A stretch of DNA of 64,000 bases. Origin: Candidatus Avedoeria danica. GTDB lineage: Bacteria > Chloroflexota > Anaerolineae > Epilineales > Epilineaceae. The DNA is taken from the NCBI GenBank assembly GCA_016703025.1, contig JADJCV010000003.1:23506-87505 (forward strand). Direction: 5' to 3'. The position numbers and the translations under genes were made by a program. How positions within the stretch are numbered: the first letter of the stretch is position 1; every line of letters begins with the position of its first letter. The notes below the pieces were generated by a model. The model was not told the DNA's origin. It did no database searches and was given only the letters and a program-made list of their open reading frames with translations. Positions 1 to 64,000 of the stretch are shown piece after piece.

Positions 1-347
1 AGGATCAGTGCCGGGCGGCGCAGGAGCGCCGCGTCGAGGTCGAACTCGGCAAGCGTGTGATCGCGGTAGGCGATGTCGCGCTTGGCAAGAACCTCGAGCC
101 CGACGAGCTTGGCCTCGGTCTCGGCGCGCCCGTGCGTGTCGACCCAGCCGACGACGACGTCGATGCCTTCGGTGCGGCGATCGTGCGCGGCCTCGAGCAT
201 CGCGAACGTCTTGCCGACGCCGGCTGCGGCGCCGAGGAAGACCTTGAGGCGGCCGCGGGCCGCGCGCCGGTCGTCCGCTTGGACGCGGGCGAGGAGGGCG
301 TCGGGGTCGGGGCGGTCGGGGGGTGGGCGGGTGGGCACGTGGCGCAT
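1..347 (-). CDS. kdpD: Sensor histidine kinase KdpD, N-terminal part only (continues beyond the window edge). It is not in the ORF track because it has no stop within the window.
   Basis: Hand translation of the reverse strand from ATG at 345-347 gives MRHVPTRPPPDRPDPDALLARVQADDRRAARGRLKVFLGAAAGVGKTFAMLEAAHDRRTEGIDVVVGWVDTHGRAETEAKL... This is the KdpD N-terminal sensor domain with a P-loop-like GxxGVGKT. It lies 64 nt downstream of the kdpC stop on the same strand, the canonical kdpFABC-kdpDE order. Confidence 0.8.
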   Translation of the reverse strand, partial: MRHVPTRPPPDRPDPDALLARVQADDRRAARGRLKVFLGAAAGVGKTFAMLEAAHDRRTEGIDVVVGWVDTHGRAETEAKLVGLEVLAKRDIAYRDHTLAEFDLDAALLRRPALI

Positions 348-410
348 CTCGTTCGTTTGGACGGGCGTCTGCGGGCGACGTATGCGCCGCCCCTACGCGG
401 CACAGGTGGA

Positions 411-1076
411 TTACGGCACGTCGGTGGCGTTCCACCGCTCGGGCAGCCCGCTCTGCGTTGCCGACGGCGTCACGAGCGCGTCGGCCGCCGCCTGAGCGAC
501 GGCGGTCTTATCGTCCAGCGCCAGGTTGAGGAGCAGCACGTTCACGCGCCGCTCGCCGAAGAGCCCCAGCGTTCGCGCCTCAGTGTATCGTGCGACGAGC
601 GCCCGCACCGTGGCCTCGTCGATCGCCCGAGCCCGCGCCACACGGCGTATCTGCCAATTCGCCGCGGCCGGGCTGATGTGCGGGTCGAGCCCGCTGCCGG
701 AGGCGGTTACGAGGTCGACCGGGATGGGCGCTTCGTTGCCGGAATCGGACGCCTGCAGCGCTTCGATGCGGCCCTGGATGGCCTCGATCAGCGCCGGATT
801 CGTCGGCCCGAGGTTGCTGCCGCCGGACGCGGCCGCGTTGTACGGCCCGCCGCCCGTCGCGCTCGGCCGGCCCCAGAAGTACGCGGGATCGTCGAACGCC
901 TGGCCGATCAGGCGCGAGCCGACGACGGTGCCGTCCGCGCCCCGCACAAGGCTGCCCTTGGCCTGCGCGGCGAACAGCGTCTGCGCCAGGGCGGTGACGG
1001 CGATCGGATAGACGACGCCGGTGAGGAGCGTGAGGACCACGACAAGGCGGGTGGCGGTCCAGAGGGACTTGAACAT
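411..1076 (-). CDS. kdpC: Potassium-transporting ATPase subunit C
   Basis: 221 aa. N-terminal TM helix ([22 protein letters not shown]) followed by [10 protein letters not shown], typical of KdpC. Immediately downstream of kdpB. Confidence 0.9.
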
Positions 1077-1133
1077 GGTGGATTCCTTCCGAGATCGTCT
1101 TGTGCGAACGATGGCGACGTCGTGTACCGCTGC

Positions 1134-3206
<2,073 letters not shown>

Positions 3207-3290
3207 GTCAGGAACTCCTAGCGCCGGCAGACGGGCCGGCGGTAAACATTTCGAACGGTCGCAGCGGCGAGGGTGCAGCGGATCGGGAGT

Positions 3291-5039
3291 TCATCGCATC
3301 GACCACAGCGAGAGGTGCTCGGCCACCGGCCCGAGCGCGAGCGCCGGGACGAACGTCAGCGCGCCGACGATGACCACGACGCACACGAGGAAGCCGATGA
3401 ACAGCGGGCGATGGGTGGGCAGCGTGCCCGGACCGACCGGGATCCCCTTCTTCCCGGCCAGCGCGCCGGCCATGGCCAGCACGGGGACGAGGATCCAGTA
3501 GCGGCTGATGAACATCGCCGCGGCCCCGGCCAGGTTGTAGAACGGCGTGTTCGCGCTGATGCCCGCGAAGGCGCTGCCGTTGTTGTTGCCCATCGACGTG
3601 AAGGCGTAGAGGATCTCGGAGAAGCCGTGCGCGCCGGGGTTGGCGCGCGAGGCGAGCGCCGCGGGCAGCATCACGGCCGCGCCGGTCAGGATGAGCACGA
3701 CGGCGCACGGCACGAGCACGGCCAGCGACGCCATCTGCATCTCGTACGCCTCGATCTTCTTGCCGAGGTACTCCGGCGTCCGCCCGACCATCAGCCCGGC
3801 GATGAACACCGTGACGACGGCGAACATGAGCATGCCGTACAGCCCCGAGCCGACGCCGCCGAAGACGACCTCGCCGAGCTGCATGAGGAACAGCGCGATC
3901 ATGCCGCCCAGCGGCGTGAAGCTGTCGTGCATGCTGTTCACGCTGCCGTTGGAGGCCGCCGTCGTCGCCGCCGCCCAGTACGCGCTGGCAGGGACGCCGA
4001 AGCGGAGCTCCTTGCCCTCCATGTTGCCGCCGGGCGCATCGTGCCCGGCCGAGCCGTCGACGCCGAGCGCGGCGACGTTCGGGTTGCCGGCTGTCTCGGC
4101 CGCGTACATGCCGGCCGCCAGCGGGATGAAGAGCACCGTCATCGCCACGAGCAGCGCCCACCCCTGGCGCACGTCGCCGACCATGCGGCCGAACGTGATG
4201 CACAAGGCGGCCGGGATGAGGAGGATCGCCAGAACCTGGAGCAGGTTGGACAGCGGCGTCGGGTTCTCGATGGGGTGGGCCGAGTTCACGTTGTAGTAGC
4301 CGCCGCCGTTCGTGCCGAGCTGCTTGATCGCGACCTGCGAGGCGACCGGGCCGACCGGAATCGTCTGCGTCGTGATGGGCGCACCGTCCGCATCGACGCC
4401 GGCATCGACGACGGTCGCCTGTACCGCCGGGGCGAACGTCTGCACGACGCCCTGGGACACGAGGGCCAGCGCGAGCACAAGCGCAAGCGGCACGAGGATG
4501 TAGAGCGTGCTGCGGACGAAGTCCACGTAGAAGTTGCCCAGCGCCGACGTCTCGCGGCGGGCGAAGCCGCGGGCGACGGCGACGAGGACGGCCATGCCGG
4601 TGGCGGCGGAGAGGAAGTTCTGGACGGTGAGCGCGCCCATCTGGGTCAGGTAGCTCATCGTCGTCTCGCCGCCGTAGCCCTGCCAGTTCGTGTTCGAGGC
4701 GAAGCTCACGGCCGTGTTCAGCGCCGAGAACGGCTCGACCGCGCCGAGCCCGTCCGGGTTCAGCGGGAGCACGCCCTGGAGGCGCTGGAAGGTGTAGACG
4801 GCGACGAGGCCGACGGCGTTGACGGCAAGCGCCGCCAACGCGTAGCCGCGCCAGCCCATCTCGGCCGACGGGTCGATCCCCGCCACGCGGTAGCAGAGCC
4901 GTTCGACGGGGCCGAGGACGGAGCCGAGCACGCCGGGGCGGCCGTCGTAGATGCGGGCCATCCACTCACCGAGCGGCTTGGCGAGGAGCAGGACGAGGCC
5001 GAGCGTGGCGGCCATGGAGAGCCAGCCGAGCGTGGTCAT
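3291..5039 (-). CDS. kdpA: Potassium-transporting ATPase subunit A
   Basis: 582 aa polytopic membrane protein. MTTLGWLSMAATLGLVLLLAKPLGEWMARIY is a KdpA N-terminus and K+ selectivity-filter-like GGG segments are present. Its ATG overlaps the kdpF stop (ATGA). Confidence 0.95.
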   Translation of the reverse strand: MTTLGWLSMAATLGLVLLLAKPLGEWMARIYDGRPGVLGSVLGPVERLCYRVAGIDPSAEMGWRGYALAALAVNAVGLVAVYTFQRLQGVLPLNPDGLGAVEPFSALNTAVSFASNTNWQGYGGETTMSYLTQMGALTVQNFLSAATGMAVLVAVARGFARRETSALGNFYVDFVRSTLYILVPLALVLALALVSQGVVQTFAPAVQATVVDAGVDADGAPITTQTIPVGPVASQVAIKQLGTNGGGYYNVNSAHPIENPTPLSNLLQVLAILLIPAALCITFGRMVGDVRQGWALLVAMTVLFIPLAAGMYAAETAGNPNVAALGVDGSAGHDAPGGNMEGKELRFGVPASAYWAAATTAASNGSVNSMHDSFTPLGGMIALFLMQLGEVVFGGVGSGLYGMLMFAVVTVFIAGLMVGRTPEYLGKKIEAYEMQMASLAVLVPCAVVLILTGAAVMLPAALASRANPGAHGFSEILYAFTSMGNNNGSAFAGISANTPFYNLAGAAAMFISRYWILVPVLAMAGALAGKKGIPVGPGTLPTHRPLFIGFLVCVVVIVGALTFVPALALGPVAEHLSLWSMR

Positions 5040-5128
5040 CAGAAGATCTCCGGACGCAGGAGGGCGACGACGAGGTAGACGAGCAGGGCCACGGCGATGA
5101 CCGCAGCCACGGTGTCAAGGGTGCCCAT
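5039..5128 (-). CDS. kdpF: KdpF, a 29-aa single-TM peptide subunit
   Basis: Internal Met of track ORF 5039..5254 gives MGTLDTVAAVIAVALLVYLVVALLRPEIF. This closely resembles actinobacterial KdpF (hydrophobic core, P-E-x-F C-terminus). GGGAGG lies 8 nt upstream. The stop is coupled to the kdpA start. Confidence 0.75.
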   Translation of the reverse strand: MGTLDTVAAVIAVALLVYLVVALLRPEIF

Positions 5129-5130
5129 TA

Positions 5131-5223
5131 TCAGCGCCTCCCGAGGCGGTCGCAGAGGACCAAGAGGCCGTACGTCAGCGCGAACGCGCCCAGCACGGCG
5201 GCGAGAGCATAGATGTCGTTCAT
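5131..5223 (-). CDS. Unannotated 30-aa hydrophobic mini-ORF immediately upstream of kdpF (MNDIYALAAVLGAFALTYGLLVLCDRLGRR). Possibly a second KdpF-like peptide or a leader peptide.
   Basis: ATG at 5221-5223 (reverse) is preceded by a strong SD (GGAGGGAGG, 9 nt). The stop TGA (5131-5133) is 2 nt from the kdpF ATG. One predicted TM helix. Too short for the ORF track. Confidence 0.4.
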   Translation of the reverse strand: MNDIYALAAVLGAFALTYGLLVLCDRLGRR

Positions 5224-5370
5224 GGGGTTGCCTCCCTCCAAGCGATCCGCACACGGGTGTTCCGGACGCGGCGGGCGGTCCACCGCTCGCCCTGCCGGCA
5301 ACGCGCGGACCGTGTTGGCAGCATAATGCCGCGGCCGTGGGACCAGCGTAAGGATGATTCAGGGGGCCGT

Positions 5371-7320
5371 ATGGATTCCGTAAGCAACGTACACCCGATC
5401 CACCCGAGACGCCATCCGGGCCGGTCGACGTTCGCCGTTGCAGCCGTCGCCTGCGTCATGCTCGGCGTTGCCGGCCGCGCGCAAGAAGGGAGCGGCACAG
5501 GCAACCGCGCCGACAGTGCCGTGCATGCTGCCGGCTTCGCCGACAGCGCGGACATCGCCGATAACGCGGACGTCGCGGATTTCGCGGGCATCGCCGACAT
5601 CGCCGACACGCCCGCTCCCATCCAACTCCTCACCGTCGCCACGAACTTCAACAACCCGATCGGCATCGACCACCACGCCCCCTCCCAGGGGGTTGTCGTG
5701 TCCGTGAACTACCCGGACGGCCGCCCGCGCAACTTCGAGCTCGTCCTGCCGACGGGCCGGCACCAGCGGTTCAGCGGCCTGACCGGGTTCACCGAGGAGG
5801 TGAAGATCGGCTCGATCTGGGAGAGCGGGTGCCAGGCCGGCTTCACGCCCGGCGAGCTCTTCACCGGCACGGGCGACCCCGGCGTCATCGCGCGCATCAG
5901 CGCCGACGGCGACCGCGTGCAGCGGGCGTGGGTCCGGCTGCGCGGCGAGTCCGGCCTGCTGCGCGGCAGCCTGTTCCAGGACCGCTTCTGCGTCTTCGGC
6001 GGCGACCTGATCGTCGTCACGACGACGGGGGGCGTTTGGCGCGTGACGAGCGCCGGTGCCCAGACGCGCGTCGCCGACCTCGGCGCGCACCTCGAGGGGC
6101 TCACGACGGTGCCGAACGACGCCGATCGCTTCGGGCCGTGGGCGGGCAGGATCCTCATCGGCGCCGAGGGGCAAGGGCGGATCTACGCCGTGGCGGCCGA
6201 CGGAACCGTCGAATCGTTCCAGCTTGGCCTGACCGTCGAGGACCTCGACATCGTCCCGCCGGACGCCTCGTTCTACGGCGTCGACTACGCGGGGCGGCGG
6301 ATCGTCACCGCCGGACCGGAGCAGTGGACGGACAAGGTGGGGGACATGGTCGTCGCCGAGGAGAACGGCCAGCTCTGGGACGTACGGTGGAACGCCGCGG
6401 CCGGCGCGTTCGTCAAGGTCCAGCTGGCGCGTGTGGCGCAGTGGGAGCACGTCACGTTCTCGACCGCCAGGATCGTTACCCGCCCGCCGACCCGCACCCC
6501 GGAGTCCTCCCCGCCGCCCCCGCCGACCCCGACGGTGCCGACGCCCACGCCGACCGACACGCCGGTGCCGACATCGACGTCGACCCCGACCCCGTCGCCC
6601 ACGGATACCCCGACCCCCACGGATACGCCGACGTCGACCCCCACGCCGACGCCCGCCGTATTCCGCGCCTACCTCCCGATCGGCGTCGATGAGACCTGCA
6701 TCGCCAGCCACAAGCACGCGGATGTCGTCCTCATCGTCGACACCTCGACCAGCATGCTGGCCGCGGCCGGCGACGGCGTGCGCAAGATCGACGCCGCGCG
6801 CGCTGCGATCGCAGCGTTCCTGGCGCAGCTCGACCCCGCCAGCGACCGCACCGCGCTCGTCGCGTTCGACGACACGGCCACCGTCGCCGTGCCGCTGACG
6901 GGCGACCTCGATGCCGTCGCCGCCGCGCTGGGCGCCCTGCCGCACCACGAGGGCACGCGGCTCGACCTCGGCCTGGCGGCGGCGCGTGATGCCCTGGCCG
7001 GGATCGCATCGACCCCCGACCGCATTCCCGCCGTCGTCCTGTTGACCGACGGCCGCCCGAACCGCGTCCCGACGCCCGATGGCGGTGGACGGCAGGAGGA
7101 CACCGTGCGGGCCGTCGCCGCTCAGTTGAAGGCCGGCGGGGCGCATGTCTACACCGTCGGCTTCGGCGACGACGTCGACGGCGCGCTGCTGGCGGACGTC
7201 GCAAGCACGCCCGGCGACGCGTTCATTGCGCCGGATGCGGCGGCGCTGGCGCGGATCTACGCGGCGGTGGCGGTGGCCATTCCGTGTGGGGGGGTGTATT
7301 GGCCGCTGGGGAGGCCGTGA
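5371..7320 (+). CDS. Secreted beta-propeller-like protein with a Pro/Thr-rich linker and a C-terminal VWA domain (MIDAS motif DTSTSM)
   Basis: The chosen start has AGGGGG 5 nt upstream and gives a signal peptide MDSVSN...AVAAVACVMLGVAGRAQEG. PT linker at residues 400-450 (TPTVPTPTPTDTPVPTSTSTPTPSPTDTPTPTDTPTSTPTPTP). VWA signature VVLIVDTSTSM...LLTDGRPN...VYTVGFG. Confidence 0.8.
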   Translation: MDSVSNVHPIHPRRHPGRSTFAVAAVACVMLGVAGRAQEGSGTGNRADSAVHAAGFADSADIADNADVADFAGIADIADTPAPIQLLTVATNFNNPIGIDHHAPSQGVVVSVNYPDGRPRNFELVLPTGRHQRFSGLTGFTEEVKIGSIWESGCQAGFTPGELFTGTGDPGVIARISADGDRVQRAWVRLRGESGLLRGSLFQDRFCVFGGDLIVVTTTGGVWRVTSAGAQTRVADLGAHLEGLTTVPNDADRFGPWAGRILIGAEGQGRIYAVAADGTVESFQLGLTVEDLDIVPPDASFYGVDYAGRRIVTAGPEQWTDKVGDMVVAEENGQLWDVRWNAAAGAFVKVQLARVAQWEHVTFSTARIVTRPPTRTPESSPPPPPTPTVPTPTPTDTPVPTSTSTPTPSPTDTPTPTDTPTSTPTPTPAVFRAYLPIGVDETCIASHKHADVVLIVDTSTSMLAAAGDGVRKIDAARAAIAAFLAQLDPASDRTALVAFDDTATVAVPLTGDLDAVAAALGALPHHEGTRLDLGLAAARDALAGIASTPDRIPAVVLLTDGRPNRVPTPDGGGRQEDTVRAVAAQLKAGGAHVYTVGFGDDVDGALLADVASTPGDAFIAPDAAALARIYAAVAVAIPCGGVYWPLGRP

Positions 7321-7497
7321 TTGCGGCAACCGCGAAGTCCGCGGCCTCAAGTTGGACGTTTGCCTGATCGCAGCGGATCGAGCGTCGATCGACCCCATTG
7401 CTTTCCCTTCACACTCGCCGCACCATACGCGCCCGACATCGACCGGATCCGACGCATGACCCGCCGCCCAACCCTCGCCCGCCCCAAAGGTCCCCCC

Positions 7498-9777
7498 ATG
7501 TCCCTGCGCGAAGACGCGCTCCACTACCACCGCACCGGCCGCCCCGGCAAGATCGAGGTCACGGCCACCAAGCCGCTCCTCACGCAGCAGGACCTCGCGC
7601 TGGCGTACTCGCCGGGCGTCGCGGCGCCGGTGCGGGAGATCGCGGCCGATCCGGAGGCGGTGTTCGACTACACGGCGCGCGGCAACCTCGTCGCCGTCCT
7701 CTCGAACGGCACGGCGATCCTGGGCCTCGGCAACCTCGGGCCGTTGGCGGCGAAGCCGGTGATGGAAGGCAAGGGCGTCCTCTTCAAGCGCTTCGCCGAC
7801 GTCGACGTCTTCGACATCGAGGTCGACACGCTCGATCCCGACGAGATCATCCAGGTGGCGCGGCTCATCTCGCCCACGTTCGGCGGGATCAACCTGGAGG
7901 ACATCCGGGCGCCGGAGTGCTTCTACATCGAGGAGAAACTCCAGTCCCTGGTGGACATCCCGATCTTCCACGACGATCAGCACGGCACGGCGATCATCTC
8001 CGGCGCCGCCCTCGTGAACGCGCTCGAGCTCGTCGGCAAGGAGATCGGCGGCGTGCGGATCGTCGTGAACGGCGCCGGCGCCGCCGGGATCGCCTCGGCC
8101 GAGTTCTACGTGGCGCTCGGGGCCAGCCGCGCGAACATCACGCTCTGCGACAGCCAGGGCGTGATCTGGGACGGCCGCGAAGAAGGCATGAACGTCTACA
8201 AGGCACGCTTCGCCGTCGACACGGAGGCCCGTACGCTCGCCGACGCGATGGTGGATGCCGACGTCTTCGTCGGCGTGAGCGTGGCGGACTGCGTCACGCC
8301 CGAGATGCTCAAGGGCATGGCCCGCGACCCGATCGTCTTCGCCCTGGCGAACCCCGACCCGGAGATCCGCTACGACGTCGCCGTCGCCACCCGCCCGGAC
8401 TGCATCATGGCCACGGGGCGATCGGACCTGCCCAACCAGGTGAACAACGTCCTCGGCTTCCCGTTCATCTTCCGCGGCGCGCTCGACGTGCGGGCGACGG
8501 CGATCAACCAGGCGATGAAGGTGGCCGCCGCCAAGGCGCTGGCCGACCTCGCCCGCGCCGACGTCCCGGACGCCGTCCTCAAGGCCTACGGCCTGGACCG
8601 CCTGCACTTCGGCCGCGACTACCTCATCCCCAAGCCCTTCGACCGCCGCGCCCTCCTCCACGTCGCCCCGGCCGTCGCCGGCGCCGCCATCGCCAGCGGC
8701 GTCGCCCGCCGGCCGCTCGATCTCGAGGCCTACCCGGAGCAGCTCGCGGCCCGCCAGGGCGTCCGCTTCGCCGGCGTGCGCGCCGTCATCCGCCGCGCGC
8801 AGGCGGATCCCCAGCGCGTCGTATTCGCCGAGGGCGAGGAGACGGCGATCCTGAAGGCGGCCTGCCAGCTGGCCGAGGAGGGCATCGCCCGCCCGATCCT
8901 CATCGGCCGCCCGAGCGTGATCGCCGCCCGCCTGGAGGACCTCCGCCTGCCGTGCGATCTGCCGATCGTCGACCCGGAGCACTGCCCGACGGACGCCCGC
9001 GAGCGCTATGCCCAGTGGCTCTATCAACGGCGCCACCGCAAGGGCATGACGCACGCCGCCGCGTTGGAGGCCGTCACCCAACCGAACACGCTGGGCGCCG
9101 TGATGCTGGCGGTCGGCCACGCCGACGCGTTCCTGTCCGGGTTCAGCTACAACTACGTCGACGTGCTGCGCCCGGCGATCCAGATTGTCGGCACCCGGCC
9201 GGACGTCAGCATCGTCAGCGGCGTCTACCTCATGATCGTCCGCAACGTGCCGTACTTCTTCAGCGACGCCACCGTCAACGTGAACCCGACGGCCGAGCAG
9301 CTGGCCGAGATCGCCGCCAACGCCGCCGCCGTCGCCCAGACGTTCAGCGTCACGCCGCGGATCGCGATGCTCTCGTTCTCGAACTTCGGCAGCGCCCGCA
9401 CGCCCGAGAGCGAGAAGGTCCGCCGCGCCGTCGAGATCCTGCGCGCCAAGCGCCCCGACCTGGACGTGGACGGTGAGATGCAGGCCGACACGGCCATCGA
9501 CTCGGCGCTCGTCGACGAGCACTTCCCGTTCAGCCGGATCCGCGACGCCAACGTCCTGATCTTCCCGAACCTGGATGCCGCCAACGCCTCCTACAAGCTT
9601 CTCAACCGCCTCGGCGGCGCCGCTGCCGTCGGCCCGATCCTCCACGGCATGGCCCGCGCCGTCCACGTCATCCCGACCGGCGCGTCCGTGCGGGACATCG
9701 TGAACATCGCCGCGTTGGCCGTGGTGGACGCGCAGCGGTTTGCGGAGGAGTTGCCGCCGCGGTTGCCGGGCCTGTAG
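7498..9777 (+). CDS. maeB: NADP-dependent malic enzyme (malic enzyme domain plus C-terminal phosphotransacetylase-like domain)
   Basis: Collinear with MaeB from near the N-terminus onward (query [21 protein letters not shown] vs MDDQLKQSALDFHEFPVPGKIQV). Contains [16 protein letters not shown] and [18 protein letters not shown]. Start chosen at the Met aligning with the MaeB N-terminus, with AAGG 7 nt upstream. Confidence 0.9.
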
Positions 9778-9808
9778 GGGCAGGTCCCCGTGCCTGCCCC
9801 TACAGGCC
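9769..9808. terminator. GC-rich hairpin (16-bp stem, 8-nt loop) between convergent maeB and the beta-propeller gene. Probable bidirectional terminator.
   Basis: ggcctgtaggggcagg-tccccgtg-cctgcccctacaggcc is a perfect inverted repeat that overlaps the maeB stop codon. No clear U-tract follows. Confidence 0.5.
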
Positions 9809-9838
9809 CACCCCACCCCACCACCACTAAAAATGCGA

Positions 9839-11989
9839 TCACGGCACCACCCAAGGCAACACCACCCGATACACCCCCCGCCACCCATCCGGCATTCGCC
9901 ACGGCCGGAACGCCCTGAGCCCGATATCGGCCTCGGCCGCGAACACCAGATCGCCTATCGCCGCCAAGCCCTCCACGTTGTTCCACGTCGGCACCGCGGC
10001 CACGACGTCCGCGGTGTCCCCTCGGAGCAGCATCAGCCTGCCCGCCCATCCGAGCCGTCCGTTTTGCGAACCGGCGGCGACGACGTCCTGCCCGGTGAAG
10101 GCGAGATCGCTGACGTCGACGTCCATCTCGCGCTCGGCAAGCTTGCGGATGTTCGCTGGGTCCTGCACGTCGAGCACGGCCGCAAACCAAATTCCGCCGA
10201 TCACAACCCGATCGCCCCGTGCAGCCACGGCCATGACGTCCCGCTCGTCGCCGTTCGCCATCTCGTTGTGCATTTCGCCCAGGAGGGTAAGCCCGTCCGG
10301 GCCGCCCGGAGCGAACACGTAGAGCCTGGACCCGGCCGCGACGTAAAGGCGTCCGGCATCGACGGTCATATCCCATACGGGAAGATCATCCCACGGGGTG
10401 CTTCGCCGCACGGGATGCGCGGGATCGGACAGGTCGATGAGCGCGATGCCGTGGCCCGGCACGTACAGATCGACCACGGCGAATTGGCCAACGAGTGCGG
10501 CCACGAGCGGCTGCGCAGGCATCTGCGGCAGTCCCCACGCCAGCTGTCCAAGCCGCCGCGGAGGCGATGTGGCGACGTCGAACACGACCATCCCCTCCAT
10601 ACCGGCCACGATCGCGCGGTCCCCGGATAGCGCCATCGCGCCCGTCCCGTCGATCATCCGCGGGAACGACCGATTGTCCTCGATCGGCAGCACGGACTCG
10701 ACCGGCCGGCCGCCCCCGTCCCGCCGGACCAACCGGACCGTGTGGTCGTCGAACACGAGCAGTCGCTGCCCATCGGTTGCGACGTCCCACACAAATTGGC
10801 CATCGTCGCTGCGTGCCCGCAGCACGGGATCGCCGACGGGCCAGTCCCACACCTCCCAGCCGCGCTCTTGCGTGGCCGTCAGGAGCCGTCCGGCGGACTC
10901 GATGGACGCGAGTGGGTAACCGCCCGCGGGTGTGTCCGCGCAGGCCCGCGGTCCGACCTCCGTCGGCTGCACTTCGGCGATGCGGACTTCGATGCAGCGC
11001 AGGCCATCCCCCGGTCGCCAGCCCGGCAAGCTGACGACCGCGTGATCGCCGATGCGGGTCATGCCTTCGACACGGACCTCGGAGTCCCACCGACCGACGA
11101 GGCGAGGGGCCTCCGGCGCCGCGATGTCGAAGACGCGGATGCCGGCGCTCGCTTCGGCGCTGCGTTCGCGCATCACCCAGCTGAACGTCACGGCCACGTG
11201 CAGGAGGTTCCCGCGGAGCGATGCGGCCACGTAGTCGTTGTACGGGCCGCCCCGTCCGACCAACCGGATCGCCGTCGAATCGCCGACGTCGAAAATCGCG
11301 ACGCGTGACGTGGAAGGCTCGTCGTCCCCATAGCGTTGGGAGACGACCGCCAGCCGATCACCGGCGATCCAGAGACCCGCAGGCATATCCTCCGCGTCCA
11401 CCGCCTGCTCCGCCACCGACCGCAGCTGCTGCGGATCCGTCGCGTCCACGGCCACGAGCGCATAGCCCTTGTACGGTGAGCGCGCCGGCGTGGCCGACAG
11501 CAAGACCGTCCGGCCCCGCACGGCCATCCAGCCGACATACCGCTCCACGCCGGCAGCATCCGCCGGCAACGTCCACCGCCCGAGCTCGCTCAGCCGCGCC
11601 GGCCGGCTGGCGTCGAAGACGATGAGCCGCGACCCTGTCGCCACGTACAGGCGACCGGGCGCGGCAGCGACAGCCGTCACGCGGTCCGCGAAGAGGCGGC
11701 GGCCGATGGAACGCGGCGGGTTCGCCGCCAGGTCCACCACGTCGACCGCCGTTTGGCGGGCGACATAGCCCACCGCTCCATCGGCGGCGACGCGGTTCGT
11801 CGAGCCGCCCCAAAGCCCCGCGGGATCGAGGCCCGCGGTGACGTTGTCCGACGCAGCGGCGGCAGAGGCAGGATCAGACCATCCCATGTCCGTCTGGCGG
11901 GCGGAGCTGGCGAGGACAGCGACGATCACCAAGGCGCCAAGAGTCAGGCAAGCCACTCGACCCATCGCAATCGTTCCGACATGCCGCAT
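9839..11989 (-). CDS. Secreted or membrane-anchored beta-propeller protein (LVIVD-repeat-like), 716 aa
   Basis: Start at Met137 of the track ORF (MRHVGTIAMGRVACLTLGALVIVAVLASSA, a signal/anchor) with GAAGGGAG 10 nt upstream. Repeated motifs RLYVATGSRLIVFD, GRLYVAAGSRLYVF and LLVFDDHTV are typical of LVIVD / beta-propeller repeats. Confidence 0.75.
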   Translation of the reverse strand: MRHVGTIAMGRVACLTLGALVIVAVLASSARQTDMGWSDPASAAAASDNVTAGLDPAGLWGGSTNRVAADGAVGYVARQTAVDVVDLAANPPRSIGRRLFADRVTAVAAAPGRLYVATGSRLIVFDASRPARLSELGRWTLPADAAGVERYVGWMAVRGRTVLLSATPARSPYKGYALVAVDATDPQQLRSVAEQAVDAEDMPAGLWIAGDRLAVVSQRYGDDEPSTSRVAIFDVGDSTAIRLVGRGGPYNDYVAASLRGNLLHVAVTFSWVMRERSAEASAGIRVFDIAAPEAPRLVGRWDSEVRVEGMTRIGDHAVVSLPGWRPGDGLRCIEVRIAEVQPTEVGPRACADTPAGGYPLASIESAGRLLTATQERGWEVWDWPVGDPVLRARSDDGQFVWDVATDGQRLLVFDDHTVRLVRRDGGGRPVESVLPIEDNRSFPRMIDGTGAMALSGDRAIVAGMEGMVVFDVATSPPRRLGQLAWGLPQMPAQPLVAALVGQFAVVDLYVPGHGIALIDLSDPAHPVRRSTPWDDLPVWDMTVDAGRLYVAAGSRLYVFAPGGPDGLTLLGEMHNEMANGDERDVMAVAARGDRVVIGGIWFAAVLDVQDPANIRKLAEREMDVDVSDLAFTGQDVVAAGSQNGRLGWAGRLMLLRGDTADVVAAVPTWNNVEGLAAIGDLVFAAEADIGLRAFRPWRMPDGWRGVYRVVLPWVVP

Positions 11990-12131
11990 GGCGTCTGGCT
12001 CCCTTCGATGTTCCGGGCGGCACGTCGCCGGCATGCGCGCCGATGCGCTTGAAAGCAGGCGGATGGTACTCCCTTGGGTACTCACGCGCCGCCACGTGTC
12101 GAGGCGCGTGCACCCGCGTATCATCGTCGTC

Positions 12132-13100
12132 ATGCCCAATCGCCCCGACCCCGCCAACCCGTTGTCCGGCGTGCGCGCGTCCGCCAGCCGGGCTGTCCGT
12201 GCCGCCATCGACGACGGTCCACCGCAGGCCGTCCCGTCCGCCCGCGCCACCGCCGACGCCAACCCCACCCCCCCCCACCGCCCCCGCCCCACCCTCGCCG
12301 ACGCCCGCACCGTTCTCACCGCCTTCGCCGCCCGCACCGCCCCCAGCCCGTGGCGCGCCGACCGCGCCGCCGTCGCCGCCCGCCTCGCCAAGGTCATCGA
12401 CCGCCCCGACCTTCTCCAGCAGCGCCGCCTGAACCTCTGCGGCCCAGCCGCCTTCCTCCGCGCCTGGGCGCATCATGACCCTGCCGCCTTCGCCCGCTTC
12501 GCCGCCGCGCTCTATGACGACGGCGCCGCGTCGATCGGCCCGCTCGTCGTCCGCCCCTCCGCCGGCTCGCTCGTCGACGCCGACCACGCCGCCCTCGCCG
12601 AGCGCTTCGGCCGGGGCTTCCCGGAGGCGGCCGATTGGATGCTCATGGGCGCGCTCCGCGACAGCGAGAACCGCGTGACCAAGTTCCGCGGCCTGCCGGA
12701 TGACGCCGTCAGCGGGATGACGTTTCCCGGCGAGATCGTGCGCTGGCTGCGTGCCACCGGCGCATACGCCGACGTCGCCGACCGGACGACGCGGCTCGTC
12801 CCCGCCGGCATCGAAGCGGCCTTCGCGCTCCGTCCGTCCGCCACCACCGACGTCCTCGTCCTGATGAACCTCCACCTGCTGCGCGAGATGCAGAGCCCCA
12901 CCGGCCGCCGCCGCGCCGCCAGCTACATCCTCCGCGGCTTCCCCGACCACTGGGCCGCCCTTGTCGCGCCCGTCGCCGATCGGCCCGGCGACCGGATCGG
13001 GCTTCGCATCTGGTCGTGGGGCACGGTGCTGGAGGGCGAGGTGCCGAAGGAGACGTTTCGGGCGAACTTCTACGGGGCGATCATCGCGGACCGGCGATGA
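12132..13100 (+). CDS. Hypothetical protein, 322 aa, with a possible Cys/His pair (NLCGPAAFL ... FPDHW). Function unknown.
   Basis: Good high-GC codon usage. Start chosen at MPNRPDP because a -10-like TATCAT lies 7 nt upstream (leaderless pattern seen elsewhere in the window). The alternative start at 12063 cannot be excluded. Confidence 0.55.
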   Translation: MPNRPDPANPLSGVRASASRAVRAAIDDGPPQAVPSARATADANPTPPHRPRPTLADARTVLTAFAARTAPSPWRADRAAVAARLAKVIDRPDLLQQRRLNLCGPAAFLRAWAHHDPAAFARFAAALYDDGAASIGPLVVRPSAGSLVDADHAALAERFGRGFPEAADWMLMGALRDSENRVTKFRGLPDDAVSGMTFPGEIVRWLRATGAYADVADRTTRLVPAGIEAAFALRPSATTDVLVLMNLHLLREMQSPTGRRRAASYILRGFPDHWAALVAPVADRPGDRIGLRIWSWGTVLEGEVPKETFRANFYGAIIADRR

Positions 13101-13197
13101 ATCACCGCCGCCGAACGCGCTCGCGTTCGTGCCCACCGCAGGAATCCTGCCGGCTCCGTTCCTGCCAATAACCCGTCCACCCGTCCTCCCCCGCCCG

Positions 13198-13644
13198 TCA
13201 CGCCCCTTCCCGCTCCACCATCACCGTCACCGGCCCGTCGTTCACCAACTCCACCGCCATCATCGCCCCGAACACGCCCGTCGCGACGTTCACCCCGTGC
13301 CCGCGGACCCGCGCCACGAACCGCTCGTACAACCCCTCGGCCGCCTCCGGCCGCGCCGCCCGCGTGAAGTCCGGCCGCCGGCCCTTGCGCGCATCGCCGT
13401 ACAGCGTGAACTGGCTCACGACGAGGATCTCGCCGCCCACATCGGCCAGCCCGAGATCGAAGTGCCCCGTCGTGCCGCCGAACAAGCGCAGCCCGACCAC
13501 CTTGTCGGCCAGCCAGTCGGCTTCGGCGGCCGTGTCCGTCGTCCGGACGCCGAGCAGCACGAGGTAGCCGCGCCCGACCGCTCCGACCACCGCGTCGTCG
13601 ACCGTCACGGATGCCCGCGCAACGCGTTGGACGAGCGCCCTCAT
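13198..13644 (-). CDS. dtd: D-aminoacyl-tRNA deacylase
   Basis: 148 aa from Met31 of the track ORF. MRALVQRVARASVTVDDAVVGAVGRGYLVLLGV...SQFTLYGDARKGRRPDF is a Dtd family signature (SQFTL, GxRPxF). Confidence 0.85.
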   Translation of the reverse strand: MRALVQRVARASVTVDDAVVGAVGRGYLVLLGVRTTDTAAEADWLADKVVGLRLFGGTTGHFDLGLADVGGEILVVSQFTLYGDARKGRRPDFTRAARPEAAEGLYERFVARVRGHGVNVATGVFGAMMAVELVNDGPVTVMVEREGA

Positions 13645-13684
13645 CGCCGCAACGGCGCCGCCACGCCAAGGCTCACGATGCCCA

Positions 13685-15871
13685 TTACCCCCGCGGCAAC
13701 GGCGGCACCGCCCCGTACCAGCCGCGCAGCACATCGCGCTGCGCCGTATCGCCGGACGCCCAGTAGGCCGCCGCGATCGCGCGCATCACCGCCGGTGACT
13801 TGGTGCCCTGCGTGAGGCGGGCCAGCGCCTTTCGCGCCGCGGCCGCGTGCCCCGGCAAGCCGGCCGTGCCCATCGTCCACAGGAAGTCGAACGCCTGCGG
13901 GTCCTCGGTCACCCGCTCGCCTGCCAGCCGCGCCGCGTGCACCGGCTGCGGCGTCGGGCCCTCCAGCAGCCGCCGGCACATCGCCAGCACGCTGTCGCCG
14001 CCCGCCTCCGCCGACGCCAGCTGGATCAGGTGGCGATCGATCTCGGCCACCGCGAACTGCAGGAACGGATCCACGGCCTCGGACGGGATCGTCCCGAGCA
14101 CCGCCAGGAGCAGCGCCACCGTCCGCGGCCCCCGGCGCTCGACGATGTCGCCGAGCGCCGCCGTCCAGCGCAGCCGCTCGTCCCCTTCCACTGCCGCCGT
14201 CCCCCGGCACACCACGTCGACGTCCCGCGCCAGCCGCTCCGCCTCCTGGATCCGGTCCGGATCGCCGTAGACCCGCAACGCCTCGACGAGCCCCTCCCGC
14301 ACCCGCGCGTCCGCGTCCACCACGGACTGCACGACGATGCTCGGCGCGTTCGGGAAGCCCATCGCCAGCATCGCCCTTCCGGCCGCCACCCGGGCCTGCG
14401 GTTGCGGATCGCGCAGCTGTTCCATGAAGGCGTGTGTGAGCAGATCCCGCAGCCGGACCTGCCCCGCCCCGAGCGCGGCGAGCGCGCTGAGCGTCGCCTC
14501 GCGCACCGTCACGTCGCGGTGCCGCAGCAGGCCCTCGAACCCGTCCACGGCCCGATCGACCGGCAGCCGGGCGTACCGCGCCGCCAAGCGCTCCGCCACG
14601 CCGGCGCGCATGTGCGCCGGCCCGTCCAGCGCCGACCGCAGCGCCTCCAGCGCGACGTCCTCGGCCAGCGGCCGCTCCGGATGGTCGATCGCCGCGATAC
14701 CGGCCGCCAGTAGGTGCGGGTCGCCGCTCTCGACGAGCACCTCGATCACCCGCCGCCGCAGCAACGGATCGCCCACCCGCCCGCTCAGCACCGGATCCGC
14801 GGCCTCGAGCGCCGCCCGCCGCACGGCCTCCTCCGGATCGCGCAGCGTCTCGAGGACCCGCGGCAGGAGGGCGATCAGCCGCTCCGTGTCCAACCCGAGC
14901 GTCCGCAGCTGCCGTGCCTTCTCCTCGCTGCTTCCGCCCAGCATCGCCGCGCCAACGCCCGGCCGCGCCTCGCCCCGCAACCGCAGCTCGACGTCGCTCG
15001 CCAGGCGCCGCACCTCAGCGTCCTGGCTCCCGAGCGCCGCGTCGGCCAGCGGCCGAACGGTGGGGGCCACCGCCTGCAAGACCGCGTCGTCCAGGTCGCA
15101 AAGCGCCGCCAGCGTCGCCGCGTGCAGCTCGGACTTCGGGAAATTGAACAACGTCGTCAGGATCCGCGCCCCTGCCCGCGGCTCGCCCGGCGGGAACGGC
15201 CCGACGGCCGCCAGCCGCACGAGCGCCCGCACGGCCGCTTCCACGGTCGGCGGATGACGATCGGACAGCGCGCGCTCGAAGCCGGTCCGGATGCGCAGGA
15301 CCAGCGGGGCCCAGTGGTCGGCCGGTCCGGCGGCGATCGCCTCGGAGAGCTTCTCGATCAGCACGCCGCGCGACCGGGCCTCGACATCGCCCGCCAGCGC
15401 CAGCAGCTCGCCGACCGCAACCTGCAGGGCCGGCCCGCTCTTCTCCGGCAGGTCGAGGTTCGCCACGTACGCCGCCAACAGCCCGCGCCGCAGCTGGTCG
15501 GCGATGACCTCGCGCGGAATCGGGGCATCCGCGAGGTCGTAGATCGTGGCGTCGACTGCGGCGCCGACTGCGGCGCTGGAATCGGCACCGGCAGTCGCAC
15601 CGGTCCCGGCCCCCGTGGCAAGGCCCCCCGGCGCCACCAGCAGCCGCGCCCCGTCGAGCAGCCACAGCGCCTGCCCCGTGGCGGCATGCACGCCGAGCGG
15701 GAAGCCGGGCTCCGCGTGCACCTCACCCGACCGAAGCGGGATCGAATGCGCGTGGTCCACCCAGCCGTCCACCTGCACGGCCAGCGCCACCATATCCCGC
15801 ACGCTGCCCACCTTGTCGACGCGATCGATGAGCGCGAGCGCCGCGTGCAGTCCCTTGGCCGTCAGCCGCAT
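13685..15871 (-). CDS. HEAT/ARM-repeat protein (PBS-lyase HEAT-like repeats), 728 aa, function unknown
   Basis: Long alpha-helical repeat protein with recurrent motifs (D/E)xxVRxxAxxAL(x)xLG. Strong codon bias. Divergent from the NFACT operon. Confidence 0.7.
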   Translation of the reverse strand: MRLTAKGLHAALALIDRVDKVGSVRDMVALAVQVDGWVDHAHSIPLRSGEVHAEPGFPLGVHAATGQALWLLDGARLLVAPGGLATGAGTGATAGADSSAAVGAAVDATIYDLADAPIPREVIADQLRRGLLAAYVANLDLPEKSGPALQVAVGELLALAGDVEARSRGVLIEKLSEAIAAGPADHWAPLVLRIRTGFERALSDRHPPTVEAAVRALVRLAAVGPFPPGEPRAGARILTTLFNFPKSELHAATLAALCDLDDAVLQAVAPTVRPLADAALGSQDAEVRRLASDVELRLRGEARPGVGAAMLGGSSEEKARQLRTLGLDTERLIALLPRVLETLRDPEEAVRRAALEAADPVLSGRVGDPLLRRRVIEVLVESGDPHLLAAGIAAIDHPERPLAEDVALEALRSALDGPAHMRAGVAERLAARYARLPVDRAVDGFEGLLRHRDVTVREATLSALAALGAGQVRLRDLLTHAFMEQLRDPQPQARVAAGRAMLAMGFPNAPSIVVQSVVDADARVREGLVEALRVYGDPDRIQEAERLARDVDVVCRGTAAVEGDERLRWTAALGDIVERRGPRTVALLLAVLGTIPSEAVDPFLQFAVAEIDRHLIQLASAEAGGDSVLAMCRRLLEGPTPQPVHAARLAGERVTEDPQAFDFLWTMGTAGLPGHAAAARKALARLTQGTKSPAVMRAIAAAYWASGDTAQRDVLRGWYGAVPPLPRG

Positions 15872-16024
15872 CGTCGTCTCCCATCCGGTGCGTTGGGCAT
15901 TCTACACGGACTGCCGCTGCGCGGCCCCGGCAGGGCAGCGGCGCGTCGGTGATTGCGCGCGTGGCCCGATGCGCCGGTCGGCCCGCCGGGCAGCGTCGGA
16001 CGGCTGGACGCCCCGGCACCCTTC

Positions 16025-16053
16025 TTGCAACGCGCCCGCGCCGCGGCGATAAT
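16025..16053 (+). promoter_or_regulatory. Sigma-70-like promoter TTGCAA-17 nt-GATAAT upstream of the small ORF / NFACT operon
   Basis: TTGCAA (16025-16030), a 17-nt GC spacer, then GATAAT (16048-16053). The SD-containing 5'UTR (GAGGAAAA) and ATG at 16115 follow about 60 nt downstream. Confidence 0.5.
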
Positions 16054-16114
16054 CGCGGCCCCCGCTCCCCAGCGCACGCCCGCCATCCCCACCTGCAGCA
16101 CGAGGAAAACCGAC

Positions 16115-16303
16115 ATGAAAGACGATTCGATCCACCTCCCCAACACCGACGACCCCGAGGTCATGCACCGCGCCGTCGCGGCGGCGCTCGTCGCCCTTTG
16201 CTGGGACGAGGTCATCCGCACCGCGGATCTCGACCACCTCGACGACAAGGCCATCGAGGTCTTCACCCGGGTCTACGAGGGCATCGGCAAGGCCTTCAAG
16301 TAG
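16115..16303 (+). CDS. Small hypothetical protein (62 aa) co-oriented with and immediately upstream of the NFACT/RqcH-like gene
   Basis: Met55 of track ORF 15953..16303. SD GAGGAAAA 7 nt upstream. Very high GC3. Sequence MKDDSIHLPNTDDPEVMHRAVAAALVALCWDEVIRTADLDHLDDKAIEVFTRVYEGIGKAFK. No family recognised. Confidence 0.55.
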   Translation: MKDDSIHLPNTDDPEVMHRAVAAALVALCWDEVIRTADLDHLDDKAIEVFTRVYEGIGKAFK

Positions 16304-16323
16304 CCGACCCACCCCACCCGCCG

Positions 16324-18168
16324 GTGTCGCTCGACGCGCTGGCGGCCGCCGCCCTGGCCGACGACCTCGGCTCGTTGGCCGGTGCCCGCGTGCAGAGCGT
16401 CACGGCGGTCGATCCGCGCACGCTGTGCTTCGAGCTCTACGCCGGCGAGCGCCGCTACCTGACGCTCTCCGCTGCGCCCGACCACCCCGGCGTCGTCGTC
16501 GAAGCCGCCCCGACGCGCCGCGGCGGCGGTGCGCCGTCGCCGCTCGCCCTCGTCTGCCGTGCCCGCCTGGACGGCGCGCGCCTGTCGGCCGTCGTCCAGC
16601 CGCCCCACGAGCGGATCCTGCGCTTCGACTGGAAGGCCGCCGCCCCGATCTCGCTCGTCGCGGAGCTCACCGGGCGCCTCGCCAACCTGATCCTCGTCGA
16701 TGCGGACGGCACGATCCTCGCCGCGGCGCACGCGGTCACCGCCGCCCAGTCGCGCGCCAGGACCGTGCTCCCCGGCCGCCCGTACGCCCCGCCGCCCGCG
16801 CCGCTCAAGGTCCCGCCGGAGTCCGTCACGCCCGACGACATCCGCGCCTGGCTCCACCTTGCGCCGAACGGCGAGGTCGCCTGGCGCACGCTCGTGGCGC
16901 ACGTCCGCGGCATCGGCCCGCAGACCGCGCGCGAGATCGTGTTCCGTTCCGCCGACAACGCTTCCATGCCTGCCGCCGACGCCGATCCGACGTCGCTGTC
17001 CGCCGCCCTCGCGGCCATGGCCGCGCTGCCGGCGTCGCATGCGTGGGCGCCGACGATCGCGGTGTCTCGGACGTCGACGGATGGGGACGATCCGGGCAAC
17101 GGCCGCGCGGTCTCGACGCGAGAGGACGGGGCCGGCGATGCCGCCGAATCCGGGCAGTCCACACCGCGCACCGCAACCGTCCTCGCCTGGGCCCCCTACC
17201 GCCTGACCCACCTCGCCGCCCCCGATGTCGCCCTCGTCGACTGCCCAACGACGCTCGATGCCCTCGCCCGCTGGCACGGCGCCCGGTCCTCCGCCGACCG
17301 CTACCGCGCCGCCCGCGCCGGCGTGGTGACCGCGTTGGCGGCCGCGACGGCCCGGGTACGGCGGCGGCGCGAGGCCCTTGAGCACCAGTTGGCCGGGGCA
17401 TCGCCGGCGGCCATCGAGTCGCTGAAGGAGGCCGGTGACCTCATCCTCGGGTTCCAATGGCAGATCGCGACCGGCGCGACGACGCTCATCGCCCCGCTCG
17501 AGCCGCCGGTGACGATCCGCCTCGATCCCGATCTCACGCCCGTCGCGAACGCCCAAGCGTACTTCGACCGCTACCGCCGCGCCCGCCGCGCCGCCCGCGG
17601 CGTCCCGACGCGCCTTGCCGCCGCCCGCGCCGCCGAGGACACGCTCCTGCAGCTCGGCACCGACCTCGCCCTCGCCGAGAACCGCGCCGAGATCGACGCC
17701 GTGCTCGACGCGCTCGCCGCCACCGGCCTCGCCAGCAGCGTCGCCGCCGGCGCGATGAAGCGCCGCACCACGCCCACCGACGCCACCAGCCGGCCGCGCC
17801 GCTACACCTCGACGGACGGCCTGACGCTGCTCGTCGGCCGCAACAGCCGCCAGAACGAGGTCGTGACGTTCCAGCTCGCCGCCCGGGGCGATGCCTGGCT
17901 GCACGCCCGCGACGTGCCCGGCGCACACGTCGTCGTCAAGGCGGCCGGCCGAAGCGTGCCCGAGGCCACGCTTGACCAGGCGGCGGCGCTGGCCGCGTGG
18001 TTCTCGGCGTCGCGCGACGCGGCGGCCGTCGCCGTCGCCGTGACGGATGCGCGCCACGTCCGACGGCTCAGCGGCGGCGGCGCCGGCATGGTCACGCTGA
18101 CGCACGAGTCGACGCGCACCGTGCGGCCGGCCTCGCCGCGCGCCCTCGGCCTCGAGCCCGAGGCGTGA
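16324..18168 (+). CDS. NFACT-family protein (fibronectin-binding A / RqcH-like; NFACT-N domain plus DUF814/NFACT-R domain)
   Basis: GTG start 20 nt after the small-ORF stop. N-terminal VSLDALAAAALADDLGSLAGARVQSVTAVDPRTLCFELYAGERRYLTLS (NFACT-N). C-terminal LLVGRNSRQNEVVTFQLAARGDAWLHARDVPGAHVVVK is a DUF814 signature. The 125-aa upstream extension in the track ORF is Arg/Pro-rich low complexity overlapping the promoter and was rejected. Confidence 0.75.
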   Translation: MSLDALAAAALADDLGSLAGARVQSVTAVDPRTLCFELYAGERRYLTLSAAPDHPGVVVEAAPTRRGGGAPSPLALVCRARLDGARLSAVVQPPHERILRFDWKAAAPISLVAELTGRLANLILVDADGTILAAAHAVTAAQSRARTVLPGRPYAPPPAPLKVPPESVTPDDIRAWLHLAPNGEVAWRTLVAHVRGIGPQTAREIVFRSADNASMPAADADPTSLSAALAAMAALPASHAWAPTIAVSRTSTDGDDPGNGRAVSTREDGAGDAAESGQSTPRTATVLAWAPYRLTHLAAPDVALVDCPTTLDALARWHGARSSADRYRAARAGVVTALAAATARVRRRREALEHQLAGASPAAIESLKEAGDLILGFQWQIATGATTLIAPLEPPVTIRLDPDLTPVANAQAYFDRYRRARRAARGVPTRLAAARAAEDTLLQLGTDLALAENRAEIDAVLDALAATGLASSVAAGAMKRRTTPTDATSRPRRYTSTDGLTLLVGRNSRQNEVVTFQLAARGDAWLHARDVPGAHVVVKAAGRSVPEATLDQAAALAAWFSASRDAAAVAVAVTDARHVRRLSGGGAGMVTLTHESTRTVRPASPRALGLEPEA

Positions 18169-18265
18169 TCCGCCAGGCGAGGCCGTCAGCTCGCCCTTCC
18201 CGGCAGACCTCATCTCCCGATCCAATCCGCTATGATCGTCCTGTGCACCCTGAAGGAAGGCCGTT

Positions 18266-19447
18266 ATGAGACTCGCCGGGCGGATGGCCCACCTCACGCC
18301 GTCGCCGTCGTTCACCACCCTCGCCCGCGCCAAGGCCATGGAAGCGGCCGGGCACGACATCATCCACCTCGAGGTCGGCGAGCCCGACTTCGATACGCCC
18401 GCCAACGTCGTCGAGGCGGGCGTATCGGCGCTGCGGGGCGGGCACACGCGCTACACGCCCGCCGCCGGCGACATGGCGCTGCGCACCGCCATCGCGCGGC
18501 ACGTCGGCGAAACGCGCGACGTCGACGTCGCGCCGACGCAGATCCTGGTGGCGCCCGGCGGCAAGCCCGTCATCTACTACACGATCATGGCGCTCGTCGA
18601 AGCCGGCGACGAGGTGATCCTCCCCGACCCGACCTTCCCGAGCTACGCCACGATCACCGCCTACGCCGGCGCGACGCCGGTCTACGTTCCGCTCGACGCC
18701 GAGCGCGGCTTCGCGTTCGACGTCGATGCCTTCGCTGCCGCGCTCTCGCCGCGGACGCGCCTCGTCGTCCTGAACTCGCCCTCGAACCCGACCGGTGCCG
18801 TCCTGTCGGCCGACGACCTGGCGGCCATCGCCCGGCTGCTGGCCGATCGGCCGGACGTCGTCGTGCTGGCCGATGAGATCTACAGCCGCATGGTGTACGA
18901 CGGCGTTCACCGCTCGATCCTCACCGAATCCGGAATGGCGGAGCGGACGGTCGTGCTCGACGGGTTCTCCAAGACGTACGCCATGACGGGCTGGCGGCTC
19001 GGCTACGCCGTCCTTCCGCCCGCGCTCGCGCCCATCCTCATCGACCTGCAGAGCAACATCACGAGCTGCGCCGCCGACGCCACCCAGGTGGCGGGCCTGG
19101 CCGCCCTCGATGGCCCGCAGGCCGATGTCGAGGCGATGGTCCAGACGTTCCGCACCCGCCGCGACCGCGTCGTCGCCCGGCTGAACGAGCTGCCCGGGAT
19201 CCGTTGCGCCCGACCCGCCGGCGCGTTCTACGCCTTCCCGGACATCCGCGGCACCGGCCTGGACGACCTCTCGCTCGCCGAGGAGCTCCTCACCCACACC
19301 GGCGTCGCGCTCCTGGCCGGCCGCGGCTTCGGTCCGGCCGGCACCGGCCACCTCCGCCTCTCGTACGCCAACGCCATGCCCAACCTCGACCGCGCCCTCG
19401 ATCGCATGGGCGAGCACCTCACAGCGCTCGCCCGCGCCGGCGCGTAA
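18266..19447 (+). CDS. Pyridoxal-phosphate-dependent class I aminotransferase (aspartate aminotransferase-like)
   Basis: 393 aa. HLEVGEPDFDTP, NSPSNPTG and SKTYAMTGWRLGY (PLP-lysine region) are characteristic. SD GAAGGAAGG lies upstream of ATG 18266. Confidence 0.9.
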   Translation: MRLAGRMAHLTPSPSFTTLARAKAMEAAGHDIIHLEVGEPDFDTPANVVEAGVSALRGGHTRYTPAAGDMALRTAIARHVGETRDVDVAPTQILVAPGGKPVIYYTIMALVEAGDEVILPDPTFPSYATITAYAGATPVYVPLDAERGFAFDVDAFAAALSPRTRLVVLNSPSNPTGAVLSADDLAAIARLLADRPDVVVLADEIYSRMVYDGVHRSILTESGMAERTVVLDGFSKTYAMTGWRLGYAVLPPALAPILIDLQSNITSCAADATQVAGLAALDGPQADVEAMVQTFRTRRDRVVARLNELPGIRCARPAGAFYAFPDIRGTGLDDLSLAEELLTHTGVALLAGRGFGPAGTGHLRLSYANAMPNLDRALDRMGEHLTALARAGA

Positions 19448-19540
19448 ACAGCACTGCGCGCAGACACCACTGGGCGTAGACAGCACTGCCCCTAGACCGC
19501 ACTGCCCTCAGACAGCACTGCCCTCAGACAGCACGAACGG
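19445..19540. repeat. Six tandem 16-bp direct repeats (consensus YAGACAGCACTGCCCY) starting at the aminotransferase stop codon and ending 8 nt before the next gene's ATG
   Basis: The six units, each 16 nt, are taaacagcactgcgcg, cagacaccactgggcg, tagacagcactgcccc, tagaccgcactgccct, cagacagcactgccct and cagacagcacgaacgg. Confidence 0.6.
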
Positions 19541-19548
19541 AGTCCAAC

Positions 19549-20133
19549 ATGCGACTACTCGACCTCCCGCCGATCAAGCGGACCCGCCGCAACCATGCGA
19601 TCGAGCATGCCGCCGTCCACATCCTCGCCGCGCGCCTCCCGGGCCGCTCGATGGCCGGCCGCTCCGACGCCGGCGGCTTCTTCCTCTTGGGCGATCTCGA
19701 GACGCACGACGTCGAGCACGCCGTCGACGAGGCACTGCGCCGCCTGCCCGCCGAGCCCGAGCTGGCGATCCACCCGAACTGCGGCACGAACATGGTCGTC
19801 GGAGGACTGATCGCCGGCGCGGCCGCGACGCTCGCCGTGGCGTTCGTCCCGGCGCGCCACCGCGCGGGCGGGCTCGCCCTGTTGCCCCGGATGCTCCTGG
19901 CCGGCACGTTCGCCTCCGTCGCCAGCCAGCCCCTCGGCCCGGCCGCCCAGCGCCGCTGGACGACGCTGCCCGACGTTGCCGGTGCGCGCGTCGGTCAGAT
20001 CACGCGCTCGAAGCGCGGTCGGCTCACCGTGCACCGGATCACGATCGAGGACGGCCCTTCGACGGATCCGGCCGATGGGGCGGGTGATGCCGATGCCGTC
20101 GACAGCCGGCCCCCTGCCGTTCGCACGCCGTGA
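19549..20133 (+). CDS. Hypothetical protein (194 aa) with His/Cys-rich motifs (HAIEHAAVHIL, HPNCGTN). Function unknown; first gene of an operon with holA.
   Basis: SD ACGGAG upstream. The stop overlaps the holA start (ATGA). Codon usage typical. Confidence 0.6.
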   Translation: MRLLDLPPIKRTRRNHAIEHAAVHILAARLPGRSMAGRSDAGGFFLLGDLETHDVEHAVDEALRRLPAEPELAIHPNCGTNMVVGGLIAGAAATLAVAFVPARHRAGGLALLPRMLLAGTFASVASQPLGPAAQRRWTTLPDVAGARVGQITRSKRGRLTVHRITIEDGPSTDPADGAGDADAVDSRPPAVRTP

Positions 20134-21182
20134 TCGAGCTGCTCCACGGGGCGGACGCCTTTGCCGTCGCCGAGCGCGTGCAAGCCATGCGCGCCGCGTT
20201 TGCCGCGGAGGACGCGATGGCCGAACTCAACGCTTCCGTGCTGGACGGCGCTCGACTCACCGTGCCCGAGCTGCGGGCCGCTGCCGACGCGCTGCCGTTC
20301 ATGGGTGGGCGGCGGCTCGTCGTCGTGCGCGGGCTCGTCGGGCGCTGCAGTGCCCGCTCGGGCGAGAAGAACAAGGAGCGCCGCACCGCGCTCGCCAACG
20401 CGCTGCTGGCCTACCTGCCGCACGTCCCGCCGACGACGGACCTCGTCCTCGTCGAGGGCGAGATCGAAACCGACAATCCGGTGGCCGGCTGGCTGCGGAC
20501 CGCCGCCGGCCGCGCTTCGCCCGCAGACGGTGAGGCGAATGCCGTCGTTGCGCGCGCGTTCGACCCGCCGCCGCCCGAGCGCCTGCCGGCCTGGATCACC
20601 GCCCGTGCCGTCGGACGCGGCGGCGCGTTCGCACCGGCGGCCTCGTCGGCGCTGGCAGCCGCCCTGGCGCCGGACGGACCGGCCGACCTGTGGCGGGTGG
20701 ACAGCGAGGTCGAGAAGCTGCTGACCTGGGCGGGCGAACGGCGCGTCGAGGCCGACGACGTGGTGCGGCTCGTCGCGCCGATCGACACCGAGAACGTCTA
20801 CCGCCTCATCGAGGCGCTCGCCGAGCGGGACGGACCGGCGGCGGCGACGCTGCTGCACACGTTCCTGTCCAGCGGCGAGGAGCCGATCTCGCTGTTGAGC
20901 AAGATCGCCCGCCAGTTCCACCAGCTGGCCCACGTCCGGGCGCTGATGGACGGCGGCGTGCCGCCGTCCGAGCACGCGCGCGCGGTGGGCGTTCCGCCGT
21001 TCGTCGCCCGAAAGCTGGCCACACAAGCCCGACGCTTCTCGGCGCCGTTCCTCGACGCGGCTCTGAAGCGTCTCCTGGACATTGACGTCGGGATCAAGAC
21101 GGGTCGCACCGTCGCGGTGACGGCGTTGGACCTGTTCGTGGCCGGGGTATGCGGTACGGGTGCCGCGGCGAGAACGCGCTGA
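20130..21182 (+). CDS. holA: DNA polymerase III subunit delta
   Basis: 350 aa beginning MIELLHGADAFAVAERVQ. Matches HolA over the N-terminal clamp-loader fold. Translationally coupled to the upstream gene. Confidence 0.8.
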   Translation: MIELLHGADAFAVAERVQAMRAAFAAEDAMAELNASVLDGARLTVPELRAAADALPFMGGRRLVVVRGLVGRCSARSGEKNKERRTALANALLAYLPHVPPTTDLVLVEGEIETDNPVAGWLRTAAGRASPADGEANAVVARAFDPPPPERLPAWITARAVGRGGAFAPAASSALAAALAPDGPADLWRVDSEVEKLLTWAGERRVEADDVVRLVAPIDTENVYRLIEALAERDGPAAATLLHTFLSSGEEPISLLSKIARQFHQLAHVRALMDGGVPPSEHARAVGVPPFVARKLATQARRFSAPFLDAALKRLLDIDVGIKTGRTVAVTALDLFVAGVCGTGAAARTR

Positions 21183-21218
21183 TGCCCACCCCTCGTCGCC
21201 GCACTGCTCGATGGTCTT

Positions 21219-21310
21219 GGCGCCTGCGAAGGCAGGCGCGCGGTGGCGTGAAGCGCCACCCTCAGCGACGGCTTCAGCCGTTGACCTGAAGGCCTGAGTC
21301 CGGACTTCAG
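21219..21310. terminator. Cluster of four consecutive GC-rich hairpins between convergent holA and tal (REP-like / terminator region)
   Basis: The four hairpins are gcgcctgc-gaag-gcaggcgc, ggtggcg-tgaag-cgccacc, acggc-ttcag-gccgt and ctgaag-(gcctgagtccgga)-cttcag. Confidence 0.45.
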
Positions 21311-21319
21311 ACCCCCTGA

Positions 21320-22435
21320 CTACATCTTCCCCGCCACCGTCGCCACCACCGCCGCCTGCGCCGCCGCGAACTTGGCGACACCTTGGTGCGACAAGTCCTC
21401 CCCGACGGCCTCGAGGTCGATGCCGAGCGCCGCCAGCCGCGCCACGATGGCATCGGCCGTCGCAACATCCGCGTCGATCGTGCGTGCGACGTGGCCGTGG
21501 TCGCGGAAGGCTTCGTACGTGGCCAGTGGCAGCGTGTTCACGGTGTCCGGACCGATGAGCGGAGTCACGTACTTCAGGTCGTCGTACGCCGGGTCCTTGG
21601 CGCTCGTGCTGGCCCAGAGCACGCGCTGAACGCGCGCACCGTGGCGCGCCAGGCGCGCAAAGCGGGTGCTCCCGAAGACGTCCTGGAAGCGCCGATAGGC
21701 CCGTTTGGCGTTCGCCACGGCCGCCTGCCCGCGCAGGAGCGCGACGTCTACCCCGTCGGCCGCCAGCTTGTCCAGGCGATCGTCCACCCAGGTGTCCACC
21801 CGGCTGACGAAGAAGCTGGCCACCGACGCAATCGCATCGATCGGCAGGCCGTCGTGCTCGCGGCGCTCGAGCGCGTCCAGGTAGGCATCGGCGACCGCAT
21901 CGTAGTGGCACAGTGAGAACATCAACGTGATGTTCACGTTGATCCCGTCCGTCAGGCAGGTGCGGATCGCCGGGATCCCGGCGCACGTCGCGGGGATCTT
22001 GATCATGACGTTCGGTCGATCGACCGCTGCCCACAGACGTCGGGCCTCGGCCACCGTGCCCGCCGTGTCGTCGGCCAGCGCCGGTGCCACCTCATGGCTG
22101 ATGTAGCCGTCGACGCCGCCGGTGCGATCCCAGACCGGACGGAAGACGTCGCACGCCGCACGAATATCCTGCAGGGTCACCGCGTCGTAGGTCGCGGCCG
22201 GATCGAGGCCGTTGGCCGCCAGCGCGCCGATCTGCGCGTCGTACGCCGCGCTGTCCGCCACGGCGGCCTGGAAGATCGCCGGGTTCGAGGTCACGCCCCG
22301 GAGGTCATCCTCGGCGATCCAACGCGCCAGCGTGCCGTCCGCGAGCCACTCGCGGCGCAGCTGATCGAGCCACGGGCTCTGCCCGGCGGCGGCGAGCGCC
22401 GCAAGCGGGTTGGACGGAACATGCGGTTCGGACAT
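21320..22435 (-). CDS. tal: Transaldolase
   Basis: 371 aa. MSEPHVPSNPLAALAAAGQSPWLDQL, the active-site region MIKIPAT, and a TALDO family C-terminus. Confidence 0.9.
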   Translation of the reverse strand: MSEPHVPSNPLAALAAAGQSPWLDQLRREWLADGTLARWIAEDDLRGVTSNPAIFQAAVADSAAYDAQIGALAANGLDPAATYDAVTLQDIRAACDVFRPVWDRTGGVDGYISHEVAPALADDTAGTVAEARRLWAAVDRPNVMIKIPATCAGIPAIRTCLTDGINVNITLMFSLCHYDAVADAYLDALERREHDGLPIDAIASVASFFVSRVDTWVDDRLDKLAADGVDVALLRGQAAVANAKRAYRRFQDVFGSTRFARLARHGARVQRVLWASTSAKDPAYDDLKYVTPLIGPDTVNTLPLATYEAFRDHGHVARTIDADVATADAIVARLAALGIDLEAVGEDLSHQGVAKFAAAQAAVVATVAGKM

Positions 22436-22524
22436 CGAGGAACCTCCGCGGGACTTGACTGTCGCGCTCCGCGCAGCGACGCGGGCAACCGCGAGGCGAG
22501 GCTACGGCGCCGCGCGCGGCAGCG

Positions 22525-23220
22525 TCAGGCCGCGGAGGATAGCATCGACCCGTCCAGCGTGCGGATCACGGCGATGACCTTGCCCTGGATCTCGACGTTC
22601 GACGGCGCCGCATAGATCGGCTCCATCGTCGGGTTCATCGGTTGGAGCCGGATGCGGTCGGGGTCGCGCTCGTGATAGTAGCGCTTGAGCGTGGTCTCCT
22701 CGCGGTCGCAAATCCAGGCCGCCACCATGTCGCCGTTGTTGGCGGTCTCCGCCCGCTGCATGACGACGATGTCGCCGTCGTTGATCAGCGCGTCGATCAT
22801 CGACGTCCCGCGCACGACGAGGGCGAAGACGTCCTCGCGACCGCCCACGAGATCGCGCGTCACCTCGATCCACTCGTCCGGGTCCTGGTCACCCGGCACC
22901 GGGATCGGCTGGCCGGCGGCGATGCGGCCGAGCATCGGCAGCCGCATGCGGCTCGAAGGCCGGAAGATCTGGTTGAACTCGTGCCGCGCCTTCTCCGTGA
23001 TCGACAACCCGCGCGAGATCCGGTCGTCGCGCGCGATCAGGCCGCGCTCCTTGAGCTTGTTCAGGTGGTAGTTGATGACGCTCGTCGAGCTGATCTGCAC
23101 GGCTTTGTGCTCGCCGATCTCGCGGATCGTCGGCGGGGAGCCGCGCTCCTCGATGCGCTGGACGATGAACTTGAGGATCTCAAGCTGCCGTGCCGTGAGC
23201 GGTCGTTCCGGTCGCGCCAT
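22525..23220 (-). CDS. lexA: LexA repressor (SOS regulator)
   Basis: 231 aa from Met20 of the track ORF (MARPERPLTARQLEILKFIVQRIEERGSPPTIREIGE, a wHTH). C-terminal S24 peptidase with the Ser region (VVRGTSMIDALINDGD) and Lys (TLKRY). SD GGAGG 7 nt upstream. Two Cheo boxes lie upstream. Confidence 0.9.
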   Translation of the reverse strand: MARPERPLTARQLEILKFIVQRIEERGSPPTIREIGEHKAVQISSTSVINYHLNKLKERGLIARDDRISRGLSITEKARHEFNQIFRPSSRMRLPMLGRIAAGQPIPVPGDQDPDEWIEVTRDLVGGREDVFALVVRGTSMIDALINDGDIVVMQRAETANNGDMVAAWICDREETTLKRYYHERDPDRIRLQPMNPTMEPIYAAPSNVEIQGKVIAVIRTLDGSMLSSAA

Positions 23221-23271
23221 GTCCTGCCTCCTCGCCCTGCGGGTTTGCCGGGTCTGCAGGCCAGTGTAGCG

Positions 23272-23283
23272 GAACACATGTTC
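23272..23283. promoter_or_regulatory. LexA operator (Cheo-type SOS box) GAACACATGTTC upstream of lexA
   Basis: cgGAACACATGTTCGa matches the Gram-positive consensus CGAAC-RNRY-GTTCG. Located 52-63 nt upstream of the lexA ATG. Confidence 0.7.
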
Positions 23284-23301
23284 GATGTCAAGATGTTCGT
23301 T

Positions 23302-23313
23302 GAACGTAAGTTC
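23302..23313. promoter_or_regulatory. Second LexA operator GAACGTAAGTTC upstream of lexA
   Basis: ttGAACGTAAGTTCGa, 30 bp centre-to-centre from the first box. The tandem arrangement is typical of lexA autoregulation. Confidence 0.7.
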
Positions 23314-23347
23314 GACGACTGGGGCCGCCCCTGAGCGGGCCCTCGCC

Positions 23348-23887
23348 TCACCGCAGCCCGACGCGCGCCTCCGGTGACCAGCGCCGGACGCCCGAGCGCG
23401 CCTCGGCCGGCAGCGCCGCCAGCAGCTCGCGGACCGTTCGCCGCAGGCCCGGGTGGACGAGGTCGGGCGCGACGTCGCACAGCGGGACGAGGACGAAGGC
23501 GCGCTCCGCCAGCCGCGGGTGGGGCACGCTCAGTCCGGGCGTTTCGAGCTGCGCATCGCCGTGGAACAGGAGGTCGATGTCGATCGGCCGGGGACCGAAG
23601 CGCGGCGCGCCGGCGTCGCGTCGGCGCCCCAGCGCTCGTTCGATCGCCAGCGCGGCCTCGAGCACCCGCCTGGCCGGCCAGTGGGTCCGGCCAAGGACGA
23701 CGAGGTTGATGAAGTCGCGCTGGTCCGCGAACCCGACGGGCGTCGTCTCGTACCACGGCGAGATCGCCACGATGTCCACGACCTCGCCGAGCTGGGCGAG
23801 CGCGCGCTCGATGTTGTGCGCCCGGTGGCCCTCATTGGCGCCGAGGGAGAACGCGACGAGCGTGCCGACCGGCGCCTCCGGCCGCAC
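23348..23887 (-). CDS. folK: 2-amino-4-hydroxy-6-hydroxymethyldihydropteridine pyrophosphokinase (HPPK)
   Basis: C-terminal about 175 aa of track ORF 23348..24664. VGTLVAFSLGANEG...ISPWYETTPVG...PRPIDIDLL...LSVPHPRLAERAFVLVPL matches FolK. No in-frame ATG, so a GTG start at 23887 is inferred. The upstream part of the track ORF is out of frame and overlaps the BNR gene. Confidence 0.7.
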   Translation of the reverse strand: MRPEAPVGTLVAFSLGANEGHRAHNIERALAQLGEVVDIVAISPWYETTPVGFADQRDFINLVVLGRTHWPARRVLEAALAIERALGRRRDAGAPRFGPRPIDIDLLFHGDAQLETPGLSVPHPRLAERAFVLVPLCDVAPDLVHPGLRRTVRELLAALPAEARSGVRRWSPEARVGLR

Positions 23888-24039
23888 CGAGCCGCCGCGA
23901 CCCCGCCGCTTGGCCTTGGCCGGGCCGGCCGCGCCGGCGACCGCCACATCCGTTGCCCCGACGCCCGCGTCGACGACGTCGTTCAGGACCCCGCGCGTGC
24001 CGTCGGCGACGCGGGCGGTCGGGCGAACGCGCGCGGACT

Positions 24040-27000
24040 TCACGGCCGCCGTACCGCCGGCGGGAGCGCCGGCCCGGCGACCGCGTCGCGGCGTGGCCGC
24101 GGCGTGGAACGCGCGAAGCGGTAGCCGAACGGCAGGTAGATCTCCGGGGTGCCGGGGTCGACGATCGCCCGCGTGGCGGTCGGAGTGGCGGTCGCGGTAG
24201 GCGCATCCGGCGTTTCGGCGGTCGGCGGTGTCGCGGACGGCGTGAGCGGTCCCGGCGTCTCCTCGGGCAGCGACGTCGCCGACGGGACCGGCGCGGTCGT
24301 GGCCGCGGTGGGCGGCGGGGCGGTGGTGGCGGACGGCGCGCCACCGGTCGGCGTTGGGGTGGCGGTCGGCGTCGCCAGGATGGTCCGCGTGCCGGTCGGG
24401 GTGCGCGGCGGGGTGAGCGTCGGGGCGCGATACGTGACGCACAGGCGCGGCCGCTGCGCCGCCGCCGCGCTCTCGCGGCTGGTGAACTTGGCGCGCAGCT
24501 GTTGGGTGGGCAAAGCGTTCATCGGCTCGATCACGAGGCCGTCGTTGCTGGTGCCGGCGAGCCATTTCTCGACCTGCGGCAGCACGTCCCAGGCTTTGTA
24601 GCCGTATGTGGTGTCGAGGACCGGCGCGTCGATGTCGTTGCCGGAAGGCGGACGGTTGTTCCACGTGATGCGGTTCTCGACCCAGGCGCGGGAAACCGTC
24701 GAGATCTCGGACAGCGGCGGTGTGGTGAGCGGCTGGAGGCCGCGGAGGTAGAGTTCGACGCTGGCGGCCTGCAGCTGGCTGCCGGCGGGCAGGGCCGAGA
24801 CGTCGAACTTGAGGTAGATCGCGGTCTTCTCGGCCCCGTCGTTGTAGAGCTGGAGTTCCCCGCCGATGCCGAAGTTGTCGTCGGGCGACGTCTCGCTCAC
24901 GTAGGCATCGTCCTCCACCTCGATGCAGACGGACTCCAGCCCGCCGGGCGTGCCGGTGCCGGGGGCCGGCGTGTCGGTCGGCGTCAGCGTCGGGCTTGGC
25001 GTCGTCGTCGGCGGGACGGTGGGGGTCGGGATGAGGTCCACGATCGGCGAGCCGTCGAGATCGCGGACCCAGACGCCGGAGCGGCCGGCGGCGGCGAACA
25101 GCCGGCCGGTGGGCTCGGTGCCCGCGAACGCGAAGTCAGTGGCGGCCACACGGCCGAGCGAGAGCTGGCCAAACCAGTCCGTGCCGCCGGTGTCGCTGCC
25201 GTAGATCGTCGGCACGTCGTCGCCGTCGCCCTGCTCGCGCCCGAGTCCGAGGAACACCGTCCGATCGCTCCGGAAGTTGGGCGACAGGGCCACGCTGCGC
25301 GGCCGGCCGCGCGCGGCCAACCCGCCGAAGCGATCCTCCCACGATGTGCCGCCGTTCGTCGAGACGAACACCTTGGCCCGCTGTGCATCGGCGGTGTCCT
25401 CGACCGCGACGAACAACGTCCGGTCGAGGTCGAACCGCGGCGAGATCGCCAGATCGTGCACGATGCCCTGACCGGCCAGCAGCCGGACGGTGCTGATCGA
25501 CTCGAACGTATGGCCGTCGATCGTGCGATAGATGACGCCGCGCTGGGTGATGAAGTACGCCGTGGAGTCCGTGTCGAATGTCGGCGAGAACACCGCGTCG
25601 ACGATGTCGCCCGTGCTCGCGTCGAGGTCCTGCCAGCTCGCCCCGCCCGTGTCAGAGTACAGCAGGCCGCTGCCGCCCGAGGTGCCGTTCCACGGTTCGC
25701 GCAGCCCGAGGAGCAGGCTGTACGTGCCCGAGACCGGTCCGACGGCGGTGACGTGCGGCCGGCCGCCGTCGGGCAGCGCGGCGAGCTCGGTCCAGGCCTG
25801 TCCGCCGTTGCGCGACAGCCAGCGGTCGGAGTAGATCCGCTTGTCGCGCGCGTAGTTCGTCGAGGGCAGGAGCTTGGCACCGAACGTGCCGCTGACGAAG
25901 CGCCGCACCCAGATCCGGCCCTCATCCGTGGAGTCGTACAGCACGGACAGCGTCGGCTGGCCGCCGCCGACGCGGTCGAGCCGCTTGGGCGTGATCCGCG
26001 CCAGCGCGAGCGCACGGTGCTCCGACTCCCAGTTCGGGGCGATGATCGACAGCGCCTGCGCCGGCACCGCACCCGTGACGCTGACCGTCGGGTTCGTGCC
26101 GGTGCCGATCCGCAGCAGGCCGAAGCCGTCGAGGCCGACCCATGTCTCGTAGTTGTGCGGGTCGACCTGGATCGAGAGCGGCGCGATCGGTGCCGTCGTG
26201 ATCAGGCTCCAGGACTGGCCGCCGTCCGTGGAGCGGAAGACGCGCCCGTCGGCGAACCCGACCCACGTCGAGTGCACGCCGAACCCGGCCTCGCCGGCGC
26301 CGATCGCCGTCGGCTCGGCGTTCGGCTCGGCCGGCCAGCTGGCCGGCGTCCAGACCGCACCGCCGTCCGTGCTGGCGACCATCGTCCAGACACCGCCCTG
26401 CTTGCCGACCGCGTACACCCGGCGTCCGACGCCCGCCGCGGCAAAGCCCACCGCAAGCGTCGTCGTCGTGGCCGAACTCGGCCCGAGGGCCAAGCGCCAG
26501 ACGTCGGGTACGTTGTCGGAGGTGTACAGCCGGTCGCCCGTCTGCAGGAACAGCTGTGGGCGGTCCGGGGCGGCGAAGAGGTCGGCCAGCTGATCGTTCC
26601 CGCCGATGACCGGCGACACCTGCGTCCATGTGTCGCCCTGGTTGTCGGATGTCGACAGCGATGTCGTCCCGGTCTGCGCCGCGTACACCCGGCCGGTCGT
26701 CGTCGTGTCGAGCAGGTCCATCCGCGTGATGCCGGGCGGGCCGTCCCGGGTGGTCCACGTCATGCCGCCGTCCAGCGAGCGTGCGAGCAGCGGACGGGAT
26801 TGCAGACCGACGTAGAGCTTCTGGCGTTCGATGTCGTCGCGGCCGAGGGCAAGCGCCCGGACGACGGTCGTCTCGGGCCGCGCCGTGTTCGGGACGATCG
26901 GCGACCAAGCGTCGACCTGCGAGCCGGCCCGGAACAGGCCGAAATCGTGGGTGAACAGGGCGTAGTGGCGAAACCCGCCGCGGCGCGTGTCGCCGATGAA

Positions 27001-27204
27001 CTCGACGGCCGCCACGTTGTCGCCGTACATCCCGGTGATCGAACGCCGCCACGCCGGCGTGGCGGCGGCGCGCGCGCCCTCAGCCGCCGGCGGCGCGCGG
27101 ACCGCGGTCAGGAATGCAGCGCACGCCGCCGCCAGCACGACGCACGAGAGTACGACGTACCGTTGCGCGGCGCGGCGATGCGCATGGAGGGGCGAACGGA
27201 ACAT
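24040..27204 (-). CDS. Large secreted BNR/Asp-box-repeat protein (1054 aa) with PT-rich linkers and a C-terminal DNRLRE/CBM-like domain
   Basis: Start at Met57 (MFRSPLHAHRRAAQRYVVLSCVVLAAACAAF, a signal/anchor). Multiple S-x-D-x-G-x-(T/S)-W Asp boxes (TDGGQSW, SDTGGASW, STNGGTSW, SLDGGMTW). PT linkers (TPTVPPTTTPSPTLTPTDTP). C-terminal EDDAYVSETSPDDNFG...AIYLKFDV. Confidence 0.75.
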   Translation of the reverse strand: MFRSPLHAHRRAAQRYVVLSCVVLAAACAAFLTAVRAPPAAEGARAAATPAWRRSITGMYGDNVAAVEFIGDTRRGGFRHYALFTHDFGLFRAGSQVDAWSPIVPNTARPETTVVRALALGRDDIERQKLYVGLQSRPLLARSLDGGMTWTTRDGPPGITRMDLLDTTTTGRVYAAQTGTTSLSTSDNQGDTWTQVSPVIGGNDQLADLFAAPDRPQLFLQTGDRLYTSDNVPDVWRLALGPSSATTTTLAVGFAAAGVGRRVYAVGKQGGVWTMVASTDGGAVWTPASWPAEPNAEPTAIGAGEAGFGVHSTWVGFADGRVFRSTDGGQSWSLITTAPIAPLSIQVDPHNYETWVGLDGFGLLRIGTGTNPTVSVTGAVPAQALSIIAPNWESEHRALALARITPKRLDRVGGGQPTLSVLYDSTDEGRIWVRRFVSGTFGAKLLPSTNYARDKRIYSDRWLSRNGGQAWTELAALPDGGRPHVTAVGPVSGTYSLLLGLREPWNGTSGGSGLLYSDTGGASWQDLDASTGDIVDAVFSPTFDTDSTAYFITQRGVIYRTIDGHTFESISTVRLLAGQGIVHDLAISPRFDLDRTLFVAVEDTADAQRAKVFVSTNGGTSWEDRFGGLAARGRPRSVALSPNFRSDRTVFLGLGREQGDGDDVPTIYGSDTGGTDWFGQLSLGRVAATDFAFAGTEPTGRLFAAAGRSGVWVRDLDGSPIVDLIPTPTVPPTTTPSPTLTPTDTPAPGTGTPGGLESVCIEVEDDAYVSETSPDDNFGIGGELQLYNDGAEKTAIYLKFDVSALPAGSQLQAASVELYLRGLQPLTTPPLSEISTVSRAWVENRITWNNRPPSGNDIDAPVLDTTYGYKAWDVLPQVEKWLAGTSNDGLVIEPMNALPTQQLRAKFTSRESAAAAQRPRLCVTYRAPTLTPPRTPTGTRTILATPTATPTPTGGAPSATTAPPPTAATTAPVPSATSLPEETPGPLTPSATPPTAETPDAPTATATPTATRAIVDPGTPEIYLPFGYRFARSTPRPRRDAVAGPALPPAVRRP

Positions 27205-27433
27205 AAGCGAACGTTCCTGTTGGGGCGGGCCCCGTGCCCGCCCTCCGCGGGCCGACGAAGCACCCGAAAGTCCGGTCGAATGCCCGATCGTCCGGTCGAC
27301 CGTCCGACAATTCTCTCGAAGGACCGATGCCCCATGCGATTGCGTGCAGAGGCGATGACACGACCAAGGCATCGATCAGGACGCACGCCGAGGGAATCAC
27401 GTTACGCCCAGTCGGACAGGGCGGGCGAACCGT

Positions 27434-27970
27434 TCAGTCGGCTCTGTCGCCCAGCCGCCACCCGGGCCGCACGTGCATCGCCTCGAGCCAGGCCCCGGCG
27501 ACCAAGCCCCACACCAGCCAGGACGCGAACAGCACGCGGCCGTCGACCTCCCGCAGCAGCACCGGATCGAGCGCCGGCGCGACGGCCCAACGGACCAGCG
27601 CCCACGCGCCGATGGCTGCCGCGATCGCCCACGCCCGACGCGGCTCGTCGGGCGCGCGGCCGAGCAGTGCGCCGAGGCAGCCGCCGAACAGGGCACCGCC
27701 CGCGACGACGAGCACGGCGCCGAGCGGGGTCGCATCGGCGTACAGCCCGTCGAATGCCTGGCTCTGGCCGATCTGGAGCCAGCGGACAACCGTCGCGCCG
27801 ACGGCGTTCAGCGGCACGGCCCAGCCGCGCACGCCCCCGGCCAGCAGGCGGGCCTCCATCTGGGCGCCGCCGACGAGCGCCAGCAGCGCCGCCGCGCCGG
27901 CGACCGCGCCGCCGATCGCGCCGAGCCATGCCGGATGGGCCGGCCGCGCCCAAGCACGTTCGGGGTTCAC
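27434..27970 (-). CDS. Small polytopic membrane protein (178 aa, 5 predicted TM helices) translationally coupled to sufR
   Basis: GTG start (27968-27970) overlaps the sufR stop TGA (27967-27969) as GTGA. Hydrophobic segments include AWLGAIGGAVAGAAALLALVGGA, PLGAVLVVAGGALFGGCLGALLG, AWAIAAAIGAWALVRWAVA and VLFASWLVWGLVAGAWL. No family recognised. Confidence 0.5.
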   Translation of the reverse strand: MNPERAWARPAHPAWLGAIGGAVAGAAALLALVGGAQMEARLLAGGVRGWAVPLNAVGATVVRWLQIGQSQAFDGLYADATPLGAVLVVAGGALFGGCLGALLGRAPDEPRRAWAIAAAIGAWALVRWAVAPALDPVLLREVDGRVLFASWLVWGLVAGAWLEAMHVRPGWRLGDRAD

Positions 27971-28584
27971 ACCGCGGTTCGGATGCGGTAGATGCACGTG
28001 GCGCTGCCGTCCATCCGCCATTCCTCGCGCTCCACCGCGCCGCCGACGACGGCCTCGATGAGCCGTTCGTCCATGCAACAGACCTCGCGGTGCTGCTCGC
28101 CAAGGGCATGGAACGGGCACGAAAGCTGGTGCAGGACGAAGCCGTCCCCCTCCGGCTGCCAGCTCGTCGTGAACCCCTCGGCCGCCAGGAGCGACACGAC
28201 CGCGTCGAGACGGTCTTCGACGGGCCGGTCGGCGAACGAGCCGCGGTTCGTGTCGGCGATCGACTCGGCCATCGCCGCGAAGACGCCCTCGACCTGGCCG
28301 CGGTCCGCGGCGCGCATCGCGTCGAGGAGCCGCGCGGTCAGGACGGCGAACCGGTTGTCTTCCACGATCGCCTGCCCGCCCGTCTGCGACAACCGAAACA
28401 CGTGCCGCGGTCGCCCGCGCCCGGCGGGCTCGGCGGCGACATCGACGAGACCATCGTCCCGCAGCAGGTGCAGGTGATGGCGCACCGTCACCGGCGCCAG
28501 CCCGACCGCCTCGGCCAACGCCTCGACCGAGCCCGTGCCGTGCTCACGCAGGTACTGTAGGATGTCGCGCCGGGTGCTCTGCAT
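27967..28584 (-). CDS. sufR: SufR-like ArsR-family iron-sulfur cluster transcriptional regulator (wHTH plus C-terminal Cys cluster)
   Basis: 205 aa from Met170 of the track ORF. N-terminal MQSTRRDILQYLREHGTGSVEALAEAVGLAPVTVRHHLHLLRDDGLV. C-terminal LSCPFHALGEQHREVCCMDE...GSATCIY (4 Cys). -10-like TATAAT 7 nt upstream of the ATG (leaderless?). Divergent from sufA-sufS. Confidence 0.7.
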   Translation of the reverse strand: MQSTRRDILQYLREHGTGSVEALAEAVGLAPVTVRHHLHLLRDDGLVDVAAEPAGRGRPRHVFRLSQTGGQAIVEDNRFAVLTARLLDAMRAADRGQVEGVFAAMAESIADTNRGSFADRPVEDRLDAVVSLLAAEGFTTSWQPEGDGFVLHQLSCPFHALGEQHREVCCMDERLIEAVVGGAVEREEWRMDGSATCIYRIRTAV

Positions 28585-28852
28585 GGGGCGATTATACCGT
28601 CTCGAGACGATGCGGGTGCGCCCCGGCATCGCGGGACGTTGATCGGGAGGATGATCGGGTGGTTGAGCAGGTGGTGGATCGGGTGGTTGATGCGGGCGCG
28701 CAGTGCGGATCGCACGTGCGGCCGGCCGCCTCACCGCTGCCTGCGCTGTGCTACACTTGCGGCATCGTCCGAGTCCGTCGGCAGGCCGATCGAGCCGTCG
28801 TCGGATCCCCGTTTTCGGATCACCAGGGACCCCAACAGCAGGAGTGCATGCC

Positions 28853-29329
28853 ATGATCCGCGAAGATACTGCCCCCGCCGTCCGCACGACGACGTTCGTT
28901 ACGCTCTCCCCGGTCACCCTGTCTTCGACTGCGGCGGTCAAGCTGTCCGAAGTCATGGCCCAGAAGGGCATGACGGATGCGGCGCTGCGCGTGTTCGTCA
29001 GCGGCGGCGGCTGCTCGGGCCTGCAGTACGGCATGGCCTTCGACAACGAGATGGATGAGGCCGACCAGGTCTTCGAGAGCGAGGGCGTCAAGGTCGTCGT
29101 CGATCCCGTGAGCCTCCCCTACCTGCAGGGCGCCACGATCGACTTCACCGACTCGCTGATGGGCGGCGGCTTCAAGATCGAGAACCCGAACGCCGTGTCG
29201 AGCTGCGGCTGCGGCACGTCGTTCAAGACGTCCGATCAGGCATCGTCCGGGGCCGAGGGCGAGGCCAAGGCGCAGGGCGGCGGCTGCGGCAGCCACGGCA
29301 GCGGTGGTGGCGGCTGCGGCTGCAGTTGA
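28853..29329 (+). CDS. sufA: HesB/IscA/SufA-type Fe-S cluster insertion protein with an unusual C-terminal Gly/Cys-rich tail
   Basis: 158 aa. RVFVSGGGCSGLQYGMAFD...GVKVVVDPVSLPYLQGATIDFTDSLMGGGFKIENPNAVSSCGCGTSF is the HesB signature with 3 Cys. The tail is GAEGEAKAQGGGCGSHGSGGGGCGCS. GGAG lies 8 nt before ATG 28853. Confidence 0.85.
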   Translation: MIREDTAPAVRTTTFVTLSPVTLSSTAAVKLSEVMAQKGMTDAALRVFVSGGGCSGLQYGMAFDNEMDEADQVFESEGVKVVVDPVSLPYLQGATIDFTDSLMGGGFKIENPNAVSSCGCGTSFKTSDQASSGAEGEAKAQGGGCGSHGSGGGGCGCS

Positions 29330-30645
29330 TCGAAGGCGGGACTGAGCCGATCGCGGCGGCAACGACGTCGCTGATGCCGCAGGCGGCTTCGGTCTCGGCC
29401 GGCTCCCCTGTCGCCGATCCCGTGCCCGGTCTCGATCCGGCGGCCATCCGACGTGACTTTCCGCTCCTCGTCGCCCATCCCGAGCTGATCTACCTCGACA
29501 GCGCCGCAACGGCCCAGAAGCCGCAAGCGGTTCTCGACGCGCTCCTCGACTTCTACACGCACCACAACGCGAACGTCCACCGGGGCGCCTACACGCTGGC
29601 GGCCGACGCGACGCTGGCCTACGAGGCGGCCCGCGCCCGGATCGCCCGCTTCATCGGCGCGCGCGATGCGGCCGAGGTCGTCTTCACGCGCGGGACGACG
29701 GAGGCCGTGAACCTCGTGGCCGGCGCGTGGGGACCGGCGAACGTCTCCGCTGGCGACACGATCGTCGTCACGGAGATGGAGCACCACAGCAACCTCGTGC
29801 CGTGGCATCTGCTGGCCGCCCGGACCGGCTGCCGGCTGCGCGTGGTCCCGATCACACCCGACGGCCGCCTCGACCTCGACGGGCTCGACGGCCTGGTCGA
29901 CGAGACCGTCAAGCTGATCGCAGTCGCCCACATCTCGAACGCCGTCGGCACCGTCAATCCCGTCGCCGACATCGTCGCCGCCGCGCGGCGCGTCGGTGCG
30001 AAGGTGCTGCTGGACGCGGCGCAGAGCGTGCCGCACCGGAAGGTGGACGTCACCGCGCTCGGCGTCGACTTCCTGGCCGCCAGTGGGCACAAGATGATGG
30101 GCCCGATGGGCATCGGCTTCCTCTGGGCGCGGGCCTCGATCCTGGCCGGGATGCCGCCGTGGCAGGGCGGCGGCGAGATGATCCGGCGCGTGACACCGAC
30201 CGACAGCACATACGCCGATCCGCCGCAGCGCTTCGAGGCCGGCACGCCGTCCGTCGCGGATGCCGTCGCGCTCGCCGCCGCCGCCGACTACCTGGACCGC
30301 CTCGGCCTCGACGCCTGCGCCGCCCACGATGCATCGCTCGTCGCCTACGCCCTCGAGCGGCTCGGCGACGCGCCCGGCGTCCGCATCGCCGGCCCGCTCG
30401 ACGCCCCGTCGCGCTGCGGCTCGGTGGCCTTCACGGTCGACGGCGTGCACGCGCACGACCTGGCGACGCTGCTCGACGGCGACGGCCTGTGCGTCCGCGC
30501 CGGCCACCACTGCACGATGCCGCTGCACGCGCGGTTGGGGCTGGCGGCGACGGCGCGGGCGAGCTTCCAGGTGTACAACGGTACGGCGGACATCGACGCG
30601 CTGGTGGCGGGGATCGCCCGGGCGCGGGGGGTGTTTGGGGTTTAG
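29326..30645 (+). CDS. sufS: Cysteine desulfurase (SufS-type, class V aminotransferase)
   Basis: IRRDFPLL...IYLDSAATAQKP...NANVHRGAYTLA...SGHKMMGPMGIGFLW (PLP Lys)...GHHCTMPLH (catalytic Cys). TTG start overlaps the sufA stop. The alternative ATG at 29374 is possible. Confidence 0.85.
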   Translation: MIEGGTEPIAAATTSLMPQAASVSAGSPVADPVPGLDPAAIRRDFPLLVAHPELIYLDSAATAQKPQAVLDALLDFYTHHNANVHRGAYTLAADATLAYEAARARIARFIGARDAAEVVFTRGTTEAVNLVAGAWGPANVSAGDTIVVTEMEHHSNLVPWHLLAARTGCRLRVVPITPDGRLDLDGLDGLVDETVKLIAVAHISNAVGTVNPVADIVAAARRVGAKVLLDAAQSVPHRKVDVTALGVDFLAASGHKMMGPMGIGFLWARASILAGMPPWQGGGEMIRRVTPTDSTYADPPQRFEAGTPSVADAVALAAAADYLDRLGLDACAAHDASLVAYALERLGDAPGVRIAGPLDAPSRCGSVAFTVDGVHAHDLATLLDGDGLCVRAGHHCTMPLHARLGLAATARASFQVYNGTADIDALVAGIARARGVFGV

Positions 30646-30670
30646 ACAAAGGGGCTCGCGTGGCCGAGGA

Positions 30671-30830
30671 GGCCCCCGCCCCCGGCGCGCTGTCGCGCGC
30701 CGACCCCTCCCCCAATACTGGGGGCGGGGTGCAGAACGAATGCGACTCGTTCAAGACCCTCCCCCAGAATTGGGGGAGGGACAGGCTGGCCGCAGGCCAG
30801 CCAGGGCGGGGGCCTCGCCGCACACCACAA
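30671..30830. repeat. Palindromic intergenic repeat element copy A (about 150 bp), related to copy B at 61442-61590
   Basis: Inverted 24-26-bp motifs cccctcccccaatactgggggcgggg / ccctcccccagaattgggggaggg, followed by the hairpin ggctggcc-gcag-gccagcc. GC-rich inverted flanks ggcccccgcccccgg / agggcgggggcc. Lies between the sufS stop and the flotillin promoter. Confidence 0.6.
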
Positions 30831-30928
30831 CCCCATCCGCCCATCCATCGTATGATCCCCCCGTGCTGCGTCCCCCGGACGGCACCGTGCCGCCCCGACG
30901 CACACGCGCAAGGAGGATCACACCAACC

Positions 30929-33073
30929 ATGAGCCCGTTCGTCTGGCTGTTCCTGGCCGTCATCGCCCTGCCGACGGCGTGGTGGCTGTTCCCGCGCTTC
31001 AGCGGCATCCGCTTCATCCCGAACAACCGCGTCGCGATCGTCGAGAAGCGGTTCAGTGGGCGCGGCTCGCTCAAGAGCGGCTTCATCGCCCTCAACGGCG
31101 AGGCCGGCTATCAGCCGCAGGTGCTGCGCGGCGGGCTGCACTTCCGGATGCCGCTGCAGTACAAGATCCACAGCATCCCGCTCGTCACGATCCCGCAGGG
31201 CAAGCTCGGCTACATCTTCGCCCGCGACGGCGCGCGGCTCGAGCCGGGGCAGACGCTGGCGTCCAACTCACGCGTCGTGAACTTCGAGGACGCGGATGCG
31301 TTTCTGCGCGGCGGCGGGCAGCGCGGGCCGCAGCGCCAGGTGCTCCGCGAGGGGATCTACGCCTTCAACCTGGCGCAGTTCGCCGTGATCACGGACGAGA
31401 AGGTCTACGCGCTGGCGCTGTCCGGCGAAGAGGCCGAGATCATCAAGCAGATGGCCGACATGATCACCCAGCGGGACGGCTTCCGCGCGGTGATCATCAA
31501 GGACGCGGACGACCTCGCCGGCGTCGTCACCGTCCACGACGGGCCGTCATTGCCGCAGGGTGCGATCATCGCCCCGACGATGGGCGACGACCCGGCCCAC
31601 GCCGACACGTACCACAACAGCTTCCAGGACGCCGACAAGTTCCTGGCCGCCGGCGGCATGCGCGGCCGGCAGCTGCAGGTGCTCGTCGAGGGCACGTACT
31701 ACCTGAACCGCCTGTTCGCCACGGTCGAGACGATCCCGAAGACCGTCGTCGACGTGGGCTACGTCGGGGTCGTCGTGTCCTACATCGGCGAGGTCGGCAC
31801 GGACATCTCGGGCACGGACTACAAGCACGGCGAGCTCGTAACGCGCGGCAGCCGCGGCGTCTGGAGCGAGCCGCTCCTGCCGGGCAAGTACGCGTTCAAC
31901 ACGTACGCCGGCAAGGTCAACATGGTGCCGACGACCAACTTCATCCTGAAGTGGGTGCGCAGCGAGTTCGGGTCGCACAACCTGGACGAGAACCTGTCCG
32001 AGGTCTCGTTGATCACGAAGGACGCGTTCGAGCCGAACCTGCCGCTGTCGGTGGTCATCCACATCGACTACCGCCAGGCGCCGCTCGTGATCCAGCGCTT
32101 CGGCGATGTGAAGCGGCTGGTGGAGCAGACGCTGGACCCGATGGTGTCGGCGTACTTCAAGAACATCGGCCAGACGCGAACGCTCATCCAGCTGATCCAG
32201 GAGCGGAACCAGATCCAGGAACAGGCCAGCATCGAGATGAAGGCCAAGTTCCACCACTACAACCTCGAGCTGGAAGAGGTCCTGATCGGCACGCCGGCCT
32301 CGAGCAGCGGCGACGACAAGATCGAGGTGATCCTGACGCAGCTGCGCAGCCGCCAGATCGCCGAAGAGCAGGTCGAGACCTACAAGCGCCAGGAGCGGGC
32401 GGCCTTCCAGGAGCGCGTCCTGCGCGAGGCCGAGGCCAGGGCGCGCCAGCAGCAGAAGCTGACGGAGTCAGAGGTCGAGATCACGATCCAAAGCAACCAG
32501 GGCAAGGCGGACTACCAGCGGGCGTTGCAGCAGGCCGCCCAGATCCGCGCGCTGGCCGAGGCCGAGGGCGAGAAGGCGGCCCGCATCGGCATCGGACAGG
32601 CGATGGCCATCGAGGAGCAGGTGCGGGCGTACGGCGGGCCGCAGTTCCAGGTGATGCAGGCGGTGATGAACCGGTTCGCCGAGGCGATCGAGGCCTCGGG
32701 GGTCGACGTCGTGCCGAAGATCCTCATCGGCGGCAGCGGCGGCGGTGCGGGCGGCGATGGGTCGTCGGGCGGCGGCGGGGCGTTCGGCGGGGGCGGCGGG
32801 AGCGGCAGCCTCGTCGAGGCGTTGCTGGCGATGCTGCTGAGCGACAAGGTCGGCGGGCTGGCGAGCGCGGGCGGTGGCGACGGCGAGGGGGGCGGGCGGA
32901 GCCCGGAGGTCGAGGCGATGCGGAAGCAGATTCGGGAGGGGATGTTCAAGAAGGTGGAGGAGGTGTCGGAGGCGGTGGCCGCTCCGCCGGCAGCGCCCGC
33001 ACAGTCGACGCCCTCGGGCACGGGAACACCCGGCGCGCCGGCGGGATCGACGGCAGGGGCGACGCCGGCGTGA
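30929..33073 (+). CDS. Flotillin-like SPFH/band-7 protein (714 aa)
   Basis: Met224 of the track ORF with AAGGAGGA upstream. N-terminal TM (MSPFVWLFLAVIALPTAWWLF), an SPFH domain, and a long coiled coil (EQVETYKRQERAAFQERVLREAEARARQQQKLTESEV...). Gly-rich C-terminus. Confidence 0.8.
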   Translation: MSPFVWLFLAVIALPTAWWLFPRFSGIRFIPNNRVAIVEKRFSGRGSLKSGFIALNGEAGYQPQVLRGGLHFRMPLQYKIHSIPLVTIPQGKLGYIFARDGARLEPGQTLASNSRVVNFEDADAFLRGGGQRGPQRQVLREGIYAFNLAQFAVITDEKVYALALSGEEAEIIKQMADMITQRDGFRAVIIKDADDLAGVVTVHDGPSLPQGAIIAPTMGDDPAHADTYHNSFQDADKFLAAGGMRGRQLQVLVEGTYYLNRLFATVETIPKTVVDVGYVGVVVSYIGEVGTDISGTDYKHGELVTRGSRGVWSEPLLPGKYAFNTYAGKVNMVPTTNFILKWVRSEFGSHNLDENLSEVSLITKDAFEPNLPLSVVIHIDYRQAPLVIQRFGDVKRLVEQTLDPMVSAYFKNIGQTRTLIQLIQERNQIQEQASIEMKAKFHHYNLELEEVLIGTPASSSGDDKIEVILTQLRSRQIAEEQVETYKRQERAAFQERVLREAEARARQQQKLTESEVEITIQSNQGKADYQRALQQAAQIRALAEAEGEKAARIGIGQAMAIEEQVRAYGGPQFQVMQAVMNRFAEAIEASGVDVVPKILIGGSGGGAGGDGSSGGGGAFGGGGGSGSLVEALLAMLLSDKVGGLASAGGGDGEGGGRSPEVEAMRKQIREGMFKKVEEVSEAVAAPPAAPAQSTPSGTGTPGAPAGSTAGATPA

Positions 33074-33078
33074 GCGCG

Positions 33079-34581
33079 CTAGCGCATCGCAACGGGTAGC
33101 CAGACACGGGACCGCGGCGCCGGCTTTGGAAGCGGCGTCGCGGTCCCGTGTGGTTGCGGCGAAGGCACGGCCGTCGGCCCCAGTTCGGCCTCCCGGATCA
33201 GCCGATCGAGCGTGTCGAAGCCCAGCGCGTCGTAGATGGCGGCCAGCGCCCGGTCCGGCTCGTCGCCGTCCGTCATCCAGGTGCGACCGTCGAGTGCGAC
33301 GAAGTACGGCTTGTTTCGGCGGCGGAAGAACGTCGATGTGTGGCTCGTGAAGCCGACGATGGCGTCGTCGCCTGTGGCCAGATCGAACGCGAACGTCGAG
33401 TACACGTCCGGCATTGCGGTCGCTGTCGGCAGTGGCAGCGAGGCCTCGAGAGGCGTGTCGGCAAGCTCATCCAGGAATGTCGCCATCGCCTGATGCGAGA
33501 TCGTGACCGCTTCGGACGCCTCAAGGACAAAGCGCCACTGCCAGGCATCGACCTTGAAGTTGGCCGTGCCGTGCCAGGCATCGGGTGCCCGCTGGACGTT
33601 GATCGATGCGTCGTCGGTCCGGCCCAACGTCATGAAGCGGTGGCTGACGTGCAGGCGGTCCGTCGCCGCCAGGTCCGGCATCCGCTCCACCCCCGCCGGC
33701 CAGAGCTGCTCGGCAAAGAACGGCGCCAACGTCGTCATCAGCTCGATGGGCATGTACGGCGCGTGCCCCTTCCCCTCCAGCGGATGGTACGCGAACGGCA
33801 CACCGACGGCCTCCGCCCGATCGCGTAGCTTCGTCGCCTCGCCGAACGGCACGATGTTGTCCGCCGTGCCGTGGACGATCGCCAGCGGCGGCTCGCCGGC
33901 TTCGAGGTCGTTCACTTGGTTGTAGAGGCCGCCCCAGAGGTCCATCACAAGGGCGACGTCGGAACCATCGTCGGACGCGTCGTCGGCACCGCCGCCCGCA
34001 GGGCGCGCGACGTCCGTGTAGGCCAGGAAGAGCGACGTGATCGCGCCGGCCGACGAGCCGCCGATGACGATGCGGTCGGTGTCCAGGCGGTACGTCGCCG
34101 CGTTCGACCGCAGCCAGCGCACGGCTTGGCGGGCGTCGGCGACGGCGGCCGGGATGCCGTCGCGGGCGATGTCGCCCTGGTTCAGGCGGTAGCTGATCGC
34201 CACCGATACGTAGCCGCGGCGGGCCATCTGCTCCGCGTAGACGCGCGGTTCGAGCTCTTTGTTGCCGGAGACGAATCCGCCGCCGAACAGGAAGACGAAG
34301 ACGGGGCGGGCAGGGGAGGAGTCACCGGCCGGCTCGTAGATGTCCAGCTTGAGGTCGACGGGGCGGCCGGTGGGCTTGTCGATGGCAGTGGCGTAGGTGA
34401 GGTCGTTCGTGCGGGTGACGCGGTCGAAGGCGAGGTCGACGTAGCGGGTGGGGGGTGCTGGCTGGGCGTGGGCCGGTGGGGGAGCGGCGGGCAGGGCGTG
34501 GGTGGCGAGGAAGGGCAGCGCGGCGAGGGCCGCGACGCCAGCGATGCGGGCAGGGGCGAGCGAGCGCGCGTTGGCAGGCAT
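33079..34581 (-). CDS. Secreted alpha/beta hydrolase (esterase/lipase-like) with an extra C-terminal domain
   Basis: N-terminal signal peptide. Oxyanion-hole FGGGF, nucleophile elbow GGSSAG, and His near GKGHAPY. About 500 aa. Confidence 0.8.
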   Translation of the reverse strand: MPANARSLAPARIAGVAALAALPFLATHALPAAPPPAHAQPAPPTRYVDLAFDRVTRTNDLTYATAIDKPTGRPVDLKLDIYEPAGDSSPARPVFVFLFGGGFVSGNKELEPRVYAEQMARRGYVSVAISYRLNQGDIARDGIPAAVADARQAVRWLRSNAATYRLDTDRIVIGGSSAGAITSLFLAYTDVARPAGGGADDASDDGSDVALVMDLWGGLYNQVNDLEAGEPPLAIVHGTADNIVPFGEATKLRDRAEAVGVPFAYHPLEGKGHAPYMPIELMTTLAPFFAEQLWPAGVERMPDLAATDRLHVSHRFMTLGRTDDASINVQRAPDAWHGTANFKVDAWQWRFVLEASEAVTISHQAMATFLDELADTPLEASLPLPTATAMPDVYSTFAFDLATGDDAIVGFTSHTSTFFRRRNKPYFVALDGRTWMTDGDEPDRALAAIYDALGFDTLDRLIREAELGPTAVPSPQPHGTATPLPKPAPRSRVWLPVAMR

Positions 34582-34770
34582 GCGGGCATGATACGCCGTA
34601 GGGACCCGGACGCGAACTTAGCGCGCCGTGGATCCGAAGGGCCGTGGCTTCACCGCCCGCCAACCCCGCCTACTTCGCACCACGGAGCCGAACGGCTCGG
34701 AGTGCACGATCGGCTGCTCTGACGCAAGATTGGTGAGCCAACGTTCCGCATCGCCTTGATGGAGTCCCCG

Positions 34771-35430
34771 ATGACCACTCGCCCCAACATCGGCGCACGT
34801 CGCCCGCGCCCCGCGCTTGCCGCCCTCGTCACGGCTGCCGTCGCCGCGCTCGTCCTCGCCCTTCCGCGTGTCCGTCCCGTGCATTCCGCCGCCGCGCCCC
34901 TTGCGGCCGCACCCGCCGCCGTGAACGCCCGCCCGCTCGCTGCCGATCCCGTCCCGGCCTTCGCCGAAGGCAACCTCGGCGCCTATGTCGCCGTCGCCGA
35001 TGCGTGCTCGTACTACCCGCTCACGACATGTGGCGGTGCGGTCATCCAGGTCTCGGAGAGCGCCCCCGGCCAGCTGGCGGGCTACGTCGGGCGGGACGTC
35101 CGCATCGAGCTGACGAGCGCGGTCTGCGGCTCCAGCATCGCGGGCCGTCCATTGGAGGGCCCGGTCGCAGTCCGCGTCCAGATCGCCGGACCGTGCGGGC
35201 CGCCGTTGACGCCGCAGGCATGCCCGAAGCTCGCCAACCGCGTTCCGGCCGTCGTGGTCGATGCCGCGCTCGCGGACCCGAGCCGTGTGCTGGGGTGGGG
35301 CGAGCGATGCAACACCGCCGTCCCGTTCGGGCCGTTCAACCCGCGCAAGTCGCGACTGACGCTGCTGAATCCGGGCGTGCCGTTCCACCCGACGCTGAAC
35401 TCGGTGGTCTTCAAGTGCGGCTGTCCGTAG
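34771..35430 (+). CDS. Secreted Cys-containing hypothetical protein (about 219 aa)
   Basis: Signal peptide MTTRPNIGARRPRPALAALVTAAVAALVLALP. GGAG 5 nt upstream. Cysteines in the mature part (CSYYPLTTCGG, CGSS, CGPPLTPQAC, FKCGCP). Divergent from the esterase. Confidence 0.55.
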   Translation: MTTRPNIGARRPRPALAALVTAAVAALVLALPRVRPVHSAAAPLAAAPAAVNARPLAADPVPAFAEGNLGAYVAVADACSYYPLTTCGGAVIQVSESAPGQLAGYVGRDVRIELTSAVCGSSIAGRPLEGPVAVRVQIAGPCGPPLTPQACPKLANRVPAVVVDAALADPSRVLGWGERCNTAVPFGPFNPRKSRLTLLNPGVPFHPTLNSVVFKCGCP

Positions 35431-35574
35431 GCACGAGCCGGGAGAAATCGCGCTGAGCGCTCGGACCTGCGGCGAGGTCCGAGCGACCGGGGATCCTGCC
35501 CGCGCGCCAGGCAGCCGAACGCCCCGATGCTACAATCCACCGTCCCCGCCCCCTCCCCGAAAGTGACCGCGCGC

Positions 35575-37020
35575 ATGTCCACGCCCCTCGCCAATCCGCC
35601 CCAGACGCCGCCCCCCACCCGCCCCGAACGCGACTCCCTCGGCGACGTCCCCGTCCCCGCCGACGCCCTCTGGGGCGCCTCCACCCAGCGCGCCGTCGAC
35701 AACTTCAGCGGCATCAGCGGCCTTGTCTTCTCCCGCCGCTTCCTCCACGCCCTCGGCCTCGTGAAGCTCGCCGCCGCCGGCGTGAACCAGGCGCTGGGCG
35801 ATCTGCCGGACGACCTCGCCGATTCGATCGAGGCCGCCGCGCGCGACGTCGCCGACGGCGCGCACGACGCGCACTTCCCGATCGACGTCTTCCAGACGGG
35901 CTCGGGCACGTCGACGAACACGAACGCGAACGAGGTCATCGCCAACCTCGCCAACCAGCGCCTCGGCCAGCCGCTCGGGACGAAGGCGCCCGTCCACCCG
36001 AACGACCACGTGAACATGGGGCAGTCGTCCAACGACGTGATCCCGACGGCCATCCACGTCGCGGCGGCGCTCGCCATCGTCGACCCGGCGGACGGCCTGC
36101 GCGCATCGCTGCTGCACCTGGCGGACGCGATCGACGTGCAGGCGCGGGCGAACGACGATGTCGTGAAGACCGGGCGGACGCACCTGATGGACGCGATGCC
36201 GGTGACCGTCGGCCAGGCGTTCGGCGCCTGGGCCAGCCAGATTCGCGCCGCCGTCGGACGGATCGACGCCCTCCTGCCCGAGCTCTCGCAGCTGGCGATC
36301 GGCGGCACGGCGGTCGGCACCGGCATCAACACGCGCGCCGGGTTCGGGAAGGCGGTCGCGGCGCGGCTGTCGGCGCTGACGGGCCACCCGTTCAGCGAGG
36401 CGGACGACCACTTCATGGCCCAGGCCACGAGCGACACCGCCGCGGCCGTTTCGGGCGCGTTGAGCGCGACGGCCGTCAGCCTGATGAAGATCGCCAACGA
36501 CCTGCGCTGGATGAACTCCGGCCCGCAGGCCGGGTTGGCGGAGATCACGCTGCCGGCGCTGCAGCCGGGCTCGAGCATCATGCCCGGCAAGATCAACCCG
36601 GTCATCCCCGAAGCGGTCACGATGGTCTGCGCGCAGGTGATCGGCAACCATACGACGATCACGGTGGCGGCGCAGGCGGCGAACTTCGAGCTGTCCGTCA
36701 TGCTGCCCGTCATCGCCCGCAACCTCCTCGAGAGCATCGCCTTCTTGTCCGGTGCCGCCCGGGCCCTGGCGGACCGCGCCGTGCGGGATCTCGTCGTGAA
36801 CCGTGACCACATCGCCGGCCTGGTCGAGCGCAACCCGATCCTGGTGACGGCCCTCAACCCGGTCATCGGCTACGACCGGGCGGCGAAGATCGCCAAGCAG
36901 GCCTACGCCGAGGGCCGGCGGCTGAAGGACGTGACGGCCGAGCAGACCGACCTCACGGCCGATGAGATCGACCGCCACCTCGATCCGGTGGCGCTGGCGC
37001 ACCCGCACGCGCGGGATTGA
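35575..37020 (+). CDS. Fumarate-lyase-family enzyme, closest to aspartate ammonia-lyase (class II fumarase/aspartase family)
   Basis: Family signature GSSIMPGKINP. HPNDHVNMGQSSND. The NPVIPE and LPALQ motifs fit aspartase better than FumC. TACAAT -10-like hexamer about 38 nt upstream. Start Met17 of the track ORF (uncertain). Confidence 0.85.
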   Translation: MSTPLANPPQTPPPTRPERDSLGDVPVPADALWGASTQRAVDNFSGISGLVFSRRFLHALGLVKLAAAGVNQALGDLPDDLADSIEAAARDVADGAHDAHFPIDVFQTGSGTSTNTNANEVIANLANQRLGQPLGTKAPVHPNDHVNMGQSSNDVIPTAIHVAAALAIVDPADGLRASLLHLADAIDVQARANDDVVKTGRTHLMDAMPVTVGQAFGAWASQIRAAVGRIDALLPELSQLAIGGTAVGTGINTRAGFGKAVAARLSALTGHPFSEADDHFMAQATSDTAAAVSGALSATAVSLMKIANDLRWMNSGPQAGLAEITLPALQPGSSIMPGKINPVIPEAVTMVCAQVIGNHTTITVAAQAANFELSVMLPVIARNLLESIAFLSGAARALADRAVRDLVVNRDHIAGLVERNPILVTALNPVIGYDRAAKIAKQAYAEGRRLKDVTAEQTDLTADEIDRHLDPVALAHPHARD

Positions 37021-37026
37021 CGACCC

Positions 37027-38160
37027 TTGCGCTGCGCAAAGTGCGGCCACAAGATTCGCGGCGCCACATGGTATTGCCCGTCGTGCGGCACGCCCGTCGA
37101 TGACCTGAACGTCGCGGACAGCGTCTACGCCTCCGGCTGGTCGAGGCTGTGGGTGCGGATCCTCTCGGCCGCCGTGGCGCTCTTCGCGCTGGCCGGCGTC
37201 GTCTTCCTGACCGGGCGCGTGCTGCGGGGCGTCGACCTGGCCCGCCGCACCGCCCGCCCGACCGCCACCGCCGCGCTGCCCGCCGCGCCATCCGCCGCGG
37301 ACGCCGGCGCCACCGTCAATGGGCCGATCGAAACGCTCGTCGCCGCCGGCGAGCGCAGTGCCGGGCTCTACCCGGACGGTGCCGTCGACGCGCCGCCCGG
37401 CGTGGCGACGGCGTTGCCGACGGGTGAGCCGACGGTGGTGGCGCCCGCGGGTGTGCCGACGCAGCTTGCCGCGCCGAGCACGGACGTGCCGGCCCGCGCC
37501 ACGCCGCCCCCGACCGCCCCCGCCCGCCCGGATGCGCCCGTTTGGGCCATCCCGCGCATCGGCAGCACGCTGCAGATGGACGGTTGGCTGGACGACTGGC
37601 CGACCGCGCCGCTGTCGATTGCGGACGTCGTGTTCGGGCGAGGCGCGTGGTCGGGGGCGGACGATCTGTCGGCCACCGCTCGCATGGCGTGGGACGAGCA
37701 GATGCTCTACCTCGGCGTCGAGGTGACGGATGACGTTTTCAGCCAGGGTGCGTCGGGCCGCGACCTGCACATGGGCGACGGCGTCGAGCTTCAACTGGAC
37801 ACCGACCTCGCCGGCGATTTCGACAGCGAGGCGATGAGCGCGGACGATTGGCAGATCGGCATCTCACCCGGCGACCTGGCCGGCCGTGCGCCGGAGGTCT
37901 ACGCCTGGCGCCCGCGCAGCGGGCCGATGTCCGGCGTCCGCCTCGGCGCCCGGGCGACCGACACCGGCTACGTCCTCGAAGCCGCCCTCCCGTGGGCCGC
38001 GATCGACGTCAACCCGCAGGCCATCGACACCATCGGCGCTTCGCTGAACGTCACCGACAACGACACGGGCGAGAGGGCACAACAGACGATGATCGCCTCG
38101 AGCGCGCGCCGGGCGTGGGGGGATCCGCGGACGTGGGGGACTTGGGTGTTGGGGCGGTAG
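37027..38160 (+). CDS. Membrane-anchored protein with an N-terminal zinc-ribbon (CxxC-x13-CxxC), one TM helix and a C-terminal CBM9/DOMON-like domain
   Basis: MRCAKCGHKIRGATWYCPSCGTP, then TM WVRILSAAVALFALAGVVFLTG, then LQMDGWLDDWPTAP...LYLGVEVTDD...GDGVELQLD. Only a TTG start is available in frame, 6 nt after the preceding stop. Confidence 0.55.
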   Translation: MRCAKCGHKIRGATWYCPSCGTPVDDLNVADSVYASGWSRLWVRILSAAVALFALAGVVFLTGRVLRGVDLARRTARPTATAALPAAPSAADAGATVNGPIETLVAAGERSAGLYPDGAVDAPPGVATALPTGEPTVVAPAGVPTQLAAPSTDVPARATPPPTAPARPDAPVWAIPRIGSTLQMDGWLDDWPTAPLSIADVVFGRGAWSGADDLSATARMAWDEQMLYLGVEVTDDVFSQGASGRDLHMGDGVELQLDTDLAGDFDSEAMSADDWQIGISPGDLAGRAPEVYAWRPRSGPMSGVRLGARATDTGYVLEAALPWAAIDVNPQAIDTIGASLNVTDNDTGERAQQTMIASSARRAWGDPRTWGTWVLGR

Positions 38161-38189
38161 AGGACGGTAGGGGTCGCGGAATCGGGACA

Positions 38190-38211
38190 GGGGCACGGCG
38201 CGCCGTGCCCC
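38190..38211. terminator. Perfect 22-bp GC palindrome ggggcacggcgcgccgtgcccc between convergent genes, overlapping the stop of the SufU-fusion gene
   Basis: Seen directly. Bidirectional terminator-like. Confidence 0.45.
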
Positions 38212-39524
38212 TACGGGCCGTCGACAGTCAGACCCGGTCCGTAATCGAACACCTGCTGCGAACGCGACGTGATCCCGGACGCCTCGTTGTCCACCTGCTG
38301 GACCAGGATCCGGCCGTTCTCGGCACCGATCCAGATCTCGAACGTCGAGGTGAACGCCGTGCCGCCGCTGGCGGCGGCGACGACATAGCTGTAGTGCTTC
38401 GCCGGCACGCCGTTGACGGTGGAGGTGCCCAGAACGCGCGCCTCGGCCATCGAGCGGGCCGCGTTGGCGACGACGGCCGGGTTGCGCAGCGGGTCGAACG
38501 TCGCTTGGAGCGTCGCGACGACGGTGTCGTCGGGGTGCCACTCGCCGCCGAGGTTGAAGTACCCCTTGTCGCCGATCCGGGCGGCGTGCATGCCCGGCGC
38601 GACCATGCTGTAGCGGTCGGGGGCGACATAGGTCAACGTCATCGGGAAGGTCTGGTTGATCGTCTGCGTGGTCTGGCGGATCCGGAAGGCGTCCGCGTCG
38701 GCCAGCTGGAGCTGCGCGGCGAAGATCTCGGCGACGGCCTGCGGCTCGCCGTGGTCGGCGACGGTGGGCAGCGCGGCGGGCATGGTCGAGTTCGATGGGT
38801 CCGTCGACCCGGTCGTCGTCGAGGCCGTGGTGTGGGTCAGCACGGTCGCCGCCCCGGCGGCCGAGTCCGGCGTCGGCGCCGCGCCGGGCGCATCGAGCGA
38901 CCGCGTCGGCGCGAGCGGCGCCGGATCGGCGGCGTCGCTGGCCGCCGTGCCGCCGGCCGCCTGCCCATCGGACGGCCGCGGCGCGCACGCCGCCGTGCCG
39001 ACGATCAGCGCCACGATCCACCCGGCGGCCAGGACGCTCTTGAGCGTGTGCCACGCCAGCGTCGCGCACTTCACGCGCATCGGGAAGCGCCGCACGCCGG
39101 ACAGCGCGGCCAGCGGGCCGACGTCGGCCGCCAGGCTGAACAGATCGTCGTCTGCCGTGCCGATGTCCGTGCCGGCGACGTTGCGATCGTCATCACCATC
39201 GCCGTTACCATCGCCGTCGCCATCGCCCATGATCAAGCCGTGGACCTGCGTGAACAGCGCCTCGGCCTCGCCGAACGAGCGGCCGATGACGGCGTCGCAC
39301 AGCATCGAGGCCGAAGCGATGCTGATCGCACAGCCGTCGCCCTCGAACGAGACATCGACGATCCGGTCGTTCGCGGCGCGGACGAAGAGCTTCACGCGGT
39401 CCCCGCACAGCGGGTTGTCGCCCTCGGCCGTGCGGACGTCGGGGCCCGTCAGAGGACCGTGGTGATGCGGGTGGCGGCTGTGCTCGAGGATGACGGTCTG
39501 GTAGAGGTCGAGTAGGTCGGACAT
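38211..39524 (-). CDS. sufU: SufU-type Fe-S scaffold / sulfur-acceptor domain fused in-frame to a TM/lipobox-like segment and a roughly 270-aa extracytoplasmic domain (LolA/LppX-like fold suspected)
   Basis: Residues 1-160 are SufU. MSDLLDLYQTVILEHSRHP...NPLCGD (Cys1) ... DGCAISIASASMLCD (Cys2) ... FPMRVKCATLAWHTL (Cys3), with the SufU-specific insert being an acidic GD repeat (GDGDGDGNGDGDDDRNVAGTDIGTADDD). There is no stop after SufU. Instead GWIVALIVGTAAC (TM / possible lipobox) runs into a Pro/Ala/Thr-rich linker and a beta-rich domain. The start is the Met aligned to SufU N-termini (Met70 of the track ORF). Confidence 0.7.
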   Translation of the reverse strand: MSDLLDLYQTVILEHSRHPHHHGPLTGPDVRTAEGDNPLCGDRVKLFVRAANDRIVDVSFEGDGCAISIASASMLCDAVIGRSFGEAEALFTQVHGLIMGDGDGDGNGDGDDDRNVAGTDIGTADDDLFSLAADVGPLAALSGVRRFPMRVKCATLAWHTLKSVLAAGWIVALIVGTAACAPRPSDGQAAGGTAASDAADPAPLAPTRSLDAPGAAPTPDSAAGAATVLTHTTASTTTGSTDPSNSTMPAALPTVADHGEPQAVAEIFAAQLQLADADAFRIRQTTQTINQTFPMTLTYVAPDRYSMVAPGMHAARIGDKGYFNLGGEWHPDDTVVATLQATFDPLRNPAVVANAARSMAEARVLGTSTVNGVPAKHYSYVVAAASGGTAFTSTFEIWIGAENGRILVQQVDNEASGITSRSQQVFDYGPGLTVDGP

Positions 39525-39705
39525 GGTGTCTTTCGGGGTGATGAGGCGGGGAGCGGGCGTTGCCAGCAGAATCGCGCCGACGGGCACCGCAGGCGTGACG
39601 ATCATCGTAGGGGTGGCGGCGACCTTGGGCAAGGTGGCATCGTGTGCGGCCCGTGCTCCGGCCGGCGTTGGCCCGCCCGGGGATTCCGCGATACCCTGTG
39701 CGCCG

Positions 39706-40755
39706 ATGTCCTCCCCCACCCGCCCCGCCACCCCTGCCCGCCTGCGCCGCCTGCATGCCGCCGGCGCGCTCGACGCCGACGGCTATCGGCGGGTGCTGGC
39801 CGCGGCGTTGGCGCTGCCCCCCGCGGCGGCATGGCGGCGGTTCCTGGACCGGTTGATGCTGGCCATCGGCGCGACGCTGACCGTCACCGGCATCGTCGCG
39901 TTCTTTGCCTACAACTGGGCCAGCCTGGGCCGTCTTGGGCGCGTCGGGCTCGTCGAGCTCGCCCTCGTGACGGTCGGGGGGGTGGCGCTGTGGGCCGGTG
40001 TCGACCGGCTCGGCGGGCAGCTGGCGGGCATGGCCGCCGTGGCGCTCACCGGCGTCCTCCTCGGGGCGATCGGCCAGGCGTACCAGCAGGGCGCCGACCC
40101 TTGGACGCTCTTTGCCGTCACCGCCGCTCTCGGCCTGCCGTGGCTGATGGCGACGCGCTTCGCGCCGCTCTGGCTGCTCGAGTTGATCCTGGCGAACCTC
40201 GCCCTTGGGCTGTGGTGGATCATCGACCTCGGGGACGACGGTGGCGCCGTCGCGCGTTTTCTCCTCGCGCTCAGCGCGCTGAACGGCGGCGCCTGGCTGT
40301 CATGGACGCAGGGCGCGGCGAGCGCCGGACTGTCGGCGGGGCGCTGGCTCCCGCGCGTCGTCGCGCTGGCCGCGCTGGCGCCGCTGGCGATCGGTGCGGC
40401 GGCGTACGTCGCCATCGACGTGCTGCGGTACGATGCCGGCCCGGATGACCTCCGGTTCGGGCCGAGCGGGCTGGCGGTGTTCGTCGTCTGGCTCATCGTG
40501 ACGGCGGCGATTCTCGTCCTCTTCCGCCGCCGCTGGCCCGACCTGTTCATGCTGGCGGCGGCGATGCTCGGAATCTGCACGGTGCTCACGGCGGCCATGT
40601 TCCGCTGGCTGATCGAATGGGTCCAGCGGTCGAGCGATGTCGGCGGGCCGTGGCTCGTCATGGCCGCGTTCCTGTTGGCCGAGGGCGGCCTGACGGCGAT
40701 CTGGCTGCGGCGCCAGCAGCTGGCGATGGCGGCCGCGGAGGACGACGCCCCATGA
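39706..40755 (+). CDS. DUF2157-like polytopic membrane protein (first gene of a conserved three-gene membrane module)
   Basis: Start Met62 of the track ORF (the sufU-fusion gene occupies the upstream region on the other strand). N-terminal cytosolic region then many TM helices (AIGATLTVTGIVAFFAYNW, LVELALVTVGGVALWAG...). Assignment is by recalled family architecture and needs an HMM check. Confidence 0.65.
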   Translation: MSSPTRPATPARLRRLHAAGALDADGYRRVLAAALALPPAAAWRRFLDRLMLAIGATLTVTGIVAFFAYNWASLGRLGRVGLVELALVTVGGVALWAGVDRLGGQLAGMAAVALTGVLLGAIGQAYQQGADPWTLFAVTAALGLPWLMATRFAPLWLLELILANLALGLWWIIDLGDDGGAVARFLLALSALNGGAWLSWTQGAASAGLSAGRWLPRVVALAALAPLAIGAAAYVAIDVLRYDAGPDDLRFGPSGLAVFVVWLIVTAAILVLFRRRWPDLFMLAAAMLGICTVLTAAMFRWLIEWVQRSSDVGGPWLVMAAFLLAEGGLTAIWLRRQQLAMAAAEDDAP

Positions 40756-41852
40756 TCCTCCCCCCGCCCACGCTCGGCGATGCCCTTGCGGCAGCCGGCC
40801 TCCCGCGCGACGCCGGCGCCGGCGGCACCGGCGCAGCGAACGCCGGCGGCAGCCCGTGGTACGTCCGGCTGCTCGTCGCCGGCTTGGCCTGGGCCGCCGC
40901 GCTGTCCGTGACGGGCTTCCTGGCGGCCACCGGCATGATCGACGAGGACGCCTTCGCCTATTGGGGCATCGCGGCGGCTGCCGCATCGATCGTCCTCGCC
41001 CGCCGGGGCCCGTCCGACGCCGACGCACGCGGCGCGGTGGCCGACTTCGTGGCCCAGCTCGCGCTCGTGCTCAGCCTGCTCGCGCGCGTGCTCGTGTTCA
41101 TCGGCGTCGGGGCGTGGGCGAACGGTGACCAAGCGGTCATCGGCGGGGCGATGGCCGCCCTCGAGATCGTCCTCTTCATCGCCTACCCGGACTTCTTCCA
41201 ACGCTTCCTCGCCAGCGGCCTTGCCTGCGCCTGGCTGCTCGTCGTGCTCGGCGACGTCGACGACGTGCTGTTCGTGGCCTACGCGCGGGACGTCGTGACG
41301 CTGCTTGCGGCCTTCGGGGGGGCGTGGCTCTGGATCGATCGCCCGCGCCTCCTCGCCGGCCGTCTGGCGGACTACGCCGCGCCGGCCGGTTATGGGCTGG
41401 CGGTCTTCGTCGTCGGCGCGCTCCTGCAGGAGACGATCGCGGCGTTCGGCCGGTTCTTGCCCGGCGCGCGCTGGCCGGCCACCGCCGGGCTGGCGATCGG
41501 CGTCGTATGGCTCCTGCTGTGGGTGCGCGGGCGGCTCGGCCGGCCGATCGTCGATGCCGGCGCCGGCGTGCTCATCGTCCTCGTCGCCGCGCTCGCGTAC
41601 GCCACCCGGATCGAGCCGGGCATCCTGGCCGCCGTCGGCGTGCTGCTCCTCGGCTTCCTGGCGCGCGACGGGCTGCTGCACGGCCTCGGCGTCGCGGCGA
41701 TGGGCGCGACGGTCTGGCACTTCTTCTACAGCATGAACCAGACGATGCTCGTCAAGAGCGGGATCCTCGTGGCCGGCGGGCTCGTTCTCCTGGGCGGGCG
41801 CTGGGTCTGGCTGCGGTTGGCGGGCGATCCGAACGTGGGCGACGGCCGATGA
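40752..41852 (+). CDS. DUF4401-like polytopic membrane protein
   Basis: Start Met46 (MILPPPTLGDALAAAGL) overlapping the previous stop (ATGA). About 10 predicted TM helices. Typical partner of DUF2157 and GDYXXLXY proteins. Confidence 0.65.
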   Translation: MILPPPTLGDALAAAGLPRDAGAGGTGAANAGGSPWYVRLLVAGLAWAAALSVTGFLAATGMIDEDAFAYWGIAAAAASIVLARRGPSDADARGAVADFVAQLALVLSLLARVLVFIGVGAWANGDQAVIGGAMAALEIVLFIAYPDFFQRFLASGLACAWLLVVLGDVDDVLFVAYARDVVTLLAAFGGAWLWIDRPRLLAGRLADYAAPAGYGLAVFVVGALLQETIAAFGRFLPGARWPATAGLAIGVVWLLLWVRGRLGRPIVDAGAGVLIVLVAALAYATRIEPGILAAVGVLLLGFLARDGLLHGLGVAAMGATVWHFFYSMNQTMLVKSGILVAGGLVLLGGRWVWLRLAGDPNVGDGR

Positions 41853-42439
41853 TCTCCCGCCGCACCCTTGGCGCCCTCGGCCTCGTCGCCGCGCTCGCCT
41901 TCGCCAACGCCCAGTTGGTCGGCCTCGAGCGCCTGTTCGGCGGCGAGGGCCGCCAGGTCCTCATGCCGTTGGCCCCCGTTGATCCGCTCTCGTACATCCA
42001 GGGTCGCTTTGTGGCCCTGCGCTACCGCCTCGAGGGGGACGAAAGCCTGATCACGACGCCCGTGCGGGTCGACGGCGAGGAAGTCGAGCGCTGGCGGATG
42101 TGGCCGCGCGTCGGCAAGATGGCCGTCGCCGTGGATGCGAACGGCGTGGCGACGGCCATTCGGCTGCACGTCGAGAGCGTCCCCGTTGCCCCGGACGAAG
42201 TCCTGTGGCGCTACCGCAAGTCGGACAGCGACCTCATCATCGGCACGGACGCCTGGTTCTGCCCCGAGGAACGATGCGCCGACTTCGAAGGCACCGCCCG
42301 CTACGGCGTCTTCCGCGTCGACGCCACCGGCCGCGTCATCCTCGTCGGCCTGGCGGACGAGGACCGCGCCCTCGTCGCCACCCCGCCGCCGCGCTGGTGG
42401 ACCGGTGAAAGGGTGGCCACGCCGACGCCGAGCCCGTAA
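41849..42439 (+). CDS. GDYXXLXY-domain-like exported protein (196 aa)
   Basis: Start Met176 of track ORF 41324..42439 overlapping the DUF4401 stop (ATGA). Signal peptide MISRRTLGALGLVAALAFANAQ. Motif GRFVALRY fits G-[DR]-[YF]-x-x-L-x-Y. Cys pair (WFCPEERC). Confidence 0.65.
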   Translation: MISRRTLGALGLVAALAFANAQLVGLERLFGGEGRQVLMPLAPVDPLSYIQGRFVALRYRLEGDESLITTPVRVDGEEVERWRMWPRVGKMAVAVDANGVATAIRLHVESVPVAPDEVLWRYRKSDSDLIIGTDAWFCPEERCADFEGTARYGVFRVDATGRVILVGLADEDRALVATPPPRWWTGERVATPTPSP

Positions 42440-42462
42440 CGGATCGCTGTCCAGCGGCCCAT

Positions 42463-42482
42463 GGGCGACGCATGCGTCGCCC
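42463..42482. terminator. Perfect 20-nt palindrome gggcgacgcatgcgtcgccc, 24 nt after the GDYXXLXY gene stop
   Basis: Seen directly. Terminator-like hairpin closing the three-gene module. Confidence 0.45.
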
Positions 42483-42620
42483 CTACGCGGTGTGGGATGT
42501 GGGAGCCGAGGTGCCGGCATCCGGGGCGGGGATCGGTGACGCGGTGGCCTGTGGTCGCACTTGATCGCATGGGGTCGCCCACAACGCATGCCGCGCCTTG
42601 AGCGTCTATCGTTGTCCACC

Positions 42621-45600
42621 ATGATGCACCCGCCTCGCTCGCCCATGCTCACGCGCACCGCCGTATTCGTCGGCCTCGCCGCCGTCGCGTGCGCGGTCCC
42701 CATCGCCGTCGCCGCCCGGCGCGCCGACGTCGGCGCCACCGCACCTGTGCAGGCCCGGCCCCGGGCCCAGTTCCTGGCCCAGTCCCAGCCGCAGCCGCCG
42801 ACCGCATACGCGTTGGCCGGCGAGTGGGTGTGGCCGGAGCGGCCGATGCTGCCGGTGGATGTCGCGTTTCTGGAGGACGGGCGCGTCGTGGTGGCCGATG
42901 GTCGGAACCCGCGCGTCGTCGTCGTCGGCCCCGAGGGGGACGTCGAGGCGGTGTGGCGGACGGCGTACGAGCCCGTGGCGCTGGCGGTGGATCCGGCGGG
43001 CGGGCGGGTGTACGTGCTGTGCTTCGCGCAGACGCGGGCGCGCGTCGGGCGGGATGCCGTGGTGACGACGCACGAGGTTCTCGAGACCTGGGCGCTGGAC
43101 GGGCAGCGGGTGCGACAGGATGTCCTGCCGGGATGGTCGACGGCCAGCGCCGACGAGGCGCCGAGCTGGGATGTCGCGGTGGCGTGGGGCGGGGCGCCGG
43201 TCGTGCAGGCCGACAACGTGCTCTACCGCGTGACGCTGTCCGATGACGACGCCGTGCCTGCGACGTTCACGCCGCTGTCGGGCCTCTCGCGCGGCACCGC
43301 GGTGCGCCCGGTTCGCCTTGCCGCGGCGGACGACGGGCTCGTCATCGCCCAGGCTGCGACCGGCATCGTGTCCCGCGTGGACGCCACCGGGCGCACCGTG
43401 GCGCGCCGAGACTGGCCGGGCGAGCGCGTGCTCGACGTCGCGATCGACCGCCGCGAGCGGGTGCACGTCCTCGTCGGGCCGGGCGAAGGCGGTGCGGGCG
43501 GCCGGGTGCGGCACATCGTCCTGAGCGCCGCGCTGGCACCGCTGGACGATCGGCCGTTGGCGGACGACGCCGCGCCTTCGGCGACCATCGCCCCCGCACA
43601 GGCCGCGTTCGCCTGGGCGCTCGACGTGTACGGCGACGGCGTGGCGGTCGTCGGGGGCGGGGCCAACCTGTCGCTCCGGCGCTGGACGGGGCCGGTGTCG
43701 GACGCGCCGGCCGTCGTGCAGCCGTTCGGTGCGCGTCCGGCCGCGTTCGACGCGCGCGACAAGCGCGTGGCCGGCAGCCGCGCGCTGGCCCTCGGCGCGC
43801 TGCCCGACGGCCGGACGGTGGCCCTTGATGGGCCGCAGGCGCGTGTCGTGGCATTCGACGCGTCCGGTCTCGGGACGAACGTCGTCACGTTCGCGGGCGA
43901 CGCGGTCGATGCGGCCGTGGCGGAGGACGGGACGGTGTGGGCGACGTTTGCCGACGGCACGGTGCGGCGCGTGACCGGACCGGGACTCGGGTCGCTTGGC
44001 GCGGCGCCTGACGACCCATCCGCCGCGCGATGCGAATGCCCGCTCGGCGGTCGGATCGCGGTGGACCGTTCGCGCGCCTACGTTTCCCGGCCGACGAGCC
44101 GAACGGTGGCCGGGATCGCCGGTTTGGCCGGCCTTGCGCCCGACGATGCACCGGGCGGTGCGTCGCCGCGGCTGCTCGCCTGGGCGGAGGGCGTCGGCCT
44201 CTGGCCGAGCGACATCGCGGTGGCCGCCGACGGTACCGTGCTGGCGGCGGATGCGATCGCGGGCGAGATCGTCGGGTGGTCGCCGGGGTCGCTCGAGGGT
44301 GCGCCGCCGGACCGGCGCTGGCCGGCGGGGCTGCTGGCCGGGCCGCGGCGGCTCGCGGCGGGGCGCTTCGGCGGGCCGGGCGGCCTGGATCTGGTGGCCG
44401 CCACGCTGACGGACGGTGCCGTCGAGGTCCACCGCGGCGACGACGGCGGACTGCTGGCGCGCTTCACGCCGGTTGTCGACGGGGCCGTCGTGTCGGCCGA
44501 GGACGTGGCGCTGCACGCGGATGGGCGGATCGTGTTGGCCGAAGCGGTCTCGCGCCGGGTGCACGCCTTCGTGCCGTCCGCGGCGCCGGTCGACCCGACC
44601 GAGCCCGGCGGGCTGGGTGCCACCCCATCGCCGACGCCGACGCCGTCGGACGGGAGCTGTCGTGTGAGCGGCGACAAGCGGGTCGGGCCGGAAACGATCG
44701 TGCTCGGCCAGACGGCCGCCGTCACGTTGACGCTCTCGGCTGATTGCCCGCCGCGCGCGCGGCTAGCCGGGGCCGACATCGTCCTCGTGCTCGATCGCTC
44801 CGGCTCGATGTACGGTGAGGCGATGCAGCGCGCCAAGGACGCGGCCCGGACGTTCATCGAGCTCCTCGATGTCCGGCGGCACCGCGCGGCGCTCTTGTCG
44901 TTCGCCGGCTTCGTGACCGTCGACGCGCCGCTGTCGACGGACAGCGCGGCGGTCATCCGGGCCCTCGACACGCTCGTGCCGGACGGCGGGACGAACCTGA
45001 CGGACGCGATCCGCCAGGCCGGCATCGTGCTCGGCCGCGAAGGGCGGGCGGATGCGTTGCCGGTCATCGTCCTGATGACGGACGGGCGCGACTCGAACGG
45101 GCGCGACGGGCCGCTCCAGGCGGCCGGAGATGTGAAGGCGCAGGGCGTCCAGATCTACACGATCGGCCTCGGGCGCGACCTCGACGAGGGCGGGCTGCAG
45201 GCGATCGCAACGCGCCCCGACCGCTACTTCCACGCGCCGACGCCCGACGAGCTCTTCCCGATCTATCGCCAGATCCTGCGCTTGGTGGAGACGAGCCTCG
45301 CCGGCAACCTGATCGTGACGGACCGGCTGGGCGACCGGATGGCGATGATCGGTGGTTCCTCGGCACCGGCAGCGCTCGAGGGCGCCGACCGTCTGTCGTG
45401 GGGCCGCTCGATCCTGCCGGCCTCCGGTGTGACGTTCACCTACCGCGTGCGCCCGATCGAAGCCGGTCGCTGGCCGGTGAACCGCGAGGCCGTCGCCCGC
45501 TACGCCGATGCGGACGGGGTCGAGCGCTCGTTCGTCTTCCCGGTGCCGCAGATCCTCGTCCTGGCGCCCACCCCCACCCCCACCGCCACACCGACCTCGA

Positions 45601-46298
45601 CCCCGACGCCGACGACGACGCCCACGCCCACCCGCACGCCGACGTCGACGCCGTCGCCGACGCCGACGCACACCGCGACGATCACGCCATCCCCGACCGC
45701 GACACGCGTCCCGCGGCCGATCTACCTGCCGCTCGCGCTGAACAGCCACTGCATTCCGACCGGCCAGTACGTCGACCTGATCCTCGTGCTCGACACCTCG
45801 GCCTCGATGGCCGGCGACAAGTTCGCGGCCGCCCAGGCGGCGGCCCGGACGTTCGTCTCGCTGTTCGACCCGCCGCGCGACCGCCTGTCGCTCATCAGCT
45901 TCAGCGAGGTTGCCACGCTCGTCGTGCCGCTCGGGTCGAGCACGACCCGTCTGCGCGCCGGCATCGACGGCCTGGCCCTTGCCCCCGGCACGCGAATCGA
46001 CCGCGCGCTGGAGGCGGCACGGGCCGAGCTGCGCTCGACGCGGCGCCGCGCGGCGAACAAGCCCGTCGTCGTCCTGCTGTCCGACGGCAGCCAGTCCGGC
46101 GAGACCGCACCGCTCCTGGCGGCCGCCGACCGCGTGCTCGCCGACGGCGTCACCGTCCACACGATCGGCCTCGGCCCGGACGCCGACCGCGCGATGCTCG
46201 AGCGGATCGCCTCCCGGGGCGGGTTCCGGTACGCGCCGGGAACGGCGGAGCTGGAGGGCGTGTACCGCGCGATCGCCGGGCAGACGCGGTGCCGGTGA
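42621..46298 (+). CDS. Large secreted protein with an N-terminal NHL/beta-propeller-like repeat region (about 690 aa) and two VWA domains separated by a PT linker (VWA paralog 1)
   Basis: Signal peptide (MLTRTAVFVGLAAVACAVPIAVAA). The exact start among 42561 (TTG), 42588, 42621 and 42645 is unresolved. Propeller-like repeats (VDVAFLEDGRVVVADGRNPRVVVV, PSDIAVAADGTVLAADAIAGEIVGW). VWA1 is ADIVLVLDRSGSM...VLMTDGRDS...IYTIGLG. PT linker TPTPTATPTSTPTPTTTPTPTRTPTSTPSPTPT. VWA2 is DLILVLDTSASM...VLLSDGSQS...VHTIGLG. Confidence 0.75.
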   Translation: MMHPPRSPMLTRTAVFVGLAAVACAVPIAVAARRADVGATAPVQARPRAQFLAQSQPQPPTAYALAGEWVWPERPMLPVDVAFLEDGRVVVADGRNPRVVVVGPEGDVEAVWRTAYEPVALAVDPAGGRVYVLCFAQTRARVGRDAVVTTHEVLETWALDGQRVRQDVLPGWSTASADEAPSWDVAVAWGGAPVVQADNVLYRVTLSDDDAVPATFTPLSGLSRGTAVRPVRLAAADDGLVIAQAATGIVSRVDATGRTVARRDWPGERVLDVAIDRRERVHVLVGPGEGGAGGRVRHIVLSAALAPLDDRPLADDAAPSATIAPAQAAFAWALDVYGDGVAVVGGGANLSLRRWTGPVSDAPAVVQPFGARPAAFDARDKRVAGSRALALGALPDGRTVALDGPQARVVAFDASGLGTNVVTFAGDAVDAAVAEDGTVWATFADGTVRRVTGPGLGSLGAAPDDPSAARCECPLGGRIAVDRSRAYVSRPTSRTVAGIAGLAGLAPDDAPGGASPRLLAWAEGVGLWPSDIAVAADGTVLAADAIAGEIVGWSPGSLEGAPPDRRWPAGLLAGPRRLAAGRFGGPGGLDLVAATLTDGAVEVHRGDDGGLLARFTPVVDGAVVSAEDVALHADGRIVLAEAVSRRVHAFVPSAAPVDPTEPGGLGATPSPTPTPSDGSCRVSGDKRVGPETIVLGQTAAVTLTLSADCPPRARLAGADIVLVLDRSGSMYGEAMQRAKDAARTFIELLDVRRHRAALLSFAGFVTVDAPLSTDSAAVIRALDTLVPDGGTNLTDAIRQAGIVLGREGRADALPVIVLMTDGRDSNGRDGPLQAAGDVKAQGVQIYTIGLGRDLDEGGLQAIATRPDRYFHAPTPDELFPIYRQILRLVETSLAGNLIVTDRLGDRMAMIGGSSAPAALEGADRLSWGRSILPASGVTFTYRVRPIEAGRWPVNREAVARYADADGVERSFVFPVPQILVLAPTPTPTATPTSTPTPTTTPTPTRTPTSTPSPTPTHTATITPSPTATRVPRPIYLPLALNSHCIPTGQYVDLILVLDTSASMAGDKFAAAQAAARTFVSLFDPPRDRLSLISFSEVATLVVPLGSSTTRLRAGIDGLALAPGTRIDRALEAARAELRSTRRRAANKPVVVLLSDGSQSGETAPLLAAADRVLADGVTVHTIGLGPDADRAMLERIASRGGFRYAPGTAELEGVYRAIAGQTRCR

Positions 46299-46344
46299 CG
46301 AACTCGCACGTCCCCCGCGACATGACTAGAATGAGCGTTGGTCA

Positions 46345-46356
46345 GAACGAATGTTC
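46345..46356. promoter_or_regulatory. LexA-box-like site GAACGAATGTTC (Cheo consensus), 48 nt after the VWA1 stop and upstream of a small zinc-ribbon-like ORF
   Basis: aGAACGAATGTTCg fits CGAAC-RNRY-GTTCG as well as the two boxes at lexA. A -10-like TAGAAT (46327-46332) sits 12 nt upstream, which is the classic repressor-over-TSS geometry. Confidence 0.45.
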
Positions 46357-46392
46357 GCATCCGCCCGCCCGATCCCCGATGGAGCACTGCCC

Positions 46393-46812
46393 ATGAGCTT
46401 CCAACAGCGACCCCAACGCCGCACTCCGCGCTGCCCGTGGTGCGATCAGGAGATGGTCCCGAGTCCCGACAGCCGCGGCGGCCGCCTCTTCTGCCCGACG
46501 GGCGAGGCGGTCGAATACCGTTTGAGCGGCGGGCGGTGGTACTTCAACGGGCGCCTGAACGGTCTCGACGAACCGATTCCACCGGCGCCGGATGACGGTG
46601 ATCCGACGGGCGCGGGCGAGGATGAGGCTGCCGTTTCCTCGAAGCGGGTGGAGATGCGCGATCGTACGGATGCGTCGGCTCCGTCGGCTCCGTCGGCGCC
46701 GCCGGAGCCGACGGAGCCGGTTCAGCCAGAGTCGCTCGATCCGCTCGATGCGTTCCGACAGATCGCCAGCGATGCGTGGGGTGCGGCGGATGCGGACGAA
46801 GAGGCGGAGTAG
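46393..46812 (+). CDS. Small acidic protein (139 aa) with an N-terminal zinc-ribbon-like CPWC-x15-CP motif and a disordered Pro/Asp/Glu-rich tail; candidate SOS-regulated gene
   Basis: GGAG 8 nt upstream of ATG 46393. The track ORF starts at 46351, inside the LexA-like box. GC3 about 70%, lower than neighbours, so coding status is uncertain. Confidence 0.4.
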   Translation: MSFQQRPQRRTPRCPWCDQEMVPSPDSRGGRLFCPTGEAVEYRLSGGRWYFNGRLNGLDEPIPPAPDDGDPTGAGEDEAAVSSKRVEMRDRTDASAPSAPSAPPEPTEPVQPESLDPLDAFRQIASDAWGAADADEEAE

Positions 46813-46853
46813 GGTCGCGTTGGGGTGAGGGAAGGCGTAGGGCACGGGAGGAA

Positions 46854-46978
46854 GTGCAGAGCCGGCGGGCGGGGGTGGTTGGGGACGGGGCATTTTGGTT
46901 CGTGCATTTTGTTCGCAGGGGCCGCTTGGCCCCTGCACCCCAGCCAGGGGGCGCAGCGCCCCCCTGGACCCCCCGCAT
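46854..46978. repeat. Left arm of a 125-bp near-perfect inverted repeat (partner at 47218-47344)
   Basis: Reverse complement of 47218-47344 except cattttggttcg vs ctttttgggttcg. Contains nested hairpins caggggcc-gctt-ggcccctg and gggggcgc-a-gcgccccc. Confidence 0.7.
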
Positions 46979-47217
46979 CGGAATTTCCGGTCGTTCAAGC
47001 ACGCGGTCTCGCGCCCGGAAGAGGTCTGGCGGATCGAAGTGCGGCACAGAGTAGTTGGTGGACCGCCCCGCGGCGTGCGGGCCAAAAACGTCAACGAGCA
47101 AGATGACATCCCAACGATCTTGCTCGATCAATTGCCTGCTCGTTCGACGGGATTGGGGCGTCCGCTCCAATCTACGCGCCGACGACAATCCGCGGCGGCC
47201 ATAGAAGCGAAACCTGG

Positions 47218-47344
47218 TGCGGGGGGTCCAGGGGGGCGCTGCGCCCCCTGGCTGGGGTGCAGGGGCCAAGCGGCCCCTGCGAACAAAATGCACGAACCCA
47301 AAAAGCCCCGTCCCCAACCACCCCCGCCCGCCGGCTCTGCACCC
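47218..47344. repeat. Right arm of the 125-bp inverted repeat; the 238-bp lower-GC core lies at 46979-47216
   Basis: See the left arm. Followed by a roughly 150-nt polypyrimidine (C/T-rich) leader up to the VWA paralog 2 start codon. Confidence 0.7.
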
Positions 47345-47501
47345 CGTCCCCTGCCCTACCTCTTCCCTTGCCCGACCTCCCACACACCCCCCCCCAACGC
47401 CCCACGCGTCCGATCACACCCTGCTATCCTTCCCCCCCGGTCGCGCCTTCTACCTCCTGCCGCACGCCGTTCGCGCCCGACGCCCAGCCGGGGGAGCCTG
47501 C

Positions 47502-50500
47502 ATGTCGATCCAACCGAAGGCCGACCCCCGGTCAGCCACGACGCTGTGCGCCGCCGCCACTCGAACCCCCATCCCTCGGGCCCCGCGCCTCTCCTCCGCG
47601 GTCGCCGCCTGTTGGGCAGCTGCACTCACGCTCGCCCTCACACTCGCCGTTGCGCTCGTCCCAACATCCCATGACGCCGCATCCGGCAGCCCCGCCGCCC
47701 AGCTCACCGCCGCCGCCTGGCGCAACACCGCCACCCACCTCCTCCCGCCCCCGCCCCCCTTCCCGCTCGCCCTCGCCTTCGACGACGCCGGCGGCCTCTA
47801 CATGGCCGACGGCCGGACGCGCCGCGTGGCGCGCTACGACGGCGCGGGGGCCGTCACGGGGGGGTGGGACGTCGACGGCGTGCCGCTGGCCCTGACGTGG
47901 GACGCGACCGAACGGGTGGTCCTCGTCTTTGTCTTCACCGGCGCCGGGCCGTTTGTCGAGGCCTGGCGGCCGGACGGCGTGCGTCTCTGGAGCGACCGCG
48001 TCACGGACCAGTTCGTCCGCGGCCTCGAGGACCAGCTGTCCGTCGATCTCGGCTGGGCCGTCGGCGACGTCGGACCGACCGTGCTCTTCAACGGCGAGGC
48101 GTCGCGCTACGACCGGGCCAGCGGCCTCCTCCAGCGCGCCGGCGGGCGCTGGATCGCCGCCGACGGCCGGCCGATGCGGATGGCCGTCCTCTCCGCCACG
48201 CTCCTCGCCGCGATCGAGCCCGCGCAGCAGCGGCTGCTCTTCGTGGACATCGCCCGCGGCGTCCGCGCCACCGTGCCACTCACGGACGTCGTCCCGCTGG
48301 CCGTTGCCGCCGGGCCGGTCCTGGCATTCTCGTCCTCCGCCGGTACGACGACCGCCCCGCCCGTCGTCGCTCACGTGCTGGCCCGCGGCGTCGAGCGCGA
48401 TCGCGTCGGCCTCGTCGTGCTCAGCATCGCCCCGGACGGCCGCGAGGTCGGGCGCTGGGCGGTGCCGCCGGCGCTCGGCGGCGCGCCCGGCGACGACGCG
48501 GCGCGCTGGTCGATCGCCGTCGGCGCCGACGGCCTGGCCTTCACGCGCGGCGTCGAGCGCTTCAGCCTCGAGCGCTTCGGGCCGGGCGGGCAGCACCGCT
48601 TCAGCGTGCCGATGGGCCGCATGGCCGGCACGTTCGGTCGCCGCGCCGCCCGGACCCGCGCCAATTTGGTCAGCGGCTCGGCCGCCCTCGGCCTCGCCGC
48701 CGGTCCGGACGGTGCGCTGGCCGTGCTCGACGGCCCGGGCTCGCGGATCCTCGCGCTCTCCGTGGACGGTGCGGCTGCGGGCAGCGTGCTCCAGCAGACC
48801 GTCCTGCCCTACGACGTCGTCGACATCGCCTCGGATGCGGACGGGGCGATGTCGAAGCCCGCCACGGCCCGCTACTTCGTGTCGCTTGCCGACGATCGGA
48901 TCCGCCGGGTGAGCGCTGCCGCCGATGTCGCGCGCTTCACCGACCCGTGGACGGCCGACTGCGGCTGCCCGCTTGGTGGACGGATGTCGATGGGCGGCGG
49001 ACGGCTCTGGCTCACGCGGCCGGCGACGCGCCGCGTGGCGGAAATGGAAGTCGATGCCGGGTCGGTGCGCGAGGTCGTCAAGGCGGGCGCGATCGGGCTC
49101 TGGCCGGCGGATATCGCGGCCGGCGAGGACGGCAGCGTCTGGGTGGCCGATGGGATCGTCGGGCGCGTCGAGCGCTGGCGGCCTGGGGCGTCCGAACCGG
49201 CAGCGGCGTGGCAGGCCGGTGTGCTGAACGGCCCGCGCCGGCTCGCGGCCGGACGATTGGCGGACGGGACGGACGCCGTTGCCGTGCTGCTGGCCGACGG
49301 CCATATCGAGATCCATGAGCGCGCCGGCGGCAACCTCATCGCGGCGTTCAAGCCGCGCCTGATCCCCGACGAGCCGTTGCTGGCGGACGACTTGTTCATC
49401 ACCGCCGGCGGTTCCCTTGCCCTGGCCGACGCCGCGCGGCGTGCCGTGCACATCTTCGCTCCCGTGGGTGCGGCGACGCCAACGCCCGACGCGACGCCGA
49501 ACGCAACGCCCGACACCGTGCCGACCAGGACGCCCGGCGCAACGCCGACGGCGATCGTCGGCGGCGGCACGTGCCGGGTCTCGGGCGACAAGGCCGTTGG
49601 GCCGAACCGGATCCTCCTCGGCCGGACGGCGGCCGTGACGCTGACGCTCAGCGTCGACTGCCCGGGCCAGCCGCGGCTACTCGGGGCGGACGTGATGCTC
49701 GTCCTCGACCGCTCGGTGTCCATGTCCGGAGACGGGCTGGCCGGGGCGAAGGCGGCGGCGCTCCAGTTCGTGTCGCTGCTCGACGTGCGCGTGCACCGCG
49801 TCGGCCTCGTTTCGTTCGGGACGGACATCCGGTTGGAGGCGGCGCTCGGCGCCGACCCGGTGCCGGTGGCCAACGGGATCAACCGACTGGTGGCCGGCGG
49901 CGAGACGAACCTCGGCGCGGCGCTCCTGGCCACCGGGCGCCACATGGAAGCGCGGCGGCGCGCGGACGCCCAGCCCGTCATCGTCCTCCTGACGGACGGC
50001 CATGACACCGTCCAGGACGCCGACCCGGTGGCCACCTCGCTCTGGCTGAAGGGCTGGGGGGTCCAGATCTACGCCGTTGGGCTCGGCGAGAGCGCGGATG
50101 CCGCATCGCTCGACCCGCTGGCGACGGACCCCGCCCACGTCTTCCTCGCGCCGTCGCCCAACGAGCTTGCGCCGATCTACGCCCAGATCGTCCGCCGTGT
50201 CGGGACGTCCGGACTGGTGGCCAACCTCAGCGTCGACGACGATCTCACGCCCGGGATCGGCCTCGAGCGCGGCTCGGCCCAGCCGCCGGCCCTCGAACGC
50301 CCGGACGGTCTGTCGTGGGGCCGGGCGGTCCTCGGCCCCGAGGGGTTCGCCGCCGAGTTCGTCATCCGTCCGACCGCGGCAGGTCGCCACGCGGTCAGCC
50401 GCTCGGCCGTCGCGCGCTGGACGGACGCCGACGGCGCCGTGTACGCCTTCCCGTTCCCGCCGGTCGAGATCGAGGTGTACGTTCCGACCGCCGTGCCGTC

Positions 50501-51113
50501 CCCGACGCCGACAGCGACGCCGGAACCGTACCGCGCCTACCTGCCCGTCCTCTGGCGCTCGGCCTGCATCCCGGCGCCCAAGCCGGCGGACGTCGTGCTC
50601 CTCATCGACACGTCCAGCAGCATGACGGGCGACAAGCTGGCCCAAGCCAAGACCGCCGCCAAGACGTTCGTCGGCCTGCTCGACCTCCCGCGCGACCACG
50701 CCGCCGTCGTCTCGTTCGACGAGGAGCCGCGCGCGACGACCGGGTTGTCGGGCAGCCTGGCGGCGCTCGAGGCGGCCATCGGGTCCCTCACGAACGGCAC
50801 CGGAACGCGGATCGACCGCGCCCTCGAGGCCGCGCACGCCATGCTGGCCACGACCCGTGCCGATCCGTCGCGCCGCGCCGTCGTCGTGCTCCTGACGGAC
50901 GGCGGCCAGTCCGGACCGCTCCCGCCCGTTCTCACCGCCGCCGAAGCGCTCCGGACCAGCGGGACCGTGCTCTACGCCGTCGGCCTCGGCCCGGACGCCG
51001 ACCTGGCGCTCCTGCGCACCGTCGCCGGCCCCGGCCGCCTCTTCACCGCGCCCACGCCGGCCGATCTGGCGGCCATCTACGCGGAGGTGGCGGCGGTGAC
51101 GGGGTGTCGGTGA
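47502..51113 (+). CDS. Large secreted NHL/beta-propeller-like protein with two VWA domains separated by a PT linker (VWA paralog 2, tandem to 42621..46298)
   Basis: Start Met96 of the track ORF with GGGGGAG 5 nt upstream. Signal peptide MSIQPKADPRSATTLCAAATR...AACWAAALTLALTLAVALVP. Same architecture and conserved blocks as paralog 1 (RVSGDKAVGPNRILLGRTAAVTLTLSVDCP...DVMLVLDRSVSM...; ...DVVLLIDTSSSMTGDK...LLTDGGQSG). Ends ...AVTGCR like paralog 1 (...GQTRCR). Confidence 0.8.
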   Translation: MSIQPKADPRSATTLCAAATRTPIPRAPRLSSAVAACWAAALTLALTLAVALVPTSHDAASGSPAAQLTAAAWRNTATHLLPPPPPFPLALAFDDAGGLYMADGRTRRVARYDGAGAVTGGWDVDGVPLALTWDATERVVLVFVFTGAGPFVEAWRPDGVRLWSDRVTDQFVRGLEDQLSVDLGWAVGDVGPTVLFNGEASRYDRASGLLQRAGGRWIAADGRPMRMAVLSATLLAAIEPAQQRLLFVDIARGVRATVPLTDVVPLAVAAGPVLAFSSSAGTTTAPPVVAHVLARGVERDRVGLVVLSIAPDGREVGRWAVPPALGGAPGDDAARWSIAVGADGLAFTRGVERFSLERFGPGGQHRFSVPMGRMAGTFGRRAARTRANLVSGSAALGLAAGPDGALAVLDGPGSRILALSVDGAAAGSVLQQTVLPYDVVDIASDADGAMSKPATARYFVSLADDRIRRVSAAADVARFTDPWTADCGCPLGGRMSMGGGRLWLTRPATRRVAEMEVDAGSVREVVKAGAIGLWPADIAAGEDGSVWVADGIVGRVERWRPGASEPAAAWQAGVLNGPRRLAAGRLADGTDAVAVLLADGHIEIHERAGGNLIAAFKPRLIPDEPLLADDLFITAGGSLALADAARRAVHIFAPVGAATPTPDATPNATPDTVPTRTPGATPTAIVGGGTCRVSGDKAVGPNRILLGRTAAVTLTLSVDCPGQPRLLGADVMLVLDRSVSMSGDGLAGAKAAALQFVSLLDVRVHRVGLVSFGTDIRLEAALGADPVPVANGINRLVAGGETNLGAALLATGRHMEARRRADAQPVIVLLTDGHDTVQDADPVATSLWLKGWGVQIYAVGLGESADAASLDPLATDPAHVFLAPSPNELAPIYAQIVRRVGTSGLVANLSVDDDLTPGIGLERGSAQPPALERPDGLSWGRAVLGPEGFAAEFVIRPTAAGRHAVSRSAVARWTDADGAVYAFPFPPVEIEVYVPTAVPSPTPTATPEPYRAYLPVLWRSACIPAPKPADVVLLIDTSSSMTGDKLAQAKTAAKTFVGLLDLPRDHAAVVSFDEEPRATTGLSGSLAALEAAIGSLTNGTGTRIDRALEAAHAMLATTRADPSRRAVVVLLTDGGQSGPLPPVLTAAEALRTSGTVLYAVGLGPDADLALLRTVAGPGRLFTAPTPADLAAIYAEVAAVTGCR

Positions 51114-51152
51114 CTGCTGCCACCCCGTGACACGCGCGCCCGTTGGTTCTTT

Positions 51153-54100
51153 TCAGCGCCGCCCCGCCCAAGGCAGCCAAACCACCCGTTCGCGCCCCGG
51201 CGTGAGCACCGGCGGCGGCGTGCGCGGCTCCGGCGTGCCCGTCGGCTCGATCGTCGGCCGCGGCGTCATCGTCGGGGGCGGGGTGGCGGTCGGGAGGAGC
51301 GTGTCCAGGAAGCCGGACGGGAAGTAGGCGTAGCCGGACTGCTGACCGAACCGGTACGCGAGGCGCGTGAAGCGCGTGCTCTCGCCGATGCGGGCCGCTT
51401 GCGGCCGCACGACGACGCCGATCAGCTGCGGCCGGCCGCGCGGCAGGCGCTCGAACGTCCAGATCGCTTCGGCCGGGTGGTCGGGGTCCAACGTTCGTGG
51501 CAGCGGCACGTACTTGTCGAAGTCGGGCTCGATGTCCTCCGGATAACCCTCGATGATCTGAATGGCCGTCGGCTGTACATTGCCGAGGTCGGCGGCGATG
51601 CCCTTGAACAACTCCACGAGCAGTGCGCTGTCCGGGGCGAGCAGCGCATCGGGCCCGCTCGAGGCGACGGATGCCAGCTCAGGGTCGCAGTCGCCGGCGC
51701 AGACCGTGATGATCCGGATGCCCTTGGCCTTCATCCCCGTCGCCGTCGCGAGCATCACCGGCGCCGCGCCGGCCGCCTCGCGGCCGTCCGTCAGGAGGAC
51801 GACCGCGCCGACGGCGTCCGGCCGGCGGGCATCGAGCAGTCCCTCGGCGGCGACGAGGGCGCTCGTGATCGCCGTCCGGCCGTTGGCCTCGAGCCGGGCG
51901 AGGGCGCTGCGGACGGCCCGGAAGTCGGCGTCCAGCGGCAGCCGGGCGTCGACCTCGGTGCTGAACGTCACGAGCCCGACGCGGGTGCCGGACGGCACGC
52001 CGTCCAGGAAGCCCTCTGCGGCCCGCACGGCGTTCGTCAGGCGAGACTGGCTGGCCATCGAATCGGAGTGGTCGATGACGAGCACGACGTCCAGCTTGGC
52101 GGTCGTCGGCGGGCAGACCAGCGCGGCGGAGAGCGTGAAGGTGATCGGGTCGCCGGCGACGGCACCGGCCCGGCGCGGCAGGCGATCGAGGTCGGGCGTG
52201 CACGGACCGGCGGTGCCGGGGGGGAAGACCGTCACCGCGGGCGATGCAAGGCGGGTCGTGGCCGAGCGGTCGACCTCGTCGACGAACGTCAGGCGCGTGT
52301 CCGTGCCGAGCGGCAAGTCCGTGCCGAGCGCCTGTGGCTGGACTGCATAGCGCACCGACTCGCTGCCGGCTCCGGAGCGGGTCGTCACGTGCCACGTCAG
52401 CCGCTGGCCATCGATCGCATCGGGCGGCGGCACGGCCGAGTCGGCGACGTAGCGCATGTCCGGCGGCAGCGTTTCCTCGATCGTGGCTTGCTTGATCCGG
52501 ATCGTGCCGTACCGGTGGGCGAGGGCGCTGAGGAGCCCGTCGAGCCCGGTCGCGTGAACGGTGTGGTGCTCGCTCGGGCCGCTGGCCGACTGTTCCAGCG
52601 CCGGGTGGCAGCGCACGTCGATGCAGATCGTCGTGACGCGGACGCCGTCGGACTTGAGCCGGTCGGCCGCGGCCAGCAGCGCCTCAGGGGCCTGGTAGCC
52701 GTCGGTGATCAGGATGACCCCGGCCGCGGCGTCGGGGCGCCGCCACTGCAGCTCGTCACCGGCGGCGGCCAGGCCGGCGGACATGTTCGGCTCACCGAAA
52801 CCACCGCCCGTGATGTCGCCCAGCGAGTCGAGCGTGCCGTGGATGCGGTCGAGGTTGGCCGAGAGCGGCACGCGCAGCACGCGCTGATCCAGCGTCACGA
52901 GGCCGGCGTTGACGTCCAGCGCAGCCGTCTCGTAGAGCAGCGTCCGCACCGCACCGCGAATCCGCGAGAGCTCGTCGACCGTCATCGTCACGCCGGCATC
53001 CAGGACGATGACGAGGTCCTGCCGCCGCAGATCGGTCGGACAGTTCGTGTCGAACGCCACCGTCACGTTCACCGGTTGCGACAGCACGACGCTCGGCTCC
53101 CAGCGCGTCTTGACCGCCGGCGGCGTGCAGGCGGTGCCGGCCGATGCGGCGATGACGGACAGCGGCGCGCCGGGCAGGCGCAGGCGGGCCGAGCTGTACG
53201 CGTCGTTGTACACCAGCCGCGCCGTGCCCTCGCCGGCGTAGCGGACGGGGCCGAGCGCCGCGGCGGTGAAGCTGTAGCGCACGTGCAGCGGTACATCCAC
53301 CTGTGCCGCGAGCGGGCCGATGTGGAGCCCGGCCCCGTCCGCGGTGACCGAGCCGGGCGTGCTCGTCACGGCGCTGCCGGGGACGTACCGTGCGCCGAGC
53401 GGCAGCACGTCGTCCACGGCGATGGAAGTCAGCGCGGCGGCCGTGCCGCGATGCTCGGTGAGCACCCGGCCGAGGAGGATCGCGTCGCGCAGGCGCTGCA
53501 GGTCGGGGAAGTCGTAGGCCCACGTGAGCGCCGGGTCGCAGCCGCCACCGACGCAGATCGGCACGATCTCGATGCCGCGCGCGTCCGCTCGCTTCAGCGC
53601 CGCCGCGACGGCGGACGGGGAGGACCGGACGGCCAGCGAGTTGCCGATGTAGTACACGATCTCGTGCGACAGCGGCTGGCGCACGATCGTGTCGATGGCG
53701 GCGTTCAAGGCGGCCACGGCGGTGCCGCCGGACTCGCCCCGCCAAGCGCGGATCGGGGCGTTCAGCGTGTTCACGTCGCGCGTCGGCGGGACGACGACGG
53801 GCTGCGGCGCGACGTTCCAGACGATGCCGTATATCCCGTCCGCGCCGCCCGGCGGATCGTACCACGCGCGCGCCGTCGTCACGTAGCGCTCGATGTTCTC
53901 GTCCGTCAGGCCCGCCGGCGGCTGGAGGGCGATGATCCCGTTGGACTGCACCGGGAAGGCCCAGCAGCCGCGCGGGGTGAACTGCAGCGTGACCTCGACG
54001 CGGTCGCCCGGACGGGCCGCTTCCGGGTTGTAGCGCCGGCTGGCCTCGAGCCGGCAGTCGCTGTCGGCGCGCGGGACGACGACGGTGAGCGGGATGTCGA

Positions 54101-54680
54101 TGTCGGCGGTGAGCGGCCGGCGCTCGAGGAGCGGCTCGGGCTCGCGCCGCAGCAGCCGCGTGGTGTCGAACGCGACGCCCCAGGCGTAGCGCGCTTCGCC
54201 GGCGGCGCTGACGGCCGGGTCAACCGGGGCGGCGCGCAGGCGGTAGCGGACCTCGCGGATCATGATGCCCCCGTCCTCGGCACCGGCGGCGAACCGCCAC
54301 ACCGCCTCCGTCGGCGACCATGCGTCCGGCGGCGGATCGGTGCCGTCGGGTCCGGGGCTGATCGGGCTGAGCGTCAGGCCGGCCGGCAGCGTCTCGGTGA
54401 TCGCCATGCCCTGCAGATCGTCGATGCCCGCGATGCCGCAGTCCACCTCGGCCCAGATCGCGACCTCGACCTCGCCGCCCCAGGCCACCTTCGAGACCTG
54501 CACGCCGTTGCGGTAGAAATCGCGGCTGTAACGGGCGCTGCACGGGCGGTCCGCCGCGGCGGGGCGGGCCAGCGCGCTTCCGCGGGCCGGCCCGGCGGCG
54601 AGGCAGCAGATGGCCGTGGCCAGCACGGGGGCGGCCAAGACGAACGGCGTTCGCGTTCGGCGGACGATGGCGACGGCCAT
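51153..54680 (-). CDS. Large secreted multi-VWA-domain protein (about 1175 aa), convergent with VWA paralog 2
   Basis: Start Met16 (MAVAIVRRTRTPFVLAAPVLATAICCLAAGPARG, signal). At least three MIDAS-type motifs (LVIVLDAGVTMT, VVLVIDHSDSMAS, plus LITDGYQAP and LLTDGREAAG). C-terminal PT segment (TATPPPTMTPRPTIEPTGTPEPRTPPP). Confidence 0.75.
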   Translation of the reverse strand: MAVAIVRRTRTPFVLAAPVLATAICCLAAGPARGSALARPAAADRPCSARYSRDFYRNGVQVSKVAWGGEVEVAIWAEVDCGIAGIDDLQGMAITETLPAGLTLSPISPGPDGTDPPPDAWSPTEAVWRFAAGAEDGGIMIREVRYRLRAAPVDPAVSAAGEARYAWGVAFDTTRLLRREPEPLLERRPLTADIDIPLTVVVPRADSDCRLEASRRYNPEAARPGDRVEVTLQFTPRGCWAFPVQSNGIIALQPPAGLTDENIERYVTTARAWYDPPGGADGIYGIVWNVAPQPVVVPPTRDVNTLNAPIRAWRGESGGTAVAALNAAIDTIVRQPLSHEIVYYIGNSLAVRSSPSAVAAALKRADARGIEIVPICVGGGCDPALTWAYDFPDLQRLRDAILLGRVLTEHRGTAAALTSIAVDDVLPLGARYVPGSAVTSTPGSVTADGAGLHIGPLAAQVDVPLHVRYSFTAAALGPVRYAGEGTARLVYNDAYSSARLRLPGAPLSVIAASAGTACTPPAVKTRWEPSVVLSQPVNVTVAFDTNCPTDLRRQDLVIVLDAGVTMTVDELSRIRGAVRTLLYETAALDVNAGLVTLDQRVLRVPLSANLDRIHGTLDSLGDITGGGFGEPNMSAGLAAAGDELQWRRPDAAAGVILITDGYQAPEALLAAADRLKSDGVRVTTICIDVRCHPALEQSASGPSEHHTVHATGLDGLLSALAHRYGTIRIKQATIEETLPPDMRYVADSAVPPPDAIDGQRLTWHVTTRSGAGSESVRYAVQPQALGTDLPLGTDTRLTFVDEVDRSATTRLASPAVTVFPPGTAGPCTPDLDRLPRRAGAVAGDPITFTLSAALVCPPTTAKLDVVLVIDHSDSMASQSRLTNAVRAAEGFLDGVPSGTRVGLVTFSTEVDARLPLDADFRAVRSALARLEANGRTAITSALVAAEGLLDARRPDAVGAVVLLTDGREAAGAAPVMLATATGMKAKGIRIITVCAGDCDPELASVASSGPDALLAPDSALLVELFKGIAADLGNVQPTAIQIIEGYPEDIEPDFDKYVPLPRTLDPDHPAEAIWTFERLPRGRPQLIGVVVRPQAARIGESTRFTRLAYRFGQQSGYAYFPSGFLDTLLPTATPPPTMTPRPTIEPTGTPEPRTPPPVLTPGRERVVWLPWAGRR

Positions 54681-54825
54681 GTGCGACTCCGTGGTGCGAT
54701 CGGCGCGGCACGCCAGGAAGAACACGCGCCGACCGCGGATCTGGACAGCTGATCAAGGATAGGGACAGCGGACTCCGGCTGAAGGTTGCACCGTCCGCCG
54801 GAAGGCGCTCTGCTAGGATAGCGCG

Positions 54826-55404
54826 ATGACCGATCTCGTGCCGTTCCGCCGCCACACGACCGACGATCTGCGGGCCGCCCGCCCGTCCGCCGCCGCGCGC
54901 GACGCGACGCGCCTGCCGGTCGTCGTCGTGCTGGACAACGTGCGCTCGGCCTACAACACCGGCCTGATCTTCAGGCTGTGCGACTGCATCAACGTCACGT
55001 CGCTCTGGTTGACCGGCTGCACGCCCTATCCGGGTGCGAACGCACACGCCGACTTCCATCTGCGCAAGACCGGTGTCGGCGGCAGCATCGACGCGCTGCC
55101 GTGGCGGCACGTTTCCGAAGCGGCGCCCGAGGTTGCGCGGCTGAAGGCGGACGGCTGGCGCGTGATCGCCGTCGAGCAGGCGACGGGCAGCATGCCGCTG
55201 GCCGTCGCCGACCTCGCGCCGCCCGTCGTCCTCATCTTCGGCCACGAGCGACTTGGCGTGGACGACGCGCTCTTGGCGCTGGCCGACGCTGTCGTCGAGC
55301 TGCCGGTGCGCGGCGTGAGCAACAGCCTGAACGTGGCGCTCTGCGCCAGCGCGGTGCTCTACGCGGGGCTGCCGACATGGGAGCGGTCGATTCACGGCGG
55401 CTGA
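54826..55404 (+). CDS. SpoU/TrmH-family RNA 2'-O-methyltransferase
   Basis: 192 aa. VVVLDNVRSAYNTGLIFRLCD...VIAVEQATGS...LIFGHERLGVD...ELPVRGVSNSLNVALCASAVLY are the SPOUT motifs. -10-like TAGGAT 6 nt upstream of the ATG (leaderless pattern). Confidence 0.8.
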   Translation: MTDLVPFRRHTTDDLRAARPSAAARDATRLPVVVVLDNVRSAYNTGLIFRLCDCINVTSLWLTGCTPYPGANAHADFHLRKTGVGGSIDALPWRHVSEAAPEVARLKADGWRVIAVEQATGSMPLAVADLAPPVVLIFGHERLGVDDALLALADAVVELPVRGVSNSLNVALCASAVLYAGLPTWERSIHGG

Positions 55405-55581
55405 CGGATCGCGCGGCGCCCGTCGGGACCGCGCACGGATGGGTCCGCCATCGAGCCGAGTGGGCTTGAACGGTCCCCCGTGCGGGCGTACCATCCGCCG
55501 CGCAATCCCGCCTCCCAACGGCGACGCCCAGCGGGGCGTCGGTGCCGCGCGGTGCGGCGGGCCGCCTGAGGAGGCGAGACA

Positions 55582-56733
55582 ATGTCGGATAGGGTGACGG
55601 TCACCACCCACCAGTCGTGGGTCAGCCGCGTCGGCGGTTCGTTCGCCGGGGCGCTGTTCGGGCTGCTGATGGCCCTGGCCAGCTTCCCGCTGCTGTTCTG
55701 GAACGAGGGCCGCGCGGTCACGACGGCGCGCACGTTGAACGAAGGCTCCAAGACGGTGCTCTCGGTCTCGGCGGAGGGGGTCGACGTGGCCAACGACGGC
55801 AAGCTCGTCCATATGACGGGGTTGGCGACGACGGCTGAGACGCTCACCGACCCGACGTTCGATGTCTCGGCGAATGCGCTCAAGCTGACCCGCTCGGTCG
55901 AGATGTACCAGTGGCAGGAATCGTCGCGCTCCGAGACGAAGACGAAGCTGGGCGGAGGGCAGGAGACGGTCACAACCTACACCTACGACAAGGGTTGGTC
56001 CGATCAGGCGATCGACTCGTCCGGCTTCCAGGAGCCCGACGGCCATCAGAACACCGGCGAGATGCCGTACGACAGCGACAGCTGGACGGCCGACCGCGTG
56101 ACGCTCGGCGCCTTCGTCCTGCCCGCCGACCTCGTCGCCAAGCTCGGCGACGGCGACGCGATCCCGGTGCCGGACAGCGCGGCCAGGGACGGCCGCCGGA
56201 TCCAGGCGGATCGCCTCTACATCGGCAAGGACCCCGACGCGCCGGCGGTCGGCGACGTGCGGATTCGGTTCACGGCGCTCGAGCCGCAGACGGTGAGCGT
56301 CGTCGCGGCGCAGTCACAGGGCACGCTGGAGGCGTACACCGGGGCCGGCAAGGCGATCGAGATGGCCGCGGTGGGCACGCATACGGCCGAGTCGATGTTC
56401 GCCGACGCCAAGGCGGAGAACACGCTGATCCTGTGGTTCGTGCGCCTGTTCGGCTACCTCCTCATGGCCTTCGGGATTCTGCTCGTCTTCAACCCGCTCG
56501 GCGTCATCGGGTCCGTCATCCCGTTCGTGGGCCGCCTGATGGGCTTCGGCGCCGGGCTGTTCAGCTTCCTCATCGCCGTGCCGCTCACGCTGATCACGAT
56601 CGCGCTCGGGTGGGTGGCATACCGGCCGGTGGTGGCGGTGGTGCTCATCGCGATCGCGGTGGGCGTCGTGTGGCTGGCGCTGCGGCTGCGGAAGGGGGCG
56701 GTGGCGAAGGCGACGGGGGGGGCGGCGGCCTGA
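55582..56733 (+). CDS. TMEM43-family-like membrane protein (N-terminal TM, large extracytoplasmic domain, C-terminal TM cluster)
   Basis: SD GAGGAGG upstream. N-terminal TM SFAGALFGLLMALASFPLLFWNEGRAV. C-terminal hydrophobic helices (LILWFVRLFGYLLMAFGILLVFNPLGVIGSVIPFVGRLMGFGAGLFSFLIAVPLTLITIALGWVAY). The family call is a recalled resemblance. Confidence 0.6.
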   Translation: MSDRVTVTTHQSWVSRVGGSFAGALFGLLMALASFPLLFWNEGRAVTTARTLNEGSKTVLSVSAEGVDVANDGKLVHMTGLATTAETLTDPTFDVSANALKLTRSVEMYQWQESSRSETKTKLGGGQETVTTYTYDKGWSDQAIDSSGFQEPDGHQNTGEMPYDSDSWTADRVTLGAFVLPADLVAKLGDGDAIPVPDSAARDGRRIQADRLYIGKDPDAPAVGDVRIRFTALEPQTVSVVAAQSQGTLEAYTGAGKAIEMAAVGTHTAESMFADAKAENTLILWFVRLFGYLLMAFGILLVFNPLGVIGSVIPFVGRLMGFGAGLFSFLIAVPLTLITIALGWVAYRPVVAVVLIAIAVGVVWLALRLRKGAVAKATGGAAA

Positions 56734-56864
56734 TCTGGGGCGTCGCGGTGTCGGTTGCGGCGGTTGCGACGGGTGCGCGGCGGCTGCGCGGCGGTGAAAC
56801 GGCGTTTCGGACATCCGAATCCACGGTAGGCTGCGGGGGTTGTCAGAACAAGGAGGCCCCGCAG

Positions 56865-58370
56865 ATGCTTGGCTATGCCGTTGTCGACCGTTTCGCGCGT
56901 AGCACCGCCGTCCTCGCCATTGCCTGGATGTCAGTGCCCGGCGTTGCCGTTAAGTCGCCGACGCCGACTCCCTATCCCGTGTCGCTCACGCTCGAGGACG
57001 CGCGGCGGAGCGTGCGCGAGCGGATGGGCGCCGCGCCGGGCCTGCGCGTCGGCGGTGCGGCGTACATCACCGGCCGCGATCTCTTCGAGCGTTGGCCCTA
57101 TCGCCCCGGCGTCGCGAACGCCGGACTCACGTACCTCGATGCGATCCATTCATTCGACTCGCGATCCACGGAGCCTCCGGCCGCGCCGCTCGCCGACGTC
57201 GTCGTGGTCGTCGAAGGTTCGATCGCGCCGCGCCCGCGATCGGTCCCCGCGGACGACTGGCACCGCGTCGCAACGTCCTTTGTGCTGACCACATCGCTCG
57301 GCTGCGCGCGCTTTGACGGCACGCCCCGCGCACCGTTCCACGCCGTTCTCGATGCCCGGACGGGGCAATGGCTGGGCGCGAGCTGGCTGGAGGTGGCGTG
57401 GCAGACATGCCTGCTGCGCGATCTGACGACGGCCACGCTACCGCACATCACCCTCGCGACGCCGCTGCCGACGACGGCCGCATCCGCGCCGACGGCGACG
57501 CCGCGCCGTCCGCAGTCGTGGCCGTGGCCCGCCGACGGGCCGACGCCGCGGCCGCCCGATCTGCCGGACTACGCTTGGCAGCCGCGGCCCCTCGCGCGTG
57601 GCCAGGTACCGGCGGCCCTGGCGAAGATCGCCGCCGACGTGCCGGTCGCTGCGGGGGCGCGTTGGCGGTACGAGTGGTCGTCGATGACGAACTACACGTT
57701 CTACGAGCGGCAGGACGTCGTGACGGAGACGATCGACGCGGCCTGGCAGATCGGACCGGACGTCATGGTGAGCCACGTCTCGACGAGCCCCGGCATGCGT
57801 GTTATGTGGGGACGAGACGGAGTCTGGCTGTACACCTTCCCGAACGGCTTCGCGACGAACCTGCAGGTGCACCGTGGACTCGGGCCGGATCACAAGCCGT
57901 CCCTTTCGATCATGCGAAGGTGGCTCGACAAGATCGCGATCGAAGATGGACAGGAGGCATCGGAGATGGCGGCCAACGCATTGAACGAGGGCGTCGACAC
58001 GCTGGCGATCGACGCGTTGCCGTGGCCGCCCTCGGTCTGGCACTACGCCACCTGGGCGTGGCACTGGAGCGGCGACGCGGACGTGCGCGTTCCGGCCGGC
58101 CGGTTCCGCGGTTGCCACGGGCTTGACGTTGCCTGGGGCTCGAATTCCGGACGGGCATACGATTGGTTCTGCTCCGGGATCGGCCTCGTGCGGCATGACT
58201 ATCACGACTACGGCATGGGTTACGGCGACAACGCGATGGAGCTCGTGGCCTACGACATCCCGCCCCTCGTCGCCCGCGACGCCCCGCCGTTGCCAACGAC
58301 GACCGCGACACCGACCAAGACTCCGGCTGCGCCCGTCGCCCGTCGAACCATCAGCCTCATCCGCCAGTAG
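56865..58370 (+). CDS. Secreted hypothetical protein (501 aa), Trp-rich C-terminal domain
   Basis: AAGGAGG 8 nt upstream of ATG 56865, in frame with track ORF 55911..58370. Signal-like N-terminus MLGYAVVDRFARSTAVLAIAWMSVPGVAV. C-terminal PT tail. Its 3' end overlaps the convergent Uma2 gene by 14 nt. Confidence 0.6.
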   Translation: MLGYAVVDRFARSTAVLAIAWMSVPGVAVKSPTPTPYPVSLTLEDARRSVRERMGAAPGLRVGGAAYITGRDLFERWPYRPGVANAGLTYLDAIHSFDSRSTEPPAAPLADVVVVVEGSIAPRPRSVPADDWHRVATSFVLTTSLGCARFDGTPRAPFHAVLDARTGQWLGASWLEVAWQTCLLRDLTTATLPHITLATPLPTTAASAPTATPRRPQSWPWPADGPTPRPPDLPDYAWQPRPLARGQVPAALAKIAADVPVAAGARWRYEWSSMTNYTFYERQDVVTETIDAAWQIGPDVMVSHVSTSPGMRVMWGRDGVWLYTFPNGFATNLQVHRGLGPDHKPSLSIMRRWLDKIAIEDGQEASEMAANALNEGVDTLAIDALPWPPSVWHYATWAWHWSGDADVRVPAGRFRGCHGLDVAWGSNSGRAYDWFCSGIGLVRHDYHDYGMGYGDNAMELVAYDIPPLVARDAPPLPTTTATPTKTPAAPVARRTISLIRQ

Positions 58371-59004
58371 GCCCGAACACGTCCTCCACCCGAATCCGCA
58401 CGTCTCCAAACGCCCCCGGCACCACCGCCTCCCCCCGCCCATACCGCACCACCGACGCGTACCCCTTGCCGTCCGCCCTTGGCTCGCGGTGCACCTCGAT
58501 CACGCTCTCCGCGACGGCGACGACCCAGTACTCCGGCACGCCGGCGCGGGCGTACATCGGCGCCTTGACGCGGCGGTCGAAGCGGAGGGTGGAGTGGCTG
58601 ATCTCGATGACGAGGGCGCAGTCGGCGGCGGTGATCGAATGCGCCTGCAGCTCGGCCGGTGTGTAGGTCCGCTGGAGCACGGCGAAGTCCGGCATCGGCA
58701 TGGACCAGCGGTCCATCTTCACGGAACTGCTCGGAAGGATGTCGGCCCGGCCCTTGAACTGATCGTAGATTACGCGGCCGAGAAAGACGCTCGCGGAATT
58801 GTGGCCGCCGCCTGTCGGGGACATCGTGTAGATCTCTCCATCGATCAGCTCGACCCGCGCGTCCGGTGGCAGCTCGGCCGCACAGAAGCGGACGAACATG
58901 TCGACGTCGAACCGCAGCTTGGTCGGCGCGCGGCCACGGGATGGCGAGATAAACGCGGACGGCGCGCCTGGCGCATTCGGTTGCACCATCGGTGAGACGG
59001 TCAT
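58357..59004 (-). CDS. Uma2-family (DUF820) PD-(D/E)xK endonuclease-like protein, tandem paralog A
   Basis: 215 aa from MTVSPMVQP. RFDVDMFVRFCAAELPPDARVELIDGEIY...DFAVL...ALVIEISHSTLRFDRRVKAPMYARAGVPEYWVV is the Uma2 signature (ELIDG, D-x-E/A-x-E, YAxxGIxEYW). SD GAGGGTGG upstream. Confidence 0.75.
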   Translation of the reverse strand: MTVSPMVQPNAPGAPSAFISPSRGRAPTKLRFDVDMFVRFCAAELPPDARVELIDGEIYTMSPTGGGHNSASVFLGRVIYDQFKGRADILPSSSVKMDRWSMPMPDFAVLQRTYTPAELQAHSITAADCALVIEISHSTLRFDRRVKAPMYARAGVPEYWVVAVAESVIEVHREPRADGKGYASVVRYGRGEAVVPGAFGDVRIRVEDVFGPTGG

Positions 59005-59047
59005 GGCCACCCTCGATTCGTGAATCGAAACCGTACGGTCGTCGCCT

Positions 59048-59671
59048 TCATCCCGGCCCGAGCACCTCGTCAACGCCAATGCGCACATCCTGGAACCCCG
59101 CCGGCGTGACGGCCTCGCCCCGCCCATACCGCACCACCGACGCGTACCCCTTCCCGTCCGCCCGCGGCTCACGTTGAACCTCGATCACGCCCTCGCCGAC
59201 AGCGACGATCCAGTACTCGGGAATCCCGGCTCCCGCGTACGCGCTGGCCTTCCTGCCCCGGTCGAAGCGAAGGCTGGATCGCGCGACCTCGATGATGAGA
59301 AGGCAGTCTGCAGGCTCGGCGTGGCGCTTGTGGTACTCGGTCGGATCGTCGTGCCGCACGAGCACGGCGAAGTCGGGCATGGGCATGGACCATCGGCCGA
59401 GCAGGATGGAGCTGCCGGGCAGCACGCGGGCGCGATCGCCTAGGCGCTGGACGAGCAGTCGATTCAGGTCGATGGTTGGACCGTTGTGTTCGGGCGACGT
59501 CGGCGGCATCTCGTAGATCACCCCATCGATCAGCTCGACCCGCGCGTCCGGCGGCAGCTCGGCCGCACAGAAGCGGACGAACATGTCGACGTCGAACCGT
59601 AGCCTGGCAGGCCCGCGGAGGCGGGGCCGGGCGGGCGGCGCGGTCGGTCGCAGTGTTGGCGAGACGGTCAT
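59048..59671 (-). CDS. Uma2-family (DUF820) endonuclease-like protein, tandem paralog B
   Basis: 207 aa from MTVSPTLRP. N-terminal 30 aa and the C-terminal ...PRADGKGYASVVRYGRGEAV block are nearly identical to paralog A, with matching stretches of identical DNA. SD GAGGGG upstream. Confidence 0.75.
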   Translation of the reverse strand: MTVSPTLRPTAPPARPRLRGPARLRFDVDMFVRFCAAELPPDARVELIDGVIYEMPPTSPEHNGPTIDLNRLLVQRLGDRARVLPGSSILLGRWSMPMPDFAVLVRHDDPTEYHKRHAEPADCLLIIEVARSSLRFDRGRKASAYAGAGIPEYWIVAVGEGVIEVQREPRADGKGYASVVRYGRGEAVTPAGFQDVRIGVDEVLGPG

Positions 59672-59848
59672 GGGGGCCCCTCGATTCACGTCGTGCACGT
59701 GCGGGCAAGGATAGACGGACGGCCGGACGACCGCAACGGTCCTTCGGACACGTCCGCGACACGTTGGCGACACGGGCGTCGAGCTGCAGCCGATGCCTGT
59801 GCACCTCGCCAGCAGAGGCGATGCAACTCAGCATGCCATCTTGCGCGC

Positions 59849-59904
59849 GATCACGGTAGAACGGCCGTGAATCACGGTGACTCGCGGCCAGTACTACCGT
59901 GATC
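59849..59904. promoter_or_regulatory. Operator-like 11-bp perfect inverted repeat GATCACGGTAG (34-nt spacer) CTACCGTGATC with a third direct half-site (ATCACGGTGA) in the spacer, in the divergent region upstream of gene 59942..61348
   Basis: Arms at 59849-59859 and 59894-59904, third copy at 59871-59880. Flanked by TTGCGCGC on both sides. Local GC is lower than background. Confidence 0.4.
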
Positions 59905-59941
59905 GGTTGCGCGCTCCAAGTCCCGACGATAAGCTCACCCC

Positions 59942-61348
59942 ATGCGCTCGACACCAAACCGCCCGCCGCGCCCGTCCCTTCCCGCCGCCCTCCTCGCGGC
60001 CGTCGCCCTGGCCATCGTGGGCACCGTCGCTGTCGCCGCCAGAACCCACGGCCGTGCGGACGCCGTCGACGACGCCGTCCGCACGGCCGCCGCCGCGGCC
60101 CGCTCCGCGACCGACGACCCCGCACCCCCCTCCCCCTACATCTGGCCCAGCGGCCCCCCCGCCGACCCCACCTACTTCCCGATCGCCGTCTGGCTCCAGA
60201 GCCCGTCCAACGCGCAGGCCTTCGCCGCGCTCGGCATCAACCTGTTCATCGGCCTCTGGGAGGGGCCGACCGACGCCCAGCTCGACGCGCTGACGTTGGC
60301 CGGGATGCCCGTCATCGCCGACCAGAACGACGTCGCGCTGGCGCGGCGGGGTGCGTCGACGGCCACGGGGCGGATCCTGCAGGGCTGGATGCAGCAGGAC
60401 GAGCCGGACAACGCGCAGTCGGACGGCCAGGGCGGGTGGGGGCCGTGCGTGGATCCGGCCGAGATCATCGCGCGCTACGAGCGGATGAAGGCGGCGGATC
60501 CGGATCGCCCCGTGTGGCTGAACCTGGGGCAGGGCGTGGCCTGGGACCTCGACCGGCCGTACTACGGCCGCGGCAGCGCGTGCGCTGGGCGGTGGGACCA
60601 GTACCGGGAGTATGTGAAGGGCGCCGACATCGTCTCGTTCGACATCTACCCCGTCACGAGCCCGGACGCGCCGATCACCGGCGACCTGTCGCGCGTCGCG
60701 CTCGGCGTCGACCGGCTGCGCGAGTGGACGGAGGGGGAGAAGATCGTCTGGAACGTCGTCGAGACCACCCACATCGGCGCGGAGGTGAGGCCGACGCCCG
60801 CGCAGCTGCGCGCCGAGGTCTGGATGAGCCTCGTCCACGGTTCGATGGGCATCGTGTACTTCGTCCACGAGTGGTTTCCGCGCTTCCGCGAGCCGGCGCT
60901 GCTGGACTATCCGGACATGCGCGCCGCCGTCACGGACCTCAACCGGCAGATCCGCGACCTCGCCCCGGTCCTCAACTCGCCGAGCGTCGACCGCGTCGTG
61001 GCCGTGGCCCCGGACGACCCGTCCCGCCGCGTCGATGTCATGGTGAAGCGCACGGGCGGCTGGCTGTACGTCCTGTCCGTGGCGATGACGGACGATCCGA
61101 GCGACGTGACGTTCCGGATCGACCCGGCGGTGCTATCGCCTGATGTCGTCGACGGCGCAGGGGTCGAGGTCATCGACGAGGGGAGGACCGTCGCCCTCGT
61201 CGACGGCTCGTTCCGCGACGCGTTCGGCGGGTACGGCGTGCACCTTTACCGGGTGCGCATCCGCCCACTGACGCCGACCACGCCGGAGCCGGAGTCCACA
61301 CCGGCCACGACGTCGTGGCGGCTGGTGCTGCCGTGGTTGCAGCGGTAG
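59942..61348 (+). CDS. Secreted hypothetical protein (468 aa), possibly a glycosidase-like TIM-barrel; PT-rich C-terminus
   Basis: Signal/anchor MRSTPNRPPRPSLPAALLAAVALAIVGTVAVAA. Trp/acidic-rich core (WLNLGQGVAWD, DIVSFDIYPV, VWNVVETTHIG). No confident family. Confidence 0.55.
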   Translation: MRSTPNRPPRPSLPAALLAAVALAIVGTVAVAARTHGRADAVDDAVRTAAAAARSATDDPAPPSPYIWPSGPPADPTYFPIAVWLQSPSNAQAFAALGINLFIGLWEGPTDAQLDALTLAGMPVIADQNDVALARRGASTATGRILQGWMQQDEPDNAQSDGQGGWGPCVDPAEIIARYERMKAADPDRPVWLNLGQGVAWDLDRPYYGRGSACAGRWDQYREYVKGADIVSFDIYPVTSPDAPITGDLSRVALGVDRLREWTEGEKIVWNVVETTHIGAEVRPTPAQLRAEVWMSLVHGSMGIVYFVHEWFPRFREPALLDYPDMRAAVTDLNRQIRDLAPVLNSPSVDRVVAVAPDDPSRRVDVMVKRTGGWLYVLSVAMTDDPSDVTFRIDPAVLSPDVVDGAGVEVIDEGRTVALVDGSFRDAFGGYGVHLYRVRIRPLTPTTPEPESTPATTSWRLVLPWLQR

Positions 61349-61441
61349 GCGAAGCGACGATCGGACATCGAACTGGCGTGCGCTCGCCACTCGCCCGGTG
61401 AGGCTCAGTGCTGTTCCATTGTCGGCTGTGCGGCCCACGCC

Positions 61442-61590
61442 AGGCCCCCAACCCCCGGCGCGCTCTGCGCGCCGACCCCTCCCCCAATGCTGGGGCAGGG
61501 GTGGCAGGGCCAACAACGCATGGTCGAGTCCCTGCCCCAGCATTGGGGGAGGGACAGGCTGGCCAACGGCCAGCCAGGGTTGGGGGCCCG
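61442..61590. repeat. Palindromic intergenic repeat element copy B (related to 30671-30830)
   Basis: Perfect 24-26-bp inverted motifs cccctcccccaatgctggggcagggg / ccctgccccagcattgggggaggg. Shares with copy A the segment gggggagggacaggctggcc-NNNN-ggccagccaggg and the flanks gcgcgccgacccctcccccaat / gggNgggggcc. Located between the previous gene's stop and the next gene's start. Confidence 0.6.
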
Positions 61591-61726
61591 TGGGCATGGG
61601 ACAGCCCTGGCAAGGCTTGACTCCCCCCACCCCGCGCACCATCATCCCGCCCCACCGGCCCGGCCCCGTCGCGCCGCCTTCGCGCGCGCCGCTGCCGCAG
61701 ACCGCCGCCCCCGCACGATCCGCCCC

Positions 61727-63019
61727 ATGAACGAACGCCTTCGACAGCGCGAAGCCTCCGGCCAACCCATCGAGGTCGCCTTGGTCGGCGCCGGGGCGAT
61801 GGGCGTCGGCATCGCGTGGCAGATCGCGCGGACGCCGGGCATGCGCTTGGCGTGCGTCGTCGACCTCGACCTCGCCGCGGCCCGCAGGGCGGCCGACGCG
61901 TACGGCGCGCCGTCCCAGACCGTCGGCCCGGGCGACCGCCTGCCCGCTCGCGGCACCGTCCCGATCGCCGCCGACCCGTTCGACCTCATCGGCCGACCCG
62001 AGCTTCGTCTCGACGTCCTCGTCGAAGCGACGAACACGATCGGCTTCGCCGGGCGGTTGTGCGAGGCGGCGATCGACCGCGGGCTGCACGTCGTGCTGAT
62101 GAACGCCGAGGTCGATCTGGCGCTCGGGCCGCAGCTCGTGGCGCGGGCGGAGCGCGGCGGCAAGGGGGCGATCGTCACGAGCGACGGCGGCGACCAGCAC
62201 GGTGTGCTGGCGCGGATGATCGACGAGATCGAGCTCTGGGGCTTCCGAACGGTCATGGCCGGCAACATCAAGGGCTTCCTCGACCGCCACGCCACGGCGG
62301 CGTCGCTGGCGCACGAGGCGGCGATCCGCAACCTCAACCCCGTGCAGTGCTGCGCCTACACGGACGGCACCAAGCTCGGGGTCGAGATGGCGCTCCTGGC
62401 GAACGGCTACGGCCTCGTGCCGTGGCTGCCGGGCATGGAGGGGCCGCGGGTGGCGGACGTGCGGGACGTCTTCCAGGCGTTCGACTTCCACAAGTACGGC
62501 TCGACCGGCGTCGTGGACTACATCCTGGGCGCGGAGCCGGGCGGCGGCGTGTTCGTCGTCGGGCAGTGCGACGACCCCCTCCAGCAGCGCTACCTGCAGT
62601 ACTACAAGCTGGGCGACGGGCCGTTCTACCTGTTCTATCGCCCCTACCACCTCTGCCACCTCGAGACGCCGCGCGCGATCGCCCGGGCCGTGTTCCATGG
62701 TGAGGCCGTCCTCCAGCCGCGCCGCGGCCGCGTCGCGGACGTGTACGCCTACGCCAAGCGCGATGCGGCGGCCGGCGAGGATGTGCCGCACGGCATCGGC
62801 GGCGACCACTGCTACGGCCTGATCGAGCGCGCCGCGGACGCCGACGCCGCCGGCCACGTCCCGATCGCGCTGCTCGACGTCGAGGCCGGCGAAGAACGGC
62901 CGCGCATCCGGCGCAACATCGCCAAGGACACGCCGCTCACCTGGGACGACATCGTCCTCCCCGACAGCTGGCTCGTCCGGCGCTGGCGGGCCGAGGGCCT
63001 GGCTGTCCCGGCCGCGTGA
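61727..63019 (+). CDS. NAD(P)-binding oxidoreductase, homoserine-dehydrogenase-like with a probable C-terminal SAF domain (resembling COG4091 as I recall that family)
   Basis: Start Met81 of the track ORF (the upstream part is repeat element B). Rossmann motif IEVALVGAGAMGVGIAWQIA followed by VVDLDLAAARRAADAYG. About 430 aa, the size typical of this family. Confidence 0.6.
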   Translation: MNERLRQREASGQPIEVALVGAGAMGVGIAWQIARTPGMRLACVVDLDLAAARRAADAYGAPSQTVGPGDRLPARGTVPIAADPFDLIGRPELRLDVLVEATNTIGFAGRLCEAAIDRGLHVVLMNAEVDLALGPQLVARAERGGKGAIVTSDGGDQHGVLARMIDEIELWGFRTVMAGNIKGFLDRHATAASLAHEAAIRNLNPVQCCAYTDGTKLGVEMALLANGYGLVPWLPGMEGPRVADVRDVFQAFDFHKYGSTGVVDYILGAEPGGGVFVVGQCDDPLQQRYLQYYKLGDGPFYLFYRPYHLCHLETPRAIARAVFHGEAVLQPRRGRVADVYAYAKRDAAAGEDVPHGIGGDHCYGLIERAADADAAGHVPIALLDVEAGEERPRIRRNIAKDTPLTWDDIVLPDSWLVRRWRAEGLAVPAA

Positions 63020-63039
63020 CCGCCCCGCCCGCTGCCGTG

Positions 63040-64000
63040 ATGCCCGGCGTCGGTGCTGCGCCGCCCAGTGTCGCGCCGCCCAGTGTCGCGCCGCCCCGCG
63101 GTTCACCGCACGTCGTCGTCATCGGCGGCGGCGTGTGCGGGCTGTACGCCGCGCGCGTGGCGGCCGGTGCCGGGCTGAACGTGACGGTGCTCGAGCGTGA
63201 CGACGTCGTCGGCGGTCTGGCAGCCGGGCGGCGGATCGAGGGCAACTGGATCGATCTGGGCACCCACCACCTCCACGCCTTCGACGCCGCCATCTTCGAT
63301 GACGTGCGCGCGATCATGGGCACGCGGCTGCGGCCGATCGAGAAGCTGGCGCTGGTGCGCTACGGCCGCGGCTTCCGGCGCTACCCGCTGGCGTTCGGCG
63401 ACCTGCTGCGCGGCATCCCGCCGTGGACGCTGGCACGCGCGCTCTTTGGTCTCGTCGGCCAGCAGCTCGTGAATCGCCTGCGCCCGCGTGCGGCCGTCGA
63501 CGCCGAGCAGGCGCTCATCGCCCTGTACGGCCTGCCCCTCTACCGCTTCTTCTTCCGCGACTTCACGGCGCGCTACTGGGGCATGTCGCCGCGCGCGCTG
63601 TCGGCCACCTTCGTCCGCCGCAAGATGCCGCGCCTCTCGGCGATCGACATCGTCAAGCGCGCCCTGGCCCCGCTCGGCTTCCGCGACGCGCGCGGTGCCG
63701 CCGTCGACAGCGCGCTGGCCGAGGAGACGCTGTGGTACGGCGTGCGCGGCAGCGGCGAGATGCCGACGGCCCTCGCCGAGCACGTGGAAGCCTGCGGCGG
63801 GCGGATCATCACGTCGGCCCCCGTCACGGCCGTCGAGACGGCGGGCGGCCGGGTCGTCGCGGTGCGGTATCGGCCGGCGGGCGCGGGTGCGGGCACCGCC
63901 GCCGACGACGCCGGCGACGTGCGCCTGGCGTGCGACGCCGTGATCAACACCGCGCCGATCAACCACATCGTGCCGCGCTTCGACCCGCCGCCGCCGCCGG
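63040..64000 (+). CDS. FAD/NAD(P)-binding oxidoreductase (amine-oxidase / phytoene-desaturase-like), 5' part only; runs off the window so it is absent from the ORF track
   Basis: Hand translation gives MPGVGAAPPSVAPPSVAPPRGSPHVVVIGGGVCGLYAARVAAGAGLNVTVLERDDVVGGLAAGRRIEGNWIDLGTHHL... This has the dinucleotide-binding GxGxxG plus ERxxxxGG motifs. High-GC codon bias continues to the window end. Confidence 0.65.
   Translation, partial: MPGVGAAPPSVAPPSVAPPRGSPHVVVIGGGVCGLYAARVAAGAGLNVTVLERDDVVGGLAAGRRIEGNWIDLGTHHLHAFDAAIFDDVRAIMGTRLRPIEKLALVRYGRGFRRYPLAFGDLLRGIPPWTLARALFGLVGQQLVNRLRPRAAVDAEQALIALYGLPLYRFFFRDFTARYWGMSPRALSATFVRRKMPRLSAIDIVKRALAPLGFRDARGAAVDSALAEETLWYGVRGSGEMPTALAEHVEACGGRIITSAPVTAVETAGGRVVAVRYRPAGAGAGTAADDAGDVRLACDAVINTAPINHIVPRFDPPPPP

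What the first reader, a model, noticed from the sequence alone, without database searches (positions are those of the whole stretch)
46327..46812. Third Cheo-type LexA box in front of a small zinc-ribbon-like acidic ORF: a candidate novel SOS-regulated small protein
aGAACGAATGTTCg (46345-46356) matches CGAAC-RNRY-GTTCG as well as the two boxes at lexA (23272-23283, 23302-23313). It lies 12 nt downstream of a TAGAAT -10-like hexamer, a position where a repressor would cover the transcription start site. The next ORF is 139 aa (46393-46812) with CPWC-x15-CP followed by a long D/E/P-rich tail. Small SOS-induced proteins of unrelated sequence act as division inhibitors in Gram-positive and actinobacterial SOS responses (established knowledge). 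Whether this ORF is one is inference. Its GC3 is lower than neighbouring genes, so even its coding status needs confirmation.
Basis: partly seen in the sequence, partly recalled or inferred. Interest (0 to 1): 0.65.

Follow-up and report, generated by a model that had tools for sequence, protein, structure and literature searches.

The report
LexA-controlled orphan zinc-ribbon protein gene
A small, previously undescribed gene in a wastewater Chloroflexota bacterium carries a conserved binding site for the DNA-damage repressor LexA in its promoter, so it is very probably switched on by DNA damage, but its product does not look like the known damage-induced cell-division blockers and its job is still unknown.

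Summary
GAACGAATGTTC (46345-46356) is one of only three GAAC-N4-GTTC sites in 64 kb. The other two sit in the lexA promoter. The 139-aa ORF (46393-46812) is a real gene: 19 synonymous and 0 non-synonymous codon changes against one orthologue in the first 66 codons. In four orthologue lineages with otherwise diverged upstream DNA, the module TTGnnn-16-TAnAAT-12/13-GAACGNATGTTC is kept, even where it moved about 55 nt further from the ATG. Direct LexA repression is therefore well supported, though only by comparison.

The protein belongs to a very small orphan family, found here only in an Ardenticatenales MAG, Ca. Epilinea brevis and unassigned metagenome contigs. It has no Pfam, NCBIfam, PHROGs or PDB match. 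It has a basic Cys3(+Glu) zinc-ribbon-like head, an L-x-E-P-I-P-P-x-P motif, a variable acidic disordered linker and a conserved C-terminal amphipathic helix.

It has no membrane segment or LysM domain and is not next to lexA, so it is not a YneA/ChiZ/SosA-type division inhibitor. Four more distant homologue lineages lack an exact box (three have nothing like one; one has a one-mismatch site), so LexA control is confined to one subclade. Function is unresolved.

Side finding: a 237-bp invertible segment with about 185-bp inverted repeats lies just downstream.

The parts
46327..46332 (+). -10 hexamer TAGAAT of the small gene's promoter
   Evidence: TAGAAT or TACAAT is conserved at the same distance (12-13 nt) from the box in L001, L007, L008 and L012. 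Those orthologues also have TTGnnn 16 nt upstream. The window lacks that -35 because of a short deletion (alignment).
46344..46357 (+). LexA operator (Cheo-type box) AGAACGAATGTTCG, core 46345-46356
   Evidence: One of 3 exact GAAC-N4-GTTC sites in 64 kb. It is the only such site in each orthologous locus, always between the -10 and the ORF. The only variation is in the N4 spacer (GAAT versus GCAT in L007).
46381..46384 (+). Shine-Dalgarno GGAG, 8 nt before the ATG
   Evidence: GGAG is invariant in all aligned orthologue leaders.
46393..46812 (+). CDS of the 139-aa orphan protein
   Evidence: purifying selection. No hit in Pfam, NCBIfam, PHROGs or PDB.
46426..46563 (+). Basic zinc-ribbon-like head (residues 12-57: CPWC-x16-CPxGE, then the hairpin VEYRLSGGRWYFNGR)
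   Evidence: Nearly invariant across the family. The AF2 model shows beta strands with pLDDT 70-80. The pI of residues 1-58 is 9.6.
46564..46590 (+). Conserved proline motif L-x-E-P-[IVF]-P-P-x-P (residues 58-66)
   Evidence: L58, E60, P61, P63 and P66 are invariant in 12 sequences.
46591..46737 (+). Variable acidic, Pro-rich disordered linker (residues 67-115)
   Evidence: Length and sequence vary between orthologues. pLDDT is below 50 for most of residues 69-96 and about 50-55 for the rest of the linker. The tail has pI 4.05 and 22 D+E.
46738..46782 (+). Conserved C-terminal amphipathic helix LDPLDAFRQIASDAW (residues 116-130)
   Evidence: L118 and W129 are invariant in all 12 family sequences. 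LDAFRxIAS-AW is invariant in the close orthologues. The AF2 model has a helix at 117-129 with pLDDT about 73.
22525..23220 (-). lexA (231 aa), the repressor inferred to bind the box
   Evidence: Pfam LexA_DNA_bind 2.4e-18 and Peptidase_S24 4.4e-26. Reading the sequence, GRIAAGQP (Ala-Gly cleavage site), GTSM (Ser) and TLKRY (Lys) match my recollection of the LexA self-cleavage motifs.
23272..23313 (-). Two LexA boxes in the lexA promoter (23272-23283 and 23302-23313)
   Evidence: Read on the minus strand the promoter is TTGACA-17-TACACT. One box fills the spacer and the other lies just upstream of the -35, a classical autoregulatory layout.

Best explanation
The region is a self-contained, single-gene SOS unit of Ardenticatenales-type Chloroflexota.

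Regulation. A sigma-70-type promoter is followed 12-13 nt later by one Cheo-type LexA operator. In the orthologues the promoter reads TTGnnn-16-TAGAAT; in this window the -35 is missing. The operator covers about +5 to +18 of the transcript, inside the RNA polymerase footprint. The LexA encoded 23 kb away should bind there as a dimer and block initiation or promoter escape. After DNA damage, RecA-stimulated self-cleavage of LexA would free the promoter and the 139-aa protein would be made.

Product. The protein is soluble and cytoplasmic, with two poles. One is a basic zinc-ribbon-like head, with ligands probably C14, C17, C34 and the invariant E38, and a hairpin rich in Arg, Trp and Tyr. The other is a conserved C-terminal amphipathic helix. 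They are joined by a long acidic disordered tether.

Most likely mode of action (inference). It acts as a binder or adaptor: the head holds nucleic acid or a partner protein, and the tethered helix engages or blocks a second partner in the damage response.

What is shown: the operator, promoter and gene are conserved together, the gene is under purifying selection, and the domain layout is as described. What is inferred: LexA binding, damage induction, zinc binding, and any partner.
For: Motif and placement. There are three exact sites in 64 kb, two of them in a textbook autoregulated lexA promoter.

Phylogenetic footprint. Exactly one GAAC-N4-GTTC occurs per orthologous locus, and it is always upstream of the ORF. 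In L014 the chance expectation is 0.06 per 6.5 kb. Four lineages keep TTGnnn-16-TAnAAT-12/13-GAACGNATGTTC: window/L001/L014/L019, L007, L011-12 and L008-10. The surrounding DNA is poorly conserved (mean column identity 53%). In L008-10 the whole module sits 102 nt before the ATG instead of 47. The only change inside the box is in the spacer.

The gene is real. Synonymous/non-synonymous counts are 19/0 and 18/1, and the GGAG is invariant.

Layout. Head pI 9.6, tail pI 4.05, no hydrophobic segment. Beta-strand head, disordered middle and helix 117-129 in two AF2 runs.

Stand-alone gene. The neighbours differ between lineages, so the box serves this ORF and not an operon.

Published background. 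GAAC-N4-GTTC is the LexA motif of Firmicutes and Actinobacteria, with variants in Chloroflexi (PMC4951493).
Against: There is no experimental evidence of LexA binding or induction.

Four more distant homologue lineages lack an exact box. Ca. Epilinea (L015, L021-23), L016 and L018 have none; L020 has only a one-mismatch site over the -35. LexA control is therefore not a family-wide trait.

In the window itself the -35 TTG present in the orthologues is deleted, and the consensus promoter scan finds nothing. Promoter strength here is uncertain.

Confidence: 0.72

Rival explanations
1. It is the SOS cell-division inhibitor of this lineage, either a functional analogue of YneA/ChiZ/DivS/SosA or a cytoplasmic SulA-like FtsZ binder.
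For: It is small, LexA-boxed and lineage-specific, as SOS division inhibitors typically are (PMC6851548). No other candidate lies beside lexA in this window: the gene upstream of lexA is co-directional. The layout of disordered linker plus short conserved C-terminal helix loosely recalls the linker and C-terminal peptide of FtsZ. That comparison is from my own recollection and was not tested.
Against: It has no membrane segment (maximum KD19 0.05), no LysM or SulA domain, and is not adjacent to lexA (23 kb away). These are the shared features of the Gram-positive inhibitors. The Phe of the helix is not conserved in distant homologues, which weakens the idea that it mimics the FtsZ peptide.
Confidence: 0.12
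2. It modulates the RecA filament in the manner of DinI: the acidic C-terminal helix contacts RecA while the zinc-ribbon head anchors the protein on DNA.
For: It is an SOS-type gene. The C-terminal helix RQIASDAWGAA aligns with the DinI C-terminal helix SEILQETWESA; hhalign chose exactly that pairing. A basic head with an acidic tail is a common design among DNA-metabolism proteins (established knowledge).
Against: The alignment is not significant (probability 0.1%, E 0.47, 11 columns). There is no Pfam DinI hit even at E 0.1. The folds differ: DinI is alpha/beta without zinc.
Confidence: 0.12
3. The palindrome is not a working LexA operator. It would be a chance or relic site, or the target of another regulator, and the gene would be expressed independently of DNA damage.
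For: The window count alone is weak evidence (4 of 100 shuffles reach 3 sites). Distant homologues lack an exact site. The window's promoter lacks a -35.
Against: The identical 12-mer, with the same spacing to the -10, is kept in four lineages whose flanking DNA has diverged and been rearranged. The same motif occupies the lexA promoter.
Confidence: 0.08
4. The LexA-controlled promoter mainly serves something downstream, namely the invertible element or the giant NHL/VWA gene at 47502-51113, and the small ORF is incidental.
For: The small ORF, the foldback element and the giant gene are co-directional. The consensus scan finds no terminator in 46200-47300.
Against: In L008-L010 a convergent amidase-like ORF follows the small gene. 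In L015, L016 and L018 the downstream genes are unrelated. The only partner conserved with the box is the small ORF, which is itself under strong purifying selection. The arms, about 185 bp long, would form a very stable hairpin in RNA (-475 kcal/mol, z -30), which probably stops read-through.
Confidence: 0.05

Closest known systems
Cheo-type LexA (DinR) operators of Firmicutes, Actinobacteria and Chloroflexi (GAAC-N4-GTTC)
   Same: It has the same dyad and spacing. It lies inside the RNA polymerase footprint. The same motif is present twice in the autoregulated lexA promoter of this genome (PMC4951493).
   Different: The 5' flank is A rather than C. There is a single site, starting at about +5/+6 rather than over the -35 or -10. 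Binding has not been tested.
Gram-positive and actinobacterial SOS division inhibitors (YneA, ChiZ, DivS, SosA)
   Same: They are small, fast-evolving, lineage-restricted proteins under LexA control.
   Different: Those proteins have one membrane segment, an extracellular C-terminus, often a LysM domain, and are encoded next to lexA. This protein is soluble and acidic, has a zinc-ribbon-like head, and is encoded 23 kb from lexA.
DinI (E. coli SOS-induced RecA modulator)
   Same: It is a small SOS protein that ends in an acidic amphipathic helix containing Trp. hhalign pairs the two helices.
   Different: There is no significant sequence or profile similarity. The folds differ, and DinI has neither a zinc-ribbon head nor a long disordered tether.
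[not shown]
   Same: They share a compact three-stranded zinc-ribbon-like head followed by an acidic tail.

Membership tests
LexA operator (Cheo box) / LexA regulon member | Palindrome GAAC-N4-GTTC | tested here: met
   Exact match at 46345-46356. Only 3 occur in 64 kb.
LexA operator (Cheo box) / LexA regulon member | The same motif is present in the genome's own lexA promoter, and the LexA is intact | tested here: met
   Two boxes lie within and next to the TTGACA-17-TACACT promoter of lexA. LexA has LexA_DNA_bind and S24 domains. Motifs resembling the Ala-Gly site and the Ser and Lys residues are visible in the sequence; their assignment is from recollection.
LexA operator (Cheo box) / LexA regulon member | Site overlaps the promoter or RNA polymerase footprint of the regulated gene | tested here: met
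   It lies 12-13 nt after a conserved TAnAAT. The transcription start is predicted, not measured.
LexA operator (Cheo box) / LexA regulon member | Site conserved upstream of orthologues | tested here: met
   Four promoter lineages, with one site per locus. An exact site is absent from the distant homologues L015, L016, L018 and L020.
LexA operator (Cheo box) / LexA regulon member | LexA binding and damage induction | not testable with these tools
   Needs EMSA or ChIP, and RNA-seq with and without mitomycin C.
YneA/ChiZ/DivS/SosA-type SOS division inhibitors | Single membrane-spanning segment with an extracellular C-terminus | tested here: not met
   The maximum 19-residue Kyte-Doolittle mean is 0.05, so there is no hydrophobic stretch. 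The feature is taken from PMC6851548.
YneA/ChiZ/DivS/SosA-type SOS division inhibitors | LysM domain (most members) | tested here: not met
   No Pfam hit at E <= 0.1.
YneA/ChiZ/DivS/SosA-type SOS division inhibitors | Encoded next to lexA and transcribed divergently from it | tested here: not met
   The gene lies 23 kb from lexA. The upstream neighbour of lexA is a co-directional ORF.
YneA/ChiZ/DivS/SosA-type SOS division inhibitors | Blocks septation when induced | not testable with these tools
   Needs expression and microscopy.
SulA | SulA fold or Pfam family | tested here: not met
   No Pfam, NCBIfam or PDB match.
DinI | Sequence or profile similarity to DinI | tested here: not met
   hhalign probability 0.1%, E 0.47, over 11 columns. 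No Pfam hit.
Classical C4 zinc ribbon | Two CxxC-type knuckles (four Cys or His ligands) | tested here: inconclusive
   The first knuckle, CPWC, is invariant. The second is CPxGE, with only one Cys in this lineage (CC in others) and an invariant E38. The model shows beta hairpins at pLDDT 70-80. Metal binding was not tested.

The most novel reading that the evidence does not exclude
The protein founds a new class of soluble SOS effector, restricted to filamentous Chloroflexota of activated sludge. In this reading, a DNA- or partner-binding Cys3-Glu zinc ribbon is tethered by an acidic disordered linker to a short amphipathic helix. That helix would dock onto a core machine (RecA filament, divisome or replisome) and pause it during repair. 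The mechanism would be unrelated to SulA, to the membrane-anchored Gram-positive inhibitors, and to DinI.
Probability: 0.22. Interest if true: 0.6.

Novelty: new member of a known kind. Interest (0 to 1): 0.42.

Why it matters
The SOS regulon of Chloroflexota is almost unexplored. The literature I could reach points only to a Dehalococcoides study, cited in PMC4951493. A search for LexA together with Ardenticatenales returned nothing relevant.

This gene is a clean, comparatively validated LexA target with no known homologue. It gives a concrete handle on how filamentous wastewater Chloroflexota respond to DNA damage. It is also a candidate for a new kind of soluble checkpoint or repair modulator.

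By itself it is an ordinary type of result: lineage-specific orphans are common in LexA regulons.

Tried and rejected
Family searches found nothing. Pfam, NCBIfam and PHROGs gave no match for any family member apart from one marginal PHROGs hit at E 0.083. A profile search of PDB sequences gave no match at E <= 10. An exhaustive HMMER search of 1.84 billion cluster representatives gave only about five genuine clusters. The remaining hits were to giant repeat proteins (Big_13, Tudor/EF-hand) that I regard as spurious.

No relatives were found in viral contigs, so I dropped the idea of a prophage antirepressor. Gene neighbourhood gave no clue because the neighbours differ between lineages.

The DinI comparison was not significant. 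Rfam found nothing in 46200-47600. The promoter and terminator scan found nothing there.

No recombinase and no other classical SOS gene appeared among the large ORFs I tested in the window. That set was not exhaustive.

The relaxed motif search with 2 mismatches is at chance level and was not used.

Full report
**1. What is in the sequence**

The window has 72% G+C. At 46327-46332 there is TAGAAT. Twelve bases later comes AGAACGAATGTTCG (46344-46357), then GGAG at 46381-46384 and an ATG at 46393. That ATG opens a 139-codon ORF ending at 46812.

GAAC-N4-GTTC occurs three times in the 64 kb: at 23272, 23302 and 46345. The expectation is 0.72, and 4 of 100 shuffles reach three sites. When two mismatches are allowed the pattern is at chance level, so only the exact sites carry information.

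The two other sites belong to lexA (22525-23220, minus strand). This gene has Pfam LexA_DNA_bind (2.4e-18) and Peptidase_S24 (4.4e-26) domains. Its sequence shows GRIAAGQP, GTSM and TLKRY, which match my recollection of the Ala-Gly cleavage site and the Ser and Lys motifs.

Read on the minus strand, the lexA leader is TTGACA-17-TACACT. One box fills the spacer and the second lies just upstream of the -35. This is a classical autoregulated promoter. It shows that this organism uses sigma-70-type promoters and that GAAC-N4-GTTC is its LexA motif. That agrees with the published motif for Firmicutes and Actinobacteria, with variants in Chloroflexi (PMC4951493).

**2. The ORF is a real gene**

The ORF's GC3 is 0.77, against 0.91-0.93 for neighbouring genes and lexA.

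Seven homologues were found among 5.8 billion proteins. The first 66 codons show 19 synonymous and 0 non-synonymous codon differences against L013. The counts are 18/1 against L007 and 18/9 against L012. That pattern is strong purifying selection.

The GGAG is invariant in all aligned orthologue leaders. The alternative ATG at 46351, inside the box, is out of frame in L001. The start is therefore 46393.

**3. The operator is conserved together with the promoter**

Every orthologous locus that includes upstream DNA has exactly one GAAC-N4-GTTC, and it is always in front of the ORF. In L014 the chance expectation is 0.06 per 6.5 kb.

Four lineages can be told apart by their flanking sequence:
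- window/L001/L014/L019
- L007, with L013 showing the half-site at its contig end
- L011/L012
- L008-L010

All four keep TAnAAT-12/13-GAACGNATGTTC. All except the window's own sequence also keep TTGnnn 16 nt upstream of the -10. In L008-L010 the whole module lies 102 nt before the ATG instead of about 47, so it moved as a unit. The only substitution inside the box is in the spacer (GAAT to GCAT). Upstream DNA as a whole is poorly conserved (mean column identity 53%).

This is a phylogenetic footprint and is the main evidence for function.

Three caveats apply:
- In the window a short deletion has removed the -35 TTG that the orthologues have, and the consensus promoter scan finds nothing.
- More distant homologues lack an exact box. 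These are Ca. Epilinea brevis and its relatives (L015, L021-23), L016 and L018. The Epilinea-type loci have TATACT 7 nt before the ATG, which suggests a leaderless mRNA. L020 has only a one-mismatch site (GCACAAATGTTC) over its -35.
- LexA control is therefore a trait of one subclade, not of the whole family.

**4. The protein**

The family is very small. A filter-only HMMER search of 1.84 billion cluster representatives found about five genuine clusters. The genome hits are an Ardenticatenales MAG and Ca. Epilinea brevis. Exact copies of the window's protein come mainly from wastewater metagenomes. There are no hits in viral contigs.

No member gives a credible Pfam, NCBIfam or PHROGs hit; the best is one PHROGs hit at E 0.083. 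The family profile matches no PDB sequence.

The alignments show four parts:
- a nearly invariant head, residues 1-57: CPWC-x16-CPxGE followed by VEYRLSGGRWYFNGR
- an invariant L-x-E-P-[IVF]-P-P-x-P motif, residues 58-66
- a linker that varies in length and sequence and is rich in D, E, P and A
- a conserved helix LDPLDAFRxIASDAW, with L118 and W129 invariant even in the most distant members

This lineage has only three Cys (C14, C17, C34). Other lineages have CC at 33-34. E38 is invariant and occupies the position of the fourth ligand. That assignment is an inference.

Two AlphaFold runs agree: short beta strands in the head (pLDDT 70-80), disorder from about 60 to 115, and a helix at 117-129. 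The head has pI 9.6 and the tail pI 4.05. There is no hydrophobic segment.

Gene neighbours differ between lineages. They are NHL/VWA giants here, an amidase-like ORF in L008 (my reading of the translation), rpoD in L018, and a TIR-NACHT gene in L016. The gene therefore stands alone.

**5. Mechanism**

The regulatory part is well supported. LexA bound at about +5 to +18 would block the promoter, and RecA-stimulated self-cleavage of LexA would release it.

For the product, the best-supported statement is architectural. It is a soluble, bipolar protein: a basic head rich in Arg and aromatic residues, and a tethered amphipathic helix. This design suits a binder or adaptor.

I rate three more specific readings as follows:
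- Division inhibitor: about 0.12
- DinI-like RecA modulator: about 0.12. hhalign pairs RQIASDAWGAA with the DinI helix SEILQETWESA, but at E 0.47, which is not significant.
- Other DNA- or protein-binding role: the remainder

The protein fails the features that define the Gram-positive division inhibitors. Those are a membrane segment, a LysM domain, and a position next to lexA (PMC6851548).

**6. Novelty and verdict**

The operator type is known, and a lineage-specific orphan in a LexA regulon is a familiar kind of finding. The protein family itself is undescribed. I found no paper on LexA in Ardenticatenales or on such a protein.

I file the finding as a new member of a known kind, of moderate interest.

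**7. Side finding**

Immediately downstream of the ORF lies a 610-bp foldback element.

Its arms are at about 46794-46977 and 47218-47402. Folded as RNA, the element gives -475 kcal/mol with z -30. Only these two arm copies exist in the window.

The 237-bp centre (46980-47216) occurs in both orientations:
- It is in the window's orientation in L027, L030 and L031, which encode an identical small protein.
- It is reverse-complemented at about 99% identity in L025. That locus encodes a protein differing by one residue and carries a nearby ENA assembly accession.
- It is also reversed in the more distant L001 and L019.

Several contigs break inside the left arm. The L013 lineage lacks the element altogether. 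I found no recombinase among the large ORFs tested in the window and no clear promoter in the centre on reading it.

The element sits about 285 nt upstream of the probable start (ATG 47502) of one of three paralogous giant NHL/VWA proteins.

Noticed in passing
window 46794-47402 (arms about 46794-46977 and 47218-47402; centre 46980-47216); also L001 6406-6923, L019 2276-2866, L025 1177-1710, L027 3421-3906: A 610-bp foldback element whose 237-bp centre is found in both orientations in near-identical genomes. It is forward in L027, L030 and L031. It is reverse-complemented at about 99% identity in L025, and also reversed in L001 and L019. Many metagenome contigs break in the left arm. The element is absent from the L013 lineage. 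It lies between the small SOS gene and a giant NHL/VWA gene. No recombinase was found among the large ORFs tested in the window, and I saw no clear promoter in the centre. It may be an inverton, or a flip caused by homologous recombination between the long repeats.
   Followed up: partly
window 42561-46298 (+), 47502-51113 (+), 51153-54752 (-), also 5101-7320 (+): Three neighbouring giant paralogues of about 1200 aa flank the small gene. All three have VWA domains; the two plus-strand ones also have NHL or Vgb_lyase-type beta-propeller repeats and Pro/Thr linkers. A fourth VWA protein lies at 5101-7320. The annotated GTG start at 47217 of the second gene runs through the repeat arm. ATG 47502, preceded by GGGGGAG and followed by a hydrophobic N-terminal segment, is the more likely start.
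   Followed up: partly
window 46296-46326, compared with L001 5900-5936 and L007 about 3465-3490: The window's copy of the promoter has lost the -35 element. The orthologues have TTGTCA, TTGCGA or TTGCGG 16 nt before the -10, while the window has a short deletion there. The gene may therefore be more weakly expressed in this strain.
   Followed up: no
L015 5985-6003, L021-L023, L020 about 100-151: Epilinea-type homologues have TATACT or TATAAT only 6-7 nt before the ATG, which suggests a leaderless mRNA, and have no exact LexA box. L020 has a one-mismatch site GCACAAATGTTC over its -35 region.
   Followed up: no
window 23272-23313: The two lexA boxes are 30 bp apart centre to centre, so they lie on the same face of the helix. 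An extra GTTC half-site at 23295-23298 abuts the second box (GTTCGTTGAAC), which suggests cooperative or tandem LexA binding at its own promoter.
   Followed up: no
window 39505-42500; L001 1-2164: A conserved trio of DUF2157, DUF4401 and GDYXXLXY genes precedes the giant VWA gene, both in the window and in L001. Its function is unknown.
   Followed up: no

What the first reader, a model, noticed from the sequence alone, without database searches (positions are those of the whole stretch)
46854..47344. 125-bp near-identical inverted repeats around a 238-bp lower-GC core, between two tandem paralogous VWA surface-protein genes
The following are seen directly in the sequence:
- Arms 46854-46978 and 47218-47344 are reverse complements that differ at only about 3 positions.
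- Each arm contains nested hairpins.
- Weaker inverted similarity continues about 50 bp further out, purine-rich on the left and a roughly 150-nt polypyrimidine leader on the right.
- The 238-bp core (46979-47216) is about 57% GC against a background of about 72% and has its own 9-bp stem (gagcaagat ... atcttgctc).
- The structure sits exactly between the stop of VWA paralog 1 and the start of paralog 2.

The three possibilities below are inference. It could be a MITE-like non-autonomous element. It could be a homologous-recombination inverton whose core orientation switches expression of the downstream surface protein. Or it could be a structured RNA or long-hairpin insulator/terminator. No recombinase or transposase is nearby.
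Basis: partly seen in the sequence, partly recalled or inferred. Interest (0 to 1): 0.72.

Follow-up and report, generated by a model that had tools for sequence, protein, structure and literature searches.

The report
Dispersed flip-flop palindromic repeat, Ardenticatenales
The inverted repeat is real, but it is one copy of a small non-coding repeat family found at four or more places in the genomes of a group of wastewater Chloroflexi; its middle part lies in opposite orientations in related lineages, and nothing yet shows that it works as a gene switch.

Summary
Two ~126-nt arms (46852-46977 / 47218-47346) are reverse complements that differ by one mismatch and one indel. They enclose a 240-nt core.

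Some details are wrong. The core is 62% GC, not 57%. A conserved 139-aa ORF (46393-46812) lies between VWA paralog 1 (stop at 46298) and the element.

It is not a local oddity. The same ~480-515-bp element sits in at least four unrelated intergenic contexts in Ardenticatenales (Chloroflexota) MAGs and wastewater metagenomes.

- **Orientation:** at two loci (VWA and mevalonate operon) orthologous flanks align colinearly while the core is inverted between lineages. Within a lineage every assembly shows one orientation.
- **Core type:** core variants cluster by lineage, not by locus. This points to homogenisation or replacement among copies.
- **Absence:** a more distant relative lacks the element at the VWA locus.
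- **Not found:** coding capacity, Rfam match, covariation, target-site duplication, or a recombinase or transposase in the window.
- **Downstream gene:** paralog 2 keeps its own conserved promoter-like block outside the element.

Best reading: an undescribed low-copy foldback (MITE-like) repeat whose long arms recombine, flipping the core. A trans-controlled inverton family or an embedded RNA or DNA site remains possible, because 69 nt of the core are almost invariant.

The parts
42621..46298 (+). VWA/NHL surface-protein paralog 1 (context). Its stop is at 46298, not next to the repeat.
   Evidence: Translation. Pfam hits VWA x2 and NHL. 41% identical to paralog 2.
46393..46812 (+). Conserved small ORF of 139 aa with a CxxC...C motif and no Pfam family. 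This is the gene that actually lies upstream of the element.
   Evidence: Translation. The exact protein is found on 6 metagenome contigs. Orthologues at 58-99% identity.
46817..46851 (.). Copy-specific outer extension of the inverted repeat, left side. It is G-rich and pairs imperfectly with 47347-47400.
   Evidence: The orthologous left flank is present in L015, but L015 and SJ541 have a different right flank. The window's right-hand copy is therefore a lineage-specific inverted copy of the left flank.
46852..46977 (.). Left arm, the part shared by the whole family. It begins GTGCAGAGCCGGCGGGCGGGG. It contains a G-quadruplex-type motif at 46867-46890, hairpin 1 at 46915-46936 and hairpin 2 at 46944-46967.
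46978..47046 (.). Core, 5' segment of 69 nt. It is almost invariant in all six copies compared, with four singleton changes. It starts with the small palindrome CGGAA-T-TTCCG.
   Evidence: Alignment A2.
47047..47135 (.). Core, variable middle. Its length differs between copies, giving cores of 219, 239 or about 260 nt. It includes the window/L017-specific 9-bp-stem hairpin at 47096-47125.
47136..47217 (.). Core, 3' segment. It is conserved but less so, and carries 1-nt indels between copies.
47218..47346 (.). Right arm, the reverse complement of the left arm. Hairpin 2' is at 47228-47251 and hairpin 1' at 47259-47280. It ends ...CCCCGCCCGCCGGCTCTGCAC.
47347..47400 (.). Copy-specific outer extension of the inverted repeat, right side. 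It is C-rich.
47419..47457 (+). Conserved promoter-like block, CCCTGCTATCCT...CGCGCCTTCTACCTCC, with an extended -10-like TGCTATCCT at 47422-47430. It lies outside the element and is retained in a relative that lacks the element. That it is a promoter is inference.
   Evidence: Conserved in L008, L009 and L015 and in L032. A similar TGCTATCAT lies 9 nt before the MVD start in L016 and L017.
47502..51113 (+). VWA/NHL paralog 2 (context). The ribosome-binding site GGGGGAG is at 47490-47496.

Best explanation
The structure is one copy of an undescribed, non-coding, low-copy dispersed repeat of about 480-515 bp. Each copy has two ~126-nt arms around a 219-260-nt core. The family is confined, as far as seen, to one clade of Ardenticatenales (Chloroflexota) from activated sludge and wastewater.

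I read it as a foldback-type, MITE-like element, mobile now or in the past, whose long near-identical arms recombine with each other. That recombination has two effects:
- It keeps the two arms of each copy alike and lets the palindrome creep outward into the flanks.
- It occasionally inverts the core, so the two orientations are fixed in different lineages.

Recombination or gene conversion between copies, which the symmetric arms allow in either orientation, or replacement by newly active variants, makes copies of one lineage resemble each other more than their positional orthologues.

At this locus the element lies between the stop of a small conserved ORF and the separate promoter-like block of VWA paralog 2. 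Its most probable local effect is passive: a very stable hairpin in read-through RNA that separates the two transcription units.

**Shown:**
- the repeat structure;
- multiple copies;
- both orientations;
- clustering of core types by lineage;
- absence in a relative;
- absence of coding capacity.

**Inferred:**
- mobility;
- recombination between the arms as the cause of the flips;
- gene conversion;
- any effect on transcription.
For: **1. Multiple copies**
- A 25-mer from the arm found four contigs in JGI metagenome Ga0138256. Two spurious ORF calls led to two more loci.
- The contexts are:
  - VWA locus: window, L002/L005/L006, L009, L015, L019.
  - Mevalonate operon, IPK -> element -> MVD: L016, L017.
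  - Upstream of a Reg_prop surface-protein gene: L013 = L018.
  - Next to an ArfB-like gene, with a truncated left arm: L014.
- Similarity stops at GTGC(A/T)GAGCC...GGCTC(T/A)GCAC in each context. An nhmmer model scores every copy at 435-557 bits.

**2. Both orientations at orthologous loci**
- L015 flanks align with the window at 92% on the same strand, while its element aligns on the opposite strand.
- L019, from an independent sample, shows the same.
- L016 and L017 flanks align at 88-89%, with the core inverted between them.
- The orientation calls are unambiguous: 557 vs 259 bits.

**3. Arm homogenisation**
- The two arms of a copy differ at 2 positions in the window, 2 in L018, 5 in L015 and 5 in L016. 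Arms of different copies differ at up to 18 positions.
- Terminal variants are mirrored on both arms of a copy: TCTGGGCC in L018 and GTGCTGAGCC in L016.

**4. Palindrome spreading**
- Outer IR extensions are copy-specific.
- The window's right flank carries an inverted copy of the left flank that its orthologues lack.

**5. Lineage-specific core types**
- The window core is 98.3% identical to the L017 core, which sits at a different locus. It is only 75-77% identical to the cores at its own locus in L015 and L019.
- The L013 core is 92-94% identical to the L015 and L014 cores.

**6. Absence in a relative**
- L032 keeps the small ORF, the promoter-like block and the start of paralog 2. Its 361-bp spacer has no similarity to the element.

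**7. No coding capacity**
- Open frames shift between copies.
- A search of 5.8 billion proteins found only two ORFs, both read across copies of the element itself.
Against: - **No target-site duplication** is seen at any of five complete copies.
- **No partner:** no autonomous element with the same ends, and no transposase, was found.
- **No recent movement:** no insertion polymorphism is seen among close relatives, and the same loci are occupied in several lineages. Recent mobility is therefore not shown.
- **No clean empty site:** the locus without the element (L032) is too diverged to serve as one.
- **Low copy number:** at least 4 loci, which is low for a MITE.
- **Invariant core segment:** the 69-nt 5' core segment is more conserved than the arms, the termini and the protein-coding flanks. 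A purely selfish or neutral element does not predict this, and it hints at a function I have not identified.
- **Cause of the flips untested:** the flips could equally come from a site-specific recombinase encoded elsewhere.
- **L017 lineage assumed:** that L017 comes from the same or a closely related lineage as the window is inferred from the core type, not shown.
Confidence: 0.55

Rival explanations
1. It is a small family (regulon) of programmed invertible cassettes. A recombinase encoded elsewhere acts in trans on the shared arms of all copies, in the way Mpi acts on many promoter regions in Bacteroides fragilis. It flips a core that carries an orientation-dependent signal (promoter, terminator or binding site), giving phase-variable expression of adjacent genes, including the VWA and Reg_prop surface proteins.
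For: - Both orientations occur at two of the two loci where lineages could be compared.
- Copy number is low and positions are conserved just upstream of gene starts at three loci. Two of those genes encode large secreted or surface proteins.
- The arms and the 69-nt core segment are conserved more strongly than neutral sequence, as expected for recombinase or regulator sites.
- Lineage-specific core types would fit co-evolution with a trans factor.
Against: - Within each lineage all assemblies show one orientation. The window type is forward in the window, L002, L005 and L006. The P0004 lineage is inverted in L015 and L019, from two separate samples.
- No recombinase is found in the 64-kb window.
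- The arms, about 126 nt, are far longer than usual inverton repeats. More than 75% of PhaseFinder invertons are under 300 nt in total (PMC11602134).
- No sigma-70-like promoter is found in the core.
- Paralog 2 and MVD carry their own conserved promoter-like motif outside the element.
- One target is a housekeeping mevalonate operon.
- Orientation relative to the downstream gene differs between loci of what appears to be one lineage.
Confidence: 0.17
2. The core, or its invariant 69 nt, is a functional trans-acting unit present in a few paralogous copies. It could be a small RNA gene or a protein-binding DNA site. The long arms would serve only as insulating or terminating palindromes. Orientation relative to neighbours would then not matter, so flips would be tolerated.
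For: - The 5' core segment is almost invariant across lineages whose coding flanks differ by 8-12%.
- Orientation is not constrained.
- Copies sit in intergenic regions only.
Against: - No Rfam family matches at E<=10 inside the element.
- The core folds no better than shuffles, with z = -0.46 on the + strand and -1.64 on the - strand.
- RNAalifold finds 0 (+ strand) and 1 (- strand) compensatory pairs among six copies.
- No promoter or terminator consensus is found.
- The middle hairpin is not conserved.
- Six closely related sequences give little power, so this evidence is weak in both directions.
Confidence: 0.15
3. It is a fortuitous local inverted duplication of promoter or leader sequence between the two VWA genes, with no wider significance.
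For: - The outer part of the inverted repeat in the window is indeed a local inverted copy of flanking sequence.
Against: - The same arms and core occur in at least three other, unrelated genomic contexts.
Confidence: 0.02

Closest known systems
MITEs / foldback-type non-autonomous transposable elements of bacteria (e.g. Correia/NEMIS, Nezha, Chunjie; recalled from my own knowledge)
   Same: - It is small (about 0.5 kb) and non-coding.
- It has terminal inverted repeats.
- It is intergenic, has several dispersed copies, and one copy is truncated.
- It sits close to promoters and between genes of an operon.
   Different: - The arms are about 126 nt, a quarter of the element each.
- No target-site duplication was found.
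- No parent IS is known.
- Only about four loci were seen.
- The interior is more conserved than the termini.
- Positions are shared between lineages.
- The core is found in both orientations.
REPINs (REP doublets forming hairpins) mobilised by RAYT transposases
   Same: - It is extragenic and palindromic, with two inverted units each containing short GC-rich hairpins around a spacer.
- It persists vertically at orthologous positions.
- It forms sequence populations specific to a lineage (10.1101/2021.07.10.451892; REPORTH, 10.1101/2024.10.14.618302).
   Different: - REPINs are about 100 bp and typically present in hundreds of copies. Their spacer is variable and their REPs conserved.
- Here the element is about 490 bp and has about four copies.
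- Part of the 'spacer' is the most conserved segment.
- No RAYT or Y1 transposase was seen.
Invertible promoters (invertons), including the multi-locus Mpi system of Bacteroides fragilis (Coyne et al. 2003, cited in PMC11602134)
   Same: - It is an intergenic segment bounded by inverted repeats.
- It is found in both orientations.
- It lies upstream of surface-protein genes.
- Several dispersed loci share repeat and core sequence.
   Different: - The repeats are several times longer than usual.
- No invertase was found.
- No promoter was detected in the core.
- Each lineage shows a single orientation.
- The downstream genes have their own promoter-like motif outside the element.
Flip-flop inversion between long inverted repeats by general homologous recombination (plastid IRs, yeast 2-micron plasmid, IS- or rrn-mediated bacterial inversions; recalled from my own knowledge)
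   Same: - Long near-identical inverted repeats are kept alike by recombination or conversion.
- The enclosed segment is found in both orientations.
   Different: - The scale is different: the segment is 240 nt rather than kilobases to megabases.
- The unit is itself a dispersed repeat.

Membership tests
MITE (miniature inverted-repeat transposable element) | Terminal inverted repeats | tested here: met
   Arms of about 126 nt with 1 mismatch and 1 indel in the window. All complete copies have both arms.
MITE | Small size and no transposase or other coding capacity | tested here: met
   The element is 476-514 bp. Open frames are not conserved between copies. The only two protein-database hits are ORFs read across copies of the element.
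MITE | Multiple dispersed copies with unrelated flanks | tested here: met
   At least four distinct loci. This is a lower bound, because no complete genome could be scanned.
MITE | Target-site duplication flanking each copy | tested here: not met
   No direct repeat abuts the termini in the window, L015, L016, L017 or L018. In some copies the flanks are instead inverted relative to each other. The boundaries may be blurred by spreading of the inverted repeat, so this result is not final.
MITE | A related autonomous IS with the same ends, or insertion polymorphism showing mobility | tested here: inconclusive
   No transposase is found in the window. There are no matches in plasmids, phages or viral contigs. 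L032 lacks the element, but its spacer cannot be aligned. The genome and metagenome scan quotas were exhausted.
REPIN / REP-RAYT system | About 100-bp doublet of short (~14-bp palindrome) REPs, hundreds of copies, variable spacer | tested here: not met
   The element is about 490 bp with about 4 loci, and part of the spacer is invariant. Definition taken from 10.1101/2021.07.10.451892.
REPIN / REP-RAYT system | A cognate single-copy RAYT (Y1 transposase) flanked by the repeats | not testable with these tools
   No complete genome of the organism could be scanned. There is none in the window.
Inverton (site-specific invertible promoter) | Segment bounded by inverted repeats and observed in both orientations | tested here: met
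   Opposite orientations occur at the VWA locus (window vs L015/L019) and at the mevalonate locus (L016 vs L017). These differences are between lineages, not within one population.
Inverton | Both orientations coexist within a clonal population (reversible switching) | not testable with these tools
   Only consensus assemblies were available. Each lineage shows one orientation in 2-4 assemblies.
Inverton | A dedicated serine or tyrosine invertase, usually adjacent | tested here: not met
   No recombinase domain is found in any sizeable ORF of the 64-kb window, nor among the genes called in the fetched flanks of L017 and L018. An enzyme acting in trans from elsewhere is not excluded.
Inverton | A promoter or other orientation-dependent signal inside the invertible segment | tested here: inconclusive
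   The consensus scan found no sigma-70-like promoter or intrinsic terminator. Chloroflexota promoters are poorly defined.
Known structured RNA family (Rfam 15) | Match to a covariance model, or covariation supporting a fold | tested here: not met
   No hit inside the element at E<=10. There are 0-1 compensatory pairs. The core's folding z-scores are not significant.

The most novel reading that the evidence does not exclude
The roughly four dispersed copies form a co-ordinated set of invertible cassettes in an uncultured Chloroflexota lineage. A trans-acting recombinase, or the cell's own recombination machinery acting at a selected rate, would flip an orientation-dependent signal held in the near-invariant 69-nt core segment. 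This would link phase variation of large VWA and Reg_prop surface proteins with other loci. Alternatively, that invariant segment is a new multi-copy small RNA or protein-binding site that uses long palindromic arms as insulators.
Probability: 0.15. Interest if true: 0.7.

Novelty: new variant of a known kind. Interest (0 to 1): 0.4.

Why it matters
If the main reading is right, this is a tidy natural example of how long inverted repeats behave in a bacterial genome. The arms are homogenised, the palindrome creeps into its flanks, the enclosed segment flips, and copies evolve in concert. It occurs in a poorly studied, uncultured group of wastewater Chloroflexi.

It also matters for practice. 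The element breaks short-read assemblies at this locus, and it could be mistaken for a phase-variation switch of a surface protein.

The near-invariant 69-nt core segment is unexplained. It is the one feature that could raise the finding above an ordinary repeat family.

Tried and rejected
- **Other copies in the window:** blastn at word size 7 and an nhmmer family model found none, nor any in 231 kb of fetched loci beyond the known ones.
- **Known RNA:** Rfam at E<=10 gave no hit in the element. ARAGORN found no tRNA or tmRNA in the window.
- **Core as structured RNA:** folding z-scores are -0.46 and -1.64. RNAalifold on six copies, both strands, gave 0 and 1 compensatory pairs.
- **Core as protein:**
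  - The frames differ between copies.
  - A search with the minus-strand translation returned only two ORFs lying on copies of the element.
  - A chimeric six-frame query failed completely, because 8000 low-complexity candidates were collected and none scored. That search was wasted.
- **Exact arm 31-mer against GTDB representative genomes:** 0 hits. It identified the organism group (Ardenticatenales MAGs) and gave L009.
- **Mobile-element collections:** viral contigs (two patterns), plasmids and phages (blastn) gave nothing.
- **Promoter and terminator consensus scan of 46300-47700:** nothing found. The arm hairpins are preceded, not followed, by T-runs when read inward. They are followed by A-runs when read outward. 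They are therefore not canonical intrinsic terminators (direct reading).
- **Search for a clean empty site:**
  - L030 has a different downstream gene.
  - L026 ends 151 bp after the small ORF.
  - The P0007 contig had no DNA.
  - L032 lacks the element, but its spacer cannot be aligned.
- **Same genome for window and L017:** the window's SpoU protein was not found in GCA_963852785.1. The test of whether the window and L017 come from one genome therefore failed.
- **Mapping the crossover point from arm polymorphisms:** there are too few informative sites.
rejected. It is specific to the window/L017 core type.

Full report
**1. The observation**

The region was read directly and the two arms were aligned.
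- 46828-46977 and 47218-47368 are reverse complements over 151 aligned positions at 94.7% identity. blastn gave the same result.
- From GTGCAGAGCC (46852) inward to the core, the arms differ by one A/T mismatch and one single-base indel.
- Each arm contains two GC-rich hairpins. They lie at 46915-46936 and 46944-46967, mirrored at 47259-47280 and 47228-47251. Neither motif occurred in any of 100 shuffles.
- Weaker complementarity (78%) runs outward to about 46794 / 47402.
- The left flank is purine-rich (74%). The 155 nt before the paralog 2 start are 71% pyrimidine.

Two details are wrong.
- The core (46978-47217, 240 nt) is 62% GC, not 57%. The window as a whole is 72% GC.
- The element is not flanked directly by the two VWA genes. 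Paralog 1 stops at 46298.
- A 139-aa ORF (46393-46812) follows paralog 1. It is a real gene: the exact protein occurs on six metagenome contigs and it has orthologues at 58-99% identity.
- Paralog 2 starts at ATG 47502, behind a GGGGGAG ribosome-binding site.
- The two VWA/NHL proteins share 41% identity.

**2. Organism**

- The closest genomes are Ardenticatenales (Chloroflexota) MAGs. MAG SJ541 encodes paralog 2 at 91% amino-acid identity.
- Identical or near-identical proteins occur in wastewater and activated-sludge metagenomes in ENA (PRJEB8087 and others), Logan and JGI.

**3. It is a dispersed repeat family**

The element has no second copy in the window. It has no match in Rfam, plasmids, phages or viral contigs.

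A 25-mer from the arm, scanned against JGI metagenome contigs, hit four contigs of sample Ga0138256. Two spurious ORFs found with a translation of the element led to two more loci. Sequence comparison sorts them into four genomic contexts:

| Locus | Context | Copies |
|---|---|---|
| A | VWA locus | window; L002, L005, L006 (same strain); L009 (SJ541, partial); L015 and L019 (a lineage about 92% identical in the flanks) |
| B | Between isopentenyl-phosphate kinase and mevalonate-diphosphate decarboxylase, inside a mevalonate gene cluster | L016; L017 (NCBI GCA_963852785.1) |
| C | Upstream of a divergently read Reg_prop surface-protein gene | L013 = L018 |
| D | Next to the end of an ArfB-like gene, with the outer about 75 nt of one arm missing | L014 |

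- In every case similarity to the window ends at GTGC(A/T)GAGCC ... GGCTC(T/A)GCAC.
- An nhmmer model built from five copies scores all copies at 435-557 bits. It finds nothing else in 231 kb of related sequence.
- Copy number is therefore low: at least four loci.

**4. Both orientations exist**

- **Locus A.**
  - L015 aligns with the window on the same strand on both sides. L015 1-2449 matches 44529-46979 at 92.4%, and 2709-8007 matches 47218-52484 at 91.7%.
  - Its element aligns on the opposite strand.
  - L019, from a different study, is the same.
  - The window strain has the 'forward' orientation in three further assemblies. SJ541 also has it.
- **Locus B.** The flanks of L016 and L017 align at 88-89%, but the core is inverted between them.
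- **Strength of the calls.** The model separates the orientations clearly, e.g. 557 vs 259 bits.
- **Inner arm.** The inner arm variant (GCGCAGCGC vs GTGCGGCGC in hairpin 2) travels with the neighbouring end of the core. The exchange therefore happened in the outer part of the arms, or the whole unit was replaced.
- **Limit of the evidence.** Each lineage shows a single orientation in all its assemblies. What is demonstrated is inversion on an evolutionary time scale, not switching within a population.

**5. Signs of recombination and conversion**

- **Arm similarity.** The two arms of one copy are more alike than arms of different copies. They differ at 2 positions in the window and in L018, and at 5 in L015 and L016. 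Arms of different copies differ at up to 18 positions.
- **Mirrored termini.** Variants at the termini are mirrored within a copy: TCTGGGCC on both arms in L018, GTGCTGAGCC on both in L016.
- **Outer extension.**
  - The outer extension of the inverted repeat is copy-specific. It is significant in the window and in L017 and absent in L015.
  - In the window, the right-hand extension is an inverted copy of the left flank. The orthologous left flank exists in L015, but L015 and SJ541 have a different right flank. The palindrome has therefore grown outward in this lineage.
- **Core types follow lineage, not locus.**
  - The window core (locus A) is 98.3% identical to the L017 core (locus B). It is 75-77% identical to the locus-A cores of L015 and L019.
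  - The L013 (C), L014 (D) and L015 (A) cores are 92-94% identical to each other.
  - This requires homogenisation or replacement among copies. That L017 belongs to the window's lineage is inferred, and a direct test failed.

**6. What the core is not**

- **Not protein-coding.**
  - Long open frames exist on both strands, as expected at 72% GC.
  - Between copies the frames shift across the variable middle and across 1-nt indels.
  - The only database proteins that match are ORF calls lying on copies of the element.
- **Not a recognisable RNA.**
  - There is no Rfam hit.
  - The core's folding energy is not unusual.
  - Six copies give 0-1 compensatory pairs, though the power of this test is low.
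- **The central hairpin is not a family feature.**
- **No promoter or terminator signal.** The consensus scans found neither.
- **What stands out.** The first 69 nt of the core (46978-47046) show only four singleton changes in six copies. The coding flanks of those copies differ by 8-12%. I cannot explain this.

**7. Relation to the neighbouring genes**

- Paralog 2 has a conserved block, CCCTGCTATCCT...CGCGCCTTCTACCTCC, at 47419-47457, downstream of the element.
- The block is retained in L008, L009 and L015. It is also retained in L032, a relative whose small ORF is 67% identical and which has the same paralog 2 start but no trace of the element in its 361-bp spacer.
- TGCTATCCT looks like an extended -10 element. 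A similar TGCTATCAT lies 9 nt before the MVD start codon at locus B. The promoter assignment is inference.
- If it is correct, the downstream genes do not depend on the element for transcription.
- Orientation relative to the downstream gene is not consistent between loci.
- A transcript reading through the element would fold into a hairpin of about 150 bp. The predicted energy is -475 kcal/mol, with z = -30. The likeliest local effect is therefore separation of the two transcription units. This is untested.

**8. Verdict**

- The finding is a real, well-defined element. It is best described as a new low-copy foldback, MITE-like repeat family whose long arms recombine.
- It fails one defining MITE test, because no target-site duplication is seen. 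Its partner and its mobility are unproven. I therefore do not file it as a MITE.
- It is far from a REPIN in size, copy number and conservation pattern.
- It lacks the invertase, the promoter and the within-population heterogeneity needed to call it an inverton.
- No recombinase or transposase is present in the window.
- A programmed multi-locus switch, or an embedded RNA or DNA site, remains possible at about 15% each.
- The decisive data are read-level orientation counts, a whole-genome census and transcript mapping.

Noticed in passing
window 46393-46812 (+): A conserved 139-aa ORF lies between the two VWA genes. It has a CPWC...CP zinc-ribbon-like motif, an acidic/proline-rich tail and no Pfam family. 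Its 3' part contains four in-frame copies of a 9-nt repeat (46664-46724, coding SAPSAPSAP).
   Followed up: partly
window 47754-47793 (L033-L037 start here): Five independent metagenome contigs from different samples all begin 250-290 nt inside paralog 2, not at the inverted repeat. This may be a recurrent assembly break, a coverage drop-out or a strain-variable stretch in the extremely C-rich 5' part of the gene. The cause is unknown.
   Followed up: no
L009 (MAG SJ541) 160-260: The outer terminus of the right arm plus its flank (ACCCACCCCGCCCGCCGGC(T/C)CTGCACCCGTCCTTCTG) is tandemly duplicated. L015 carries a partial second copy of the terminus at the same place.
   Followed up: partly
L026 3448-3598: In a more distant relative, the small ORF is followed by about four tandem copies of a 22-nt unit (GGGAAGCCGTAGGCATCGGGCC). 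The unit resembles the window's left flank GGGAAGGCGTAGGGCACGGG. The spacer upstream of paralog 2 is hypervariable among relatives.
   Followed up: no
window 5101-7320 (+), 42621-46298 (+), 47502-51113 (+), 51153-54725 (-): The window holds four large VWA-domain proteins. Three of them are clustered, with the third convergent on paralog 2.
   Followed up: partly
window 58357-59184 (-) and 59048-59827 (-): Two adjacent Uma2-family (putative restriction endonuclease, PF05685) genes are present. The stretch 56734-58356 upstream of them has no ORF with good codon-position GC signal.
   Followed up: no
window 46867-46890 (+ strand G-runs); 47297-47325 and 47365-47395 (C-runs): G-quadruplex-type motifs lie in the outer half of each arm, with the G-rich strand always running 5'->3' toward the core. 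All copies have G-rich left and C-rich right flanks. Their significance is unknown.
   Followed up: partly
L016 1168-1188; L017 4927-4950 (minus strand): The MVD gene appears to have a TGCTATCAT -10-like motif only 9 nt before its ATG. This suggests a leaderless mRNA inside what looks like a mevalonate operon.
   Followed up: no
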